Source of the DNA: Nibricoccus sp.
GTDB taxonomy: Bacteria > Verrucomicrobiota > Verrucomicrobiia > Opitutales > Opitutaceae
Length of the DNA stretch: 64,000 nt
Assembly: GCA_047602425.1 (NCBI GenBank)
Contig: JASGHG010000001.1
Location: 4,736,001-4,800,000 of the forward strand
Direction: 5' to 3'
Shown: positions 1 through 64,000 of the stretch, piece after piece
How the letters are laid out: every line of letters begins with the position of its first letter
Numbering within the stretch: the first letter of the stretch is position 1
Notes under the pieces: generated by a model
Database searches by the model: none
What the model was told of the DNA's origin: nothing
The model's input: only the letters and a program-made list of their open reading frames with translations
Position numbers and translations under genes: made by a program

Positions 1-875
1 GCGACGTTTCCCGCTCGGGCGAAGGCGCCGGCCTTGAATCGCTCGCGCAACTCATCGCCGATCCCATCCCGGACGACGCGCTTGTCCTCCACCCGGAGTT
101 GCGCGCCGAACTCGACGCCCTTCTCTCCCGCTGCCATCACCGCGATGGCCTGACTTCCAACCTCGGCGCGGCTTCCGCCACCCGCTACACCGCCGGCGTG
201 CGCGCTCTTTTTGTCGGACCATCCGGTACCGGCAAAACCCTCGCCGCCTGCTGGCTCGCCACGCGCTTGGGGCTTCCCCTTTACCGTGTCGATCTTGCCA
301 ACATCAACAGCAAGTACATCGGCGAAACGGAGAAAAATCTCGCGCGCCTTCTCGCCCGCGCCGAGCGCACCGAGGCCGTCCTTCTTTTCGACGAGGCCGA
401 TTCCCTTTTCGGCAAACGCACCGACGTTCGCGAATCCAACGATCGTTTCGCCAATGCCCAAACCAATTACCTGCTCCAACGCATCGAGACCTTCGACAGT
501 ATTGCCATCCTGACCAGCAATAGTCGCGCGCGTTTCGACAACGCGTTTTCCCGTCGCCTCGATCTCATCGTCGAGTTTCCCTTGCCCGCACCCGCCGAGC
601 GCCGCGCTCTCTGGCAGGCGCACCTCGGCGAGGCCCATTCGCTCACGATGCAGGAACTCAATCTCCTTGCAGGTCAGTGCGATTTTGCCGGCGGCCAGAT
701 TCGAAATGTCGTGCTCACCGCCGCCGTCGCTGCCCGGGGCAACGGCCAGATCATCGACTTTGCCAAACTACTCCACGCGCTCCAAGCGGAGTATCGCAAG
801 GTCTCGCGGCCCATACCGCCCGCTCTCGTTGCGCAGAAACCGCCCATGGCAACCGTGTCCGCCCGCGCACTCTGA
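1..875 (+). CDS. AAA+ ATPase, eCIS-associated (Afp15/Pvc15-like), 5'-truncated by window edge
   Basis: Frame is open from base 3. Walker A GPSGTGKT, pore loop SKYIGETEKNL, Walker B LLFDEADSLFGKR, then 'NDRFANAQTNYLLQRIE', typical of eCIS-locus ATPases. Its stop overlaps the ATG of a DUF4157 gene (TGATG). Confidence 0.88.
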   Translation, partial: DVSRSGEGAGLESLAQLIADPIPDDALVLHPELRAELDALLSRCHHRDGLTSNLGAASATRYTAGVRALFVGPSGTGKTLAACWLATRLGLPLYRVDLANINSKYIGETEKNLARLLARAERTEAVLLFDEADSLFGKRTDVRESNDRFANAQTNYLLQRIETFDSIAILTSNSRARFDNAFSRRLDLIVEFPLPAPAERRALWQAHLGEAHSLTMQELNLLAGQCDFAGGQIRNVVLTAAVAARGNGQIIDFAKLLHALQAEYRKVSRPIPPALVAQKPPMATVSARAL

Positions 876-3800
876 TGGCGAACCGCTCCTTCAATCCTGT
901 GCTCACCCGACGAGCCGCGCCGGCTCCCAAGACCGCTGCGCGTCCTGTCGCGCAGACGCGCGTGACCGGAGCCGCCGCGGGCACGCCGCGCTTCGCCGCG
1001 TCGCTTCCTAAACCAGTTGGTATCAGCCAGCGCAACGACCGGTGGGAAAATGAGGCGCGCCGCGTTTCGTCCTCCGTTCGTCACTTCTCGCCCGCGACGC
1101 AGCACGGTCCTGCGCCATTTGTTCCTTCTTCCGCAACGCCGGTCGCGACCGATACCGCCCGCGCCAAACCGCTTCACCGTCCACCGGGCGCGCGTTCCAT
1201 CGCCACGCGCGCTGCTTCCGCGAATACGTTTCACGCGGTGCCAAAGGTTTACCCGGGCTTTTCGCCCGCGACCAGTTTTCCCACTGCCAATGGTCCTCCG
1301 GTCCACGACATCACGCCCACTGCTCCCCTCGGCGGTAGCTCAGGGTCGCCTTTGAATCCTGTGATCCGCCAGCGCCTCGAATCCGTTCTCGGAGTAAAAC
1401 TTTCCTCCGTTCGAGTGCACACCGGTCCCGTTGCTGACCAAGCCGCGGCTCAATATGAAGCACGCGCCTTTACGGTTGGCAGTAATATTTATTTGCGCTC
1501 TGGCGAGAGCCCCGCGGACTTGGAATTGATCTCGCACGAGACAGCCCACGCCGTCCAACAAAGCGCGACACTTCACGCCGCTTCTCCCCGCGGTCCGCCA
1601 TCGTCCGGAAGCCACTCCATTTCCCGCGCTCCCCTCGGCATGGTGCAACGCTGGGAGACTCCCGGATGGCTGAAGGCCACGGGCAGTGCCATTGCCCACC
1701 CGATCGATACCGCGGGTAAAGTTGTCGATGCCGGAGCCGGCCTCATCGCCGAAGGTTTCTGGGCGGTCGTCGACAAGCTCGCTCCGCAAAAAATCCGCGA
1801 GCTGCTGCACGATATCAAAGACCACGGTTTCATCGGCGTGCTGAAGACCAAGGTTAGCGCCGCCCTCGATTTTGTTTTCAGTTCGCTCAAAGCCCAAGGC
1901 GGTACCGCTGCGAAAATCGCGACGGTTTTCGAAACGCTCATCGCCAAGGCCAAGCCCATCCTCGCCGCGCTCGCCGCCGGCGATTGCAAACCACTCTTTG
2001 CCGCCGTCAAAAGTCTCGGCGATATCCTCGGCAAAATGGCCGGCGATGCCTGGGACAAAATCACGACGTTCCTGAAGCCCGTCGGCGATTGGCTCAGCAA
2101 TGTCTGGAATAAATTCGGCGCACCCGTCGTCGATTTTCTCAAGGAGTTCGCCGCCGACACCTGGGACTGGATCAAAAACGTCGGTCAGGAACTGTGGGAT
2201 CTCACCAAGCCCGTGCGCGACTTCTACTCCGGCGCGTGGACCGAAATCAAAAACCTACTCGGCTTTGGCGAAGGCACCGATGACGATGGTTCTGGCGGTT
2301 TGGTCGGCTGGATCAAGGAAAAGGCCGGCGAAGTCTGGGACGGTATCAAAACCGAGCTCAAACCGATCATCGATCCGATCAAAAACGCGGCGACTGCCAT
2401 CGTCGATTTCCTCCCGATTCAGGACATCCTCAACCTCCGCGAAAAAATCACCGAGTGGATGGACAAGGCCACTGCCATGGCCGACAACATGGACGCTCCC
2501 GACGATCTCGCGGAGAACAAGGACCTGCTCCACGACATCATCCTGCCCGGCATCAAACGCGCCATCGTCAAGCTTCGTGGAAAAGTGGTCGAAGCCTCGA
2601 CGTGGGCCACGACCAAAATCGGCGGCATCGTCACCAAGGTTACCGATTTCTTCACCACGCTCTCCGGCAACACGCTGCTTTCGCCGCTCAAGGGCGTCAT
2701 TCAGTGGCTCAGTGACGAAGCGGTCAAAATCGGCACATGGGCCACAGAAAAGGTGGCGGGCCTCTTCGCCAGTGCCGACCTTGCTCTCGTCACGCTCGAT
2801 TTGTGGATCGAGCCAATCGTCAACGCACTCGGCAAACTCATCTCCGCGCTCGGCGATCTCATGGGTCGTCTCGGCGACCTCATCCTCGGACCGCTCCTAC
2901 TCGTGCCGAAATGTATCCGCGACCCGATCAAGGATTTCATTGTTACTAAAATCCTGTCGCAAATTCCGGTCTTCGCGCAACTCGTGGAATTACCCGCCAT
3001 CTGGGCAAAAGTTTCGCCGGCATTCCGCGCTGCCATCGTCGCCGTTTTCCAAGACGGCAATCTCTTCCGCGCTGCATGGATTTTCTTCCGCACCGTGCTC
3101 GATCTGCTCGGCGTGCCGCCGCAGCTCGTCACGAACCTGATTCGCAACGCCGCGAAGGCGATCAAGGACGTGCTCAAGGATCCCATCGGTTTCCTCGGCA
3201 ACGTGCTCGAGGCGATGAAGCTCGGTCTGCAACAATTCATCGACAACATCGGCAAACATCTCCTCAAAGGCGCTGTCGACTGGTTGTTGAGCGGCGTGAA
3301 AGGCCCCGGCATCAAAATTGCCGATCCATTCGTTATCAATCTCAAGAACGTCCTCGATCTCGTTCTTCAGGTGCTCGACCTGACGATGGAAAAGATTTTC
3401 CAGCGCATCGAAAAGAAGAAGGGCAAGGACGTCGCCGACAAGTGCCGCAAGATCGTCAAGGTCGTCGACAAGGCGCTCGAATGGATTTCCGTCCTCATCA
3501 ACGAAGGTCCCTCCGGCCTCTGGAAACACGTCCAGAAAGAGCTTAGCAACCTCTGGGACACCATGCTGGGCATGGTCATCGACTATCTCATCGGGAAAAT
3601 TGTCCAGCAGGCGACGATCTGGGTGACGAAGACACTCGCGAGCGGCGGTCTCAGCGTGATCATCGACGCAATCAAGGCTGTCTACGATGCCCTCCAAGTC
3701 GTCGCGCAGTACTTGAAGCAGATGCTCGAAGTCGCGAACTCGGTCTGCGAAGGCATTATCGACATCGCCAAAGGCGTGCTCACGAAGGGCGCCAACATGG

Positions 3801-4990
3801 TGGAAAACGCCGCCGCCCGCCTGATCCCGATGGTCCTCGCCTTCCTTGCCCGCACGCTCGGCATCGGCGATTTGCCGGTGGTGATTGGTGAGGGGATCCA
3901 GAAAGTCCGCAAGAAAGTCGAGGACGCCATCGATACGCTCATCGACAAGACCTTCGCCCTGATCGACTGGGCCAAGCAAAAAGGCAAAGACGCCGTCGAT
4001 AAATTACTCAACTGGTGGAAAGTCAGTGAGGACATCAAGGCCGACGATGGCACCACCCATCATGCGAAGCTGGAGGGTGAGCCGCCTGCTCCGGTTAAAC
4101 TTGTCATCGCCAGCGAACCGATGGATGGAGCCGCCGCGATCAAAGCTATCGACAAAAACGAAGATCTTACCGATGCCGAGAAGACGACCTTTAAGGCACA
4201 GGCCACAACGAAGAAGGACGCCATCGAAGCCTCAGTGAAAAAACTCGAGGGCATGAAAAATGTCGAAAGCGCGGGCAATAAACCCAGCGACAAATCGCTA
4301 CGCGACAAAGCGCTCAGCGATGAAACTGACAAATTGCGGGGTTACGTGCGCGAACTTGCTTCGATTCTGGAAAAGTCACTGTTCTCCACCGTGCCGTGGT
4401 CGGAGATTCCGGACACCAAACCATCGCCCGCTTATGGTTCCGGCGCTGCGTCCTCCATGAAAGCCGATCCGTTGACCAATCTTGGAGACGGTGGTTCGGA
4501 GCCGGAAAGTGGCCATGAACCTAAGGGTTGGTTCGAGCTTCAGGAAGCCGGATTTACTGAGGGTGGCTATCGCTACAAGCAGATGCACCTCGTCAATGCT
4601 CGCTTCGGCGGCAAGGGTGTGCGCAACAACCTCACGCCTGGATCGCACCAGAATAATTCGGACCACTTGGGCTCGGTTGAGAATCCCCTCAAGGAACTTG
4701 TCGGCAATGCCCGTGGCGACAGAACCAAGAAGGGTTATCTCTGGTATTCGGTTAAAGTGAATTACGGTGCGGCAAATCGCGGGCCCAAATGGCCGGATTC
4801 ATTCATCAGCAAAAAGACCGGACAGCCTGTCCGCCTGAAAGGCGTTCTGAGCAAGGCCGACTTCGCAGAATCCATCCAATGCGAATGGGGCGTCTACAAG
4901 CGCACCAATAAAAAGTGGACTAAACAAACGTCGGCCATCGGAAGTTTCTCCGTCGGCCCTATCCCGTTGCCACCCTTCGAGACCGTCTAA
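875..4990 (+). CDS. DUF4157 (eCIS core domain) protein with long helical body and C-terminal His-Me-finger nuclease-like toxin domain, 1371 aa
   Basis: Start reassigned to ATG 875 (overlaps upstream stop). DUF4157 'GSPLNPVIRQRLE...VRVHTG...ARAFTVGSNIY...SHETAHAVQQ' with HExxH. C-terminus 'QMHLVNARFGGKGVRNNLTPGSHQNN' resembles DNA/RNA non-specific endonuclease toxins. Confidence 0.85.
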   Translation: MANRSFNPVLTRRAAPAPKTAARPVAQTRVTGAAAGTPRFAASLPKPVGISQRNDRWENEARRVSSSVRHFSPATQHGPAPFVPSSATPVATDTARAKPLHRPPGARSIATRAASANTFHAVPKVYPGFSPATSFPTANGPPVHDITPTAPLGGSSGSPLNPVIRQRLESVLGVKLSSVRVHTGPVADQAAAQYEARAFTVGSNIYLRSGESPADLELISHETAHAVQQSATLHAASPRGPPSSGSHSISRAPLGMVQRWETPGWLKATGSAIAHPIDTAGKVVDAGAGLIAEGFWAVVDKLAPQKIRELLHDIKDHGFIGVLKTKVSAALDFVFSSLKAQGGTAAKIATVFETLIAKAKPILAALAAGDCKPLFAAVKSLGDILGKMAGDAWDKITTFLKPVGDWLSNVWNKFGAPVVDFLKEFAADTWDWIKNVGQELWDLTKPVRDFYSGAWTEIKNLLGFGEGTDDDGSGGLVGWIKEKAGEVWDGIKTELKPIIDPIKNAATAIVDFLPIQDILNLREKITEWMDKATAMADNMDAPDDLAENKDLLHDIILPGIKRAIVKLRGKVVEASTWATTKIGGIVTKVTDFFTTLSGNTLLSPLKGVIQWLSDEAVKIGTWATEKVAGLFASADLALVTLDLWIEPIVNALGKLISALGDLMGRLGDLILGPLLLVPKCIRDPIKDFIVTKILSQIPVFAQLVELPAIWAKVSPAFRAAIVAVFQDGNLFRAAWIFFRTVLDLLGVPPQLVTNLIRNAAKAIKDVLKDPIGFLGNVLEAMKLGLQQFIDNIGKHLLKGAVDWLLSGVKGPGIKIADPFVINLKNVLDLVLQVLDLTMEKIFQRIEKKKGKDVADKCRKIVKVVDKALEWISVLINEGPSGLWKHVQKELSNLWDTMLGMVIDYLIGKIVQQATIWVTKTLASGGLSVIIDAIKAVYDALQVVAQYLKQMLEVANSVCEGIIDIAKGVLTKGANMVENAAARLIPMVLAFLARTLGIGDLPVVIGEGIQKVRKKVEDAIDTLIDKTFALIDWAKQKGKDAVDKLLNWWKVSEDIKADDGTTHHAKLEGEPPAPVKLVIASEPMDGAAAIKAIDKNEDLTDAEKTTFKAQATTKKDAIEASVKKLEGMKNVESAGNKPSDKSLRDKALSDETDKLRGYVRELASILEKSLFSTVPWSEIPDTKPSPAYGSGAASSMKADPLTNLGDGGSEPESGHEPKGWFELQEAGFTEGGYRYKQMHLVNARFGGKGVRNNLTPGSHQNNSDHLGSVENPLKELVGNARGDRTKKGYLWYSVKVNYGAANRGPKWPDSFISKKTGQPVRLKGVLSKADFAESIQCEWGVYKRTNKKWTKQTSAIGSFSVGPIPLPPFETV

Positions 4991-4993
4991 TCC

Positions 4994-7900
4994 ATGCCCG
5001 CGCCCACCTTCAGCCCCAAGACCATCCGCCGCACGGCTGCTCCAGCCGCGCCGGTTCGGCGTGCGGTCAAAGCGGCGGCTCATGTTCAAGGCGCCTCTTC
5101 CGGCATGCCACGTTTTGCCCGCACTTCGCAACCGGTTGCGGCGACTCCCACCGCCAAAATCGCTCCGGCTGTCTCGTCGCCCGCGGCAACGCGACCCGTT
5201 TCAGCCGCGAAGAAAACTCCATCCACCACAGTTGTTCCAACCACAGTTCCGGCTACACCCGATATCCGGTCCCGTTTCGCGCCGCCTGCCAAATCTCCTC
5301 TGCCCCGTCCACTCCCTCTCGTCACTTCGCCGGGCGACCGCTGGGAGCGCGAAGCGCACGATTTTGCCGATTTCGCTACCCGCTTTAATGACCGTCCAAA
5401 ACAATTACTTTCGTCCACAAAACTGGCACCTCTCGTCGCTCCCGTTACGACTTTGCCGATCGTGAGCAGTTCCGGAGCGCCGCTGCCGACCGCCCTGAGC
5501 CGCAAAATCGAAGCTGCCACCGGCCACGGCGTAAGCAGCATTCGTGTCCACGATAACAAAGAAGCGCAACATGCCGCTCAAAGCCTGAAGGCGCACGCTT
5601 TCACCGTTGGCTCCAATATCTATCTAGGTCCAACGGCCAATCCTTCCGATCAGCGGTTGCTCGCTCACGAAACTGCGCACACTTTCCAACAAACATCTGA
5701 AATTCGAGCGTTCAAACCTGCGCTCAAAAGCGCTCAGTCCGCGCGAGGTCCACCAAGGTCACGCATTGATGAAACTGCAGCGCCACGCCTCGACGCGTCG
5801 GTGCCTCAACTCACGCGAGCGCCTCACGGCGCAGTACAACGTTTGGAACTCGATCCTTTGCTGCCGATCGCGACCTATGCGGTCAGCCCGCTTCTTGGGC
5901 CCGTTCTCCTGCCGACGGTACAGTTGGGATCGCGTGGTCTTTTGACGCGTTCGCTTCAGGACACGTTGGACCAGATGCTGTCCGGCGGACTATCGAGAAC
6001 GTTGTCGTTTGTCACCGATAACAGCCTGGAAGTTTTGCTCAGCACTTTCGCGCTCAAGCCCGGCCACTTCTCCTGGCCGCTTGCTTGGTTCCGCGGCTCC
6101 TTGCCCATCATAGAATATTCCAGCCGCGCACAGGATCTTCTTTCCAACAGCCCGCAAGATACTTTTGCCGACAGCCTTCGCGGTTTGAGCCAGATGCTTC
6201 GTGCCGTATTCAATGGAAACTGGCGCTGGCTCGCTGAATCGTTCACCGCAACCCAGCTCTCGTATGCCCAACTCAGGATAAAAATCGGCGCAACGCTGGG
6301 CGATCTCGGCGGCTATATTGGTCAAGCCCAACTCGGCCGACGCCTCGATAGTCTCGCCGACGATCTCCGCGCCAACGCGGCCGTTCTCGATGGTTTCCCG
6401 ACGCTGCGCGCCGACGTGGCTGAGATTCTCGGCTTCATCGATTTCAACAGCCCTACCGCAACGCTCGTCACTTGGGTTGAAAACATCCGCAATGCAGCCC
6501 TCTACGTTCCGTCGCACCTCAAGTCGATCGCCACGGGAATCGAAACCTCTCTGCAACTGGTCGAACCACTCGACCTGCTCCGCGATCTCGGCAAAGGTAC
6601 GCAGACCTTGCGCGACCTCCTCGACGAAGCCGCCGATGCGGTCGAGGAACCCGATAACGTCGCCGACGATGGCCGCCTGTTCAAAGTTGTGCTTCCCGGC
6701 ATCACGAACCAAGCGCGATGGCTCGGGCTCGCCATTGGCGACGCCGCAATTTGGCCGTCCACCTTGTCGCTTTCCTTCCTTGAGGGGGTCCAGAACTGGA
6801 CCACGCAGCTCCACGATATCGGCTATGGGCTTCACGATTGGGTCGAAGCTACGGCCCGGGAAATATTCTTATGGATTTCCGACGTCTTCGACACCTCCTT
6901 CGCGACGTTGGAACAAATCTTCACGCTTTACGACAACTGGACCGAACCACTCGAAGATCTTTTCTCCGCCATGGCGCCGGCCATGACCGATGAGAACACC
7001 AAAGAGGTAAAACCGCCTTTCCTTATCCGCGCGCTTCGAAAACTCGGCGTCCCCGAAGAGCTGCTCAGCCAACTCCAGGCTCACATCAAGAGTCTCGGCA
7101 AAGTTCTCAAGCACCCGTTCAAATTCTTCCGCAATCTCACCTCTGCAATCGTCAAAGGCCTCTACAACTTCGCCGGCAATATCGGACGTCATCTTTTCGA
7201 AGGTATCGCCGCCTGGATTCTCGGCGACTTGCCGATCGCAATGCCAAAATCCTTCGACCTGCCGAGCATTTTTGCGTCCCTCGCCACCTTGCTCGGCCTG
7301 ACGCTCGATCACGTGCTCGATGTTTTGGAGCGCAAGTATCCTGGTGTTGGTCGAAAGGTTCGGCGCGCGCTCGCCGCCGGTACGCTCGCGATCAAATGGC
7401 TGCGGCTCATCTATGAAAAAAAATACGCTGAGCTCTGGGAGGAATTGAAGGCCGAGATCTCGACGTTCTGGTCACAAATCATCGAACAGGTCCAACAAAC
7501 CGTGATCAACATTCTCATCGAGGGTGGCATCACGCTGTTGATGAATTTTCTCACGCCTGGACTCCGTCAGGCGGTTAGCATTATCCGAAAAATCTACCAA
7601 ATCATCAAAAACCTGAAAGCCCAGGCCACTCGCATGATGGGCGTCGTCAATGCGATTTTCCAAAGCATCGACGACATCGTGGAAGGCAAACTCGACAAAG
7701 CCATCGAGTTTGTCGAAAAAACCGCGGTCAAGGTGCTGCACGTCGCTATCCGTTTCTTCGCCGATTGGCTTGGACTTGGCGACATCCCAGCCAAGATCCG
7801 CAAGGCCGTCGACGAGGTCCGCAGCTTTATCGACAAAGGCATCGAGAAGATCATCGATTTCGCCAAAAAGGTTTGGGAGTGGCTCGGCGAAACCGTCGCA

Positions 7901-8749
7901 TCCGTCCTTGAGTGGTGGAAAAACAAAAATGTCTTCCGCAACGAAGCCGGGGAAATTCACACCCTCTACTTCGACGAGAAGATGAACTCCAGCAGCCCGC
8001 CTCTTGCTGTCGCCACCACCCCCAAGGTTCTGAAGGACTACATTGCCGACTACAAAAAGAAGAACACGACCACCGTCGCCGAGGACAAACTCATTGCAAA
8101 AATCGAAACGCATGCTGCCGAGATTGATCGCATCAAGGCCAAAACTGCGGGAAGTTTCGGACAAAAAGATGGCGAAGACATCCGCGCGCACTTCGACGAG
8201 ATCGCCAAACTCCTCGCATCCCTCGGGCGGCCGGAAACCGTCCCTCCAAGCAATGTCAAATGGCTCACGCTTTCTGGAAAGTACAACGATGGCCACGACA
8301 TGACGGCCGATCCGCTTACCCTTGATCCCGGCGGTAATGAGGGGAGCCAACCTTTCGAATCCTCCAAACTCTGGAACGCTGTCAACCAACGCTCGATGAC
8401 CTATATCCGTGGTCACCTCCTGAATCATCATGTGCACGGCCCCGGTGCCATCAAAAACCTCATTCCCATCACCCGCTCGGCCAACGGTCGCATGGAACGC
8501 ATTGGCGAAACGTATGTGAAGGAAGCGGTCATCGGTCAGAAAAAGGTGATCCACTACAGGGTCTGGGCCAAGTTTCACGATCCAAAGCCCAAGCGGAAAT
8601 ACATCCCCGAAGAAGCAGAACTGCCAAAGGAAATTTATATGATGGCCTACTACAAAAACAAAAAAGGCAATCGCTGGGAGACCGACTTCTCCAACCCCTT
8701 TGTCTCCGAAGTCGTGCCGAACGATCTACCTGCCGACACCAAACCCTAG
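4994..8749 (+). CDS. Second DUF4157 protein with C-terminal non-specific endonuclease toxin domain, 1251 aa
   Basis: DUF4157 'GAPLPTALSRKIE...IRVHD...AHAFTVGSNIY...AHETAHTFQQ'. C-terminus 'YIRGHLLNHHVHGPGAIKNLIPITRSAN' carries the RGH...N nuclease motif. Starts 3 bp after the paralog. Confidence 0.87.
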   Translation: MPAPTFSPKTIRRTAAPAAPVRRAVKAAAHVQGASSGMPRFARTSQPVAATPTAKIAPAVSSPAATRPVSAAKKTPSTTVVPTTVPATPDIRSRFAPPAKSPLPRPLPLVTSPGDRWEREAHDFADFATRFNDRPKQLLSSTKLAPLVAPVTTLPIVSSSGAPLPTALSRKIEAATGHGVSSIRVHDNKEAQHAAQSLKAHAFTVGSNIYLGPTANPSDQRLLAHETAHTFQQTSEIRAFKPALKSAQSARGPPRSRIDETAAPRLDASVPQLTRAPHGAVQRLELDPLLPIATYAVSPLLGPVLLPTVQLGSRGLLTRSLQDTLDQMLSGGLSRTLSFVTDNSLEVLLSTFALKPGHFSWPLAWFRGSLPIIEYSSRAQDLLSNSPQDTFADSLRGLSQMLRAVFNGNWRWLAESFTATQLSYAQLRIKIGATLGDLGGYIGQAQLGRRLDSLADDLRANAAVLDGFPTLRADVAEILGFIDFNSPTATLVTWVENIRNAALYVPSHLKSIATGIETSLQLVEPLDLLRDLGKGTQTLRDLLDEAADAVEEPDNVADDGRLFKVVLPGITNQARWLGLAIGDAAIWPSTLSLSFLEGVQNWTTQLHDIGYGLHDWVEATAREIFLWISDVFDTSFATLEQIFTLYDNWTEPLEDLFSAMAPAMTDENTKEVKPPFLIRALRKLGVPEELLSQLQAHIKSLGKVLKHPFKFFRNLTSAIVKGLYNFAGNIGRHLFEGIAAWILGDLPIAMPKSFDLPSIFASLATLLGLTLDHVLDVLERKYPGVGRKVRRALAAGTLAIKWLRLIYEKKYAELWEELKAEISTFWSQIIEQVQQTVINILIEGGITLLMNFLTPGLRQAVSIIRKIYQIIKNLKAQATRMMGVVNAIFQSIDDIVEGKLDKAIEFVEKTAVKVLHVAIRFFADWLGLGDIPAKIRKAVDEVRSFIDKGIEKIIDFAKKVWEWLGETVASVLEWWKNKNVFRNEAGEIHTLYFDEKMNSSSPPLAVATTPKVLKDYIADYKKKNTTTVAEDKLIAKIETHAAEIDRIKAKTAGSFGQKDGEDIRAHFDEIAKLLASLGRPETVPPSNVKWLTLSGKYNDGHDMTADPLTLDPGGNEGSQPFESSKLWNAVNQRSMTYIRGHLLNHHVHGPGAIKNLIPITRSANGRMERIGETYVKEAVIGQKKVIHYRVWAKFHDPKPKRKYIPEEAELPKEIYMMAYYKNKKGNRWETDFSNPFVSEVVPNDLPADTKP

Positions 8750-8804
8750 AGCACATACAATAAAACTGTAGCCGTAAATCGGTGTTGTGAACCGAGCTGT
8801 CTTC

Positions 8805-8821
8805 GTAGGGGCGCAGTCTTG
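8805..8821 (+). repeat. GTAG-type REP, left part of a copy interrupted by the IS481 element (continues 10141-10148)
   Basis: GTAGGGGCGCAGTCTTG plus CTGCGCCC (after the IS) rejoins to the exact reverse complement of the copy at 10169-10193. Confidence 0.85.
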
Positions 8822-8875
8822 TGTTTTGTACCGGGTTGTGGGTAACACATGTACCGCTAGTGAGGTAACACTTTT

Positions 8876-8917
8876 CAACTCATGGAAGAAGGGCCATGGC
8901 CCTTCTTCCATGAGTTG
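8876..8917. promoter_or_regulatory. Perfect 42-bp palindrome covering the transposase start codon
   Basis: CAACTCATGGAAGAAGGGCCATGGCCCTTCTTCCATGAGTTG is its own reverse complement. ATG 8910 lies in the right arm. Confidence 0.75.
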
Positions 8918-10091
8918 GGACAACAAAAATACAATCGCGCGACGGCACGAGTTTGTGACGTTCGCGCTTGCGGGCTCGATCAGTATGGTGGCCTTGTGTG
9001 AGCGTTTTGGCGTCAGTCGCAAAACCGGTTACAAGTGGTTGAGGCGTTTCCATGCACAAGGGCCCGCTGGCCTGGAAGACCGGCAGCGTGCACGCGTACG
9101 TCGCAGCAACCAGACCTCATGTTCGGTGGAGACGCGTGTGGTGAAGCTGCGCACGAAGCATCCTACCTGGGGAGCGCGCAAACTACATCGCAGGCTCTGC
9201 GATCTGGGCCACACTTGCATGCCGGCGGTGAGTACCTTCGCACGCATTCTTCGCCGGCGTGGGTGCATTCACCCGCGCCACAGTGCCGCACACCAGCCGA
9301 TGCAGTGTTTTGCCAGAGCCGAGCCCAATCAACTCTGGCAAATGGACTTCAAGGGCCACTTTGCCATGCAGCGCGGTGGCCGCTGCCATCCGCTCACGGT
9401 GCTCGACGACCACTCCCGCTTTTCCGTTGGGCTTGAAGCGTGTGCCAACGAGCAGACGGTGTGCGTGCGTGAGCGCTTGGAGCGCATCTTCACCTGCTAC
9501 GGCCTGCCCGAACAGATCCTTTGCGACAACGGCCCTCCTTGGGGCGGAACAGGGCCGGAGTTCACCCAGCTCAGCGTCTGGTTGCTGCGCCTGGGCGTGG
9601 AGGTCATCCACGGCAGGCCGTTTCATCCTCAGACCCAGGGCAAAGACGAACGTTTCCACCGCACCCTCAAGGCCGATCTTCTGGACCGCCTCGACTGGCG
9701 CGACCTCGCCCAGGCACAGCGACGCTTCGATGCGTACCGCCATCTCTACAATTATGACCGTCCACATGAAGCGCTTGATCTGGCCGTGCCAGCCTCCCGC
9801 TATCGCCCCAGTTCCCGCCGAATGCCAGCCAGGCTTCCCATCGCGCAGTATGAAGCCTCGGAGCTGGTCCACCTGGTGAAATCCAAGGGCGAGATCACCT
9901 TCCAAAACCGTTTCTTCTTCATCGGCCAGGCTTTCATCGGACTGCCTGTGGCGCTGCGACCCTGCGCAGCCCACGGCGTTTATCGGGTCTGCTACGCCGC
10001 ATTTACTCTCGGCCTTATCGATCTATCAAAACCAACCAATCTTCCCAAAGGCTGCTACCATCCCCTGCTTCGGCCTACTCATACACTGTAA
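8910..10091 (+). CDS. IS481-family DDE transposase, 393 aa
   Basis: N-terminal HTH 'LCERFGVSRKTGYKWLRRF', rve core 'WQMDFKG...DDHSRF...DNG...PQTQGKDERFHRT...YNYDRPHEAL'. Start moved to ATG 8910 inside the IS. Confidence 0.93.
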   Translation: MSWDNKNTIARRHEFVTFALAGSISMVALCERFGVSRKTGYKWLRRFHAQGPAGLEDRQRARVRRSNQTSCSVETRVVKLRTKHPTWGARKLHRRLCDLGHTCMPAVSTFARILRRRGCIHPRHSAAHQPMQCFARAEPNQLWQMDFKGHFAMQRGGRCHPLTVLDDHSRFSVGLEACANEQTVCVRERLERIFTCYGLPEQILCDNGPPWGGTGPEFTQLSVWLLRLGVEVIHGRPFHPQTQGKDERFHRTLKADLLDRLDWRDLAQAQRRFDAYRHLYNYDRPHEALDLAVPASRYRPSSRRMPARLPIAQYEASELVHLVKSKGEITFQNRFFFIGQAFIGLPVALRPCAAHGVYRVCYAAFTLGLIDLSKPTNLPKGCYHPLLRPTHTL

Positions 10092-10168
10092 CCCCATTAG
10101 CGGTTCATCTGTTACCCTTGACCCGAGTCTATACATCTTGCTGCGCCCTTTCTGTGGCAAACCAAACC

Positions 10169-10193
10169 GGGCGCAGCAAGACTGCGCCCCTAC
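10169..10193 (-). repeat. GTAG-type REP (second, inverted copy of doublet)
   Basis: Minus strand reads GTAGGGGCGCAGTCTTGCTGCGCCC: a GTAG tag followed by the GGGCGCAG/CTGCGCCC hairpin. Confidence 0.85.
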
Positions 10194-10492
10194 AGCCGGA
10201 GTTGTGCGGTTATGACATTTTTAAAAATGCTCTAGCTTCCTCAGTGGCACGTCTCACGGATCAGAGTTCATAGGGGACGTAACCGCTGTTTCATTCGTTC
10301 CACACCTCAAATCTCCCGAAACCAATCAACAAACCTAAAATTCCGTTCTCAGCTATCTTTGCAATCTGAGAGTTCCTCGTTTCGCCGTCGCTGCCGAATA
10401 CGGGCATCCGCGGTTAAATATCGGACATGCGGAACGAGCCGCTTGATAGCGGCTCCACCAGTGTCGGTTGTGACTGTGGCAACTATTGCGGA

Positions 10493-13120
10493 CTATTTAA
10501 CGACCGCCGCGACACCAAGGATGATGAAACTGCCGTCGCCCCGGAGCTCCAGCTTGTGGCGTCCGGGACCGTATTTCATGACAAAGGCGTTGATTTGCGG
10601 CAGCGTGTCGACAGTGGCGGCATTTAGGAGCAGTGGTTCATTCGTTTGATCGCCGGCGTGGGCATCCGTTTCGAGTTCCGGCGGCTGGCGCCAGCCTTTT
10701 TCCTTGGATTGCACATAGCCAATTACGATCTGCACCGGAACCCCGGTCTCGAATTCGATCGGGACGTAGCGCCCTGCCCTGGCTTCTGTATCCGAAAAAC
10801 GGATGCCCGTCAGCGTGGCAAGTTCAGGCGCCAGCGACTGGATTTCCCAGGTGCGATCCGTGAAAACCCTCGCACCGGGCCCCGGACGGTAGGTCTCAGC
10901 TTTGGAGCTCAGGAGCGTAAACGATGCGGGCTGCAGGGGCTGGATCGCGGCGCGAGCAGCGGGACCACTGGACCGCAGGGTTTCGATGTGTTTGTCGAAT
11001 TCCACTAGTTCGTTTTCGTAGAGAGGCAGCAATTGCGTCCAATGATAGTTGGCCGGCTGTCCATCCTTCCCGCCCGGCACCGGGATGCGCCGTTGGCTGG
11101 TTTGCATGGTGTTGGCAAAGCGATAAGTGTCCTTGGTGAGAGCGGTGAGTTTGCGATATTGGTCGAGACTCGCCGCAAGCCGGTGACGCGCTTCCTCCAT
11201 GTCCTTGAGTTCATGGCTGCGTTGATAACGTAGGACCGCGAGCGCCGCCTCGGCTTTGGCGGCATAATTTTCTGAAAGTGCCTGGATGCAATAGATGTCG
11301 TTCCTCAGACGGGCGAACTCCTCGCGGTTTTTCGTGACGTGCGGCGCGGCTGCTTCAATGGCTGCGACGGCCCTGGCGGCGAATTCACGAACCTCGCGGT
11401 TGATGGAAATCGGAGTTTCGCCCTCATGCGGTTGCTTCGACCACTCCTTGTCGGCAAACTCCTGCAGTCGTTCGCCGAGCGGGGCCTGGGAGAGCCAGAG
11501 TTCGGGATACGGACGGTATTTCGCGGGCGTGACCAGTTGGTCGAGCGTCATACCGAGAGAAAGTGTTTGGCGGTTCCCTTCGGTTATCCCGTAGCGACGC
11601 AGGAGGCGCGGCGCGCATTCACCGGAATCGTTGTAGGCTTCGAGAATCTTAGCAGCTGCCTCGGATGTGCCATAGTGGGCCGCAAGGCGCTCGATCCAGT
11701 ACGCCTGATCGGCGGTAGGGTCGCGATCGGGGTTCCACGCATAACGCGCCCAAGCCTCGAACCAGATCCAATCACGTTCGATCTGTTTGAGCGGAACCTC
11801 GGTCTTGTCTGGGGCGTCCGGCCAGCTCCAGTACGCGAGCGGATAAAGGTGAAGGCCACCCGCGCCAAGGCGGTCGCGCATGGCGATGACGGATTTCTGG
11901 ATGAAACGTTGTGCACCGTAGCGGAACGGCTCCAGGTTCGCGAGAATGTGAACATTGGCCAAGTGCGTTGTCCCCAGTTTGCTCATCGCCAGGTGTGTCT
12001 GCTGCCAGACACCGCGCGGTTCCCACGTGGTCAACGACTCGCCATTGAATTTTGCCTCTGTGTAGAGGTTTTTGTAGACCTTGAGCGCCTCGGGCATCAC
12101 GACGCGCGGGTCGGTAGCGTGTGTGCGCACAACGACAGGCGGTTCTTCCTTCAAGCCCGCAGCGGCCATGCCGTCCTTCACGCCGGGCAAAATCACTTTC
12201 GAGAGCCAATCGTTTTGCATCGGCACATCCTGGAGCGCCTCACCGAGGCAGATCATCAGGCCAACGTTGGGATATTGATGCACGAATTCGGCGATGGACT
12301 TGCGAGTATAGTCGGCGGCGAGTTCGTTTGTCTTATTGAGTTGGGTCGGCAAGCCGTTCTTTTTTGCAAAAGGTTTTGAAAGAAGAATATTATAGAACAT
12401 CTGTACGACCCAGATGCCGCGCTTGTCGGCCTCCTGCGCGATGTAGCGGAACATCTCGGCGTTTTCCTTGAACTGTTCCTCCGAGACTTCGAGCGCGTAC
12501 GGGTAGTCGGCGAGTTTCACCAGCGAGGCGAACGGATGCCCGTTCCAAAGGTACAGCGTGTTCATCCGCTGCCCGGCAAGATAATCGAGATACTCTTTCC
12601 AAAATGCCTTGTCGTAGAAAAACGGGAAAAGCTCCTTCGTGTATGGATACTCGTAAACGTGGCGACCGGGCAGAATGAAAGTTTTCTGCATGCCGATGCA
12701 TGGACCGCGGAGCTTGAGGACAGGCGCGTCGACGATACGGCAATGGGCCGGCAAGTGTCGCAGGTCCTTCACGTTTTCCGTCAGGTGCAAGCAACCGTAG
12801 AGTACGCCGGTGTCGTCGTGGCCGATGACTGCGATTGTTTTTTCTCCGGCATCTGCAATCACATAGCCCTCGGACCGCAATTCGCCTTCAGCAATTTTGA
12901 CGCGGCCGGCCTCGATGAGGCTTTTGATTTCCTGAGCCTGCGGCACCCCGATGACAATTTTCGCGGCCGTCTGATCCAAGCCGAACGTCGCTTGCAGTCG
13001 CTCTGCACCATAACGCACACGCGGCGACGCGTCGGTCGGCGCAGAAACGCTGGCGGCCCGCGCAATTCCAGCGGCGAGCAATACGAAAACAATTTGTCCC
13101 AGGAAACGACAATTCAGCAT
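10493..13120 (-). CDS. GH138-like alpha-D-galacturonidase, secreted
   Basis: Signal peptide. 'VYEYPYT...FFYDK...RMNTLYLWNGHPFASLVKLADYPYALEV...EADKRGIWVVQMFYNI' matches recalled GH138 (BT0997-type) sequence. Confidence 0.82.
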   Translation of the reverse strand: MLNCRFLGQIVFVLLAAGIARAASVSAPTDASPRVRYGAERLQATFGLDQTAAKIVIGVPQAQEIKSLIEAGRVKIAEGELRSEGYVIADAGEKTIAVIGHDDTGVLYGCLHLTENVKDLRHLPAHCRIVDAPVLKLRGPCIGMQKTFILPGRHVYEYPYTKELFPFFYDKAFWKEYLDYLAGQRMNTLYLWNGHPFASLVKLADYPYALEVSEEQFKENAEMFRYIAQEADKRGIWVVQMFYNILLSKPFAKKNGLPTQLNKTNELAADYTRKSIAEFVHQYPNVGLMICLGEALQDVPMQNDWLSKVILPGVKDGMAAAGLKEEPPVVVRTHATDPRVVMPEALKVYKNLYTEAKFNGESLTTWEPRGVWQQTHLAMSKLGTTHLANVHILANLEPFRYGAQRFIQKSVIAMRDRLGAGGLHLYPLAYWSWPDAPDKTEVPLKQIERDWIWFEAWARYAWNPDRDPTADQAYWIERLAAHYGTSEAAAKILEAYNDSGECAPRLLRRYGITEGNRQTLSLGMTLDQLVTPAKYRPYPELWLSQAPLGERLQEFADKEWSKQPHEGETPISINREVREFAARAVAAIEAAAPHVTKNREEFARLRNDIYCIQALSENYAAKAEAALAVLRYQRSHELKDMEEARHRLAASLDQYRKLTALTKDTYRFANTMQTSQRRIPVPGGKDGQPANYHWTQLLPLYENELVEFDKHIETLRSSGPAARAAIQPLQPASFTLLSSKAETYRPGPGARVFTDRTWEIQSLAPELATLTGIRFSDTEARAGRYVPIEFETGVPVQIVIGYVQSKEKGWRQPPELETDAHAGDQTNEPLLLNAATVDTLPQINAFVMKYGPGRHKLELRGDGSFIILGVAAVVK

Positions 13121-13129
13121 GGCGGAAAA

Positions 13130-16462
<3,333 letters not shown>

Positions 16463-18853
16463 TCAGCCTTCGATGGATTTTGTTTCCCCTGGCTTGAGGG
16501 AGAGTTCGATGGTGCGACTGCCAACGACGATTCGCGTCGTCGTTCCGCCCACGCTCTTGATCGCTGCGGAGACGAGCTTGCCGGATTTCCAAACAAGCGA
16601 GACTTCGAAACCGCCACGAGCGCGCAGACCGTTGACGGAGCCCTCGGCCCAGGCGTCGGGCAAGCACGGCAAGAGACGGATCACGCCGGGTTCGCTTTGC
16701 AGCAACATTTCCGCGATTGCGGCGGCACCACCGAAATTGCCATCGAGCTGAAACGGAGGATGTGCGTCGAAGAGATTCGGATACGTGCCGCCACTGTGTT
16801 GTTTTTGGGAAGTTTCCTGATTGGCGGGTTTGAGATGTTCGCCAAGGATCTTGGCCGCGCGATTGCCATCGCCGATGCGAGCCCACATGGCGAGTTTCAT
16901 GGCCAGGCCCCAACCCGTTCCTTCGTCGCCGCGCGCATCGAGGGTTTTGCGCGAAGCCGTCACGAGTGCGGGTGTCGTTGTCGGGCTGATTTCCATGCCG
17001 GGATAAAGGCCCCAGAGATGTGCGGTGTGGCGATGGTGCGGATCGGGCTCGGGGTATTCCTCGAGCCACTCCATCACACGGCCATCGGAACCGATGCGTG
17101 TCGGGGCCAGGTGCGCGATTTTTTCGGACAGCTCGGCGCGGAAAGCGTCGTCGATGCCAAGGATTTTAGATGACTCGATGCAGGCGTTAAAAAGATAACG
17201 GATAATCTGGATGTCGGAGGTGGCACCCAAACAGATGTGGACATTTTTTCCATCAGGCAGCGAAAAAGCATTTTCTGGCGAATTCGACGGCGCGGTCACG
17301 AGCCATTTGTTTTTTGGCTCTTCGATCAGCATGTCCGAATAGAATAAAGCCGAACCTTTCATAACCGGATAAGCCCATTTCAAAAATTCCTTGTTGTTGG
17401 TGAATAGATAGTGATCCCAAAGGTGCTGACACAGCCAGGCGGAGCCGGTGGTCGTGGCGCCCCAGTTGGCTCCTTCGCCGGGCGAAGTAAATCCCCAGGG
17501 GTTCGTGATAACATGCGCAACCCAGCCGCGGGCATTATAGTAGGCCTTGGCCGTTTTCGCGCCCGGCTCCTGCAGTCCGGCGATGAGCTTGAACAAAGGT
17601 TCGTGGAGTTCGGATAAATTACACACCTCGGCGGGCCAATAGTTCATCTGCACGTTGACGTTGAGGTGCCAGTCTCCATTCCATGGCGTCTGCACGCCGT
17701 CGGCCCAGATGCCTTGCAGATTGGCCGGCAGTCCGCCGGGACGGGAAGTTGAAATCAACACATAGCGGCCAAAATTAAAATACAGCGCAACAAGCGAGGG
17801 ATCGTCGCTCCCTGCGCGGAAAGCCGCGAGGCGCTCGGCCGTGGACTTGCTCGCGGCGGGAAGCGTCAGCGCATCAACCGAACCGATCCGCAGAGCCACG
17901 CGGTCGTAGAAACGGCGAAAGTCGTCGATGTGAGCGATACGAAGTTGTGAAAACGTTTTACCAGCGGCGTGCGAGAGATCGGCGCGGGCGGTTTTAGCCG
18001 CGTCGAGGACCTTCCGTCCTGTGAAGGTTTTGATGTCGGTTGCCGCGGTGATGAGGAGCGTTACTTCATCGGCGTCCCGGATGACGAGTGTGGCGCTGGA
18101 GGTTTTGACCGAGCCGCCGCGCACGATGGCGCGTACGTTTGCCGCAAAGCGCACGCCGTTGCCGTCGGTGCCATTGGTCAGCTGACCGGTCATGTTCAAA
18201 CCATTGTCACCATCGGCGGAGAAAGTGGCGCATTCTTTGCGATCAAGCGTCGCTTCGAAGGAAATCGCGCGGGGCTTGTCGGCCTTGATGCGATAAACGA
18301 TCACCTCGTCGGGCTTGCTGGAAAAAACTTCGCGGACGAATTTCACGCCACCTTGATCGTAGGAAGTGGTGACAATGGCATCGCGCAGATCGAGCTCGCG
18401 GCGGTAATTTTTCACTGCCGCCGCCACGGACCCACTGCGCACAAACTTTAGCCGCAGATCGCCGAGCACTTGGTAAGAGCCATATGGCACTTTCGCGCCC
18501 TGGCCGAAACCCGAACCTTTGCCGGCACACGTGAAACTGGCCCAGACCAGTTTTTCCGCCTCGGCATTCTTACCCTCGAGCAGGAGGCGGCGGATTTCTG
18601 GCAGCGCGGCGGCGGCATCGGTGCGGTCGGCTTCCTGCGGTCCACCGGACCACATGCCGCTCTCGTTTAGGACGACACGTTCCTCCTCGACGCCACCAAA
18701 GACCATCGCGCCAAGCCGTCCGTTCCCGATGGGACTTGATTCGGTAAAATGCATCGCCGCTGTGTTAAAGAGCACAATGCGATCGGGCGAAGAACCATGT
18801 AGCCAGGCGGCGGAGAAAATGAAAAACTTGGCAAACAGACGAAGGGATTTCAT
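16463..18853 (-). CDS. GH95 alpha-L-fucosidase / alpha-L-galactosidase
   Basis: '[14 protein letters not shown]', 'PANLQGIW', '[12 protein letters not shown]', 'HRHTAHL', '[11 protein letters not shown]'. Start reassigned to ATG 18853 (ATGA overlap with upstream stop, signal peptide follows). Confidence 0.92.
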
Positions 18854-19983
18854 GAGCAGAATTCGTGAATGGCGTGATAGAGGCGGTGTTGCTCCTCTGG
18901 ATTTTGAACGTGAGTGCCGACGATAAGGCGCACGCCCGGTTTCCACAAGCGGTGAACGTGCGACATGACTTCGTCGAAATCGCCAACAAGCCGCGCGTGC
19001 AAAATCACGCCAGTGCCAGCCAGCGCGTCGCGAAACTCCTCGCATTTGTTGTACGCGGGATCGGTTTGCGGACTAAAAGCGCCGTCGATCATGGTGAGAT
19101 TTTTGATTTTCTTCACCGCTTCAATCCACCGTCCCCAATTGCCGCAGGAATGGATGGCGGTGCCGCCAAAGGCCGCACCGATCCGTTCGCAATCGGCCAC
19201 GCAAAACTCCTCGAACATCGGAGGCGACACCATGATGAGATTGTCCGTGCTCAAACCGATGCCGGTGCCAGCCCGCGAACTCGCGAAACCGTGCCCCGGG
19301 CGCGCCAGGAGATTGCCGATCAATTCGCTCTGCTTTTGTGTGAAGCGAATGAGTTCGTCGCTGATGGCGGCCATGATTTCGCGCACCCGTTCCGGCTCCT
19401 CATAAAACGAAGCCAGGAACTGACTCACATCGACAAGACCGCCCGCGGCGTTGATCGGGCCTTGAATGTCGCACCAGGACATGGGCACTTGTCCGCGGGT
19501 CTGTTCGAGGAAATATTCGATCGTCATTAACGTCGACGCGAGCACAGGCGAAAGACCGGGTAGTCGCTCCAATTTCGCTGGCACTTCACTCACCGAACCA
19601 TAGCGCGGAATCACCGCAGGAGATTGTCCGGGAAACCATTCGTAGTCGGCCCCAAAAGCCGCGGCCGTCGTTCCGATGCCATACCAAGGCTCCAGATAGG
19701 TCGGTGCGTCCGTCAGGTAATCCATCGTGCGTGCGAGCGCACCGAGCTGCCAGTGCAACGACTGTTCACGATCACGACAGCCATCGCGAAAGACCTCGCC
19801 GGCGCGCACACGTTGCCAGACCGCCACGCCGTCGCGCTTCGCGAGAAACGCGGCGTAGCGTTTGTCGGCTTCGGCGGCGAAACCGGCGTAGCGGGCAAAA
19901 TCGAAAGCCGCAGGCGCGGTTCGCACCACGGGCATGGCCATCGAATCTTTTTTTGTCGTGTCGAATTTGGCGGGAGCAGCCAT
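18850..19983 (-). CDS. Uroporphyrinogen decarboxylase / MtaA-CmuA methyltransferase superfamily protein
   Basis: '[10 protein letters not shown]', 'FYEEPERV', '[10 protein letters not shown]', 'IHSCG' (HxC metal motif). No signal peptide. Confidence 0.72.
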
Positions 19984-19992
19984 CGGCGAACC

Positions 19993-20331
19993 TCAATCTT
20001 GATGGAAAACTTCCTCCATGTTTGCCCACCACTCGCCTGGCGCGCGATCGTCGAGCGCCTTTTGGCACGGAATGCAAACCGACCACCATTTCTGCGTCGT
20101 CGGATCGGCCGCCATTTTCGCCATGTCCGCGGCGAAATCGTTGCCGAAATATTCGAAGTAACTAAAAAGGTAATGCTGGCCGTCGGGCATTTTTCGCAGG
20201 TAGATAGAATAATTCCTGATATTGCACGCGCTGATCATGGCCAGCACGCCCGGCCAGACCGCGGCGTGCAGTTTCTTGTATTCGTCGAGCTTTTCGGCAC
20301 GGACGCCGATGACAGAACCGTAGCGTTTCAT
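19993..20331 (-). CDS. rhaM: L-rhamnose mutarotase
   Basis: 112 aa. 'EYKKLHAAVWP', 'NIRNYSIY', 'LFSYFEY', 'TQKWW', 'MEEVFH' are RhaM hallmarks. Confidence 0.9.
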   Translation of the reverse strand: MKRYGSVIGVRAEKLDEYKKLHAAVWPGVLAMISACNIRNYSIYLRKMPDGQHYLFSYFEYFGNDFAADMAKMAADPTTQKWWSVCIPCQKALDDRAPGEWWANMEEVFHQD

Positions 20332-20341
20332 AGTTTTCCAG

Positions 20342-21418
20342 TTAGTGAGAGGTTGAGGTGTCTCCGAGATAATTTCCGTAGGTCAGCAGCAGAACCGCCG
20401 CGCAAAGCACAACCAAGCCCAGGCCGATCGCGGAATGCGTGCGCGGGCTGCAGCGTTTCCATTCCTTGAAAACAATGGCGACAAGATTGCTAAACAACAC
20501 GAGCATCACCATGTGAATAGCCCAGCTGGAAAAGGCGTACTCCTTGCCCAGGCGCACATGGCCGAGGTTGTAGAAGAAAAATTGTCCGTACCACAGCGTG
20601 CCTGTGGCAATCGCGAGCAGGTAGTTTACCGGCAGGCTGGCCGGCTCACTTCCCTCTTTGAGCCTGGTGAGTTCTCCGAGCGTTTTGTTCTTTCGTGCGA
20701 GAAATAAACTATAGGCCAGCGCGGTCAGAAACGCGCCGCTGTTGGCGAAGATGTACGTTACATTGCCGCGCCAATAACCCGCTCCGTGTTTTTCCGCGAT
20801 ATCGGCAATCGGTGTCGCGACTTCCAAAGCGAAACCGTAAACCGCCGACAATGCTCCAGCGATCAGCGAGAGCGTGAGGCCCTTCGTGAGGGAAAATTCG
20901 CCGGCGCCGGCTGCGGTTGCTTTCAAATCGCTTTCCTTAAACCGGCCAGCCATGCCACAAATCGCAATGCCCAGAGCGCCCGCGGCGACACCGCCGAACA
21001 CCCAACCAGAGCCAACTTTTGCGGCGATATCGCCAAATTGTCCACGCACGAGCGGCGGCACCAACGTGCCCAGCACGCTGGAAAGACCGACCGCGATCGA
21101 ATAGGTCAGCGAAAAGCCAATGTAGCGGATCGCAACGTTAAAAGCCGTTCCGCCCACGCCGTAGGCCACACCCATCAGGAAGGACCAAAGCATGCGATCC
21201 TTGGGCGCCTCTGCCAGAACCGCGCCTAAATCCGGAATCGTCAGCCATGCGCCGACGATGGGCCACAGGAACCAGCAAAACGCGGCCTGAACCATCCAAA
21301 AAACCTCCCAGGACCAGCGTTTGATGTACTTTTGGGGCGAATAGCAATTGGCGGCGAAAAACGCGCCGATTCCGTGGAAACCAACGCCAAGAAAAGGTTG
21401 CGGGGTAATAGGAGCCAT
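20342..21418 (-). CDS. rhaT: L-rhamnose:H+ symporter (RhaT family)
   Basis: About 10 TM segments. 'YSPQKYIKRWSWEVFW', 'GTLWYGQFFFY', 'SSWAIHM...FSN...KEW'. Confidence 0.85.
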   Translation of the reverse strand: MAPITPQPFLGVGFHGIGAFFAANCYSPQKYIKRWSWEVFWMVQAAFCWFLWPIVGAWLTIPDLGAVLAEAPKDRMLWSFLMGVAYGVGGTAFNVAIRYIGFSLTYSIAVGLSSVLGTLVPPLVRGQFGDIAAKVGSGWVFGGVAAGALGIAICGMAGRFKESDLKATAAGAGEFSLTKGLTLSLIAGALSAVYGFALEVATPIADIAEKHGAGYWRGNVTYIFANSGAFLTALAYSLFLARKNKTLGELTRLKEGSEPASLPVNYLLAIATGTLWYGQFFFYNLGHVRLGKEYAFSSWAIHMVMLVLFSNLVAIVFKEWKRCSPRTHSAIGLGLVVLCAAVLLLTYGNYLGDTSTSH

Positions 21419-21441
21419 GGAGGTGCGGGGTATTTGGATTA

Positions 21442-22644
21442 TTATAATTGTTCGGCGTATTCGCCAAGGCCAAGCGGGTATCTGCCGTATTCACGAACCA
21501 ACTTCACAATGAAATCGTAGGTTTCGCCGGAAACACTGCTGCTGACCGAGTGGTCCGAGGCGAAAATGTAGCCGCCGCCGCGCGCAGCGTTGAGCTTGCG
21601 CAACACCTCGCGCTTGATCGCGGCCTTGTCGCCGGTTTCCCAAATTTGCACGTCGCTGTTTCCGAAGAAACCGACCTTGTGGCCGTATTGCCTGCGCAAT
21701 TCCACGCAGTCCATGCCGGCTTTTACCTCTAGCGGATTGTAAGACAAAATTCCCATCTCAGCAAAATCGGCGAAGATGGCTTTCACGTTGCCACAACCAT
21801 GATAGGTCACGGGCAAACCCTTCGAGCGGGCGTAGTCGGTCATGTGCGCGACCCAGGGCTTGAAATGCTCACGCCAGTAAGCGGGCGAAAAAAGCATGGC
21901 GTTTTTATACGCAACGTCGCCCCAGATATGGAAACCATCGAGCAGGCCAGCGCCGGCGTCGATTTCGGCCTTCGCGCATTCGAGGAGGTGTGCACCGATT
22001 TTGTTAATTGCTGCCCCCATGCGTTCCGGCTCCTCGCCCATCCACATCAGCGCGTTTTCTTGCCCAACCAGTCGCGTGAGACATTCACTGACTTCGATCA
22101 TGCTGCCGAAGACCGGGAAGTCCGGGCGCAAAGAGTTCACCGTATCGATCCAAGCGGGAGAGTTGCGTTCAAAGCCATCTCCTACTCCGGCGATCTGGTT
22201 GTCTCCGCCGGAGAAAAAACGCCGCGGATCGCGTGGATCGTCGAATTTCGCAGCCTCGAGTTTTTCCAGCGTATCGATTTCCCATGAGCGCATTTCCGGC
22301 ATGGGAAAAGCAAATTGCTTATGGATCACCGCGCCGAAACCGGTCTTGACGACGACTTCCTCGGCATTTTCGACGAGTGTCTCGAAGGGCCGAATCCACG
22401 GGTCCATGTTCGGCACCGTGATAATCAAATCGAGATCGTAGTAATAATAGGGATTTGCATCCGCAGGCAAACCCAGTTCCTTGCGCCAACGCCTTGTGAA
22501 GCCGCCCCAAAAAAAATCCGTCACAGGAACGCGATCCGGCTCCTCGTGATGAAGCGCCTTGTTAAGGCGTTCCAATTTGCGCAGCGTATTTTCCTTCCGA
22601 CCTTTTTCGGCGGCGGATTTTCCAAACGTGTCGAACATGCTCAT
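21442..22644 (-). CDS. Uroporphyrinogen decarboxylase / MtaA superfamily protein
   Basis: 'HEEPDRVP' start motif, 'WGDVAYKNAMLFSP..WREHFKP', 'YHGCG', 'NPLE', 'GGYIFASDHSV'. Start reassigned to ATG 22644. Confidence 0.8.
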   Translation of the reverse strand: MSMFDTFGKSAAEKGRKENTLRKLERLNKALHHEEPDRVPVTDFFWGGFTRRWRKELGLPADANPYYYYDLDLIITVPNMDPWIRPFETLVENAEEVVVKTGFGAVIHKQFAFPMPEMRSWEIDTLEKLEAAKFDDPRDPRRFFSGGDNQIAGVGDGFERNSPAWIDTVNSLRPDFPVFGSMIEVSECLTRLVGQENALMWMGEEPERMGAAINKIGAHLLECAKAEIDAGAGLLDGFHIWGDVAYKNAMLFSPAYWREHFKPWVAHMTDYARSKGLPVTYHGCGNVKAIFADFAEMGILSYNPLEVKAGMDCVELRRQYGHKVGFFGNSDVQIWETGDKAAIKREVLRKLNAARGGGYIFASDHSVSSSVSGETYDFIVKLVREYGRYPLGLGEYAEQL

Positions 22645-22679
22645 GTTTTGGGGAGGTAGAAAGCGGGTTGACGAGAGGT

Positions 22680-25600
22680 CTATGGCTTGGGCACGGGGTC
22701 TGGCGCAAGTACCGAACCAGTTGGCCGAAAATCCTTCGACGTAGCGAGCGCGATCACACGTCCCTCGCTGCCTACCGCGCAGTAGAAATGGTAGACGACG
22801 CCGTCGTGTTTGATCACCCACGGCTTGTGAGCGAACTCCTTCTCGTAGGGTTCAGTCGAGGAGATCAGGTCGGGGCCGGTCCACGGCGTCCAATGCACGA
22901 GATCGCGTGAAACTGCGAACGTGTCGAATGCGCCGGACCGGTAAAAGGCGCCAAAGAAAAACATCACCCAGAGCTCGCCCATGCGCACGACCTGCGGATC
23001 GCCGGTGATCGTCGCGAAGCGCAAGCCGGGCGGGCGCGGATGATCCATGATGTGGGCCGGGCCGTAGCGTCGCCAGGTTTTCATATCATCGCTGATGGCG
23101 ATGCCGATGCGTTCGTTATCGCGAGCGTGTCGGGCGTTGTAGAACATCACAAACGGCGCGCCAAGTGTGCTCGCGTCATCGTGTATGATCGAACTCTTAA
23201 AGAGCGTTTCGTTTTCGAAGAAACGGGCGTCTCTGTCGGTGGGTTGCATGATCGGCGCCGGTAACTTGTCCCAGGCGATTAGGTTAGTTGGATCGTTGGT
23301 CGACGCCATGCCGATCGAGAGCGGACTTTTCTCGTAACCGGTCAACGAACCGCCGATGTAGGACATCCAGTAGCGACCTTCGTGCTTGCCAAGCGCATAG
23401 CTGCCACCCCAAGTCGGATCGACCAGTGCGAGGCCGCCACCAGCGTTCGCGTAATCCCAACTGCCTTCCGGCCCTTGCGGCAGGATTGTGCCGAGCGATT
23501 TCCAGCTCAGCAGATCGTCGCTCACTGCGAGTTGCGTCGAGTAACCACGCGGCTCGCCATTCGGAAGATTTTCAAGCTGAACATAGATCATCCACCAGCG
23601 CCCGTTGTGTCGAAAAACATTCGGGCAATCGACCTTCTTTCCCGGCGGAGCCGCGATAACGACGCCATATTTGTAGGGGGTCTTCGCTTCTTCGTAAACG
23701 CGGCGCAGGTCGGCGGAACGGATTGCGGAGGAATCGTTGGCGACAACCTCAGGTTCGGCCACGAGTCGCACCGGACCGAGCAGTCCGGCTTCGAGCAGCG
23801 GACGCGATTCGATTGGTTTCGCGAGGGGAATGTACGTCGTGCGCTTTTCGGGTGGAAGCTTCGCGTCGCCGATTAGGCGGTTGAGCCAGGTATTGGTGAC
23901 GTGGATTTCGAGTGTATTTTTTCCGTTTCGAAGTGCGCGTGTGATATCGAGTCGCATGGGTTCGGTCCAAGCTGTCCCGCAATCGACGCCGTTCAGTTGG
24001 ACGCTCGCGAGGTTGGCGACTTTGCCGAGATCGAGCCAGATGCGACGGCCGAGATGAGCGTTGGTCCATTCGAAAGTTTTGGTATAGGTAGCCGTGCCGG
24101 AAAAGTAGCGGACAAAACCTTCGCCGTGCTCGCTCCACGAGGTCAGTTTATCAAATTCGAAACGGCGGTCATAACTTGCGTATTTGGTCTTAAAGGAAAC
24201 GCCCCAAGTTCCCTCGATCGTCACTAGTGGCTCCGTCGCCCTCAGCGGCTGGGCGTGAGGCATTGACGCGGCGTACGCCCGACGGCGCAGGACAACAAAT
24301 GCCGAACCATGCGCCGGAAGTTCGACGGCAAACTCTCCACGTTCGTCTGTCGTATCGTTGAGTGGCTGTTCTTGGATCACGCCCGTGACGGGGTCGTACC
24401 ACTCGGGTTGCAATCCACGCACGTTGACCGAAAGTTCAACTTGAGCAGTGGCTGCAGATTGGTTGCTGACGAAATAGATGTCCGCCTCTTCGTTTTTCCG
24501 ATGCGTCCATTCGATGCCTTCCGAACCCTTGCCTCGCACCAAAAGATCGGGCTGAACAAGGCGCTCGCGCAATACTTGGCGCAAGTCTTGTCGCTCACGT
24601 GCCTGGTCAAAGATAGCCGCCCCGGCGCGTCGCAGTCCGTCGATCTTCTTCGCGACCTCGGGCGAAAGTTTTGTCGTATCTTGAACCACCAGCACAGCGT
24701 AACTTGCGCCGCCGGGCAGTTCGATGCGACCGTTTCGGACGAACGTGTATTTAAGCAACGCGTCGCGATTGATTGTGTCGGCCTGAAAACCGCGCGGTAG
24801 CTCCGGTTTGCGGCGCTCGGGCAAGATTGCTCGCGCAGGCAATTCTTCGCCTGCGAAATATGCAACATCGACGACGGATTGACCGAGTTGAAGCATAGCC
24901 GAGCAACGACTGAGGTACGTAATCCATGCTTTGCTTTGCTCAAACCAAGTCTGCTCGCGGCCGTAGAAAAGCCCGATATTGCTCAACGTCATGCCTGGAC
25001 CCCGATTGTGGGACCAGGGATTGAGTGCGGCAACGTGGATGAGAAATTTATTTACTCCTAGCGCGAAGTTGTGGTCACCGAGCGCTTTCAGCATGCCGGG
25101 GTGCTCGTCCCATTCCAGATTTCGCTGCGTGAATGCCTCGGACATGACAACGTTCTTCCCGTACACGCGGGCGCCGGAAATGGCGTCGTGAATATCGTTG
25201 GGTTTATCCTGTACAGCGCTGCGGAACCAAAACTCTCCCATCGGCACGTCCACGTTGTCGAAATGCCGCATCCCCTCGCCCATCATCGTCGGTGCAGTCG
25301 TTTCGGCGGTAAAGATACAACCGTGCTGTTTTGCCAATTCGGCGAGTGGCACAAAAAATCCGTCGATGGTTAGATCCGAGATCGTAAGGCGGATATCGTT
25401 AAGAACCTGCTCCGATTTCTCCGCGCTTTCGACCGGAATGCCCGCGAACAATGGTAGAAATGGCGTCAGGTCGTAACCGCGGCGTCTCTTGAATTCTTCG
25501 CGGAAAGTCGCGCTCCAGTTTTGACTGCCGGCTTCCCAACTATCGACGTGAAAAATTTTCAGGACCTTGCCGGCCAGCTCAGTTCCTACCTGCCGGATCG

Positions 25601-26906
25601 TTTCGCCGAACCATTTGTCAAACTGCAAACGCGCGGCTTCTGGATTGAATTTGTCGCACTCCAGCCCGCGTCCTGCGCCAGCGGTTTCATTGCGATGGCC
25701 CGTCGCGGTGTGGCCCACGCGAAGGATGGTCCAGCGGCCGGGAGGCGCCTGCCACTTGAGCGTTCCGTCCGTTCCGAAAGACGAAGTGAGATCGATAATT
25801 TTGTCCTGCGGAACACAAAGTTCACCGGGAATCAGCGCCGAGTCGGCGCGTTCGCTCGATCGCCAGACCGCGCCCGATTTTCCTTCGTAGTGAGGAACGC
25901 GTGCGTCGCTGAAAAGCTCGATGCCCTGCACCTTGAAAACGTGCTTCCATTTGGCCGAATCCAGGTCTTCGGCAAAAGGTTCGGCACCGGACGGATCGTG
26001 AACGAAACGAAAAAAACGCGCGGTCGTTGTTGGGATGGAAAACGTATAAGGCGCATCGCCGTCCTGCCAGCCATGCCGTGGGGTCTTAAGACGCCCAAGC
26101 GAGCGGAATGTTTTCCCGTCGTCACCCACTTCGACGATCATGCGCAATGGCGGATAATTCGCGCCGTCGGGCCGAACCACAATCGAGCGGCAAGTGAATG
26201 GCGCGGCGAACTCGAACTGCACCCAGCATGGATTCTCGCTGCGAAGGCGCTTGGTGTTGCCCGGTTTGACCAGGGCCTGCGCGTCGGCGCCCGCCACGTC
26301 GGTCGTGACCTTCGGCACGACATTCCGCGACGAGAGTCCTTCGCCATCACGGGCCGGAAACGCAAGGATCGCGATGTCGCGGTAAAAACCTTCATGCGAG
26401 GCCGGCTGTGGAAGTTTCACCTCGAGCGCGGCGCCGCCTTCGACCTGCTGCTCGGTCCATACGACTTTCTGCATGGCCAACTCAGGCGTGATCCACGGAC
26501 CGCCAGCCGTGGCAAAGCCGTCGCTCGCATGCATCGCGATTTTCAGTTTCAGGCGTGCGGCCTCTCGAAATGTGTGACGCAACATTTCCCACCATTCCGG
26601 CGTAAGCGTGCGGACCGAAGGCTCGAAGAGCGGCAGGTTCGGCACGTCCTGGATGGGAACCAAGTACACACCGCCAAGTCCGACGCGGGCAAAAGCCTCA
26701 AGATCGGCCGTGATGCCCTCGCGCGAAATCGTGCCTTTCATCCAGTACCAAAAGACCCACGGCTTCGCCGACTCCGGTGGTGCGGCGAATACTGCTTCCG
26801 GGTTGGTCGAAGGTTTCGGTTGCGCCGCAACGAATGACGTCGCGACTAGCGCAGCGAACAATGGGACCGCACTTCGACGGAGAAGCTGGAGCGTGCGAAC
26901 GATCAT
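22680..26906 (-). CDS. GH106 alpha-L-rhamnosidase fused to C-terminal GH137-like beta-L-arabinofuranosidase, 1408 aa
   Basis: GH106 motifs 'KPWVFWYWM', 'ATAGGPWITPELAMQ', 'GLECDK', 'HVDSWE', 'VPMGEFW', ending 'AGLLGPV'. Then about 340 aa 'YEEAKTPYKYG...VDCPNVFR...AHKPWVIKHDGVVYHFYCAV', matching the recalled GH137 beta-propeller. Confidence 0.85.
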   Translation of the reverse strand: MIVRTLQLLRRSAVPLFAALVATSFVAAQPKPSTNPEAVFAAPPESAKPWVFWYWMKGTISREGITADLEAFARVGLGGVYLVPIQDVPNLPLFEPSVRTLTPEWWEMLRHTFREAARLKLKIAMHASDGFATAGGPWITPELAMQKVVWTEQQVEGGAALEVKLPQPASHEGFYRDIAILAFPARDGEGLSSRNVVPKVTTDVAGADAQALVKPGNTKRLRSENPCWVQFEFAAPFTCRSIVVRPDGANYPPLRMIVEVGDDGKTFRSLGRLKTPRHGWQDGDAPYTFSIPTTTARFFRFVHDPSGAEPFAEDLDSAKWKHVFKVQGIELFSDARVPHYEGKSGAVWRSSERADSALIPGELCVPQDKIIDLTSSFGTDGTLKWQAPPGRWTILRVGHTATGHRNETAGAGRGLECDKFNPEAARLQFDKWFGETIRQVGTELAGKVLKIFHVDSWEAGSQNWSATFREEFKRRRGYDLTPFLPLFAGIPVESAEKSEQVLNDIRLTISDLTIDGFFVPLAELAKQHGCIFTAETTAPTMMGEGMRHFDNVDVPMGEFWFRSAVQDKPNDIHDAISGARVYGKNVVMSEAFTQRNLEWDEHPGMLKALGDHNFALGVNKFLIHVAALNPWSHNRGPGMTLSNIGLFYGREQTWFEQSKAWITYLSRCSAMLQLGQSVVDVAYFAGEELPARAILPERRKPELPRGFQADTINRDALLKYTFVRNGRIELPGGASYAVLVVQDTTKLSPEVAKKIDGLRRAGAAIFDQARERQDLRQVLRERLVQPDLLVRGKGSEGIEWTHRKNEEADIYFVSNQSAATAQVELSVNVRGLQPEWYDPVTGVIQEQPLNDTTDERGEFAVELPAHGSAFVVLRRRAYAASMPHAQPLRATEPLVTIEGTWGVSFKTKYASYDRRFEFDKLTSWSEHGEGFVRYFSGTATYTKTFEWTNAHLGRRIWLDLGKVANLASVQLNGVDCGTAWTEPMRLDITRALRNGKNTLEIHVTNTWLNRLIGDAKLPPEKRTTYIPLAKPIESRPLLEAGLLGPVRLVAEPEVVANDSSAIRSADLRRVYEEAKTPYKYGVVIAAPPGKKVDCPNVFRHNGRWWMIYVQLENLPNGEPRGYSTQLAVSDDLLSWKSLGTILPQGPEGSWDYANAGGGLALVDPTWGGSYALGKHEGRYWMSYIGGSLTGYEKSPLSIGMASTNDPTNLIAWDKLPAPIMQPTDRDARFFENETLFKSSIIHDDASTLGAPFVMFYNARHARDNERIGIAISDDMKTWRRYGPAHIMDHPRPPGLRFATITGDPQVVRMGELWVMFFFGAFYRSGAFDTFAVSRDLVHWTPWTGPDLISSTEPYEKEFAHKPWVIKHDGVVYHFYCAVGSEGRVIALATSKDFRPTGSVLAPDPVPKP

Positions 26907-29767
26907 TTCAGTTCGAAACGAAGTTGGAGCGAACCGCGACGCACACCTGAGACCCGCTGCGCCTGTGAGGAAGGGCCGACGAGGTCGGTCGCATTGACCT
27001 TGTTGCGCAGAGCCGGAATGACATCGAGCACGGCGATGCCGGTTTGCGGAAGCGTGTAAAGCATGGCATCGCGTCCGTCGCGCGGCGTATAGACACCAAG
27101 GAAGGAGCCGGCCGTGAAATTGCCGAGCGTGATGCTGCCTTCCAACGTCTCAAAGGAAGCCCAACGCCAGTCGTTAAAGAAGCCTTTGAATTCGGGAAAC
27201 ACGAAGGATTCGCCGGGAATTGGATCGTTATATTTGTTCGTCCAAACGTCGAGCATTGTACCATGCAAACGGTTTTGCCAAACGCGGTACGGACCGCGGC
27301 CGAGCCAGCGAATGGATTTCATGCTTGCCTCGGGGCAGTCGAACTTCACCCCCATCAACTCCACCACGCCGTCGTAGGCATATTCGTAGTCGAGGCGAAC
27401 AACCCCATTGGGTGAAACGCGCCAGCGGACAGTCTGCAAGGCGCCAGAATAGTTCACATCCACCACCACGTCCGAACTGTCAACACGAGCGGCGATGGTT
27501 TTGAGCGCGGAGCCAAAATTGACTTCTTTATAGATACGATCCGCGCCTTTTGCGGCTTGAGGATCGATGGAGCCATCAAGAGTGCGATCACCCCGTCGCG
27601 CCGCGACAAAACGTGGCCCTTGGTTGAAGGAAATCGATTTCGTTCCCTGACGAACGCTGGCGAGTTCGCCCGTTTGTTTATTAATGCGAATCTCTTGCCC
27701 CGCGGCGTAGACAACAATCACATCGTAATCGCTGCGATATTCGACTTTGGAACCGGGCTTGTTGGCTGTCGCAATGTCGTTGAGCGGTTTCCAGCTCCAG
27801 GACCAGGTCCAAAGTTTTTCCCCAGCAGGATTTTTGACTGTGACATAAAGTACATCGGCATCGCGCCAGTTGGCCGGCAAGGGCAAGGTGAGTTCGCCGT
27901 TCGTATGTGGTGCAATCGCCGGGCCGTCCAGTTCGCCCGACGTTATTGTCACGTGACCGGCTTTGCCCTCTACGGCGGACGAGAACTTCGCCAGCTCCCA
28001 GGCAAACTTGCACTGGTTCAAATTGGTGAAGTCGTAGCGGTTTTCAACAGTTAGGCTGCCCTTGAAATCGAGTGGCAATTGAATCGGGCCGACCTGCACC
28101 GGGCACCAAATTTCGCGAACCGTGTTAACACTTCCCTCTTTTTCATGGTGTGGTCCGACAATGCCATCGGGACCATAGTTGCCCGCCACGTCGATGCGCC
28201 CATCCTGATCGGTGCGAGCCAGGCCTTCGTCGGCAAACGACCAAAGAAAGCCGCCACCGCTACGCGGATGATTACGCATCATTTCCCAATAGTCGAACAG
28301 GCCCGCGCCCTGCCCGCCTTCGTAGAGGCCGTGCAGAAATTCGGTCGGCATATAAATTTCCTTGGCACGAAAATATTCCTGCGTCTCGCCATACGAGCGA
28401 TAGTGCATCGTATCGATGCCGCTGAACTTCCCTTGTGGATGCAGCACGAGACGTTTTTGCGGGTCCCACTTGGCGAACTCATCGTCGATCGCCGCATTCC
28501 AGCCGCCTTCGTTGCCGTTGTCCCAAAAAATAATACCCGGGTGATTCACATCGCGGGAAATCATTTCGCCCACTAGGCGACGTCCGGTTGGTTCGTCATA
28601 ACGGCCATGCCAGCCGCCGAGTTCGTTCAAGACGTAGAGGCCGAGCTCGTCACATGCGTCGAGGAATTCCGGATCGGGCGGATAATGCGAAAGCCGGACC
28701 GCGTTCATATTCATTTCCTTGATCAGACGCACGTCCGCATAATTGCGCTCGCGATTGAGCGTGCGGCCGGTTTCTGGCCAGAAACTGTGCCGATTGGTGC
28801 CTTTCAGCAGAATGCGTTGCCCATTCAGGAAAAATCCCTCGCCTTCACGCACCTCAAAGGTGCGAAAACCGAACCGCTCCGTAGCGATATGAACGACATT
28901 CCCGTTGCGGATGAGCGTGATTTTCACCCGATAGAGATGAGGCGTTTCCGCTGTCCACAATTTCGGCGAAGAAACCGATGTGGCCAGCGAAACGCGGTCG
29001 CTTCCGGAAGCGGGTGTCGCCTCGGCCGGCACACCAACCGGTTTTCCCGACGCGTCGATAATTTGGGCGGAAACTTTCGTGTTTTCGTCAGCAGTAGCTC
29101 CGAGAAAAACATCAGCACGGAAAGTCCCATCGGCACGCGCGTCGATCGCAGTACGATCGATGAAATGTGCAGGCAAAACCTCCAAAAACACCGGTCGGAA
29201 TATGCCGCCGAAGTTCCAATAGTCAGCGCGGCGCTCGGCAAGATTTACGGACTCATTGGCGGATTCCTTGTCGACCGTGACTTCGATTTCGTTGCGCCCA
29301 CCGAACTTCAACAAACCGGTAATTTCGTATTTGAAACGATAAAAGCCGCCTTGATGCACGGGACCGGCGGAAATGCCATTCACGCGAACGGCGGTATCCG
29401 TCATCGAACCATCAAACACGATGCGCACGCGCCTTCCCTGCCATTCAGTCGGAGCATTGAAGGCGTGGCGGTATTTGCCTTGTTCCTTGGCGATTCCAGG
29501 TGGATTTGGTTTTCCGTAGAACGGCATGCCAAACTGGTAGGTGCCATAGCCTTCCTGTTCCCAACATGAAGGCACACGAATTTTGCCGGACTCTCCCGCG
29601 CGACGACCTTCTGAGCAGGTAAAATCCCACTGGACAGCGTCGTCCGAGCCTTTGCCCGAGAGATATTGGATCTGTGTGTCGGAAGAAGAAACGGTTTGTC
29701 CGAATGCGAGCGATGCAACGGCAAAGAGCATGAAGTACGAGAGAATTTTCCGCTGGGAGGTTTTCAT
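26903..29767 (-). CDS. GH2 glycosidase (probable beta-D-galacturonidase type), secreted
   Basis: 'KGTNRHSFWP', 'WDNGNEGG', 'PTEFLHG'. Start reassigned to ATG 29767 (signal peptide MKTSQRKILS...) because the upstream extension runs through repeats. Specificity is inferred from RG-II context. Confidence 0.8.
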   Translation of the reverse strand: MKTSQRKILSYFMLFAVASLAFGQTVSSSDTQIQYLSGKGSDDAVQWDFTCSEGRRAGESGKIRVPSCWEQEGYGTYQFGMPFYGKPNPPGIAKEQGKYRHAFNAPTEWQGRRVRIVFDGSMTDTAVRVNGISAGPVHQGGFYRFKYEITGLLKFGGRNEIEVTVDKESANESVNLAERRADYWNFGGIFRPVFLEVLPAHFIDRTAIDARADGTFRADVFLGATADENTKVSAQIIDASGKPVGVPAEATPASGSDRVSLATSVSSPKLWTAETPHLYRVKITLIRNGNVVHIATERFGFRTFEVREGEGFFLNGQRILLKGTNRHSFWPETGRTLNRERNYADVRLIKEMNMNAVRLSHYPPDPEFLDACDELGLYVLNELGGWHGRYDEPTGRRLVGEMISRDVNHPGIIFWDNGNEGGWNAAIDDEFAKWDPQKRLVLHPQGKFSGIDTMHYRSYGETQEYFRAKEIYMPTEFLHGLYEGGQGAGLFDYWEMMRNHPRSGGGFLWSFADEGLARTDQDGRIDVAGNYGPDGIVGPHHEKEGSVNTVREIWCPVQVGPIQLPLDFKGSLTVENRYDFTNLNQCKFAWELAKFSSAVEGKAGHVTITSGELDGPAIAPHTNGELTLPLPANWRDADVLYVTVKNPAGEKLWTWSWSWKPLNDIATANKPGSKVEYRSDYDVIVVYAAGQEIRINKQTGELASVRQGTKSISFNQGPRFVAARRGDRTLDGSIDPQAAKGADRIYKEVNFGSALKTIAARVDSSDVVVDVNYSGALQTVRWRVSPNGVVRLDYEYAYDGVVELMGVKFDCPEASMKSIRWLGRGPYRVWQNRLHGTMLDVWTNKYNDPIPGESFVFPEFKGFFNDWRWASFETLEGSITLGNFTAGSFLGVYTPRDGRDAMLYTLPQTGIAVLDVIPALRNKVNATDLVGPSSQAQRVSGVRRGSLQLRFELK

Positions 29768-29808
29768 GGAAGGTTTGGAACCGCGAAGGGACACGAATGA
29801 ACGCGAAG

Positions 29809-29893
29809 GTAGGGACGCACCGCCGGGGCGTCCGCTAAACGTCGCTTGAGTTGGACCGAAGTCGAAGCGGACGACCCGGCGGGTCGTCCCTAC
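29809..29893. repeat. Inverted doublet of GTAG-type REP (family 2)
   Basis: GTAGGGACGCACCGCCGGGGCGTCCGC (29809-29835) and inverted GTAGGGACGACCCGCCGGGTCGTCCGC (29867-29893). Intergenic. Confidence 0.85.
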
Positions 29894-29953
29894 CCTGTCG
29901 GAATGTGGCTCGGTTTTCATTCGCGTCTATTTGCGTTCATTCGCGATTAGATT

Positions 29954-32719
29954 TCAGGGTTGTGAGAGGGTTGACTCGAAAACGTAGCCGCCAGATTCGA
30001 TCGAGAAAACGGCGACATTGGCCTCGCGGCGCAGGAGCTTGACGCTAGGAGTTGGATTTTTGCTGCCACTTTCGAAAACAGGCGAGCCATCGCGAGCCGG
30101 CACGAAAATGGTCGCGGTGGTGTTGGCCGGAATGGTGACTTTTAACGTAAACTTTTCCTTTGTGCGTTCCCAGCGCACGGCGATCGGGCCACGGATGGAA
30201 TGGTACGTCGCCTCCGCCCAAGTGAGATCGCCGACCGGCGTGGGCTTTACGATGATTTTCGAGAAACCCGGACCAGCTGGATCGCTGTCGATGCCGACAA
30301 GGTATTTGTAGAACCACTCGGTGATTTGCCCGAGCATGAAGTGATTGTGCGAAGCGCCGAGGCTGGCGTTCCAGGACTCGGTTAACGCGGTCGCGCCCAT
30401 TTTCAGCTGGTAGCCGTAGCCAGGCTTTTCGTCCTGATTGATCAGCTTGTAGATCACGTCGGAGCGGCCCGCCTCGGCGAGCGTGAGCAAGAGAGAGCGG
30501 AAACCAATGTCGCCCGCCGTCGGATAACCGCGTTTTTCCACATCAGCGACGATCGAGGCGAGCGCTTTGTCGGTGGTGCCAGGATCGGCAATGCCCATCG
30601 CCAGCGGAATGGCATTTGACGCCTGCGAGTTGGTCGCGTAGGTGCCGGTTTCGGGATGGAAATACTTTTTGTTGTAAGCCGCACGTAATTCGGCGGCGCG
30701 GGCGGCATAACGCCCGGCGTCATCGGTTTTACCCATAAGTTTCGCGATTTCCGCGAGTGTGCGGTTGTCCTCGAAGAGGAATGCGGTGGCGGTAATTGGA
30801 GCTGGCGTAAGGTTCGGTCGATTACCCTTGTCGATTTCGTAGTCGTACCAATCACCAAGGCCGTCGGAGAGGACGTTATCCTTTGTGCGCGTTTCTAGGT
30901 ACGCGACATAACGCTTCATTCCGTCGTAATACTTTTTCAACAGCTCCGTGTCGCCGGTGAACTGATACTGCTGCCAGGGCACGAGAATGAACGCAGCGCC
31001 CCACTCTGCCGCACTGCGGAATGGCCCTTTGAATTTCACATATTCGGGAGAGATGTTCGGGACGAGTCCATAGTCGGGCGCGTCCTTGTCGCCGAGTTGA
31101 GCGTCGGCGAGGTCGCGCATGGACTTCGTAAACGTGCGCGCCATATCCCACTCGTAGCGAATGCCCGGGCCGTTCAGATGCCACTGCTCGATCCAGCCGA
31201 GTTTTTCACGGTGCGGGCAGTCGGTCAGAATTGAAAACGTGTTCGAACGCTGCGCCCAGCGAACAAGATCGCGAATGCGGTTCAGCAACGGATTTGAGCA
31301 GCTAAATTGTCCGAGCGGCTCGACGCTGGCATGGGTGATGACGAATTCGAGCGACTCGATTTTCGCCAGCTTATTGCGGTCGGTACCGGCAGGCGCCGGC
31401 GTTTCGTCGCCTAGGAGAAAAAAATCCGCCTGAATGTAGCGGCTGCCGAGGAAAAAGAATTTTGGCGTCCAAGTTTCGACGCCGTCGGTGGCCTTCGTGT
31501 ATTGCCACCAGGAGCGGCCGCGGTGGGCCTTTCCCATCGTGTCGCGGAAAATCGTGCCATCGTTGTTGACCACTTCGGCGGGCATGAGACGAATGGACGA
31601 ACCAGCCGGTCCCGACACGCGCAGGCGGGGAAAGAATGAAGCGTTTTGGCCAAAATCGTAGACGACTTTTCCGTCGGGAAACTTCTTCGCACCGACCGGC
31701 TGACGCACCTCGATCTCGCGCATCGGTTCGTTGGCGGCGGTGAGACCGCGAAGGTTGGTGTCGACCTGCATGACAGGCACTGCGGGACGCCAGCCGACAG
31801 CTTTAAAGTCCGGTTGATCCCATCCTTTTTGCACGAGACGTGCATCGAGATCCTCGCCGCCGTAGATGCTGGCAAATGGATTTGGTCCGGCATGCGTGCG
31901 CCACGTATCGTCGGTGCCAACGAACTCGATGCGTCCATCGGCGTATTCCAGCCGCAGGTGGAGAATTGCCTTCAGTGGGCCGTAGGAGTTGGTGAACTTG
32001 GCAAAACGATTTCGGCGAACAACGTGGTACATGCTGTTGCCGACATTGAGGCCAACAGCGTTGTTGCCCTCTTTCAGCTGGTTCGTGACATCATAGGTAT
32101 CGTAGAGCGCGGTGTCCTCGTAGTTCGTCCAGCCCGGCGTAAAAAGATCCTGGCCCACGCGCTCGCCGTTCAGCGTCATTTCGTATTGTCCGAGGCCGGT
32201 GACATGCACAAGCGCGCGGCGGAGTTTCGGACCGACAAGAAAATCTTTCCGCAGCAAAACCGTCTCGGTCGCGGCAGGCGCGGCGATCCATATGCCTTTC
32301 CAATCGGTTTTCTCAAGCAGGCCCATTGTCCAAGTTGCCGGCGTGCTCCAAGCGGTAGCTTTGCCAGCGCGGTCCCACGAGCGCACTTTCCAGAAAACTT
32401 GTTGCGAAGAAGCCAGTGGTTTGCCGACGTAGCGGATGTGGGCCGTTTCAGCCGAGGCGACGCGACCGCTATCCCAAAGATCGCCTTGGTCCTTTGCCAG
32501 CAGTTCGGCACTAGAGGCGACGATAATCTGGTATGCGGTCTGGCGTTGTCCACGCTCACCGCTTTCGACACGCCAGTATAAACGCGGCTGAGCGACGTCG
32601 ACGCCGAGCGGATCGACGGTGTATTCGCATTTCGGAGACAGGACGCGCAGTTCCGCATGCGCCGCCACGGCGAACACCAATCCCAGCAAAAACGCGATCG
32701 ATTGTTTCAAGCGAAGCAT
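29954..32719 (-). CDS. GH78 alpha-L-rhamnosidase, secreted
   Basis: 'QTAYQIIVASS...LWDSG', 'YDFGQN', 'TDCPHREKLGW', 'GATALTESW', 'SHNHFMLG'. Confidence 0.92.
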   Translation of the reverse strand: MLRLKQSIAFLLGLVFAVAAHAELRVLSPKCEYTVDPLGVDVAQPRLYWRVESGERGQRQTAYQIIVASSAELLAKDQGDLWDSGRVASAETAHIRYVGKPLASSQQVFWKVRSWDRAGKATAWSTPATWTMGLLEKTDWKGIWIAAPAATETVLLRKDFLVGPKLRRALVHVTGLGQYEMTLNGERVGQDLFTPGWTNYEDTALYDTYDVTNQLKEGNNAVGLNVGNSMYHVVRRNRFAKFTNSYGPLKAILHLRLEYADGRIEFVGTDDTWRTHAGPNPFASIYGGEDLDARLVQKGWDQPDFKAVGWRPAVPVMQVDTNLRGLTAANEPMREIEVRQPVGAKKFPDGKVVYDFGQNASFFPRLRVSGPAGSSIRLMPAEVVNNDGTIFRDTMGKAHRGRSWWQYTKATDGVETWTPKFFFLGSRYIQADFFLLGDETPAPAGTDRNKLAKIESLEFVITHASVEPLGQFSCSNPLLNRIRDLVRWAQRSNTFSILTDCPHREKLGWIEQWHLNGPGIRYEWDMARTFTKSMRDLADAQLGDKDAPDYGLVPNISPEYVKFKGPFRSAAEWGAAFILVPWQQYQFTGDTELLKKYYDGMKRYVAYLETRTKDNVLSDGLGDWYDYEIDKGNRPNLTPAPITATAFLFEDNRTLAEIAKLMGKTDDAGRYAARAAELRAAYNKKYFHPETGTYATNSQASNAIPLAMGIADPGTTDKALASIVADVEKRGYPTAGDIGFRSLLLTLAEAGRSDVIYKLINQDEKPGYGYQLKMGATALTESWNASLGASHNHFMLGQITEWFYKYLVGIDSDPAGPGFSKIIVKPTPVGDLTWAEATYHSIRGPIAVRWERTKEKFTLKVTIPANTTATIFVPARDGSPVFESGSKNPTPSVKLLRREANVAVFSIESGGYVFESTLSQP

Positions 32720-32736
32720 ACGCGGAAATTGCGGAA

Positions 32737-33828
32737 TTAAAGTTTCGTCGGATCGAGCACCACGTGTTTGATGCGTTTGCGATCCCAGGTGTAAGTGATG
32801 TGGATTTTACCGTCAGCAGCTTGAATCACGGCCGGGTAAGCGTAGCCGGAAGTGCATGGTTCGGTCTCGAGCGTGATAATACGTTTCCACGACAGGCCGT
32901 CGCTGGAGATCGCGACGTCGAGCGGATAACGGTTGCCTTTCGCCTCGTCGATGCGGTGCGCGGAATGATTATAAACAAGCAACTGGCGGCCATCAGCCAA
33001 TGTGACGGCGTCTGTACCTGAATTCGGGTTTGGCAGTTCGGCGGCGGTGAGTGCGGTCCAAGTCTTGCCGCCGTCTTTTGACCAGGTTTGTGCGATTACG
33101 CCTTGCTTGGTGCGGCACACGGCCTGCAGACGCCCGTCCTTATGAAACAGCACGCTGGGCTGGATGGCATCGAACTTCGGTCCTCCCTTGGATACGGGGC
33201 CGATTTTCTCCCAGGTTTTACCCGCGTCGCGTGAGAGCTCGAAATGCACGAGCCAGCCGCCGTCAAATTCGCCCTTGTCCGTTTTTTTCTCCGGATTTCC
33301 CTCGGTGCTCGTGGGAGACAACCACGCGCCATCGGCCAACTCCACGGCCTTGTTTTTGATCGGACCGAGAATACCGTCCGGCAGGCGTGTGGGTTTGCTC
33401 CAGGTTTTACCACCATCGAGCGAAGTCATCATAAGGCCCCACCATTCGCGCGGATTCGGACCGACTTTGTAGAAAAGAACGAGCGGACCATTCTTCGGTT
33501 GGAACAAGACGGGGTTCCAGGTCGGCAAGCGTTTGCCGTCAGGTTGCACGCCATTCGCGACTTCCACGCCCTCGGTCCATTTGCCGTTTTCAAGCCGCGA
33601 AACGTAAATGCAGACATCGGGATTTCGTTCCTTGGTACCGCCGAACCACGCTGCCACCAAGTGGCTATCCGTAGTCTCAGCCATCGTCGAGGCATGACAT
33701 TCTGGATAAGGACCTTTTTCGTAGATAAACTCGGACGACAGAATGGCTGGGTGTTGAGAGGCCGTATCGGCCTTTGCCAGCAAAACGGCGAACAGCAGAA
33801 TAAATGAAATATGACGAAAAACGCTCAT
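32737..33828 (-). CDS. GH33/BNR-repeat sialidase-like hydrolase (candidate Kdo hydrolase)
   Basis: Asp-boxes SLDGGKTW, SRDAGKTW, SKDGGKTW, SSDGLSW. C-terminal 'YAYP'. Signal peptide. Confidence 0.82.
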   Translation of the reverse strand: MSVFRHISFILLFAVLLAKADTASQHPAILSSEFIYEKGPYPECHASTMAETTDSHLVAAWFGGTKERNPDVCIYVSRLENGKWTEGVEVANGVQPDGKRLPTWNPVLFQPKNGPLVLFYKVGPNPREWWGLMMTSLDGGKTWSKPTRLPDGILGPIKNKAVELADGAWLSPTSTEGNPEKKTDKGEFDGGWLVHFELSRDAGKTWEKIGPVSKGGPKFDAIQPSVLFHKDGRLQAVCRTKQGVIAQTWSKDGGKTWTALTAAELPNPNSGTDAVTLADGRQLLVYNHSAHRIDEAKGNRYPLDVAISSDGLSWKRIITLETEPCTSGYAYPAVIQAADGKIHITYTWDRKRIKHVVLDPTKL

Positions 33829-33834
33829 GGAAAA

Positions 33835-35119
33835 TTAGGTGTTGGATGCAGCTACAGAACGACGTGAATGCATAAAAGCAGCAGCTAAAAGAAGCAACGC
33901 ACCAACGATATAAATGGCACCACCAAACGCGATTGCTTCACTCATGTTGTCGACGGCCTTTTCATGACGGCCGTACTTCGTTGCGAGGCCCACAAAGAGC
34001 GGTCCTAGCGCACCGCCACCCCAGCCGATCGTATTCATGATTCCGGACCGCCGTGCCTCGAGCCCTCGGCTCGATTACGTCATAGAGCGAAGCAAAGATT
34101 CCCGAATCGTAAAACCCCTTGCAAACACCAAAGGCGGTCATCGACAGAATCAACGTCAACGTGCTGTTCGTGCTGCCCACCAGGAAAACAAAAATCGCGC
34201 CAAGAACTAAACCGCCCGCCTGCACCAACATGCGTCCTGAAGTAAAACGCTTCCCCATCTTATCCGCCAGCCACCCGGCAAAGGGCACGATCAAAGCACT
34301 GGCCAGATGCACATAAACCGTGCCCGTCAGCCCGGCCGTACCGATTGAGTAATGAAATTTGTCGACGAGAAATTTGGGCGTCCAGGTAAGAAAAATGACA
34401 GCGATAAAGTTCGCACAAAGAAAACCTCCCATGAGAAGCATCGCCGAAGGTGTGCGAAAAATGACTCCGAGCGTGCGCCCGATTGACATTTGTTCTTCCC
34501 GATAGATTCGGTAATCCAACGTCTGTGCGGAACGACCGGAACCTTGCCCACGCTCGGGTTCATGCACGAATTTCACCAAGATGCCTGCAAGTACGACGCC
34601 GATTGGACCGAACCAATAAAATGGAACACGCCAACCTGCCCGCTCAGCCAATTCCGCCGCCATCCAACTGCCAAGGATTGTGCCCGCGTAAACAGACGAC
34701 TGATGCCATGAGAGTGCGCGGGAACGCGTCTCTTTGTCATGATAATCGCTGAGAAGCGACATGGCCGATGGGAAATAAAACGTCTCCCCCAACCCGGTCA
34801 GCGCCCGAACAATAATCAACGAAATGAGTCCATTGCACCAACCCGTGGCCAGGGTGAAAAAACTCCAGGCAACACAAGCGATCACGATCAGCCATTTTCG
34901 TGAGAAACGATCCGCCGCGATGCCGGCAATCGGAGCGCCAGCGGCATAGACCCAGGCAAAGGCCGAACCGATCCAGCCCAACTGAACGTCGTCGAATTTA
35001 AATTCGCGTCCCAGCAACGAGAGCACCGAGCTGATGGCCTGGCGGTCTGCGTAATTGAAAAAGCAGACAAACCAGAGCATACCAACAATCGTCCATTTGT
35101 AGTTCTTGTTCATGAGCAT
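33835..35119 (-). pseudogene. MFS sugar-acid transporter split by a single-base frameshift (pseudogene or sequencing error)
   Basis: 'FNYADRQ', 'ADRFSRK' MFS/ACS motifs. Frame shifts at about 34045 (GTC C GGA ATC ATG). Removing one base gives RARGTAVGIMNTIGWGGGALGP and the last two TM helices. Confidence 0.8.
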
Positions 35120-35139
35120 GCTCTGGTGGTTGCAATGGT

Positions 35140-36084
35140 TCAGGCGCGGGATTTTTTGCGAGCCTTGGGCGCTGCCCCTGGGGCCTCAAGCCCCCACTCG
35201 GCGAATTTTTTCCGCAGGTCGGCCACAACACCAGCGTAGATTTTCCGGGTGGCATCGGAGACGATCATCTTCGGCGTGCCGACCTCGAAGCCGCGAGCTT
35301 CGACGCCCGCGGTGCAATTGATGGTAAAGGTCAATCGATCGACAATCGCTCCGACTTCGCGCATGCGGGTTGCGGTCGGTTCCAGGCGGCCAGGCTGGCT
35401 CTTGCGATAGACATTAAACTGCTCAACCATCAGCTCTGGAACAATGTTAACCAGTCCACCGATGCAACCGGCAGCGCCGAGTTTAAACACCTCGGGCAAG
35501 CGCGTGTCTGCGCCGGAGAAAACCGAGAAGTTTTTTTCGCGACCGAGACGGATCAGCTCGGTGTGGTAGCCGAATTCACCGCCGCTCTGCTTGATCGCCG
35601 CCATCGGGTGGCGATCGGCGAATTTCGCAATCGTGTCGAGCCCGATGCGGTTGCAGGTGAGCTCAGGGAAATTGTAGAGCATGACCGGCAGTTGGGCGGC
35701 TTCAGCGGCATATTCGAAATGCGCCAGTTGATCGGCAGTGGAGCACGGAAAGAAATTTGGCGGCATGATTCCGACGCCCGGCAATTTCAAACGTCGGGCA
35801 AAACGTCCGAGCTCAGCCACCACGCGTGGATTGATGTCGCTAATGTTCGCGATGACCGGAAGCGGCGCGGCGAGTTCAGCCACGGTTTCCAGCACTTCCT
35901 TGCGTTGCTCCACGTTTAAGCGGGGAAACTCCCCGGTGCTGCCCAGCGCGAGAACGCCGTGAATGCCTTTGGAGCGCAGCCAGGTCAAATGCGTGGCGAG
36001 CGCGCGTTTCATGAGCTTGCCGTTTGCATCCGTCGGGATGGTAAGCGCAGCTAAAATTCCCTCAGTAGGAAATGCGTTTTTCAT
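35140..36084 (-). CDS. DHDPS/NAL-family class I aldolase (candidate Kdo aldolase)
   Basis: 'GSTGE', 'LYNFP', Schiff-base Lys in 'IKQS'. Directly upstream of the MFS and GH33-like genes. Confidence 0.85.
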   Translation of the reverse strand: MKNAFPTEGILAALTIPTDANGKLMKRALATHLTWLRSKGIHGVLALGSTGEFPRLNVEQRKEVLETVAELAAPLPVIANISDINPRVVAELGRFARRLKLPGVGIMPPNFFPCSTADQLAHFEYAAEAAQLPVMLYNFPELTCNRIGLDTIAKFADRHPMAAIKQSGGEFGYHTELIRLGREKNFSVFSGADTRLPEVFKLGAAGCIGGLVNIVPELMVEQFNVYRKSQPGRLEPTATRMREVGAIVDRLTFTINCTAGVEARGFEVGTPKMIVSDATRKIYAGVVADLRKKFAEWGLEAPGAAPKARKKSRA

Positions 36085-36094
36085 GGTACAAAGT

Positions 36095-37090
36095 TTACTT
36101 GGTCACTCCCGCGCCGTTTACCGCAGGCGCTTGGTTCTGCAAAAGCCGCTCGATGACTTCCCGCGGCACGGCGATCACGGTACCATGGCGCGCGTCTTTT
36201 GGAAACGTCGTGCGCTCGCTCAGATCGTTCCAGTGCACCAGATCGCGCGAGATGACCACGCCGTATTTGTTTTCGCGGTGTTTGTCGAAATAGACGCGCC
36301 AGTCGTCACCGACTTTGATCGCTGACGGGCCTTCCGCCCAATAGTTGCCGGTGATGGCAGACGAGGCCTCCGAAAAAGGTCCCTCCGGCGTCTGCGCTTT
36401 GATCATCCGAATATTCTTTTCCACCTTGGGCCGGGCGCTCTCGTTTTTCACGAACATCAACCAATGGTCACCGTCCTTCGCCAATGAGGCATCGATCACG
36501 TTGAAGCCACCGTCGTATAACAAGCGGGTTGGCGTGAACGCTTCGAAATCCTTCGTCGTCGTGGCGTAAATGCGGTGGTTTCCTTCCGGGCCTTTGTTGG
36601 AATTCTCCGTTTCGCGAAAACGGCCGAGCACCGTACTCGACCAGAAAATCAAATAGTGCTGCTTGGCTTCATCCCAGACGATTTCTGGCGCCCAACAGTT
36701 TTGCGCCTGCGACTCATGCGCCATGACAGGGATCGCTTTCTGCGCGGACCAATGGATCAAATCCTTCGACGAAGCATAGCCGATGGTTTTGCCTTTCCAC
36801 GATGTCGTCCAAACCAGTCGAAAGATGCCATCCGGTCCACGATAGAGACAGGGATCGCGCATGAGCTTCGATTCGCCCACTTCAGGACGGAGATAGGGCT
36901 TGTCGTTGTTCAGGATTTCCCAGGAAAAACCATCCCTGCTCCAGGCCAGGTGCAGACCGTCACCAGCAGCGTGGTGGTAGAAGTACGTGAACAAGAAGCA
37001 GGTTTCAGGCAACTCCTGCGCCGAACCAGCGCGGGCAGGCAAAACCGCCAGCGCCAGGGTGATCAGAATTGTGGCTGGACGAAACAACAC
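36095..37090 (-). CDS. GH43 alpha-L-arabinofuranosidase-like beta-propeller
   Basis: 'DGLHLAWSRDG', 'MRDP', 'WAPE', 'VIDA', 'AEGP'. GTG start 37090 gives a signal peptide and follows the upstream stop. Confidence 0.82.
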   Translation of the reverse strand: MLFRPATILITLALAVLPARAGSAQELPETCFLFTYFYHHAAGDGLHLAWSRDGFSWEILNNDKPYLRPEVGESKLMRDPCLYRGPDGIFRLVWTTSWKGKTIGYASSKDLIHWSAQKAIPVMAHESQAQNCWAPEIVWDEAKQHYLIFWSSTVLGRFRETENSNKGPEGNHRIYATTTKDFEAFTPTRLLYDGGFNVIDASLAKDGDHWLMFVKNESARPKVEKNIRMIKAQTPEGPFSEASSAITGNYWAEGPSAIKVGDDWRVYFDKHRENKYGVVISRDLVHWNDLSERTTFPKDARHGTVIAVPREVIERLLQNQAPAVNGAGVTK

Positions 37091-37094
37091 GATC

Positions 37095-38768
37095 TCAGTT
37101 TCCTGGAGGCTTGTCGCTGATTTCGCCGGCCACACCGGAAACGCGGCGGATGCGCAGCGCGATATTCGGCTTGCCGGGCAGCGTCACGGAACGGCCCTTT
37201 TCTTCAATGAACGTGTACATGTCCTTCTTTTTCGCGACGAAGACACCTTCGACCGGCGTGATGGTCATGTCCCACGTGTCGATGACTTCAATCTTGAACT
37301 GATTGCCATCGGCAATGCCGTCGCGGTAAAGTTCGAACTTCCACGAGGTCGGTTTCTCGCGGCCGAAATACACCAGATAGTATTCACCGGGTTTTCCGCC
37401 CATGCCGACGGTCCACCACTTGTCGATCGGATCGATGCCGGTCGCCGGACTGTCTTCGAGGATCTTGCGCAGGAACGCGAGGCGTGGCGGGCATTCGCCT
37501 CGCAGCACACCGCCCTGCCCGATCCAGACGAAGGCGTTATCGCCCTTCGGGTCCTTGCCGCTGTATTCGACTTCACGAGCGGGATCGTCTGGCGTGATCA
37601 AATATTCGCTGTGGCCAACGTACGTGCCGGCCACGGTGCCAACCCAAAAACGATGCGTCAGTTCGCGGCCGTCGATCTGCGCCCAGCGCAAGCGGTGGTT
37701 TCCCTCATAAACGATTTCGTCGTATACGATCGGCTTCCGATAAACGTCGCGGTAGAGCAACGCGCGGCCAACTTCCTCGACGGCCGAACCATTCTGCATG
37801 CTCACATGCGTGACCCATGGCTTGTTGTGATCGTAAATCACCTTGCCATTGTGGATCGAGCGAAGGTGGTTGTACGGATCGGATGCCTGCACGACCTGGA
37901 AATTGCGATCCCAGTCGGCCTCGGTCTTGGTCCGAACGTAATCGTACTCGTTGGCCATCGACCACCAGATGTTCCGGTAAGCAGACAGGCGGGCCACAAT
38001 ATAGCGAACGTAGAAATCCTCCACGGCGGGCGGCATTGTATCCAGTTTCCAAATATGGTCGTCGTCGTAGGGATGGAAAAGGAGCAGGTCGCATTCGATG
38101 CCGAGCTCGCGGAGCTGGCTGATGCGCTTTTCAAGGTGTTGGAAAAACTCCGGGTTAAACCGGGTGTAGTCCGGATTGGTTGGTTCGCCCATGAACGGGA
38201 AACGGGTCGGCGGCATCGTTTTCATCCCGTGAGTTTGGGGAAACACGCACATGCGGATCTTGTTGAACGGCGATGCGGCGAGTGTCTTGAGGGTTTGCTC
38301 CTCGACTGCCGCGGGGCGATGAGTCCAAGTGTAGCAGGTTGTCCCTATCTGTTTGTACGGCGTGCCGTCGGCATAGGCGAAATGATAGGTATTGGCCACA
38401 CGAACAGGACCGCGATTGCCCTTGGTCGGGGCGGTCACAGTGAAATCGCCGCGCTGCTGGGTGAGCGGCCAGCGGTTGCTATGCGTGAAGTACGTCCAGT
38501 TGCCAGTCTCCTCGGGCATGAAACGGATGCGGTAAACGCCGTTGCCGTCGTAGAACCCCGGGACGTTGACCATGCGGTGGCCGTTGCTGAATTCGGCGGA
38601 AAGCGTGACGTCGACAAAAGGATTCCCGTCGGTCGGGCCCTTCAGTTCGATCTCAAAGACACCCCATTTCTCAACGGAAGTCGGGGCTGTGGCGCGGGCG
38701 AGGCACAGGTTGGCAACCAATGCCAGGCTCAAAAGCGAAGTACGAAGGATGCTGGTGAACAGGGTCAT
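37095..38768 (-). CDS. DUF5060/DUF4038/DUF5605 apiosidase-like (GH140-related) glycosidase
   Basis: 'GFYDGNGVYRIRFMP', 'HFAYADGT', 'GTTCYTW', 'WWSMANEYD', 'SIHNG', 'YDEIVYEG'. Signal peptide from ATG 38768. Confidence 0.72.
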   Translation of the reverse strand: MTLFTSILRTSLLSLALVANLCLARATAPTSVEKWGVFEIELKGPTDGNPFVDVTLSAEFSNGHRMVNVPGFYDGNGVYRIRFMPEETGNWTYFTHSNRWPLTQQRGDFTVTAPTKGNRGPVRVANTYHFAYADGTPYKQIGTTCYTWTHRPAAVEEQTLKTLAASPFNKIRMCVFPQTHGMKTMPPTRFPFMGEPTNPDYTRFNPEFFQHLEKRISQLRELGIECDLLLFHPYDDDHIWKLDTMPPAVEDFYVRYIVARLSAYRNIWWSMANEYDYVRTKTEADWDRNFQVVQASDPYNHLRSIHNGKVIYDHNKPWVTHVSMQNGSAVEEVGRALLYRDVYRKPIVYDEIVYEGNHRLRWAQIDGRELTHRFWVGTVAGTYVGHSEYLITPDDPAREVEYSGKDPKGDNAFVWIGQGGVLRGECPPRLAFLRKILEDSPATGIDPIDKWWTVGMGGKPGEYYLVYFGREKPTSWKFELYRDGIADGNQFKIEVIDTWDMTITPVEGVFVAKKKDMYTFIEEKGRSVTLPGKPNIALRIRRVSGVAGEISDKPPGN

Positions 38769-38776
38769 GATGAAAT

Positions 38777-41700
38777 TCAAGGGATAGGCGTGATCCAAAA
38801 TGCGGCCGGGTGTTTATTGCCGGTGATTTCTATTTGACCGGCAGTCGTGCGTTCGGAGGCAACTGCACCGGTTTTCAAATCGATTTCGCGAATGGCGACC
38901 GAACCTTTAACCGAACGCAAATCGAGCTTAACCGAACCTTCGCCAAAGGTATAAATAAACGATTGGCTTTCATCGCCGGAAAGTTGGCGCCAGTTTTTTT
39001 GCCGCGTTTCAACGGGTTTCATTTTTGCCAATGCCGTGAGCAGCCGCGGATCGGTGGTACGAGGCAGTTTGGCGAACGAACCACCCGCTGCGACAAAAGC
39101 CCAGCCATCGGCTTCGTCCAATCCGCTGATAATCGCTTTTTCGGGGAAACGGATGCGATATTCCGCAACCATATCGGCGATTGTCGCAGGGTTTGGACGG
39201 CCTTTTTTCCAAAGTCGCTCATGCTGGCGAGGGGCAAGATCCGTCCCGCCCGAAGGGGCAAATTCGGCGCCTTTTTCGGTGCGGAACCAATATTTCAAAT
39301 CGATCACGTCGATCACCGAGGCACGGCGGGCATCGGCCAGGACTGCATCCTGAACGTCCTTGCAAGCGCTGAGTGCAATCAGGGGATGTTTGCCCGTTTC
39401 CTGCTCCCACTCGGCGACGACATCCAGCCAGAACTGCATGAAATGCAACGGCCCCGAATTCTCAGCGCTCAGGTGGTGGATAACGTTGGGTTCGTCCGAC
39501 AGGGCTTCGAGGCAGTGACGGATATAGCGCCGATGCAAGTCCCGACGGAGAGGGTTTGAAAGATCGTAAAACTCCGCCGCCATTTTGACGGTGTCGCCGT
39601 CGAAAGGCGGAGGTTCCGTGAAACCTGTCGGTTGCAGACAGTTCGTTGGACGCCAGGGGAAATCGACCCAGTGCGCGCCCGCCTCCAGAATGTTGTGCTG
39701 AAAATACATCGCGTTGATCAAAACCAAACCCTTGCGCCGACCGAGCGCGGCAAACTCGCGAAGTCGGCCGAAATACCAGGGATTGTATTTCGTCAGATCG
39801 TATTTGCTCAATCCGTCAAAGGCCCTCCCCTGCCCGCTGCGGGCAAAGGGTTGTTCAAAAAACGGAGGCCAGACATCCGCATCCGGTCTGCGGATACGCT
39901 CGTGATCCATGCGACGCCGTTCGTACCAAAGTCCGTAGTGTTGTCTCACCGCCACTTGCCCGGCGTTCAGTTTATCGTCGGGCGACCGGGCCGTGAGCAT
40001 ATTATCCGTCATCTCGTCGAGGTCGTCGGTGTATTCAGGTCCGATCAAGCCGGGGGCGAAACGGGTAATGCTCGGCTTGGTATCCTCGCGACCGCTTACA
40101 AGGTAGCCCCGCCACCACGCGACATCCGCTTGCCGACCGGTGAGCAGAGCGCCATTCGCGGTAAGCCAACCATTCCTCAGCGCCAACGGTTTGTCGTTTT
40201 TTGGTTTCTGCACGGCGGCTAGAAGCTCGTCCTCAATTGTTTTCCGAGTCGCAGCCTGAAGCGCATCGTCATTAAAAGTTGGATACGTGCGTGGCGCCAG
40301 CGCCGCGATCCCCTTCGCGCCCCGACGCTCCTCGAGTTGCGCGCGATACAAGCTATCGGGTTTAACAAACTCATTGACCATACTCCAACGCCCATCGCCA
40401 ACAAATTGACCCCAGACGCCGTCAGCCCAATTTTGCGCCGTGGGCGGTTTCCGGCAGACAACGACCGAAGCCGAACATTGCCAGAGCATCGAATTCGCTG
40501 CGGCCCAACCCACGCCCTGGTTCCACGTCTCGCGGTTATCCAGCGCGAGCGTGCCGCCATCGATCGACACATTGTCGAACAAACTGCCAGAGGCCCAACT
40601 TCCGACGGAACCGCTGGCGCCATGGGTGTCGATGGCAATGCATTCTAGAAACACGTTTGGACCGGCGGCCAGATTGCCGGTGCAGAAATCCGCGCGTCCT
40701 TCCTGACTGCGACAGCGCAAAAATAAAGTTTGCTGACCTGCCGTGGTGAATGTGTGGCGCCTGTATCCGCCGAGTTCCGACACGGGAGCGAGCGATTCGC
40801 AATCCTGCACGGTCACCCGGCTCGCTCCTGAGCCGAGATTGATGACCGAACCGGCAAAATGGAGGGCGGTGATATTCGCGGCCCAAGCATCGCGAACGTG
40901 GTCAAACGCAACCGCCTCCCATGCGTGCTGTTCGTCGAGCGGGTTGGCTGGATCAAACGTCGACTCGCAGCGCACATTTTCGACTCCGATCTTCGTGAGT
41001 CGTCCGGGCCAGGAAAACAAGCTGACAGTGCCGCCACCGTACTTCTCGTCGAGCGCGGTCGTAAGTGGGGCCTCGAGCGTGACCGCCCCGGCTTTTACCG
41101 AAACAATCGTTCGTTCCCAAACGATCGTCATCGCTTGGGGTTTCCAGGCGAATTGCTGGCGGCCGGGCGATATATGCATACCCAAGGCCTTGATCCATTC
41201 CGCCGTCGCCGGACGCGATATAAGGACCGTATCGCCACTCTTTAGATTCTGCTGATTTTTCACATGGATCTCAACCGAACCAACGGAAACTTTTTTATCG
41301 TCCACCGCGACTGACGGCCTGATAACAAGGTCGTTTTTCCCTCGCACCAAAATCAATGCTCGGCGATCCGTGCCCGTTGCGACAAGCACCGTGCCGTCGG
41401 CTCCCTGGCCTTCGCCCCGAAGCACGACGCCGCTGGCCTTGATGCGCAGCTGGCCTTCGATTTCGTAGCGGCCCTTCTTGAGCAAAACCGCGCCGCGGAA
41501 ACCAGTTTCATCGATTGGCAAACCTGCGAGGCGATCCAAAGCAGCTTGAATGCGCGCGGTATTGTCGCCCACTTCGGGCGCCAAAATGAACTTCACCGGC
41601 ACGATCGGCAACGCCACGCCGCCACCCGCATAGCCCGCGTGGGAAAAATCCGGCACCAGGGAGCCTTCGTCGTCGGCGCTGTATTTTAGTTTCCCGCTGT

Positions 41701-41812
41701 CTTTGTCGTGCGAAATGAGCGGAGGCAGCTGCTCCGCGTGTAACGAAACAATAGCTAGCGCCAGAGCGGCGAAAAGGAGTCTAAGGGGGAGTTTTTTGCG
41801 CGTAACCTTCAT
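38777..41812 (-). CDS. Secreted pectin-lyase-fold (beta-helix) protein with C-terminal DUF6298-like domain
   Basis: 'PDFSHAGYAGG', 'DNTARIQAALD', 'SGVVLRGEG' beta-helix start. C-terminal 'KYDLTKYNPWYFGRL'. Start 41812 (ATG) or 41818 (GTG). Confidence 0.7.
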   Translation of the reverse strand: MKVTRKKLPLRLLFAALALAIVSLHAEQLPPLISHDKDSGKLKYSADDEGSLVPDFSHAGYAGGGVALPIVPVKFILAPEVGDNTARIQAALDRLAGLPIDETGFRGAVLLKKGRYEIEGQLRIKASGVVLRGEGQGADGTVLVATGTDRRALILVRGKNDLVIRPSVAVDDKKVSVGSVEIHVKNQQNLKSGDTVLISRPATAEWIKALGMHISPGRQQFAWKPQAMTIVWERTIVSVKAGAVTLEAPLTTALDEKYGGGTVSLFSWPGRLTKIGVENVRCESTFDPANPLDEQHAWEAVAFDHVRDAWAANITALHFAGSVINLGSGASRVTVQDCESLAPVSELGGYRRHTFTTAGQQTLFLRCRSQEGRADFCTGNLAAGPNVFLECIAIDTHGASGSVGSWASGSLFDNVSIDGGTLALDNRETWNQGVGWAAANSMLWQCSASVVVCRKPPTAQNWADGVWGQFVGDGRWSMVNEFVKPDSLYRAQLEERRGAKGIAALAPRTYPTFNDDALQAATRKTIEDELLAAVQKPKNDKPLALRNGWLTANGALLTGRQADVAWWRGYLVSGREDTKPSITRFAPGLIGPEYTDDLDEMTDNMLTARSPDDKLNAGQVAVRQHYGLWYERRRMDHERIRRPDADVWPPFFEQPFARSGQGRAFDGLSKYDLTKYNPWYFGRLREFAALGRRKGLVLINAMYFQHNILEAGAHWVDFPWRPTNCLQPTGFTEPPPFDGDTVKMAAEFYDLSNPLRRDLHRRYIRHCLEALSDEPNVIHHLSAENSGPLHFMQFWLDVVAEWEQETGKHPLIALSACKDVQDAVLADARRASVIDVIDLKYWFRTEKGAEFAPSGGTDLAPRQHERLWKKGRPNPATIADMVAEYRIRFPEKAIISGLDEADGWAFVAAGGSFAKLPRTTDPRLLTALAKMKPVETRQKNWRQLSGDESQSFIYTFGEGSVKLDLRSVKGSVAIREIDLKTGAVASERTTAGQIEITGNKHPAAFWITPIP

Positions 41813-41817
41813 GAGCA

Positions 41818-43374
41818 CTACGGCAGACGCACATTGATGGGGCCAAGTTGCTTGCGATGCGCGATCTTTTTGCCGTTTACGAAAATCGTCAGACCTTTTC
41901 CCTGTCCAAAGTGTTTTCCGTCACGATCCCAAACGATCGCCAGGTCCCGTCCGTGATACCGAACGCCATCGAGGCAAAACCAATTCCAAGTTCCGGCGGG
42001 CAGCAGTGGCTGAAGGTCAATCACATCGTCGGCGCGAGGGCGCAACCCGACAATCCCCGTGATGAGGAGATCGGCGTAGGTCGAGTGGTTGTAGTAGCGG
42101 CTGCGCGGGTCCGGGCCCTTGAGCCACTTGCCGTTTACTTCGTCGAGGTATTCGCCGATATAGGGCTTGCCATCGTACCGATGCGAACGTGTGTACGTGA
42201 TAAACGCGTCGAAATAATCTTTGTTGGTTACGGCATCCTGCTTGTAGTCGCGCAGTACGTTGGCGAGCGCGGTCAACGTTTGGGAGGTGGCGAAGGGCCA
42301 GACCGCGCCGTCCCACTCGCAGGTGCCAACACCGTGCGAACGAAACTGCGGATGACGACGTTCCGCCGTGGTGATGCCGAAGGGCGCGCGAAATCCCTTC
42401 TCGTCGGTGAACTGCGTCCACGCCGCCTCATATCCTTTGCCGGTTGCAGGCAGTTCGAAATACCACGGGATAAAACCAATTTGCTCACGCACGTCCGCCA
42501 GGACGCCGTCTTCACGTCGGACTTCGAAAAACTTTGCCTCGGGGTGCCAGAGTTTTTCCTGCGTGAGGCGGCGAAGGTCGGCGGCTTTGCGATCGAATTC
42601 GGCGGCCACGTCCGCCTTGCCGGCCACGCGTGCGATGGTGGCGAGCGCCCATGCGTTGCCATACATGTAGGAGTTTAGCGGTGGACGAAGGTTTTTGGTT
42701 TTGCGCCCGCCGCTGATGGATTCCTCCATCGCATCCCAAACGTCGTGCTGCCAGAAAAGACCGGACTCCGTCAGCTTTTCACTTTCCCACCGTCGATAAT
42801 CCGCGACGAGGTCGTCGAAAAGTCCGGTCAGCGTCGCGGTGTCCTGGGTGACAAGCCAGCGCTGCCAAACCGCATATTGGAGCCACTGGCTGTATTTATG
42901 AAGATGGCCCTGCGGCTTGCCGCCTTCAACGCCCCGCAGCCAGTACAGCAAGTAGTCATCGTGGAAGCTCTGGTCGCGCAACCACCGGCCTTCCATCAAA
43001 TGGTGGCCCAGCGCGCTGCTCACCGGTCGCGGCTTCGTGAGAAATTCCGTGAAAACATGGCGTCTGCTGGTTGGTTCGACTCGGAGATGTTTGCGCAACG
43101 CCCACCAACGATACCAGTAGATCTCTTCCACGTCCGCGTCTTCGCAGGTAAAGTACGGAACGCGCGTCTGCAACCAGGCCCATGCCTCGGCGTTCGGGAC
43201 GAGGTTGGCGACCGGCTCGTCCTCCATCGTATTGAATTTCTCGATATGGTGGGCGAACCCATCGGCCTTCAAAACAGCGTACGGCGACTTTGGTTCGGAA
43301 TCCGCACCGCGAGCGAAGAGGCCACAGAAAATCGGCAGGCAGGCGATCAAGACGGTGACGACGCGTCGGGGCAT
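41818..43374 (-). CDS. GH142-like beta-L-arabinofuranosidase ((alpha/alpha)6 barrel), stand-alone
   Basis: 'FNTMEDE...PNAEAW...EEIYWYRWWALRKH', 'DAMEESISG', 'CEWDGAVWPFAT', 'YIGEY', 'YYNHSTY', matching the recalled C-terminal domain of BT1020. Start reassigned to ATG 43374. Confidence 0.8.
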   Translation of the reverse strand: MPRRVVTVLIACLPIFCGLFARGADSEPKSPYAVLKADGFAHHIEKFNTMEDEPVANLVPNAEAWAWLQTRVPYFTCEDADVEEIYWYRWWALRKHLRVEPTSRRHVFTEFLTKPRPVSSALGHHLMEGRWLRDQSFHDDYLLYWLRGVEGGKPQGHLHKYSQWLQYAVWQRWLVTQDTATLTGLFDDLVADYRRWESEKLTESGLFWQHDVWDAMEESISGGRKTKNLRPPLNSYMYGNAWALATIARVAGKADVAAEFDRKAADLRRLTQEKLWHPEAKFFEVRREDGVLADVREQIGFIPWYFELPATGKGYEAAWTQFTDEKGFRAPFGITTAERRHPQFRSHGVGTCEWDGAVWPFATSQTLTALANVLRDYKQDAVTNKDYFDAFITYTRSHRYDGKPYIGEYLDEVNGKWLKGPDPRSRYYNHSTYADLLITGIVGLRPRADDVIDLQPLLPAGTWNWFCLDGVRYHGRDLAIVWDRDGKHFGQGKGLTIFVNGKKIAHRKQLGPINVRLP

Positions 43375-43758
43375 AGGGTTAAGAATTGCCCGACGTCCGA
43401 TCGGCGCAAGACGCGATAAGACGAAAAGAGGGCGAGCAAATGGTTGCGGTCCGGTGAAAGGGAATGCGGGACAGAATTCTTGCTGATGATTCAAAAAACA
43501 TCGCAGGCATATTCGGAGATATCTGGAAGCGAAATTTTGCTGTTTAAAAGTGAAGTCTAGATCATCCAAACAAAGGGGGGCCGATGCACCCACGCACCGA
43601 CCCCCTACCCCAAGCAGACCGACTTTCGCCGAACTGCTTTCTTACCATTTGTATGAAAAACACGCTTTTCAGACAGACGCCTGGCAGCAGAGCTTTACCA
43701 CATACAAAATGAAATTGTCTGGCTTCGAAACAAAGGGCACGAAGGGGACTGCCCACTG

Positions 43759-43916
43759 TTTCATATGAAATAAACTAAAAAGCGTTATGTTTCATGAAAT
43801 GTTTAAGTCAAGTTCATTTAGATTTCTGGCGATGCGATGAAAATCCGCGCAACAGGTCGCTTCAACTCCGCCTTGACAAGGGGCTGTCATCATGGAAATA
43901 AGACTATTTCATGAAT
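43759..43916. promoter_or_regulatory. Cluster of TTTCATGAAA-like palindromes (candidate operators) in divergent promoter region
   Basis: TTTCATATGAAA 43759-43770, TTTCATGAAA 43790-43799, TTTCATGAAT 43907-43916. TTGACA at 43873-43878. AT-rich context. Confidence 0.6.
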
Positions 43917-43983
43917 TACTTGATTTCATTGCAAATCACCGGCATCAGGGCGGCCGGAAACCCCTAGTCCAGCCAAAGGCCCC

Positions 43984-45102
43984 ATGAATTCTGCGCAGTC
44001 CGCCCCAAAGACGATGCCCAAAAAGAATAAAGTGACCATCACCGATGTCGCGAAAGCGGCCGGGGTCGCGGTCGGTACGGTTTCACGGGTGTTGAACAAT
44101 CACACTGATGTAAACGCGACGATTCGTGCGAAAGTATGGGAGGTGGCGCGACGGCTGAACTACTCGCGTATCCGCCAACGCAGTACACGCAAGGACGACA
44201 GCTCCGGTGAGCAGAAATCCGGGACGATCGCGGCGATTTTCTTCGGCATGGAAGACACGCTGGTGCAGCTCCCGGTCGTTAGCGCGGCGTTGCAAGGCAT
44301 CGAAGGCGCCCTCTCCTCGCAAGGCCGCAGCCTGATGCTCGCAAATATTCCGAAAGCCGATCGCGTGCCGCCGTTTCTCCTCGAAAACGATGTCACCGGA
44401 TTGATTCTCAAAGGACCAAACCAAGGCGAACTTCCTCCTCTTGAGCAGAGCGATTTATTGCAGCATATCTATCGGTTCCCCCACGTGTGGCTGATGGGCC
44501 GCTTGGGCAACGCCAAAGGCGATCACGCCAACTTCGATACCGAAACTGCGGGCAAGCTGGCCGCGGAACATTTTTTCCGCAACGGTCACACGCGTGTCGC
44601 GTTTCTGAATCCCAAGCCTGGCCAAACCCAATTCGAAAAATTGCGCAACGGATTCTACGCGGCGACCTCCCGCTTCGGCCAGACCATGACGTTTTTGGAG
44701 GCATCGCCTCGCGAAAGTTTTGAATGGCCGCTGCCGGCGATCACGAGTGCAGATACGGTCAGCCTGTTGGTGGATCGCTGGGCGGCGATGGACGCGGCGT
44801 CCCGCCCCACGGGCATTTTTGTGCCAGCCGACCGGACAGCCGTTCAGCTTTATACCGTTCTCCAAGGTCGCGGGCTGCAAATTGGCCGCGATGTCAGTGT
44901 CATTTCGTGCAATAACGAGCGCCCGCACCTGATGAATCTCCATCCATCGGTGACGACGATCGAAGTTCACGCGGAAGCCGTGGGCCGGCGCGCCGTCGAT
45001 CAATTGCTTTGGCGTATCCGCCATCCGGAGGACAGCAACTCCACCCAAGTACTCGTCGAGCCTACTTTGGTCGAGGGCGATTCAGTCGCCGATCTCACGT
45101 AA
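43984..45102 (+). CDS. LacI-family transcriptional regulator
   Basis: HTH 'TITDVAKAAGVAVGTVSRVLN', sugar-binding domain 'IGRDVSVIS...PSVTTI...PTLVEGDS'. Start may be 44014. Confidence 0.93.
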   Translation: MNSAQSAPKTMPKKNKVTITDVAKAAGVAVGTVSRVLNNHTDVNATIRAKVWEVARRLNYSRIRQRSTRKDDSSGEQKSGTIAAIFFGMEDTLVQLPVVSAALQGIEGALSSQGRSLMLANIPKADRVPPFLLENDVTGLILKGPNQGELPPLEQSDLLQHIYRFPHVWLMGRLGNAKGDHANFDTETAGKLAAEHFFRNGHTRVAFLNPKPGQTQFEKLRNGFYAATSRFGQTMTFLEASPRESFEWPLPAITSADTVSLLVDRWAAMDAASRPTGIFVPADRTAVQLYTVLQGRGLQIGRDVSVISCNNERPHLMNLHPSVTTIEVHAEAVGRRAVDQLLWRIRHPEDSNSTQVLVEPTLVEGDSVADLT

Positions 45103-45148
45103 CGCACTGTTACTTCCGTTTTGCGGGGTCCGTCGGGCCTTGTCTGTT

Positions 45149-45260
45149 TTTCATGAAACAGGCTGCGCTAACATGCGATTTTTAGCGTTCTTGCGCGGTT
45201 TTACCGTGCCCCTCTTTCTTTCATTATGAAATAATATTATTGACCACTTGTTTCATGAAC
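45149..45260. promoter_or_regulatory. TTTCATGAAA-like palindromes upstream of the catabolic operon
   Basis: TTTCATGAAA 45149-45158 and TTTCATGAAC 45251-45260. The latter lies just downstream of a TTGACC (-35-like) at 45240-45245. Confidence 0.6.
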
Positions 45261-45314
45261 CTAGAGGTTTGGAGTCTGGTTTTTCGCCTCTTTGGCTATC
45301 CAGCTCACACCACT

Positions 45315-46481
45315 ATGCCCGCCGAATCGATGCGACCCATCACCTTGCTTCAGCCGCCGCGAATCGCGTTTGGCGCCGGTTGCGCGACGGGGTGTATAGA
45401 CGAGATTGCTGCACGGAGCCTGCGTAAGATTCTGTTGCTCACCACACCGCCGGTCGCGCCTCACGCCAAACCATTGGTGGAAGGACTCGCCGGGAAAAAC
45501 ATTCTCGTCACGACGCTGATCGATGTGCCGCCGGAACCCGGCGTGAAGGATTTCGAACGCATTCTCCTTGAAGCGCGCAAATTTTCCCCGGACGGAGTCA
45601 TCGGTTTTGGCGGTGGCAGCGTGTTGGATATCGCCAAGCTTGTCGCCGCGCTTCACGACTGCGCCGAACCGGTGCAGAACTTTTTTGGCATCGGCCTGCT
45701 GCCGCGTCGCAATACCTACCTGGCCTGCCTCCCGACGACGGCCGGAACCGGCAGTGAGGTTTCGCCAAATGCCATCCTCCTTGACGAAGCCGAGCAATTG
45801 AAGAAAGGCGTGATCAGCCCGTGGCTCGTGCCGGATTCTGCGTTTGTCGACCCGTTGTTCACGCTGTCTGTGCCACCTGCCGTGACCGCCGCGACCGGTA
45901 TCGATGCAATGGTGCATTGCATCGAAGCGTACGCCAACCGTTTCGCCCACCCAATTGTCGATGCCTACGCGCTGGAGGGCATTCGGCTCATCTCAGCTAA
46001 CCTTTTAACTGCGGTAAAAGACGGCCTCAACGTTTCGGCCCGCTCCGGCGTTGCCCTCGGGAGCCTCTATGGTGGCCTGTGCCTGGGGCCGGTCAACACC
46101 GCGGCTGTTCACGCCCTCGCCTATCCGCTGGGCAGCGAATTTCATATCGCTCACGGGCTCTCGAACGCCCTGCTGCTCGCTCCCGTCTTGCGTTTCAATT
46201 TACCGGCGGCGCCCGAACGTTATGTGGCGATCGCAGTCGCGCTCGGCGTGAAAAAGCAAAAAACCGATCTCGCGACCGCCGAGGCCGGCATTGCTCACAT
46301 CGAGAAACTCTGCGCCGACTGCGGCGTGCCGCGCGGCATTGCGGCTCTCAACATTCCCGAGTCTGCCCTTCCTCGCATGGCCGCTGCCGCTATGAAGGTC
46401 ACCCGTCTCCTCAAAAACAATCCGCGCGAACTCGTCCTCGCCGATGCCGAGGCCATCTACCGTCAGGCCTATCCAGCATGA
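45315..46481 (+). CDS. Iron-containing alcohol dehydrogenase
   Basis: 'GFGGGSVLDIAK', 'PTTAGTGSE', 'GIDAMVHCIEAY', 'HALAY...HIAHG' metal ligands. ATG 45315 or 45330. Confidence 0.92.
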   Translation: MPAESMRPITLLQPPRIAFGAGCATGCIDEIAARSLRKILLLTTPPVAPHAKPLVEGLAGKNILVTTLIDVPPEPGVKDFERILLEARKFSPDGVIGFGGGSVLDIAKLVAALHDCAEPVQNFFGIGLLPRRNTYLACLPTTAGTGSEVSPNAILLDEAEQLKKGVISPWLVPDSAFVDPLFTLSVPPAVTAATGIDAMVHCIEAYANRFAHPIVDAYALEGIRLISANLLTAVKDGLNVSARSGVALGSLYGGLCLGPVNTAAVHALAYPLGSEFHIAHGLSNALLLAPVLRFNLPAAPERYVAIAVALGVKKQKTDLATAEAGIAHIEKLCADCGVPRGIAALNIPESALPRMAAAAMKVTRLLKNNPRELVLADAEAIYRQAYPA

Positions 46482-47383
46482 TTCAACAAGGTAAACATAA
46501 CGGCGTCATCGTCCCGCTCGTCACGCCCTTCACCGCCCAAGGCGAAATCGACGAAGCTGCGACCGCCCGCATCATCAATCATTGCGCCGAAGCCGGCGTG
46601 CATGTCTTCGTGCTCGGCACAACCGGCGAAGCCGCATCAATCGCCACCGCCAAACGCGTTCGTTTGATCAATGCCTCCGTCACCGCCGCCGCGGGCCGAA
46701 TCAAAGTCTACGCCGGCATCGGAGACAACTGCCCGGAAAATTCCATTGCCGCGGCCAACGAATACCTGCGCCTCGGCGCCGACGCCGTCGTTGCGCATCT
46801 GCCCGCTTATTACGCGCTCAAGCCCGCTGAAATGCAGGCGTTCTTCGAACTGCTTTCCTCGCAGATCCGCGGAAGCCTGATGCTTTATAATATCCCCTCG
46901 ACGACGCACATGTCGCTCCCCCTCGACATCGCCGAGCATCTCAGCCATTTGCCCAACGTCATTGGATTTAAGGATTCTGAAAATGCACCTGGCCGCCCCG
47001 AGGAAACGGCTCGCCGACTCAGCGACCGGGCCAACTTTTCCATTTTCATGGGAGCCGCCGTGCTCTCGGCCAAGGCGCTGAAACTTGGTTTCGACGGCCT
47101 TGTTCCCAGCTCGGGCAATCTCGTGCCGCAACTCTGGCGCGAACTCTACGACCAGGCTCGCGCTGGCAATTGGGAAAAAGCCGAAGCTCTCCAATCGCGG
47201 CTCAATACCATCGCGCAAGTCTTTCAGCGTAACCGCAGCCTCGGCGAATCCCTCGCCGCGTTGAAAGCGATGATGGACACCCACGGTCTTTGCGGCCCAA
47301 CGGTGCTTCCGCCGTTGCGTACGCTCGACGCCGCCGCCCGCCAGAGCGTCACAGCCGAGTTGGCCGCCCTCAATCTCGCCTGA
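46478..47383 (+). CDS. DHDPS/NAL-family class I aldolase (candidate Dha aldolase)
   Basis: 'VPLVTPF', 'GTTGE', 'LYNIP', 'FKDS'. ATGA overlap with the ADH stop. Confidence 0.88.
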   Translation: MIQQGKHNGVIVPLVTPFTAQGEIDEAATARIINHCAEAGVHVFVLGTTGEAASIATAKRVRLINASVTAAAGRIKVYAGIGDNCPENSIAAANEYLRLGADAVVAHLPAYYALKPAEMQAFFELLSSQIRGSLMLYNIPSTTHMSLPLDIAEHLSHLPNVIGFKDSENAPGRPEETARRLSDRANFSIFMGAAVLSAKALKLGFDGLVPSSGNLVPQLWRELYDQARAGNWEKAEALQSRLNTIAQVFQRNRSLGESLAALKAMMDTHGLCGPTVLPPLRTLDAAARQSVTAELAALNLA

Positions 47384-47392
47384 TTTTTCGCC

Positions 47393-48547
47393 ATGGCCGG
47401 ACCTTCCATCGCGGTTCTGGCGGACGATCTTACCGGCGCTGCCGAGATAGCCGCCATCGGCAAACGGCATGGACTTCCGTCCCGCATTTTTGCCAGCACC
47501 GCCCAAAGTCGTCCCTTTTCGGCCGGCCTGTCCGTGCACGATACCGACTCCCGCCTGTTAACCGCTGCCAAGGCGGCGGAACGCGTGACAGCGACAGCGG
47601 CCTCGCTTGGCGATGCGGATACGGCGTTTATTTTTAAGAAAACCGACTCCGTTCTCCGCGGCAACGTCGTGGCCGAAATTGTCGCGTTCGCCCGCGCCAC
47701 CGGCAAACGACGCATTTTACTCGTGCCCGCCAATCCATCGCTTGGTCGAACTATTTCGAAGGGACAATATTTCGTTCAAGAAGTGCCGATTGCTGAAACG
47801 AATTTTGCCCGCGATCCGCATCATCCTGCGAAATCCTCCAGCATCGTCGAATTGCTCGGCCCTTCGCCGGATTGGCCGGTGAGCGTCCTGGCTTCCGGAG
47901 CCCCGCTGCCTGAACAGGGAATCATCGTCGGTGAAACAACAACTTCGGCTGACGTCGCCCATTGGGCCGCCCACCTCGATCGCGACACGCTGGCGGCAGG
48001 TGGCGCGGACTTTTTCCAAGCGTGCCTCAAGCAGTTCGGTCTCGCACCGAAACCAACGAGCATACCTAAGTCTCCTGGACTTGTTTTGATTGTCACCGGG
48101 TCGCTTACGCCCGCCCGGGAAACGCTTCTGGCCCATGCTTCTTCTGTTGGCTGGCCGGTGCATACAATTGCTGGAGATTTCGCCGCCTTAAGGCGCACAT
48201 TCGAAATGAGCAGCATCATCCTAGTGCAGAGTCCGAAAACCGCAGTCAACGACCAGGCCTTGGGAGCGCGTCTTCGCGCAGATTTTGGCGAACTCGTTCG
48301 CAGACTGCGCTCTCAAGTTTCCCTTGGACAGGTCGTGGTCGAGGGCGGAGCCACCGCGGCGGCCATCAGCGAAGCCAATGGCTGGACAAGTTTCGACGTC
48401 GCGGGCGAATGGGCCCCCGGCGTCATTGCATTGCACCCGACGGCCGCTCCAGAAATTCTTTTTACCATCAAACCGGGCAGTTACACTTGGCCGGAAAATC
48501 TTTGGCGCCAACTCGACAGCTGCCGCGTTTCCTTCTCAAAATCTTAA
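47393..48547 (+). CDS. Four-carbon acid-sugar kinase (DUF1537; DtnK/DenK family)
   Basis: 'ADDLTGA', 'DTDSR', 'FKKTDSVLRGN', 'EGGATA', 'KPGS'. Confidence 0.88.
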   Translation: MAGPSIAVLADDLTGAAEIAAIGKRHGLPSRIFASTAQSRPFSAGLSVHDTDSRLLTAAKAAERVTATAASLGDADTAFIFKKTDSVLRGNVVAEIVAFARATGKRRILLVPANPSLGRTISKGQYFVQEVPIAETNFARDPHHPAKSSSIVELLGPSPDWPVSVLASGAPLPEQGIIVGETTTSADVAHWAAHLDRDTLAAGGADFFQACLKQFGLAPKPTSIPKSPGLVLIVTGSLTPARETLLAHASSVGWPVHTIAGDFAALRRTFEMSSIILVQSPKTAVNDQALGARLRADFGELVRRLRSQVSLGQVVVEGGATAAAISEANGWTSFDVAGEWAPGVIALHPTAAPEILFTIKPGSYTWPENLWRQLDSCRVSFSKS

Positions 48548-48553
48548 TACGTC

Positions 48554-49573
48554 ATGGCCGCCTCCTCCGACGCACTCCCCCCCATTCTCGCGATCACCCT
48601 GGGCGATCCTGCAGGAACCGGACCAGAACTTATCTCCAAAGCCGTCACCCTGCCCGAGGTCCGCGCGATCTGTCGTCCGCTCGTGGTCGGCGATGCCGCC
48701 GTGCTCGCCGCGGCGCTACGTTACACGGGCGTCCTGCTCAAAATAAACGCCATTGCCGACGTCGGTGCCGGACAATTTGCGGCGGATTCCGTCGATGTCC
48801 TCGACCTCAAAAACGTGAATCTCGATCAGCTTCAAATCGGCAAAGTTTCGGCCATGGCCGGAAAAGCCGCGTATGAAGCGGTGAAAACCGCTGCCGAACT
48901 AGCTCTCGCCGGTAAAGTGGGCGCGATCGTCACCTCGGCGCTCAATAAAGCTGCAATGAATTTGGCGGGCTACCATTTCGACGGCCACACCGGCTTGCTC
49001 GCCGAGGTCTGCAAGTCTCCTGGAGCCACGATGATGCTCGCCGCCGACAAACTTCGCGTCAGTCACGTCTCGACGCATGTGCCTTTGCGCGTCGCGGTCG
49101 ACCGCGTTCGTCCTGAGCGCATCATGAAGGTTCTGCGCCTGACCAATGACGCGATTAAAAATCTTGGCGTCGCCAAACCCCGGATTGCCGTCGCCGGTCT
49201 CAATCCGCATGCGGGCGAAAACGGCCTTTTTGGCGATGAGGAACAAAAATATATCACTCCCGCCATCGAGGAAGCGCGTCGCGAAGGCATTGACGCTTCC
49301 GGGCCGTACGCCGGCGACACGATTTTCTTCCGCTGCGCCCAAGGCGAGTTCGATGCCGGCGTCGCCATGTACCACGACCAAGGCCACGTCGCCGCGAAAA
49401 TGCTCGGCATTTGGCGCGGCGTGAACGTTACGCTCGGCCTGCCGATCATTCGAACGTCCGTCGAGCACGGCACGGATTTCGCCAACGCGGGCACCGGTCG
49501 TGGCGATCCACGCAGTCTCATCGAAGCGATCAAACTCGCCGCCACCATGGCCCGAAACCGTATCAAGAACTAA
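48554..49573 (+). CDS. pdxA2: PdxA-family dehydrogenase, probable D-threonate/erythronate-4-phosphate dehydrogenase (PdxA2)
   Basis: 'GDPAGTGPE', 'GHT', 'LNPHAGE', 'MYHDQG', 'GLPIIRTSVEHGT'. Adjacent to a DUF1537 kinase. Confidence 0.85.
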   Translation: MAASSDALPPILAITLGDPAGTGPELISKAVTLPEVRAICRPLVVGDAAVLAAALRYTGVLLKINAIADVGAGQFAADSVDVLDLKNVNLDQLQIGKVSAMAGKAAYEAVKTAAELALAGKVGAIVTSALNKAAMNLAGYHFDGHTGLLAEVCKSPGATMMLAADKLRVSHVSTHVPLRVAVDRVRPERIMKVLRLTNDAIKNLGVAKPRIAVAGLNPHAGENGLFGDEEQKYITPAIEEARREGIDASGPYAGDTIFFRCAQGEFDAGVAMYHDQGHVAAKMLGIWRGVNVTLGLPIIRTSVEHGTDFANAGTGRGDPRSLIEAIKLAATMARNRIKN

Positions 49574-49615
49574 TTTCCACTTCGCTCTCCAGCCTCAGCT
49601 TTCTCCCCGCGCCCC

Positions 49616-51151
49616 ATGTCCCTCCACACACTCGACTACGTCGTACTTGCGGCCTATGCGCTGCTCATTGTCGGTCTGAGCATTGCCGTCTCCCGTCGTA
49701 ACGAAAGCACCTCCGACTACTTCATCGCCGGGCGTGGACTCCCCGGTTGGGTGGTCGCGTTCACGCTGATGGGCACCATCATCGGCACCGGAACTTTCGT
49801 CGGGCATCCCGGCAACTCTTATCAAAAAGGACTGATCCTGCTCGTGCCGCATTTGATGCTGCCGTTGGTTCTATTGTTTGTTTCGAAAGTCATCGTGCCC
49901 TTTTACCGGCGCGTCGTGCGCATGAGTGCTTACGAGTACATTGGCTTGCGTTTCGGGTTGGGCGGCCGGCTTTATACTTCGTTCGGGTTTTTGGCTGACC
50001 GTATTTTCGACATCGGCGTTACACTCCTCACCACCGCTTACGCGGTCAACGTGCTGACGGGCTGGGAAATTCGCAATGTCATCTTCGGCGTTACGTTGTT
50101 TACCGCCGTTTACACGACAATCGGCGGCATCAAAGCCGTTGTTTGGACTGATGTTGCGCAGGGTACGATTTTGATTCTTGGCGGATCGTTCGTTTTGCTG
50201 CGTTTGCTTTTCGCTCCCGAAGCGGGAGCGCCTTTCGCTGTCGTCGGTGAAGCGTGGCGCGCAGGCCGCATGACTCTCGGCAATTGGGACTTTTCCTGGA
50301 AAAGCCTGTTCGAAACGCAGACGACGGCGTGGCTTTTCATCCTCACCTACATGATCCAGTGGGCGCGCCGCTACGTCACCGATCAGCACCTCGTGCAACG
50401 TTACCTTATTGCCCGCACCGACGCCGAGGCGAGCCGCGCGGTTTTTGCCGGGGCGTTGATCTGCGTGCCGGTGTTTTTTGTCTTCATGTTCATCGGTTCA
50501 TGCTTCTATGGGTTTTTCTCCATAACCAAGGCGCAGGTGCCAGAAATCGGTGACCACATCATGCCCTTCTTCATGATGAATTATCTCCCCGCCGGACTGC
50601 TTGGCCTGGTGTTTGCCGCCATCCTCGCCGCCGCGATGTCGACTGTCAGTTCCGACCTGAATAGTGTGGCGACTGTCGCCACGAGTGATTTCTTCGCGAA
50701 TATGTTTCCCAAGAGCAACGATCGCACGCGCTTGGTCTGCGGACGTTGCATGGTGCTCGTGGGCGGAGCGCTGGCAGCTGGTTCGGCTATTTTGCTGATT
50801 CCCGACAAAGGTTCCGCGCCCGTGATGGAACGTGCTGTCACCATCGCCGCCATTCTCTCGGGCGGCACCCTGGGGCTTTTCTGCCTCGGTTTTCTCACCC
50901 GCCGCGCAACTCGGCAAGGTTGCTATGTTGGCATGGCCTGCTGCGTTTTGTTCACCGCTTGGGCAATTCTGACTGAGCCAAGAGCGCGCATCCTGAACCT
51001 TCCGTTAAACTTCGAGATGAATCCAATCCTCATCGGACTTTTCGGACACCTCGTTCTTTTCGTTACCGGCTACATTGCCAGCCGTCTTCTCGGAGGTTAC
51101 CGTCCAGAAAACGTTGAGCAACTCACCATCCGCCATCGCCCGGCGGCCTAA
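49616..51151 (+). CDS. Sodium:solute symporter (SSS family)
   Basis: 'DYFIAGR', 'SAYEY', 'GGIKAVVWTDVAQ', 'DQHLVQRY', 'AAAMSTVSSDLNS'. Confidence 0.92.
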   Translation: MSLHTLDYVVLAAYALLIVGLSIAVSRRNESTSDYFIAGRGLPGWVVAFTLMGTIIGTGTFVGHPGNSYQKGLILLVPHLMLPLVLLFVSKVIVPFYRRVVRMSAYEYIGLRFGLGGRLYTSFGFLADRIFDIGVTLLTTAYAVNVLTGWEIRNVIFGVTLFTAVYTTIGGIKAVVWTDVAQGTILILGGSFVLLRLLFAPEAGAPFAVVGEAWRAGRMTLGNWDFSWKSLFETQTTAWLFILTYMIQWARRYVTDQHLVQRYLIARTDAEASRAVFAGALICVPVFFVFMFIGSCFYGFFSITKAQVPEIGDHIMPFFMMNYLPAGLLGLVFAAILAAAMSTVSSDLNSVATVATSDFFANMFPKSNDRTRLVCGRCMVLVGGALAAGSAILLIPDKGSAPVMERAVTIAAILSGGTLGLFCLGFLTRRATRQGCYVGMACCVLFTAWAILTEPRARILNLPLNFEMNPILIGLFGHLVLFVTGYIASRLLGGYRPENVEQLTIRHRPAA

Positions 51152-51165
51152 ATACTCCGTCCGTC

Positions 51166-52986
51166 ATGACCTTGCGCCAAAATCATTTTCTTCTATTTGC
51201 CGGTTTGGCCATCGCAGCCACAGCCCTCGCGGATACTTCGAAGCCGCCGCCACCGCTCGTATGTCGCGATTTGCCAGCCATCACCACCGCAGCCGACGGC
51301 GGTCTGCGCCCCGTGGTTGGCGTGCAAAATATCCAAGTCGTGCGCTCCAACCGTACCAGTTCTCCCCATGCCGACGGCCTGCTGCACAGCTATCTGCATC
51401 AACCGATGCTGGCGTATTGGAAAGGTAAATACTACCTCGAATACCTGAGTGGCCCGCGCAGTGAACACGAATTTCCCTGCGTAACCTCTCTCACCACATC
51501 GACCGACGGCTATCGGTGGGAAAAACCACGCGTCGTTTTTCCCGCGATCAAATTGCCCGACGGTCGCGAAACGGTCGCCCATCAACGCATGGGTTTCTAT
51601 GTCGCGCCCGAAGGACGCCTGCTCGTGCTCTCCTTTTACGGCATCCCGCCTGAACCCAACGACGGCACCGGAATCGGTCGCGCCGTGCGTGAGATTCTCG
51701 CCGATGGCTCCTTCGGGCCGATCTATTTCATACGCCTAAATGCCAAACAACATTTTCCTGAATTCAAGCCGCCTTATCCGCTTTACACCGCGTCGACCGA
51801 CGCCGGCTTTGTCGCGGCGTGCAATGCGCTGCTCGCCAACAAACTCATGACCGCCCAATGGTGGGAGGAAGACCAGCTCGACGAAAGCGGATTTTATACC
51901 ATCAAAGGCAAAGCGCTTTCGTACATTCATCGTCCTGACGGTTCTGTCCTCGGCGTCTGGAAAAATGCCCTCGTCGCCACCACGCACGATGCTGGCCAAA
52001 CCTGGACCGAGAAGCAATTTGCCACCAATCTTCCCAATAACGCGTCCAAATACTGGCTCCAAAAAACGGGCGATGACCGTTTCGCGCTTTTCCTAAACCC
52101 GACCAATCGCCAACGCCTGCCGCTCGCCGTCACGACCAGTGCGGATTGCGCAAACTTTACAGGTCTGCTGGCCATTCACGGCGAACTTCCCGATCAGCGT
52201 TTTCCCGGCAAATACAAAAACCTCGGCCCTCAATACGTTCGCGGCATCGTCGAGGGCAACGGCATTCCGCCCGATTCCGCCAAAGCCACTTGGGTGACCT
52301 ATAGCGTCAACAAGGAGGATATTTGGATCAGCCGTGTACCAACGCCCATCGTCGCCGCCGTTGATCAGCCGGTGCATGAGGATTTTGAAAAGACCGCCGC
52401 TGGCGCCCTTCCCGTCGACTGGAACATCTATAGCCCGCTTTGGGCTCCCGTTTCCGTGGTCGAAACAAATTCTCCCGCCAAACATGCCTTGGAACTCCGC
52501 GACGAAGACCCGTGCGACTACGCGCGCGCCGTTTGTGTTTTTCCCGAAACCCATGGCTTGAAGGCTTCCTTCAAAGTGCTTCCACGTCAGACAAACGCCC
52601 GCTTCGAAATCGAACTGGCCTCCGCTAACGGCGCGCGCCCGTTTTTGATCGCTCTCGGCGAAGATGGACACCTTTGGGCCAATCACGAAGGGGTATGGAA
52701 TGACAACGGCGCGTATACTGCCGGCCGATGGATCTCCTTTGAACTAGCAGCCAACGCCAAGACCGCCTCTGATCGCATCGCTCTTAAAATCGATGGCAAG
52801 CCTGCCAAACCAGGCGAAATCGGCCCGGCCGAGGCTGCCGCTACTGTTGAACGCCTGTCGTTCCGTACCGGCGCCTTCCGCTATCGCGGTGACGGCAAAG
52901 GCTACGATCTCCCTAACGCCGACATCAAAGTCCCAGCCGCATCCTTCCTGATCGACGACGTTCACCTCGAACCCGTCCGCGAATAG
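51166..52986 (+). CDS. GH143-like Dha (3-deoxy-D-lyxo-heptulosaric acid) hydrolase, stand-alone, secreted
   Basis: 'PVVGVQNIQVVRSNR', 'HQPMLAYWKGKYYLEYL', 'HQRMGFY', 'GIGRAVREI', 'QWWEE', 'GPQYVRGI', 'YSVNKEDIW', matching the recalled N-terminal domain of BT1020. Confidence 0.8.
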   Translation: MTLRQNHFLLFAGLAIAATALADTSKPPPPLVCRDLPAITTAADGGLRPVVGVQNIQVVRSNRTSSPHADGLLHSYLHQPMLAYWKGKYYLEYLSGPRSEHEFPCVTSLTTSTDGYRWEKPRVVFPAIKLPDGRETVAHQRMGFYVAPEGRLLVLSFYGIPPEPNDGTGIGRAVREILADGSFGPIYFIRLNAKQHFPEFKPPYPLYTASTDAGFVAACNALLANKLMTAQWWEEDQLDESGFYTIKGKALSYIHRPDGSVLGVWKNALVATTHDAGQTWTEKQFATNLPNNASKYWLQKTGDDRFALFLNPTNRQRLPLAVTTSADCANFTGLLAIHGELPDQRFPGKYKNLGPQYVRGIVEGNGIPPDSAKATWVTYSVNKEDIWISRVPTPIVAAVDQPVHEDFEKTAAGALPVDWNIYSPLWAPVSVVETNSPAKHALELRDEDPCDYARAVCVFPETHGLKASFKVLPRQTNARFEIELASANGARPFLIALGEDGHLWANHEGVWNDNGAYTAGRWISFELAANAKTASDRIALKIDGKPAKPGEIGPAEAAATVERLSFRTGAFRYRGDGKGYDLPNADIKVPAASFLIDDVHLEPVRE

Positions 52987-52992
52987 TTTCCC

Positions 52993-55900
52993 GTGCGCCG
53001 CCTGACTCCAGCCCGCTGTTTTCTCCTGGCCCTGTTGGTGGTCTTCGCCCCGTTTCTCCGTGCTGCCGAACTTCGCACCGATCAACTCCTCACCGACAAC
53101 TGGCGCACCCTCCTTGCCCCCGCTGATGCCGTTGGCTTCGAAAAACCTGCGTTCGACGATCGCGATTGGAGCCCTGTCAGCGTGCCGCACAACCATGACA
53201 CCTACCATGGCTACCACCAACTCCGCCATGGTAACCTCCATGGCACGGCATGGTATCGCACCAGCTTCACCATCGCATCGTCTGAGCAGGGGCGCCGCAT
53301 TTTTCTTTTCTTCGAGGGCGTTGGTTCCTATGCGACGGTTTGGGTCAACGGCCAACAGGTTGGGAAACACGCCGGGGGCTTGACCACGTTCACGCTCGAC
53401 GTCACTGACGCGATCGCTTTCGGCCGCGAAAATATCCTCGCCGTCCGCGCCGATCATCCCGCTGGCATTCGCGATCTGCCCTGGCTCTGCGGCGGCTGCG
53501 AACGCACCTATGGCACCTCGGAAGGCCCGCAACCTCTCGGCATCATCCGCCCCGTGCATGTTGTCAGCACCGCTCCCGTGCGCATCGAACCGTTCGGTGT
53601 TCATGCTTGGATCGATGGGCCCCAGTCCGACTCCGTCGCCACGCGCATCGACACCGAGGCGAAAAACTACAATGCCCGCACTGCGCAGATCACACTCCGC
53701 ACGACACTACTTGACCGCGAGGGCAACTCGGTTGTCGAAACGTCCTCTGCGCACACGGCCAATCCAGGCGAAACAGCCAAAATCGCTCAGACGCTCCCCG
53801 CGGTTTCGAACCTTCATCTTTGGTCGCCCGCGTCGCCGTACCTTTATACGATTCGGTCCGAAATCCTCATCAACGGACAGCCCGTCGATCGCTTTGAGAC
53901 GCCCTTCGGTTTCCGTTGGATCGCCTGGCCCAAGTCCGCCAATTCCAATCGCCGACGCCTGCTGGTGAACGGCGAACCGTTTTTTATCAACGGTACCGCC
54001 GACTACGAACATCTCCTCGGCAATAATTTTGCGTTCACCGACACGCAAATCACTGCGCGCGTTCGGCAGATCGAGGCCGCTGGCTTCAACGCCTTTCGCG
54101 ACGCACATCACCCGCACAATCTCCGTTTTCAACAGTACTGGGATCACGACGGTCTGCTTTGGTGGACCCAGTTTGGCGACTCTACTTGGTTCGACAATGA
54201 CGCTTTCCGTACCAACTGCAAAACGCTGCTCACCGAATGGGTGAAGGAGCGCCGCAATAGTCCGTCGCTCATCCTCTGGGGACTGCAAAACGAAAGCCTC
54301 CTGCCCACTGCCTTCGCCGAGGAATGCTCCGCTCTTATTCGCAAGCTCGATCCCACCTCCTCGACCCAGCGGCTCATCACCACGTGCAATGGCGGCACCG
54401 GCACCGATTGGGACGTTCCGCAAAACTGGTCGGGCACGTACAGCGGCGATCCCGAAAAATACGACGAAGATCTGCGCACACAGTCCTTAATTGGTGAATA
54501 CGGTGCTTGGCGTAGCCTCGGCCTGCACACCGAGGGGGGCTTCGTCGAAAAATCTCCGCTCAGCGAGGACCGTTTTTGCGCTTTGATGGAAATGAAAATC
54601 GCACTCGCCGAGAAAGCCCGCGCCGACGCCTGCGGCCATTTCCAGTGGCCGTTCGTTAGCCATGCGAATCCCGGCCGCAACTTCGGGGAACTCGGCGAAC
54701 AGCTCTACGACGGCATCCGCCCACTCGATCGCGTAGGCCCGGTGAACAACAAGGGCCTTTTCACCATTTGGGGCGAGCCCACCGATGCATTCTATCTCTA
54801 CCGGGCCAACTTCGCTCCGAAGGAAACTCAGCCGATGGTCTATATCGTTTCCCATACCTGGCCGGACCGCTGGACGTCTCCCGGCAAAAAATCCGGTCTC
54901 ATCGTTTATTCCAACTGCGACGAAGTGGAGCTGTTTAATGGTTCTCGTTCACTTGGCCGCCGCACACGCGCGGGCATCGGCACGCATTTCCGCTGGGACG
55001 ACGTCGAAATCGACTGCAATCTCCTCCGTGCCGAGGCTCGCGTGGGCAGTGCAGTCGTTGCCAGCGACGCGGTCTGCCTAAAACATCTGCCACCCCCAAT
55101 CGATGAGAAAAAAGAGTCGAAAAAATACAGCTTGGTCCAGCCCGCCCTCGGATACCAATATCTTTACCGCATCAATTGCGGTGGTCCGGCTTTTCGCGAT
55201 CCTTACGAAAATCTCTGGCTGGCTGACCGAGATTTCAACCCGGGCGATTCCTGGGGCGCAGTCTCTTGGGCCACCGAATTCGCGAATCTGCCCGCCGCTT
55301 TTGCCAGCCAAGGCAAAACTTACAGCGTGGTGACAGGTACACGAGCCAGCACGCTCTTCCAAACTTTCCGCTACGGCCGCGAAAATCTTTCCTACCGCTT
55401 CGCCGTTCCCGATGGCGAATATCTCGTCGAACTGTTTTTCGTTGAGCCGTGGTACGGCATCGGAGACGGCCTGAACTGCACAGGCTGGCGGGTCTTCGAT
55501 GTCGCGATCAATGGCCAGGTCGTGCTGCGGGATTTTGATCTCTGGCGCGAGGTCGGCCATGGCCGCGCCGTCAAGAAAACTGCCACCGCCCGCAGCGATA
55601 AGGGCGTGCTGACCATTTCCTTTCCGCGGGTCTCGTCCGGACAGGCCGTGATTTCCGCCATCGCCATCTCCACCAAAATCCCGCAGCCCGAGCCGAACCC
55701 TCCGCCACCAGCAATTATGTTGCTCAAAAGTCCGCCGCAATCCTCCGTCGAGACCCATCTCGATACCGGCGACCGCCACTATAGCGATGTACCTGGAGGC
55801 TTCACTGAATTGCCTTACGAACTCTTCGATGCCGATTGGCTTCGCACGCCGGCTTCCGCGACGACAGCATTGGAATTCAAGCTGAGTTACGATGCCGACG

Positions 55901-56805
55901 TTTGGGTTGCCTTGGACGAACGTATTTTACCCCTGCCTGGCTGGCTCGCCGGTTGGGAGCGCACTTCGCTCTCCCTGCGCACCAACGCTGCCGTTGGCTC
56001 AAAATTCGTTCTTTACCGAAAAGCCTTCGCCAAAAGCAGCATTGTTTCGCTCGGTGAGATTTCATCTGGTGTGATGCGCTACACGGTTTTCATCACGCGT
56101 GTGCTACCGCCGGCGCCTCCACAATTTGTCACATTATCGGACAACGCCCCTAACTGGCAGGCCGTAGGAAACGTCAAACTGGGCGTCCGTAGCGAGCTGC
56201 TCGGGTTCAGCATTGTCCGTTTTCCAGACAATCTGACTGGTGGCGATTTTATCCTGCCTTCTGCAGCCGCCCCTTCACCTCCACTTCGCCTGAGCGCCGA
56301 CGATCACGTAGAAATCACAGGCGCCTTCAAACCCGGCACCAAAGTAGGCGGTGGATGGATCGATACCAAACGAACCGCCACCGCCAACGACGGCGCAACC
56401 TTTGCCTTGTGGCGTCAACGTCTCGCCGCCGGAGCTTCCGTCGAATTTGCCTCAACCAACGATACACCACTTTTCGCCTTCGTTCGCGCCGTTCGTCCAT
56501 CCGTTACGTATAAAGCGCAAAAAGTCGCTGATAACCGGACTGAATGGACCATTCAGGTCGGCGTCGGCGATCGTTACGGCTTGAACTTCAAGTACCGTAA
56601 TCTTTCGGCCGCCCGCATCACCGCCACGCTCGAAATCATGCAAGCCAACGGTGACCTCCTGCGGACCGATCCGATCGAATTCCCGCCCACTGCCGAGTGG
56701 GCTATCGTCCGCACCCGTACCGGTGCCAGCATCAACGCCGGCACCTACAAATTCCGCCTGCTCGCTCCGCCCCAACTGCAACTCGAAAATCTGGAGGTAG
56801 AATAA
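52993..56805 (+). CDS. GH2 glycosidase (beta-D-glucuronidase type) with malectin-like domain
   Basis: 'HGNLHGTAWYR', 'NAFRDAHHP', 'WGLQNE', 'IGEYG', malectin-like 'YRINCGG...LFQTFRYG...RVFDVAING'. Resembles the recalled GH2 half of BT0996. Confidence 0.82.
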   Translation: MRRLTPARCFLLALLVVFAPFLRAAELRTDQLLTDNWRTLLAPADAVGFEKPAFDDRDWSPVSVPHNHDTYHGYHQLRHGNLHGTAWYRTSFTIASSEQGRRIFLFFEGVGSYATVWVNGQQVGKHAGGLTTFTLDVTDAIAFGRENILAVRADHPAGIRDLPWLCGGCERTYGTSEGPQPLGIIRPVHVVSTAPVRIEPFGVHAWIDGPQSDSVATRIDTEAKNYNARTAQITLRTTLLDREGNSVVETSSAHTANPGETAKIAQTLPAVSNLHLWSPASPYLYTIRSEILINGQPVDRFETPFGFRWIAWPKSANSNRRRLLVNGEPFFINGTADYEHLLGNNFAFTDTQITARVRQIEAAGFNAFRDAHHPHNLRFQQYWDHDGLLWWTQFGDSTWFDNDAFRTNCKTLLTEWVKERRNSPSLILWGLQNESLLPTAFAEECSALIRKLDPTSSTQRLITTCNGGTGTDWDVPQNWSGTYSGDPEKYDEDLRTQSLIGEYGAWRSLGLHTEGGFVEKSPLSEDRFCALMEMKIALAEKARADACGHFQWPFVSHANPGRNFGELGEQLYDGIRPLDRVGPVNNKGLFTIWGEPTDAFYLYRANFAPKETQPMVYIVSHTWPDRWTSPGKKSGLIVYSNCDEVELFNGSRSLGRRTRAGIGTHFRWDDVEIDCNLLRAEARVGSAVVASDAVCLKHLPPPIDEKKESKKYSLVQPALGYQYLYRINCGGPAFRDPYENLWLADRDFNPGDSWGAVSWATEFANLPAAFASQGKTYSVVTGTRASTLFQTFRYGRENLSYRFAVPDGEYLVELFFVEPWYGIGDGLNCTGWRVFDVAINGQVVLRDFDLWREVGHGRAVKKTATARSDKGVLTISFPRVSSGQAVISAIAISTKIPQPEPNPPPPAIMLLKSPPQSSVETHLDTGDRHYSDVPGGFTELPYELFDADWLRTPASATTALEFKLSYDADVWVALDERILPLPGWLAGWERTSLSLRTNAAVGSKFVLYRKAFAKSSIVSLGEISSGVMRYTVFITRVLPPAPPQFVTLSDNAPNWQAVGNVKLGVRSELLGFSIVRFPDNLTGGDFILPSAAAPSPPLRLSADDHVEITGAFKPGTKVGGGWIDTKRTATANDGATFALWRQRLAAGASVEFASTNDTPLFAFVRAVRPSVTYKAQKVADNRTEWTIQVGVGDRYGLNFKYRNLSAARITATLEIMQANGDLLRTDPIEFPPTAEWAIVRTRTGASINAGTYKFRLLAPPQLQLENLEVE

Positions 56806-56806
56806 C

Positions 56807-59233
56807 ATGCTCCGCCGTCTCGCGATTCTCGTTTTTTCTCTCGCAACTCTTTGCAGCCTCCACGCCCAAAGCCTGCGCGACCGCCTGCTCTGGGACGACC
56901 GCTGGCGCTTCGCCCTCGGCGACATTCCCGAAGCAAAAGAACCGGCCTTCAACGATTCTGCCTGGCGCCAGCTCCATTTGCCACACGATTGGAGCATCGA
57001 GGGCCAAACCGATCCCAATGCTCCAACCGCCGGTGGCGGTGGATTTTTCCCGACGGGCATCGGCTGGTATCGGCGCAGTTTCATTGCCCCTACCATATGG
57101 ATCGGCAAGCGCGTCCAGCTCGAATTCGAAGGCGTTGCCGGTCAGGTCGAAATCTGGCTGAACGGCAAACCGGTCGCCGCCCACCCTAACTCTTTCACCT
57201 CCTTCTTCGCGGATCTCACACCGCACCTCAAACACGGTCGCGATAACTTTCTCGCCCTTCGCGTCGACAATTCCAAGCAGCCCAACACCCGTTACTACAC
57301 CGGTTCCGGTCTCTACCGGCATGTGTGGCTCAACGTCACCGGCGTCATCCATCAGGCTCCGTGGAGCGTTTTCGTTTCTACGACAGAACTCACCGCCGAA
57401 CGAGCGACAATCGCCATACGGGCCAATATCAAAAACTTCAGCGATGCCCCCGCCTCCGTTGCCCTCCAAACCCAGGTTTTCGGCCCCGACGACCGCCCTG
57501 TTGAAATCGTTTCGGAAACCGTTCCGCCCGCTCTCCAACTAATTGGCGGTGGCAACCAGTTTGTAACGTATAACGTTACAATCAAAAATCCGAAACCCTG
57601 GCACCCCGACACACCAGTGCTCTATCACGCCATCACTCGCGTTCTTGTCAGCGGACGGGTGGTCGATGAAGTTTCCACGCCTTTCGGAGTGCGCACACTC
57701 AAAGTTTCCGCCGCTCGCGGATTCGAACTCAACGGCCAGCCTGTCAAACTCCGCGGCGGCAACGTCCACTCCGACCAGGGTCCGCTCGGTGCCGCCGCCT
57801 TCGACCGGGCCGAGGAACGGAAGGTTCAGCTTCTGAAATCCGCCGGCTACAACGCCGCGCGCACCGCGCATAATCCGGTCGCCCCTGCATTTCTGGAGGC
57901 TTGCGACCGCCTTGGCCTGCTCGTGATCGAAGAAGCCTTCGACTGCTGGGAAAAGGGCAAGGTTGCCGAAGACTACAGCAAATTTTTCAAGGATTGGTGG
58001 CAACGAGACATTGATGCCATGGTCATGCGCGACCGTAATCATCCGTCTGTGGTGATGTGGAGCACGGGCAACGAACTTTACGAAAGAGGCAACGCCAACG
58101 GTCTTCGCATTGCCACCGAACTCGCCGCCCGTATTCGTTCTCTCGATACCACCCGCCCTCTCACCGCTGGCATCAACGGCCTCGGCAAAGGTGGTGACTG
58201 GACGAAGCTCGACCCGCTTTTCGCCACGCTCGATGCCGCCGGCTACAACTACGAGCTCACGCGCCACGCGGACGACCACACCCGGCTTCCGGCCCGCGTC
58301 ATCTATTCATCCGAATCATATCAAACCGATACGTTTCAAAACTGGTCTACCGTCTTGAGCCAGCCGTACATCGTCGGCGATTTCGTCTGGAGTGCGATTG
58401 ACTATCTGGGAGAGGCTGGCATCGGCCGCATCTATCCGCCCAGCCAGACCGCTGCCGCCCACTGGATCGGCAACCACTATCCGTGGCACGGCGGCGCTTG
58501 TGGCGATTTGGATATTACAGGAATTCGCCGACCTGAATCTTACTACCGTGAACTTGTCTGGGGCGTCGGCGTGACGAAACTCTACGCCGCCGTCGTTCCG
58601 CCAACGTCCGCCGACCGTCCATGGAACACCACGCTCTGGTCCGTTCCACCCGCCGAGGCGCACTGGAACTGGACTGGCTATGAAGGAAAACCTCTCCAGG
58701 TCGTGGTTTTTTCTCGCTACGATGCAGTTCGGCTTCTGCTGAACGGAAAAAACGTCGGTGAGAAAAACACCAGTGCCGCGACGCAATACAAGGCCACTTT
58801 CTCAGTCCCGTACGCGGAGGGTAAACTCGTCGCCGTTGCTTTTGCCCAAGGCAAAGAGGCGGCACGCTTCACGCTTCAAACCGCCGAAAACGACGTGCAA
58901 CTCCGCCTCACTGCCGACCGCAAAACTATGCGCGCCGACTCTGAAGACCTCATTTTCATCAACGTCGAGGTCGTCGACAAAAATGGCACCGTCCATTCTG
59001 GCGTAAACCAATCCGTCCACTACACCGTCAGCGGTCCTGCCACACTCGCGGCCATCGGCAGCGCCGATCTTGCGTCCACCGAACCGTACAATGCCAACCC
59101 TCGCCGCCTCCACGATGGCCGGAGCCTCATTGTTCTCCGTAGCACCGCCGAACCGGGAAAAATCACCTTTACTGCCACCGCACCCGGAATGAAACCCGCA
59201 TCAGTCACACTCGAATCAAAGTCCAGCTTGTGA
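56807..59233 (+). CDS. GH2 glycosidase, secreted
   Basis: 'LPHDWSIE', 'RYYTGSGLYRHV', 'RTAHNP', 'WSTGNE', 'VWSAIDYLGE'. Confidence 0.9.
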   Translation: MLRRLAILVFSLATLCSLHAQSLRDRLLWDDRWRFALGDIPEAKEPAFNDSAWRQLHLPHDWSIEGQTDPNAPTAGGGGFFPTGIGWYRRSFIAPTIWIGKRVQLEFEGVAGQVEIWLNGKPVAAHPNSFTSFFADLTPHLKHGRDNFLALRVDNSKQPNTRYYTGSGLYRHVWLNVTGVIHQAPWSVFVSTTELTAERATIAIRANIKNFSDAPASVALQTQVFGPDDRPVEIVSETVPPALQLIGGGNQFVTYNVTIKNPKPWHPDTPVLYHAITRVLVSGRVVDEVSTPFGVRTLKVSAARGFELNGQPVKLRGGNVHSDQGPLGAAAFDRAEERKVQLLKSAGYNAARTAHNPVAPAFLEACDRLGLLVIEEAFDCWEKGKVAEDYSKFFKDWWQRDIDAMVMRDRNHPSVVMWSTGNELYERGNANGLRIATELAARIRSLDTTRPLTAGINGLGKGGDWTKLDPLFATLDAAGYNYELTRHADDHTRLPARVIYSSESYQTDTFQNWSTVLSQPYIVGDFVWSAIDYLGEAGIGRIYPPSQTAAAHWIGNHYPWHGGACGDLDITGIRRPESYYRELVWGVGVTKLYAAVVPPTSADRPWNTTLWSVPPAEAHWNWTGYEGKPLQVVVFSRYDAVRLLLNGKNVGEKNTSAATQYKATFSVPYAEGKLVAVAFAQGKEAARFTLQTAENDVQLRLTADRKTMRADSEDLIFINVEVVDKNGTVHSGVNQSVHYTVSGPATLAAIGSADLASTEPYNANPRRLHDGRSLIVLRSTAEPGKITFTATAPGMKPASVTLESKSSL

Positions 59234-60741
59234 AACTTCGTCTATTTCCATCACTCCTCTTCGCTCTTCTCACCACGCTTGCCCGTGCCGAAGTCGCCTG
59301 CCCGGTCATTTTTTCCGACCACATGGTTCTCCAACGCGAGAGCCCTGTCGCCATCTGGGGAACGGCCACGCCTGACGAGCAAGTCACCGTGGAGTTTGCC
59401 GGCCAGTCAAAAACCGCCAAGACCTCAACCGATGGAAAGTGGCGCATCGATCTCGACGCCATGCCTGCAAGCAAAGAGCCGCGCCTGCTCACCGTTCGCG
59501 GCAACAACACGCTGCGTTTCGTCGACGTGCTTGTGGGTGAGGTCTGGTTTTGCTCCGGCCAGTCAAACATGGAAAAGCAGCTCGGTCCGCGCAAGGGCCA
59601 GAAGCCGACCGACAACTACGAGGAAGCCACGCGCCAGGCCAATCACCCGCTGCTCCGTTTGTATCAAGTGCCGCACTACAGCAAACCGACCGACAAAATT
59701 CTCAGCCTTCGCTGGGTCGCCTGCACACCCGAAACCGTGACCGCCGCCGAATTTTCGGCCGCTGGCTACTATTTTGGCGCCGAGCTTCTGCGCAAACTCG
59801 ACGTTCCCGTCGGCCTGATCCACTCCAGCTACGGCGGTACGATGATCGAGGCATGGACGCCACGCGAAGCATTCGAGCGCACACCCGAACTCGCTCCACT
59901 CCTTGCCAAACCCTATCAAGCCTGGGTCAAAGGCGTCCAGGCCACCGAGCTTTTCAACAGCATGGTCGCTCCCTATGTTCCCTACACGCTGCGCGGTTTC
60001 CTCTGGTACCAAGGCGAGTCAAACCTCATGGCCGGCGACACTGACATCTACACGCTCAAGCTTCGCACGTTGATCGAAAGCTGGCGCGCGCTTTGGACCA
60101 AACCCGACGCGCCGTTCTATTACGTTTTGCTCGCGCCCTTCCGTTACTCGCCACGTGATAAAGATCCCGCACAGCTGACCGCCGAGGCCCTCCCGCTTTT
60201 TTGGGAAGCGCAAATCGCCACCGCCAAAATCGTTCCGCACACTGGCTTCGTCGTCACCACTGACATTGGCAATCCGAAGGACATTCATCCGACCAACAAG
60301 CGCGGCGTCGGCCTTCGACTCGCCACGCTCGCCCTTGCCGAAACCTACGGATCGCCCAACACCGCAGCCCAAAGCCCACGCTTCGCCTCGAAGGAAATTT
60401 CCGCCAACAAAATTATTCTGCGCTTCTCTCCTGCTTCCCCAGGCCTGAAATCCCGTGACGGTAAACCGCTCGACGGTTTCCTCATCGCCGGCAGCGATAA
60501 AAATTTCGTCCCCGCCAACGCAGTGATCGAAGGCGACACCGTCGTCGTCACTGCACCCGCCATCGCCAGCCCTGTCGCCGTCCGCTTCGCTTGGTCAGAA
60601 GCCGCCAATCCGAATCTCGTCAATTCCGTCGGCCTACCGGTCGCACCGTTCCGCACCGACGACTGGCCGGTCATCTACCGGCGCCCAGCGCCGTCGCCGG
60701 CCACCGAATCTTCTTCTACGCCCAAACCCGCTTCCCCCTGA
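59230..60741 (+). CDS. Sialate O-acetylesterase-family (SASA) carbohydrate esterase
   Basis: 'GEVWFCSGQSNM', 'WYQGESN', 'DIHP.NK' catalytic motifs. Signal peptide. Confidence 0.9.
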   Translation: MKLRLFPSLLFALLTTLARAEVACPVIFSDHMVLQRESPVAIWGTATPDEQVTVEFAGQSKTAKTSTDGKWRIDLDAMPASKEPRLLTVRGNNTLRFVDVLVGEVWFCSGQSNMEKQLGPRKGQKPTDNYEEATRQANHPLLRLYQVPHYSKPTDKILSLRWVACTPETVTAAEFSAAGYYFGAELLRKLDVPVGLIHSSYGGTMIEAWTPREAFERTPELAPLLAKPYQAWVKGVQATELFNSMVAPYVPYTLRGFLWYQGESNLMAGDTDIYTLKLRTLIESWRALWTKPDAPFYYVLLAPFRYSPRDKDPAQLTAEALPLFWEAQIATAKIVPHTGFVVTTDIGNPKDIHPTNKRGVGLRLATLALAETYGSPNTAAQSPRFASKEISANKIILRFSPASPGLKSRDGKPLDGFLIAGSDKNFVPANAVIEGDTVVVTAPAIASPVAVRFAWSEAANPNLVNSVGLPVAPFRTDDWPVIYRRPAPSPATESSSTPKPASP

Positions 60742-60747
60742 ACTCCC

Positions 60748-61827
60748 ATGTGGAAATCCAACTGGTCCGAAACCCAACAACGCTTCAAGAAATGGTGGAA
60801 CCGTGACGGTCTGCTCGTCGGCATGTGGGGCGCGCCGGAGACCGCCGCCTGCATTCACGAACAAGTGGCCGCCCCCGTCGTTCCCGCAACCATCGACGAG
60901 CGCTATTGCGATCCCGCCTATCGCGCTGCGCAGAACCACTACCGCCTCTCGCGTTCGATTTTCCCGCTCGACGTTCTGCAGACCGCCAGCCCCGACCTCG
61001 GGCCCGGCACGCTGGCGATGTACTGCGGTTCCGAACCTGGTTTCGCCGAGGGCACCGTTTGGTTTAATCCCTGCATCGAACACGTTGAAAATCCTGAGGA
61101 GTTGCCTCCCATTCGCTTCAATCCGGAAAGCCATTGGTGGAAAACCACGGAAGCCATCCTGCGCCAATGTCAGGAAAAAGCGCGCGGCAAATACTTCGTT
61201 GGCTGTCCGGATTTGATCGAGAACATGGACATCCTTTCATCGCTGCGTGGTGCACAGACGCTGATGATGGACATGATCGAGCGTCCCGAGTGGATTGAGA
61301 AAAAAATCTGGGAGATCAATGCCGCCTACTTCGAGGCCTACCAGCGTATCTACGACATTATCAAACTTCCGGACGGCAGTTCCGTCTTCGATGCATTCTA
61401 CGTTTGGGGACCAGGCAAAACCGCCAAACTTCAGTGCGACGCCTCCGCCATGTTCTCGCCCGACATGTACAAGCGATTCGTGGTGCCCGCGCTCACCGCT
61501 CAATGCGAGTGGCTCGACAATACCATCTATCACCTCGACGGCACGCAGGCCGTCTGCCACCTCGATACCTTGCTCTCTATCGAACCGCTCGACGCGATCG
61601 AATGGACGCCTCAGGCCGGCATCGAACCAGGCGGCAACAAGCGTTGGTACGACATGTACAAACGCATTCTCGCCGCCGGAAAATCCGTGCAAGTCGTCAA
61701 TGTCGAACTCAGCGACATCAAGCCGCTTCTCGACACGATCGGCACCAAGGGCGTCTACATTCTTATCCAATTCAAAGACCAAAAAGAAGCGGACCTCGCG
61801 TTGAAAATCCTGGAGCCCTACTACTAA
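60748..61827 (+). CDS. UroD/MtaA-superfamily TIM-barrel protein
   Basis: 'DLGPG', 'DILSSLRG', 'LMMDMIERPE', 'LQCDASAMFSPDMYKRFVVP', 'YHLDG'. Cytoplasmic. Confidence 0.7.
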   Translation: MWKSNWSETQQRFKKWWNRDGLLVGMWGAPETAACIHEQVAAPVVPATIDERYCDPAYRAAQNHYRLSRSIFPLDVLQTASPDLGPGTLAMYCGSEPGFAEGTVWFNPCIEHVENPEELPPIRFNPESHWWKTTEAILRQCQEKARGKYFVGCPDLIENMDILSSLRGAQTLMMDMIERPEWIEKKIWEINAAYFEAYQRIYDIIKLPDGSSVFDAFYVWGPGKTAKLQCDASAMFSPDMYKRFVVPALTAQCEWLDNTIYHLDGTQAVCHLDTLLSIEPLDAIEWTPQAGIEPGGNKRWYDMYKRILAAGKSVQVVNVELSDIKPLLDTIGTKGVYILIQFKDQKEADLALKILEPYY

Positions 61828-61836
61828 TTGCGCGGC

Positions 61837-62922
61837 ATGAAAAAACTTGGACTCGCCGTACTCGGCCTGGGTGAAGGCCGCAGCATCATTTCCGCCGGAA
61901 TCGAAAGCCCGCTCTGGGACGTCGTCTGGCTTTGCGATCTCGACGTCGCGCGCGGCCACGGCCGCATCGCTGAATTCCGCCTCGACCCCAAACGCTTCAC
62001 CACCTCCTACGAGCAGATTCTCGCCGATCCCGCCGTAGACGCCGTCGGCATCTACACGCCCGATCATCTGCACGCCACGCATGTCATTCAGGCGCTCGAC
62101 GCCGGGAAACACGTGATCTGCACCAAACCGTTTCTCAACGATCTCTCACAAGCCCGTGAGGTCTTCGCCGCGCAAAAACGCAGCGGCAAACAGGTGATGG
62201 TTGGCCAAAGCTCACGGCATTTCGCGCCCTTTGCCCGCCAGCGCGAACACTACCTCACCGGCGCTTTCGGCGAACTCATCACGATCGAAGCGCAGTATAA
62301 TGCCGATCACCGCTGGTTTCTGGAAAAACCCTGGGCAAAAAAACCTTCCTTCAAATGGCTCTTCGGCGGACTCAGCCATCCGGCCGACTTCATCCGTTGG
62401 TACCTGCCGGATGTTTCGGAAGTCATGGGCTACGCCGACCTCAGCCCGACCGGACGCGCTGGCGGACTCGTCAACCCCGACACCTTCCACTTCATTTTCA
62501 AATCCGCCACCAGCCGCATCGCCCGCGTGAGTGGCACTTACTCCAGTCCCACCGTCCCCGCCCAACGCGACAGCGGCATGAGTTGCATTCTCCGCTGCAC
62601 GCAGGGCGCCAGTCAGGCCGACTACCACGAACTTCGCTATTCCTGGAAAATCGGCGCACAGGCTGTAGTTGAAAATTTCGAAGGCGCCGAGGACTACTAC
62701 TTCCGCTTCGAAGGCCACAGCCACCACGCTGGCGAATATCAGAACTACATCGAGTACTTTGCCCGTTGCCTCGAACGTGGCGAGACGCCCAAACCCGACG
62801 TTCGCGAAGGCATCGTCACCATCGCCCTTCTACAAGCGATGGAAGAATCTACTACCGCCGGTCGCGCCGTGAAAGTTGCCGACATCCTCGCCCGCTATGA
62901 TTTAACCGAACTACTTGTCTGA
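61837..62922 (+). CDS. Gfo/Idh/MocA-family NAD(P)-dependent oxidoreductase
   Basis: 'VLGLGEG', 'TPDHLH', 'AGKHVICTKP'. Start reassigned to ATG 61837. Confidence 0.88.
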   Translation: MKKLGLAVLGLGEGRSIISAGIESPLWDVVWLCDLDVARGHGRIAEFRLDPKRFTTSYEQILADPAVDAVGIYTPDHLHATHVIQALDAGKHVICTKPFLNDLSQAREVFAAQKRSGKQVMVGQSSRHFAPFARQREHYLTGAFGELITIEAQYNADHRWFLEKPWAKKPSFKWLFGGLSHPADFIRWYLPDVSEVMGYADLSPTGRAGGLVNPDTFHFIFKSATSRIARVSGTYSSPTVPAQRDSGMSCILRCTQGASQADYHELRYSWKIGAQAVVENFEGAEDYYFRFEGHSHHAGEYQNYIEYFARCLERGETPKPDVREGIVTIALLQAMEESTTAGRAVKVADILARYDLTELLV

Positions 62923-62923
62923 G

Positions 62924-62948
62924 GTAGGGACGGACCGCCGGGCCGTCC
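62924..62948 (+). repeat. Single GTAG-type REP (family 2)
   Basis: GTAGGGACGGACCGCCGGGCCGTCC, same consensus as the 29809 doublet, immediately after a stop codon. Confidence 0.8.
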
Positions 62949-62983
62949 ATAAAAAATTCCGCGCCCACTTCCCCGCCCCCAAA

Positions 62984-64000
62984 ATGACCAAAACCTCGCT
63001 CACCACCCGCTTCAGCTACGCCCTGCCCGACATCGGCGGGCAACTTCTCTTCGGGTGGATCATGGGCTACCTGCCCTACTTCTACGCCAATGTCTACGGC
63101 CTCACCGCCGCCGCCGCGGGCACGATTGTCTTTATTGCGCGCTTCGTCGACGCGATCGATGCGCCAGTTTGGGGCGTTATTTTCGACCGCACCCATAGCC
63201 GCTGGGGAAAATGCAGACCATGGTTCCTCTGGCTTTGTGGGCCTTTTGCGTTGTTCGGCTTCCTTTCCTTTTTCACCCCGGACCTTGGTTATGGCGCCAA
63301 GGTCGCCTATGCCGCGATCACCTACATTGCCTTCAATGTCATCTATACTGGCATCAACACGCCCGTCACCTCCATCCTCCCTGCGCTGACGACTTCGCCG
63401 CACGAACGTGTAACCCTAACGACATTTCGGATGTTCGGTTCGAAGTTGGGTTTCGCCATTGTGAATTTCACTGGCATCGACTTCGCCCGCAGGATCGGCA
63501 ACGGCAACGATCAGAAAGGATTCATGATCGTGCTATCCATCTTCGCTATCGTCTCGGTTGCCATGTTTCTCCTCGCGTTTCGCAACCTCAAGGAAGTGGT
63601 TAAAGTCGAAGAAAAACCCCAGCCCGTGGCGGGAGGCTTCAAAGCGCTGCGTGGAAACTGGCCCTGGCTGATCATCTTTGCGAGCAGCTTTCTTTTTTGG
63701 ATCGGCTTTATCGCACGCGTCACCGTCGCACCGTTTTTCTTCGAGGATGTCTTGCATCGCCCCGACCTAATCCGTCCCGCCAATCTCCTCGATTTCGCCT
63801 CGCTTGCAACCGCGCTCCTTTTGCCGTGGATCTGCCGCGCCATCTCCAAGCGCAACGCATGGTTGATCGGCCTCGTCGGCATGGTCGCCGGGCAGCTGAT
63901 CATCGCTGTCGGCGTGAGCCAGAATCTCTCTGTCTCGTGGATCATGGCCGGCTGGGCGGTCGGTTTCATTTTCAGTGGCATGGCGATGGCGATGCCCTTT
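62984..64000 (+). CDS. GPH-family (glycoside-pentoside-hexuronide):cation symporter, 3'-truncated by window edge
   Basis: Absent from the ORF track because there is no stop in the window. Manual translation MTKTSLTTRFSYALPDIGGQLLF...ARFVDAIDAPVWGVIFDRTHSRWGKCRPW carries the GPH signature. Confidence 0.88.
   Translation, partial: MTKTSLTTRFSYALPDIGGQLLFGWIMGYLPYFYANVYGLTAAAAGTIVFIARFVDAIDAPVWGVIFDRTHSRWGKCRPWFLWLCGPFALFGFLSFFTPDLGYGAKVAYAAITYIAFNVIYTGINTPVTSILPALTTSPHERVTLTTFRMFGSKLGFAIVNFTGIDFARRIGNGNDQKGFMIVLSIFAIVSVAMFLLAFRNLKEVVKVEEKPQPVAGGFKALRGNWPWLIIFASSFLFWIGFIARVTVAPFFFEDVLHRPDLIRPANLLDFASLATALLLPWICRAISKRNAWLIGLVGMVAGQLIIAVGVSQNLSVSWIMAGWAVGFIFSGMAMAMPF

Follow-up and report, generated by a model that had tools for sequence, protein, structure and literature searches.

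The window analysed here is a 64,000-nucleotide stretch of the genome of a soil-type bacterium of the family Opitutaceae, and it covers an RG-II (pectin-degradation) locus with homologues of GH138, GH78, GH106, GH95 and GH2. Six intact open reading frames, all on the plus strand and devoid of internal stops, occupy positions 45315–52986 with intergenic gaps of −4, 9, 6, 42 and 14 bp. They code, in this order, for an iron-containing alcohol dehydrogenase (Fe-ADH), an aldolase, a DUF1537 kinase, a PdxA2-like dehydrogenase, a symporter and a GH143 homologue; both the coordinates and the Pfam domains bear out the tightly packed operon of the preliminary description. The run continues on the same strand at 52993–62922 with a BT0996-like GH2, a second GH2, a SASA esterase, an unassigned gene and a GFO oxidoreductase (gaps of 6, 1, −4, 6 and 9 bp); model NF049877 scored 1229 bits in this continuation, under its cut-off of 1800.

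A LacI-family regulator, the predicted repressor of the cassette, is encoded upstream at 43984–45102 (plus strand; Pfam LacI and Peripla_BP_3). Two TTTCATGAA palindromes, predicted LacI operators with no strand assigned, lie at 43790–43915 between lacI and a divergent RG-II operon, and two more, also strandless predicted operators, at 45149–45259 upstream of the ADH gene. Orthologues of lacI stand next to the cassette elsewhere (56–84% identity), and similar palindromes were found in all five orthologous regions tested upstream of lacI and in 8 of 13 other spacers tested between lacI and the cassette. Where the cassette has no lacI beside it, the slices taken upstream gave none (0/9). The motif was counted 12 times against 4.3 expected, an enrichment that is partly circular because the motif was derived from these same sites. 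The regulator gene and its flanking palindromes belong to the cassette unit.

We read this operon, with a probability of roughly 0.7, as a catabolic pathway for the C7 sugar acid Dha, leading from its release and import to pyruvate, DHAP and CO2. The GH143 homologue would free Dha from RG-II and the symporter would bring it into the cell, where the aldolase may cleave it to pyruvate and D-threuronate. Fe-ADH would then reduce D-threuronate to D-threonate, and the kinase together with the PdxA2-like enzyme would turn the latter into CO2 and the glycolytic triose phosphate DHAP; DHAP and CO2 are the products of PdxA2. Support for this reading comes from genomic context and sequence, from which every enzymatic step and substrate is deduced, the substrates of the aldolase and the reductase being the least certain. 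The Fischer-projection derivation of D-threonate offered earlier was reproduced, and the stereochemistry of the sequence from Dha through pyruvate and D-threuronate to D-threonate is consistent. No catabolic route for Dha was found in the literature searched, which covered the key papers short of their full text. The route is likely to be a novel combination built from known parts.

The last gene of the operon (51166–52986) encodes a protein with a signal-peptide-like N-terminus and the domains Beta-prop_BT_1020 and Sialidase-like_CBM. It matched PF24067 with 277 bits (cut-off 27, E 1e-82) and also PF22585, and its sole PDB match was BT1020 (5MQR, residues 39–607, E 1.3e-116), with full-length homology to the N-terminal propeller and CBM-like domain. 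The GH143 assignment, on which the preliminary description had made its reading depend, is thereby upheld. Arg141, Arg175, Arg317, Tyr357, Arg359 and Glu384, among others, are 100% conserved in 26 GH143 homologues, and release of Dha by GH143 enzymes is described in PMC13501991. Like BT1020 of B. thetaiotaomicron, the protein of the window has a GH143 propeller, matched over residues 41–599 at E 1e-116, and an RG-II neighbourhood; unlike it, it stands alone, lacks a GH142 domain and is coupled to a catabolic cassette. The preceding gene (49616–51151, Pfam SSF) codes for a sodium:solute symporter, the predicted Dha importer, whose top solved-structure match is 5NV9, which we take to be SiaT (E 1e-49, against 1e-33 for vSGLT). 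Sialic acid catabolism by sialidase, SiaT and NanA combines a propeller ulosonidase, an SSS importer and a pyruvate-yielding class I lyase, and the locus repeats this pattern of propeller hydrolase, SSS transporter and class I lyase, but it has no Nan kinase, epimerase or deacetylase, and its lyase has lost the acidic motif after strand 7.

This lyase, the predicted Dha aldolase (46478–47383, Pfam DHDPS), is a class I enzyme of the DHDPS/NAL family and falls into a clade of its own (support 100/99), in which the motif G47-T-T-G-E51, Tyr137 and Lys165 are invariant across 19 sequences. Sister aldolases keep a G-P-E/D acidic motif after strand 7, whereas the clade has neutral residues there; HOGA, with GSAG in the corresponding place, is likewise neutral and likewise yields an aldehyde-acid. 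Identity with NanA was rejected, since NanA models scored 86–103 bits (cut-offs 281–382), the acidic motif is replaced and nan neighbours are lacking. One may also suppose that the protein is a decarboxylating dehydratase of KdgD/KDA type, so that Dha would not be split into 3+4 carbons; this seems very improbable, for although it matches the KdgD models weakly (81–93 bits, cut-offs 278–374) and both Dha and the substrate of KdgD are aldarates, the invariant GTTGE, Tyr137 and Lys165 are typical of aldolases, and dehydration would leave the kinase/PdxA pair without a four-carbon acid. Arg173, present in 21/21 clade members and 0/14 sisters, was dropped as a mark of the clade because an Arg occupies the equivalent offset both in the DapA of this genome and in 3EB2. 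An apparent fusion (P0192) turned out to be a HOGA-like duplication and not a Rosetta stone.

The first gene (45315–46481, Pfam Fe-ADH/ADH_Fe_C) encodes the predicted D-threuronate (tartrate semialdehyde) reductase. It has the GGGS motif, keeps the metal ligands Asp197, His201, His266 and His280 and scores under every NCBIfam cut-off. Of the NADH-dependent Fe-ADH envisaged earlier the family assignment stands, while the cofactor became doubtful, as the Asp that presumably marks NADH preference is absent. The kinase (47393–48547, Pfam SBD_N and NBD_C) has 4XFR/4XFM as top PDB matches, and its KKxDSxLRG motif and tree position place it, beside its PdxA2-like neighbour, in the DtnK/DenK type, although identity to DtnK of E. 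coli CFT073 is only 28% and the score against NF047819, a gammaproteobacterial model by name, is 127 bits (cut-off 450). We predict a D-threonate kinase, DtnK and DenK not being separable by sequence; PMC10971088 counts both D-threonate and D-erythronate kinases in the DUF1537 family. An OtnK or apionate-route kinase was rejected, as the K(Y/V)CSTFDS motif is absent and the clade is different. The preference for apionate intermediates considered earlier is not what the motif indicates, and the genome encodes another kinase, of apionate type, at a different place; kinases linked to RuBisCO-like proteins are presumably OiaK.

The fourth gene (48554–49573, Pfam PdxA) encodes a predicted decarboxylating 4-phospho-D-threonate dehydrogenase, closest in the PDB to 2HI1 (E 3e-87) and 6E85 (E 6e-79) as against 6e-57 for PdxA1; its score against NF002891 is 319 bits (cut-off 583). 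PMC9997740 assigns PdxA2 to organic-acid catabolism. The protein also passes the pdxA model TIGR00557 (351 bits, cut-off 290), and automatic naming gives 'dihydrodipicolinate synthase', which would suit housekeeping DapA and PdxA genes or a chance cluster. Such an explanation is largely refuted and its probability is negligible: a housekeeping DapA outside the clade (4561456) and another PdxA (1435433) are encoded elsewhere in the genome, the aldolase reaches 152 bits against the dapA cut-off of 206 (TIGR00674), on which grounds DapA identity was rejected, and it has Thr in place of an Arg that we take to be typical of DapA. The patchy distribution of the clade within genera tracks GH143, and the gene arrangement cannot be ascribed to chance, since many genera have it in more or less rearranged form.

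Linkage of the cassette to GH143 and RG-II, which the preliminary description had asked for, is strong across genomes and metagenome loci. ADH, kinase and PdxA accompany the aldolase at 19/19 full-length genome loci of the clade that were examined, and GH143 lies in the same run at 17 of these 19, once frameshifted. Among 401 Verrucomicrobiota genomes, the phylum to which genome-level counts refer, PF24067 was found in 14 of 16 clade-bearing ones (a fifteenth has a broken copy) and in 2/385 others, counts that are not independent because the genes lie in physical linkage and a single family supplies most of the positives. For other phyla single contigs and plasmid records were used. Nineteen long metagenome loci gave GH143 in 15, PdxA in 17 and kinase in 16; in L129 and L131, which bear GH143, the kinase is absent from the examined span. 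The gene order differs in L145 and L149, where GH143 immediately precedes aldolase-ADH. Anaerohalosphaeraceae also have the cassette, one copy adjoining a GH138 homologue. Three genomes carry GH143 without the clade aldolase: G023, whose copy is 66% identical and where nothing matched PdxA at E 1e-20, and G323 and G011, with divergent copies; conversely, GH143 was not found in cassette-bearing G382 (99% complete). B. thetaiotaomicron has GH143 and no match to PF07005 (DUF1537), so the route is not universal. The plasmid search returned only distant aldolases (at most 35%), and three full-length Bacteroidota GH143 plasmid loci showed no ADH/kinase/PdxA cassette in the stretches examined. The Atlas search for the aldolase yielded generic DHDPS clusters only, and the single-protein scan of genome contigs only 3 loci.

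It could be imagined that two unrelated modules share one operon, with GH143, symporter and aldolase serving Dha and the kinase with PdxA (and ADH) serving free tetronates, products of apiose or aceric acid, or 4-hydroxythreonine salvage (vitamin B6). DUF1537 kinases do phosphorylate 4-hydroxythreonine according to PMC7954711 and PMC10971088, related kinases occur with PdxA and without aldolase (L083, L084, L087) or alone (L085, L086, L088), and PdxA of G382-type loci represents another lineage (about 39–50% versus 63–85%). We nevertheless consider this division improbable, since ADH, aldolase, kinase and PdxA stay together in 19/19 full-length clade loci despite differing lineages of PdxA or symporter. 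About 100 kb away, moreover, the genome has a separate kinase of apionate type together with a RuBisCO-like protein, and also genes for isomerase and transketolase; the second PdxA is a further paralogue.

Somewhat less improbable, though still unlikely, is the same ulosonate logic with another or broader substrate, either Kdo along with Dha, or a different 3-deoxy-heptulosonate/heptulosarate giving D-erythronate for a DenK-type kinase. Kdo and Dha have the C4–C6 configuration in common, the kinase sequence here would suit DtnK and DenK alike, and in cassettes L072, L125, L167, L177 and L178 the place of GH143 is taken by other BNR proteins. Cleavage of Kdo, however, would give D-arabinose, which requires an isomerase and a ribulokinase. 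Genes of this arabinose type accompany the sister aldolases: at 7 of 14 sister loci Pfam or annotation indicates an FGGY gene or one resembling fucose isomerase, and ADH, kinase and PdxA were found at 0/14 of them. Besides, the hydrolase adjoining the cassette in the window is GH143, and a second aldolase lies beside a BNR gene at 32737–36084. The Dha route via D-threonate remains the preferred one, each of the refuting checks named in the preliminary description and run here having favoured it.

In its step logic the proposed Dha route repeats the GarL-GarR-GarK pathway of E. coli for glucarate and galactarate, in which a keto-deoxy-aldarate is split into pyruvate and a semialdehyde that is reduced and phosphorylated. 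Dha is, however, one carbon longer and the protein families differ at every step, the window using a class I DHDPS-type aldolase, Fe-ADH, a DUF1537 kinase and a final oxidative decarboxylation. The D-threonate pathway, reportedly established by Zhang et al. in 2016, consists of DtnK (DUF1537) and PdxA2, and the window likewise has a KKxDSxLRG kinase adjoining a PdxA2-like dehydrogenase; with its additional GH143, symporter, aldolase and Fe-ADH, the D-threonate would derive from a sugar acid of seven carbons. RG-II depolymerisation has been mapped enzyme by enzyme; the operon adds candidates for two activities, a Dha aldolase and a D-threuronate reductase, and the route offers a possible origin of D-threonate. 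Many 'dapA' and 'pdxA' annotations would then need correction.

Orphan pdxA2 clusters are described in PMC12928451 for extraintestinal E. coli (BEN2908 GR6, CFT073 C_RS03545–03585) and S. meliloti pSymB, in passages that assign no substrate. They have equal functions, namely sialidase-like, DapA-like, Fe-ADH, DUF1537, PdxA2 and transporter, and the pSymB ADH is 42% identical to that of the window, but their aldolases fall outside the window clade and their hydrolase is COG4692, not GH143. Tentatively, and with the odds somewhat against it, pectin Dha may be the natural source of D-threonate for DtnK/PdxA2, by a route assembled independently at least twice: from GH143 and this aldolase clade in Verrucomicrobiota and Planctomycetota, whereas extraintestinal E. 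coli and S. meliloti would have combined an aldolase of unrelated origin with a sialidase of COG4692. This would provide a substrate hypothesis for the orphan cluster, and the COG4692 proteins and a 555-aa BNR/MORN protein would be new families of Dha-releasing hydrolases. The E. coli-type sialidase family adjoins clade aldolases in loci L125 and L145.

The six genes on the plus strand of the window (45315–52986) were all found as intact and tightly spaced reading frames, as the preliminary description had them, and Pfam gave the same families that it had named: Fe-ADH, aldolase, DUF1537, PdxA, SSS and GH143-like. The operon belongs to an RG-II locus, where a GH138 homologue (BPa0997), GH95, GH78, GH106, an apiosidase-like gene and a BT0996-like GH2 are also encoded, and the closest named loci come from Opitutaceae. 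Its last gene is indeed a GH143 homologue: it aligns with the N-terminal part of BT1020 (5MQR; 600 residues) at E 1.3e-116, and this domain is the validated GH143 Dha hydrolase (PMC13501991). A signal-peptide-like N-terminus could be read from the sequence of the GH143 homologue and of none of the four catabolic enzymes. Upstream of the operon lies a lacI gene, which is flanked on either side by two TTTCATGAA palindromes. Sites of this type were registered in 8 of 13 other lacI–cassette spacers, but in none of the 9 slices taken from cassettes that have no lacI next to them. Two more operator-like pairs in the same genome (G000:C1:3531760 and 3532076, within the long intergenic stretch that precedes a TonB-like gene; 3544995 and 3545138) point to a possible wider regulon.

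The cassette is real in its observed gene content, and with a probability of roughly 70% it encodes a Dha pathway, for which we infer all substrates. Dha has the D-lyxo configuration at C4–C6. Released by the GH143 homologue and imported by the symporter, it would be cut by the aldolase between C3 and C4 into pyruvate and D-threuronate, the aldehyde of which Fe-ADH would reduce to D-threonate; the DUF1537 kinase and then the PdxA2-like dehydrogenase would convert D-threonate to DHAP and CO2. The Fischer bookkeeping behind this proposal was correct, as D-threonate does result once the aldehyde is reduced and the carbons are numbered from the carboxylate end. DHAP and CO2 are reportedly the products of DtnK/PdxA2 in work by Zhang from 2016. 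All metal ligands of Fe-ADH are retained, and the cassette-clade enzymes lack Asp at a position which we take to be the NADH determinant. For the symporter the best solved match was 5NV9, presumably the sialic acid transporter SiaT. The glucarate GarL-GarR-GarK route has the same working logic, but the proposed route is one carbon longer and relies on different protein families. D-threonate kinases occur among DUF1537 members (PMC10971088), and the role of PdxA2 is in organic-acid catabolism (PMC9997740). Among the literature matches listed, mainly outside subscription journals, none described an aldolase or a catabolic route for Dha; an earlier proposal is possible. The main text of a 2026 RG-II preprint (10.64898/2026.03.13.711244) mentions Dha structurally only.

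A housekeeping role of the cassette aldolase and PdxA was set aside, because the genome encodes DapA and a second PdxA outside the locus. The closest solved matches of the window PdxA were PdxA2 structures. The kinase carries the KKxDSxLRG motif, as do 4XFR/4XFM and E. coli DtnK, and belongs neither to the OtnK group nor to the RuBisCO-linked one. Of the NCBIfam models only the generic pdxA model was passed, and no catabolic gene reached the cut-off of a substrate-specific one. Elsewhere the genome contains an isomerase/transketolase cluster and, at G000:C1:4899413–4902957, a RuBisCO-like gene, a separate DUF1537 kinase (broken by one frameshift, 89–92% identical to the copy in genome G004) and an Asp/Glu-racemase-family gene. 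We take both to be apiose routes, the latter presumably the apionate route.

In a 41-row tree the window aldolase (46478–47383) fell into a 21-row clade with support 100/99. Leaving out the window and L024, a locus cut by a contig end, Fe-ADH, kinase and PdxA were present in all 19 clade loci, the symporter in 18 and GH143 within the same run in 17, one of them frameshifted. Since the symporter varies in position and lineage and lacI is frequently missing, the constant core consists of ADH, aldolase, kinase, PdxA and GH143. The co-occurrence with GH143 that the preliminary description proposed to check was found among 401 phylum genomes: 16 have a clade aldolase (at least 42% identity, with five candidates scored per genome), 16 have PF24067 at E 1e-20 and 14 have both, although genomes mostly of one family and physically linked genes do not make an independent statistical test. 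Within genera both were gained or lost jointly (3/4 in g38, 2/3 in g39, 1/5 in g43), and genome G145 has a broken GH143 downstream of its cassette. From a metagenome scan 80 of 526 loci were kept, and those extending at least 4.5 kb upstream and 5.5 kb downstream, 19 in all, contained symporter (19), ADH (17), PdxA (17), kinase (16) and GH143 (15). At loci L145 and L149 a more distant GH143 directly precedes aldolase and ADH. Proteins of L137 and of L162, which adjoins a GH138 homologue, carry the name Anaerohalosphaeraceae; the cassette therefore occurs in at least two phyla. One genome has a second, divergent cassette (L073, G314:C29), which may serve a modified substrate; a fused symporter-sulfatase frame and an unassigned gene of 778 aa accompany it, and a GH143 paralogue lies at a distance of about 17 kb.

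The link to GH143 has exceptions. Genome G023 has GH143 at 66% identity, but a clade aldolase and PdxA match were not found there, nor was a clade aldolase in G323 and G011, where GH143 is divergent; a G011 locus (L192, G011:C22) retains a remnant made up of ADH-PdxA, symporter and lacI with an inserted gene, without aldolase. The B. thetaiotaomicron control genome gave a match to GH143 and none to DUF1537. Conversely, the cassette of G382 lacks GH143 and is accompanied by a BNR/MORN protein, which also precedes the cassette in L167 and L178. At loci devoid of GH143 this conserved 555-aa protein is encoded ahead of the symporter (L167:5584–7248; L178:2031–3686; L072:13373–14992). Its homologues also occur near GH143 paralogues (L027, L043), and it is a candidate alternative hydrolase. 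Thus, GH143 use does not require the cassette, and GH143 is not its sole partner. Numerous frameshifts split the cassette of L019 (G013:C11), which is not linked to GH143.

No ADH, kinase or PdxA was found in the fetched spans of 14 loci with sister aldolases (29–39% identity), and in seven of them Pfam or the annotation identifies a fucose-isomerase-like or FGGY-kinase gene, a pattern expected if a neutral aldose is released, for instance D-arabinose from Kdo. At positions 192–194 sister aldolases have G-P-E/D, whereas the cassette clade has G-A/V/I-A; human HOGA, the aldehyde product of which bears a carboxylate, has neutral GSAG at the same place. Judging from these residues, the substrate of the cassette-clade aldolase probably has an acidic tail. 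A candidate Kdo module lies on the minus strand of the window (32737–36084) and comprises a BNR sialidase-like gene, an MFS transporter with an odd C-terminal tail (possibly a frameshift) and a second DHDPS-like enzyme, a long branch outside the sister group; elsewhere the genome has one gene resembling fucose isomerase and one for an FGGY kinase.

Sialidase-like, DapA-like, Fe-ADH, DUF1537 and PdxA2 genes are also clustered in extraintestinal E. coli and S. meliloti, and the relevant part of PMC12928451 assigns no substrate to these orphan clusters. Their aldolases fall outside the window clade. Sialidase-like genes about 41% identical to that of the E. coli CFT073 cluster adjoin clade aldolases (L125:118–999; L145:12–419), and L145 carries GH143 as well. 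Because this family adjoins clade aldolases, a second, independent assembly of the Dha route may be suggested for the orphan clusters, less firmly than for the main operon.

Within the RG-II locus rhaT is flanked by two URO-D-family genes (18850–22821), and genes resembling by eye corrinoid methyltransferase parts lie just past the window end (G000:C1:4805414–4810284); demethylation of RG-II 2-O-methyl sugars is a possible function. At the locus edge (677–10091) two eCIS-core/endonuclease-domain proteins are encoded in tandem, with an IS integrase after them.
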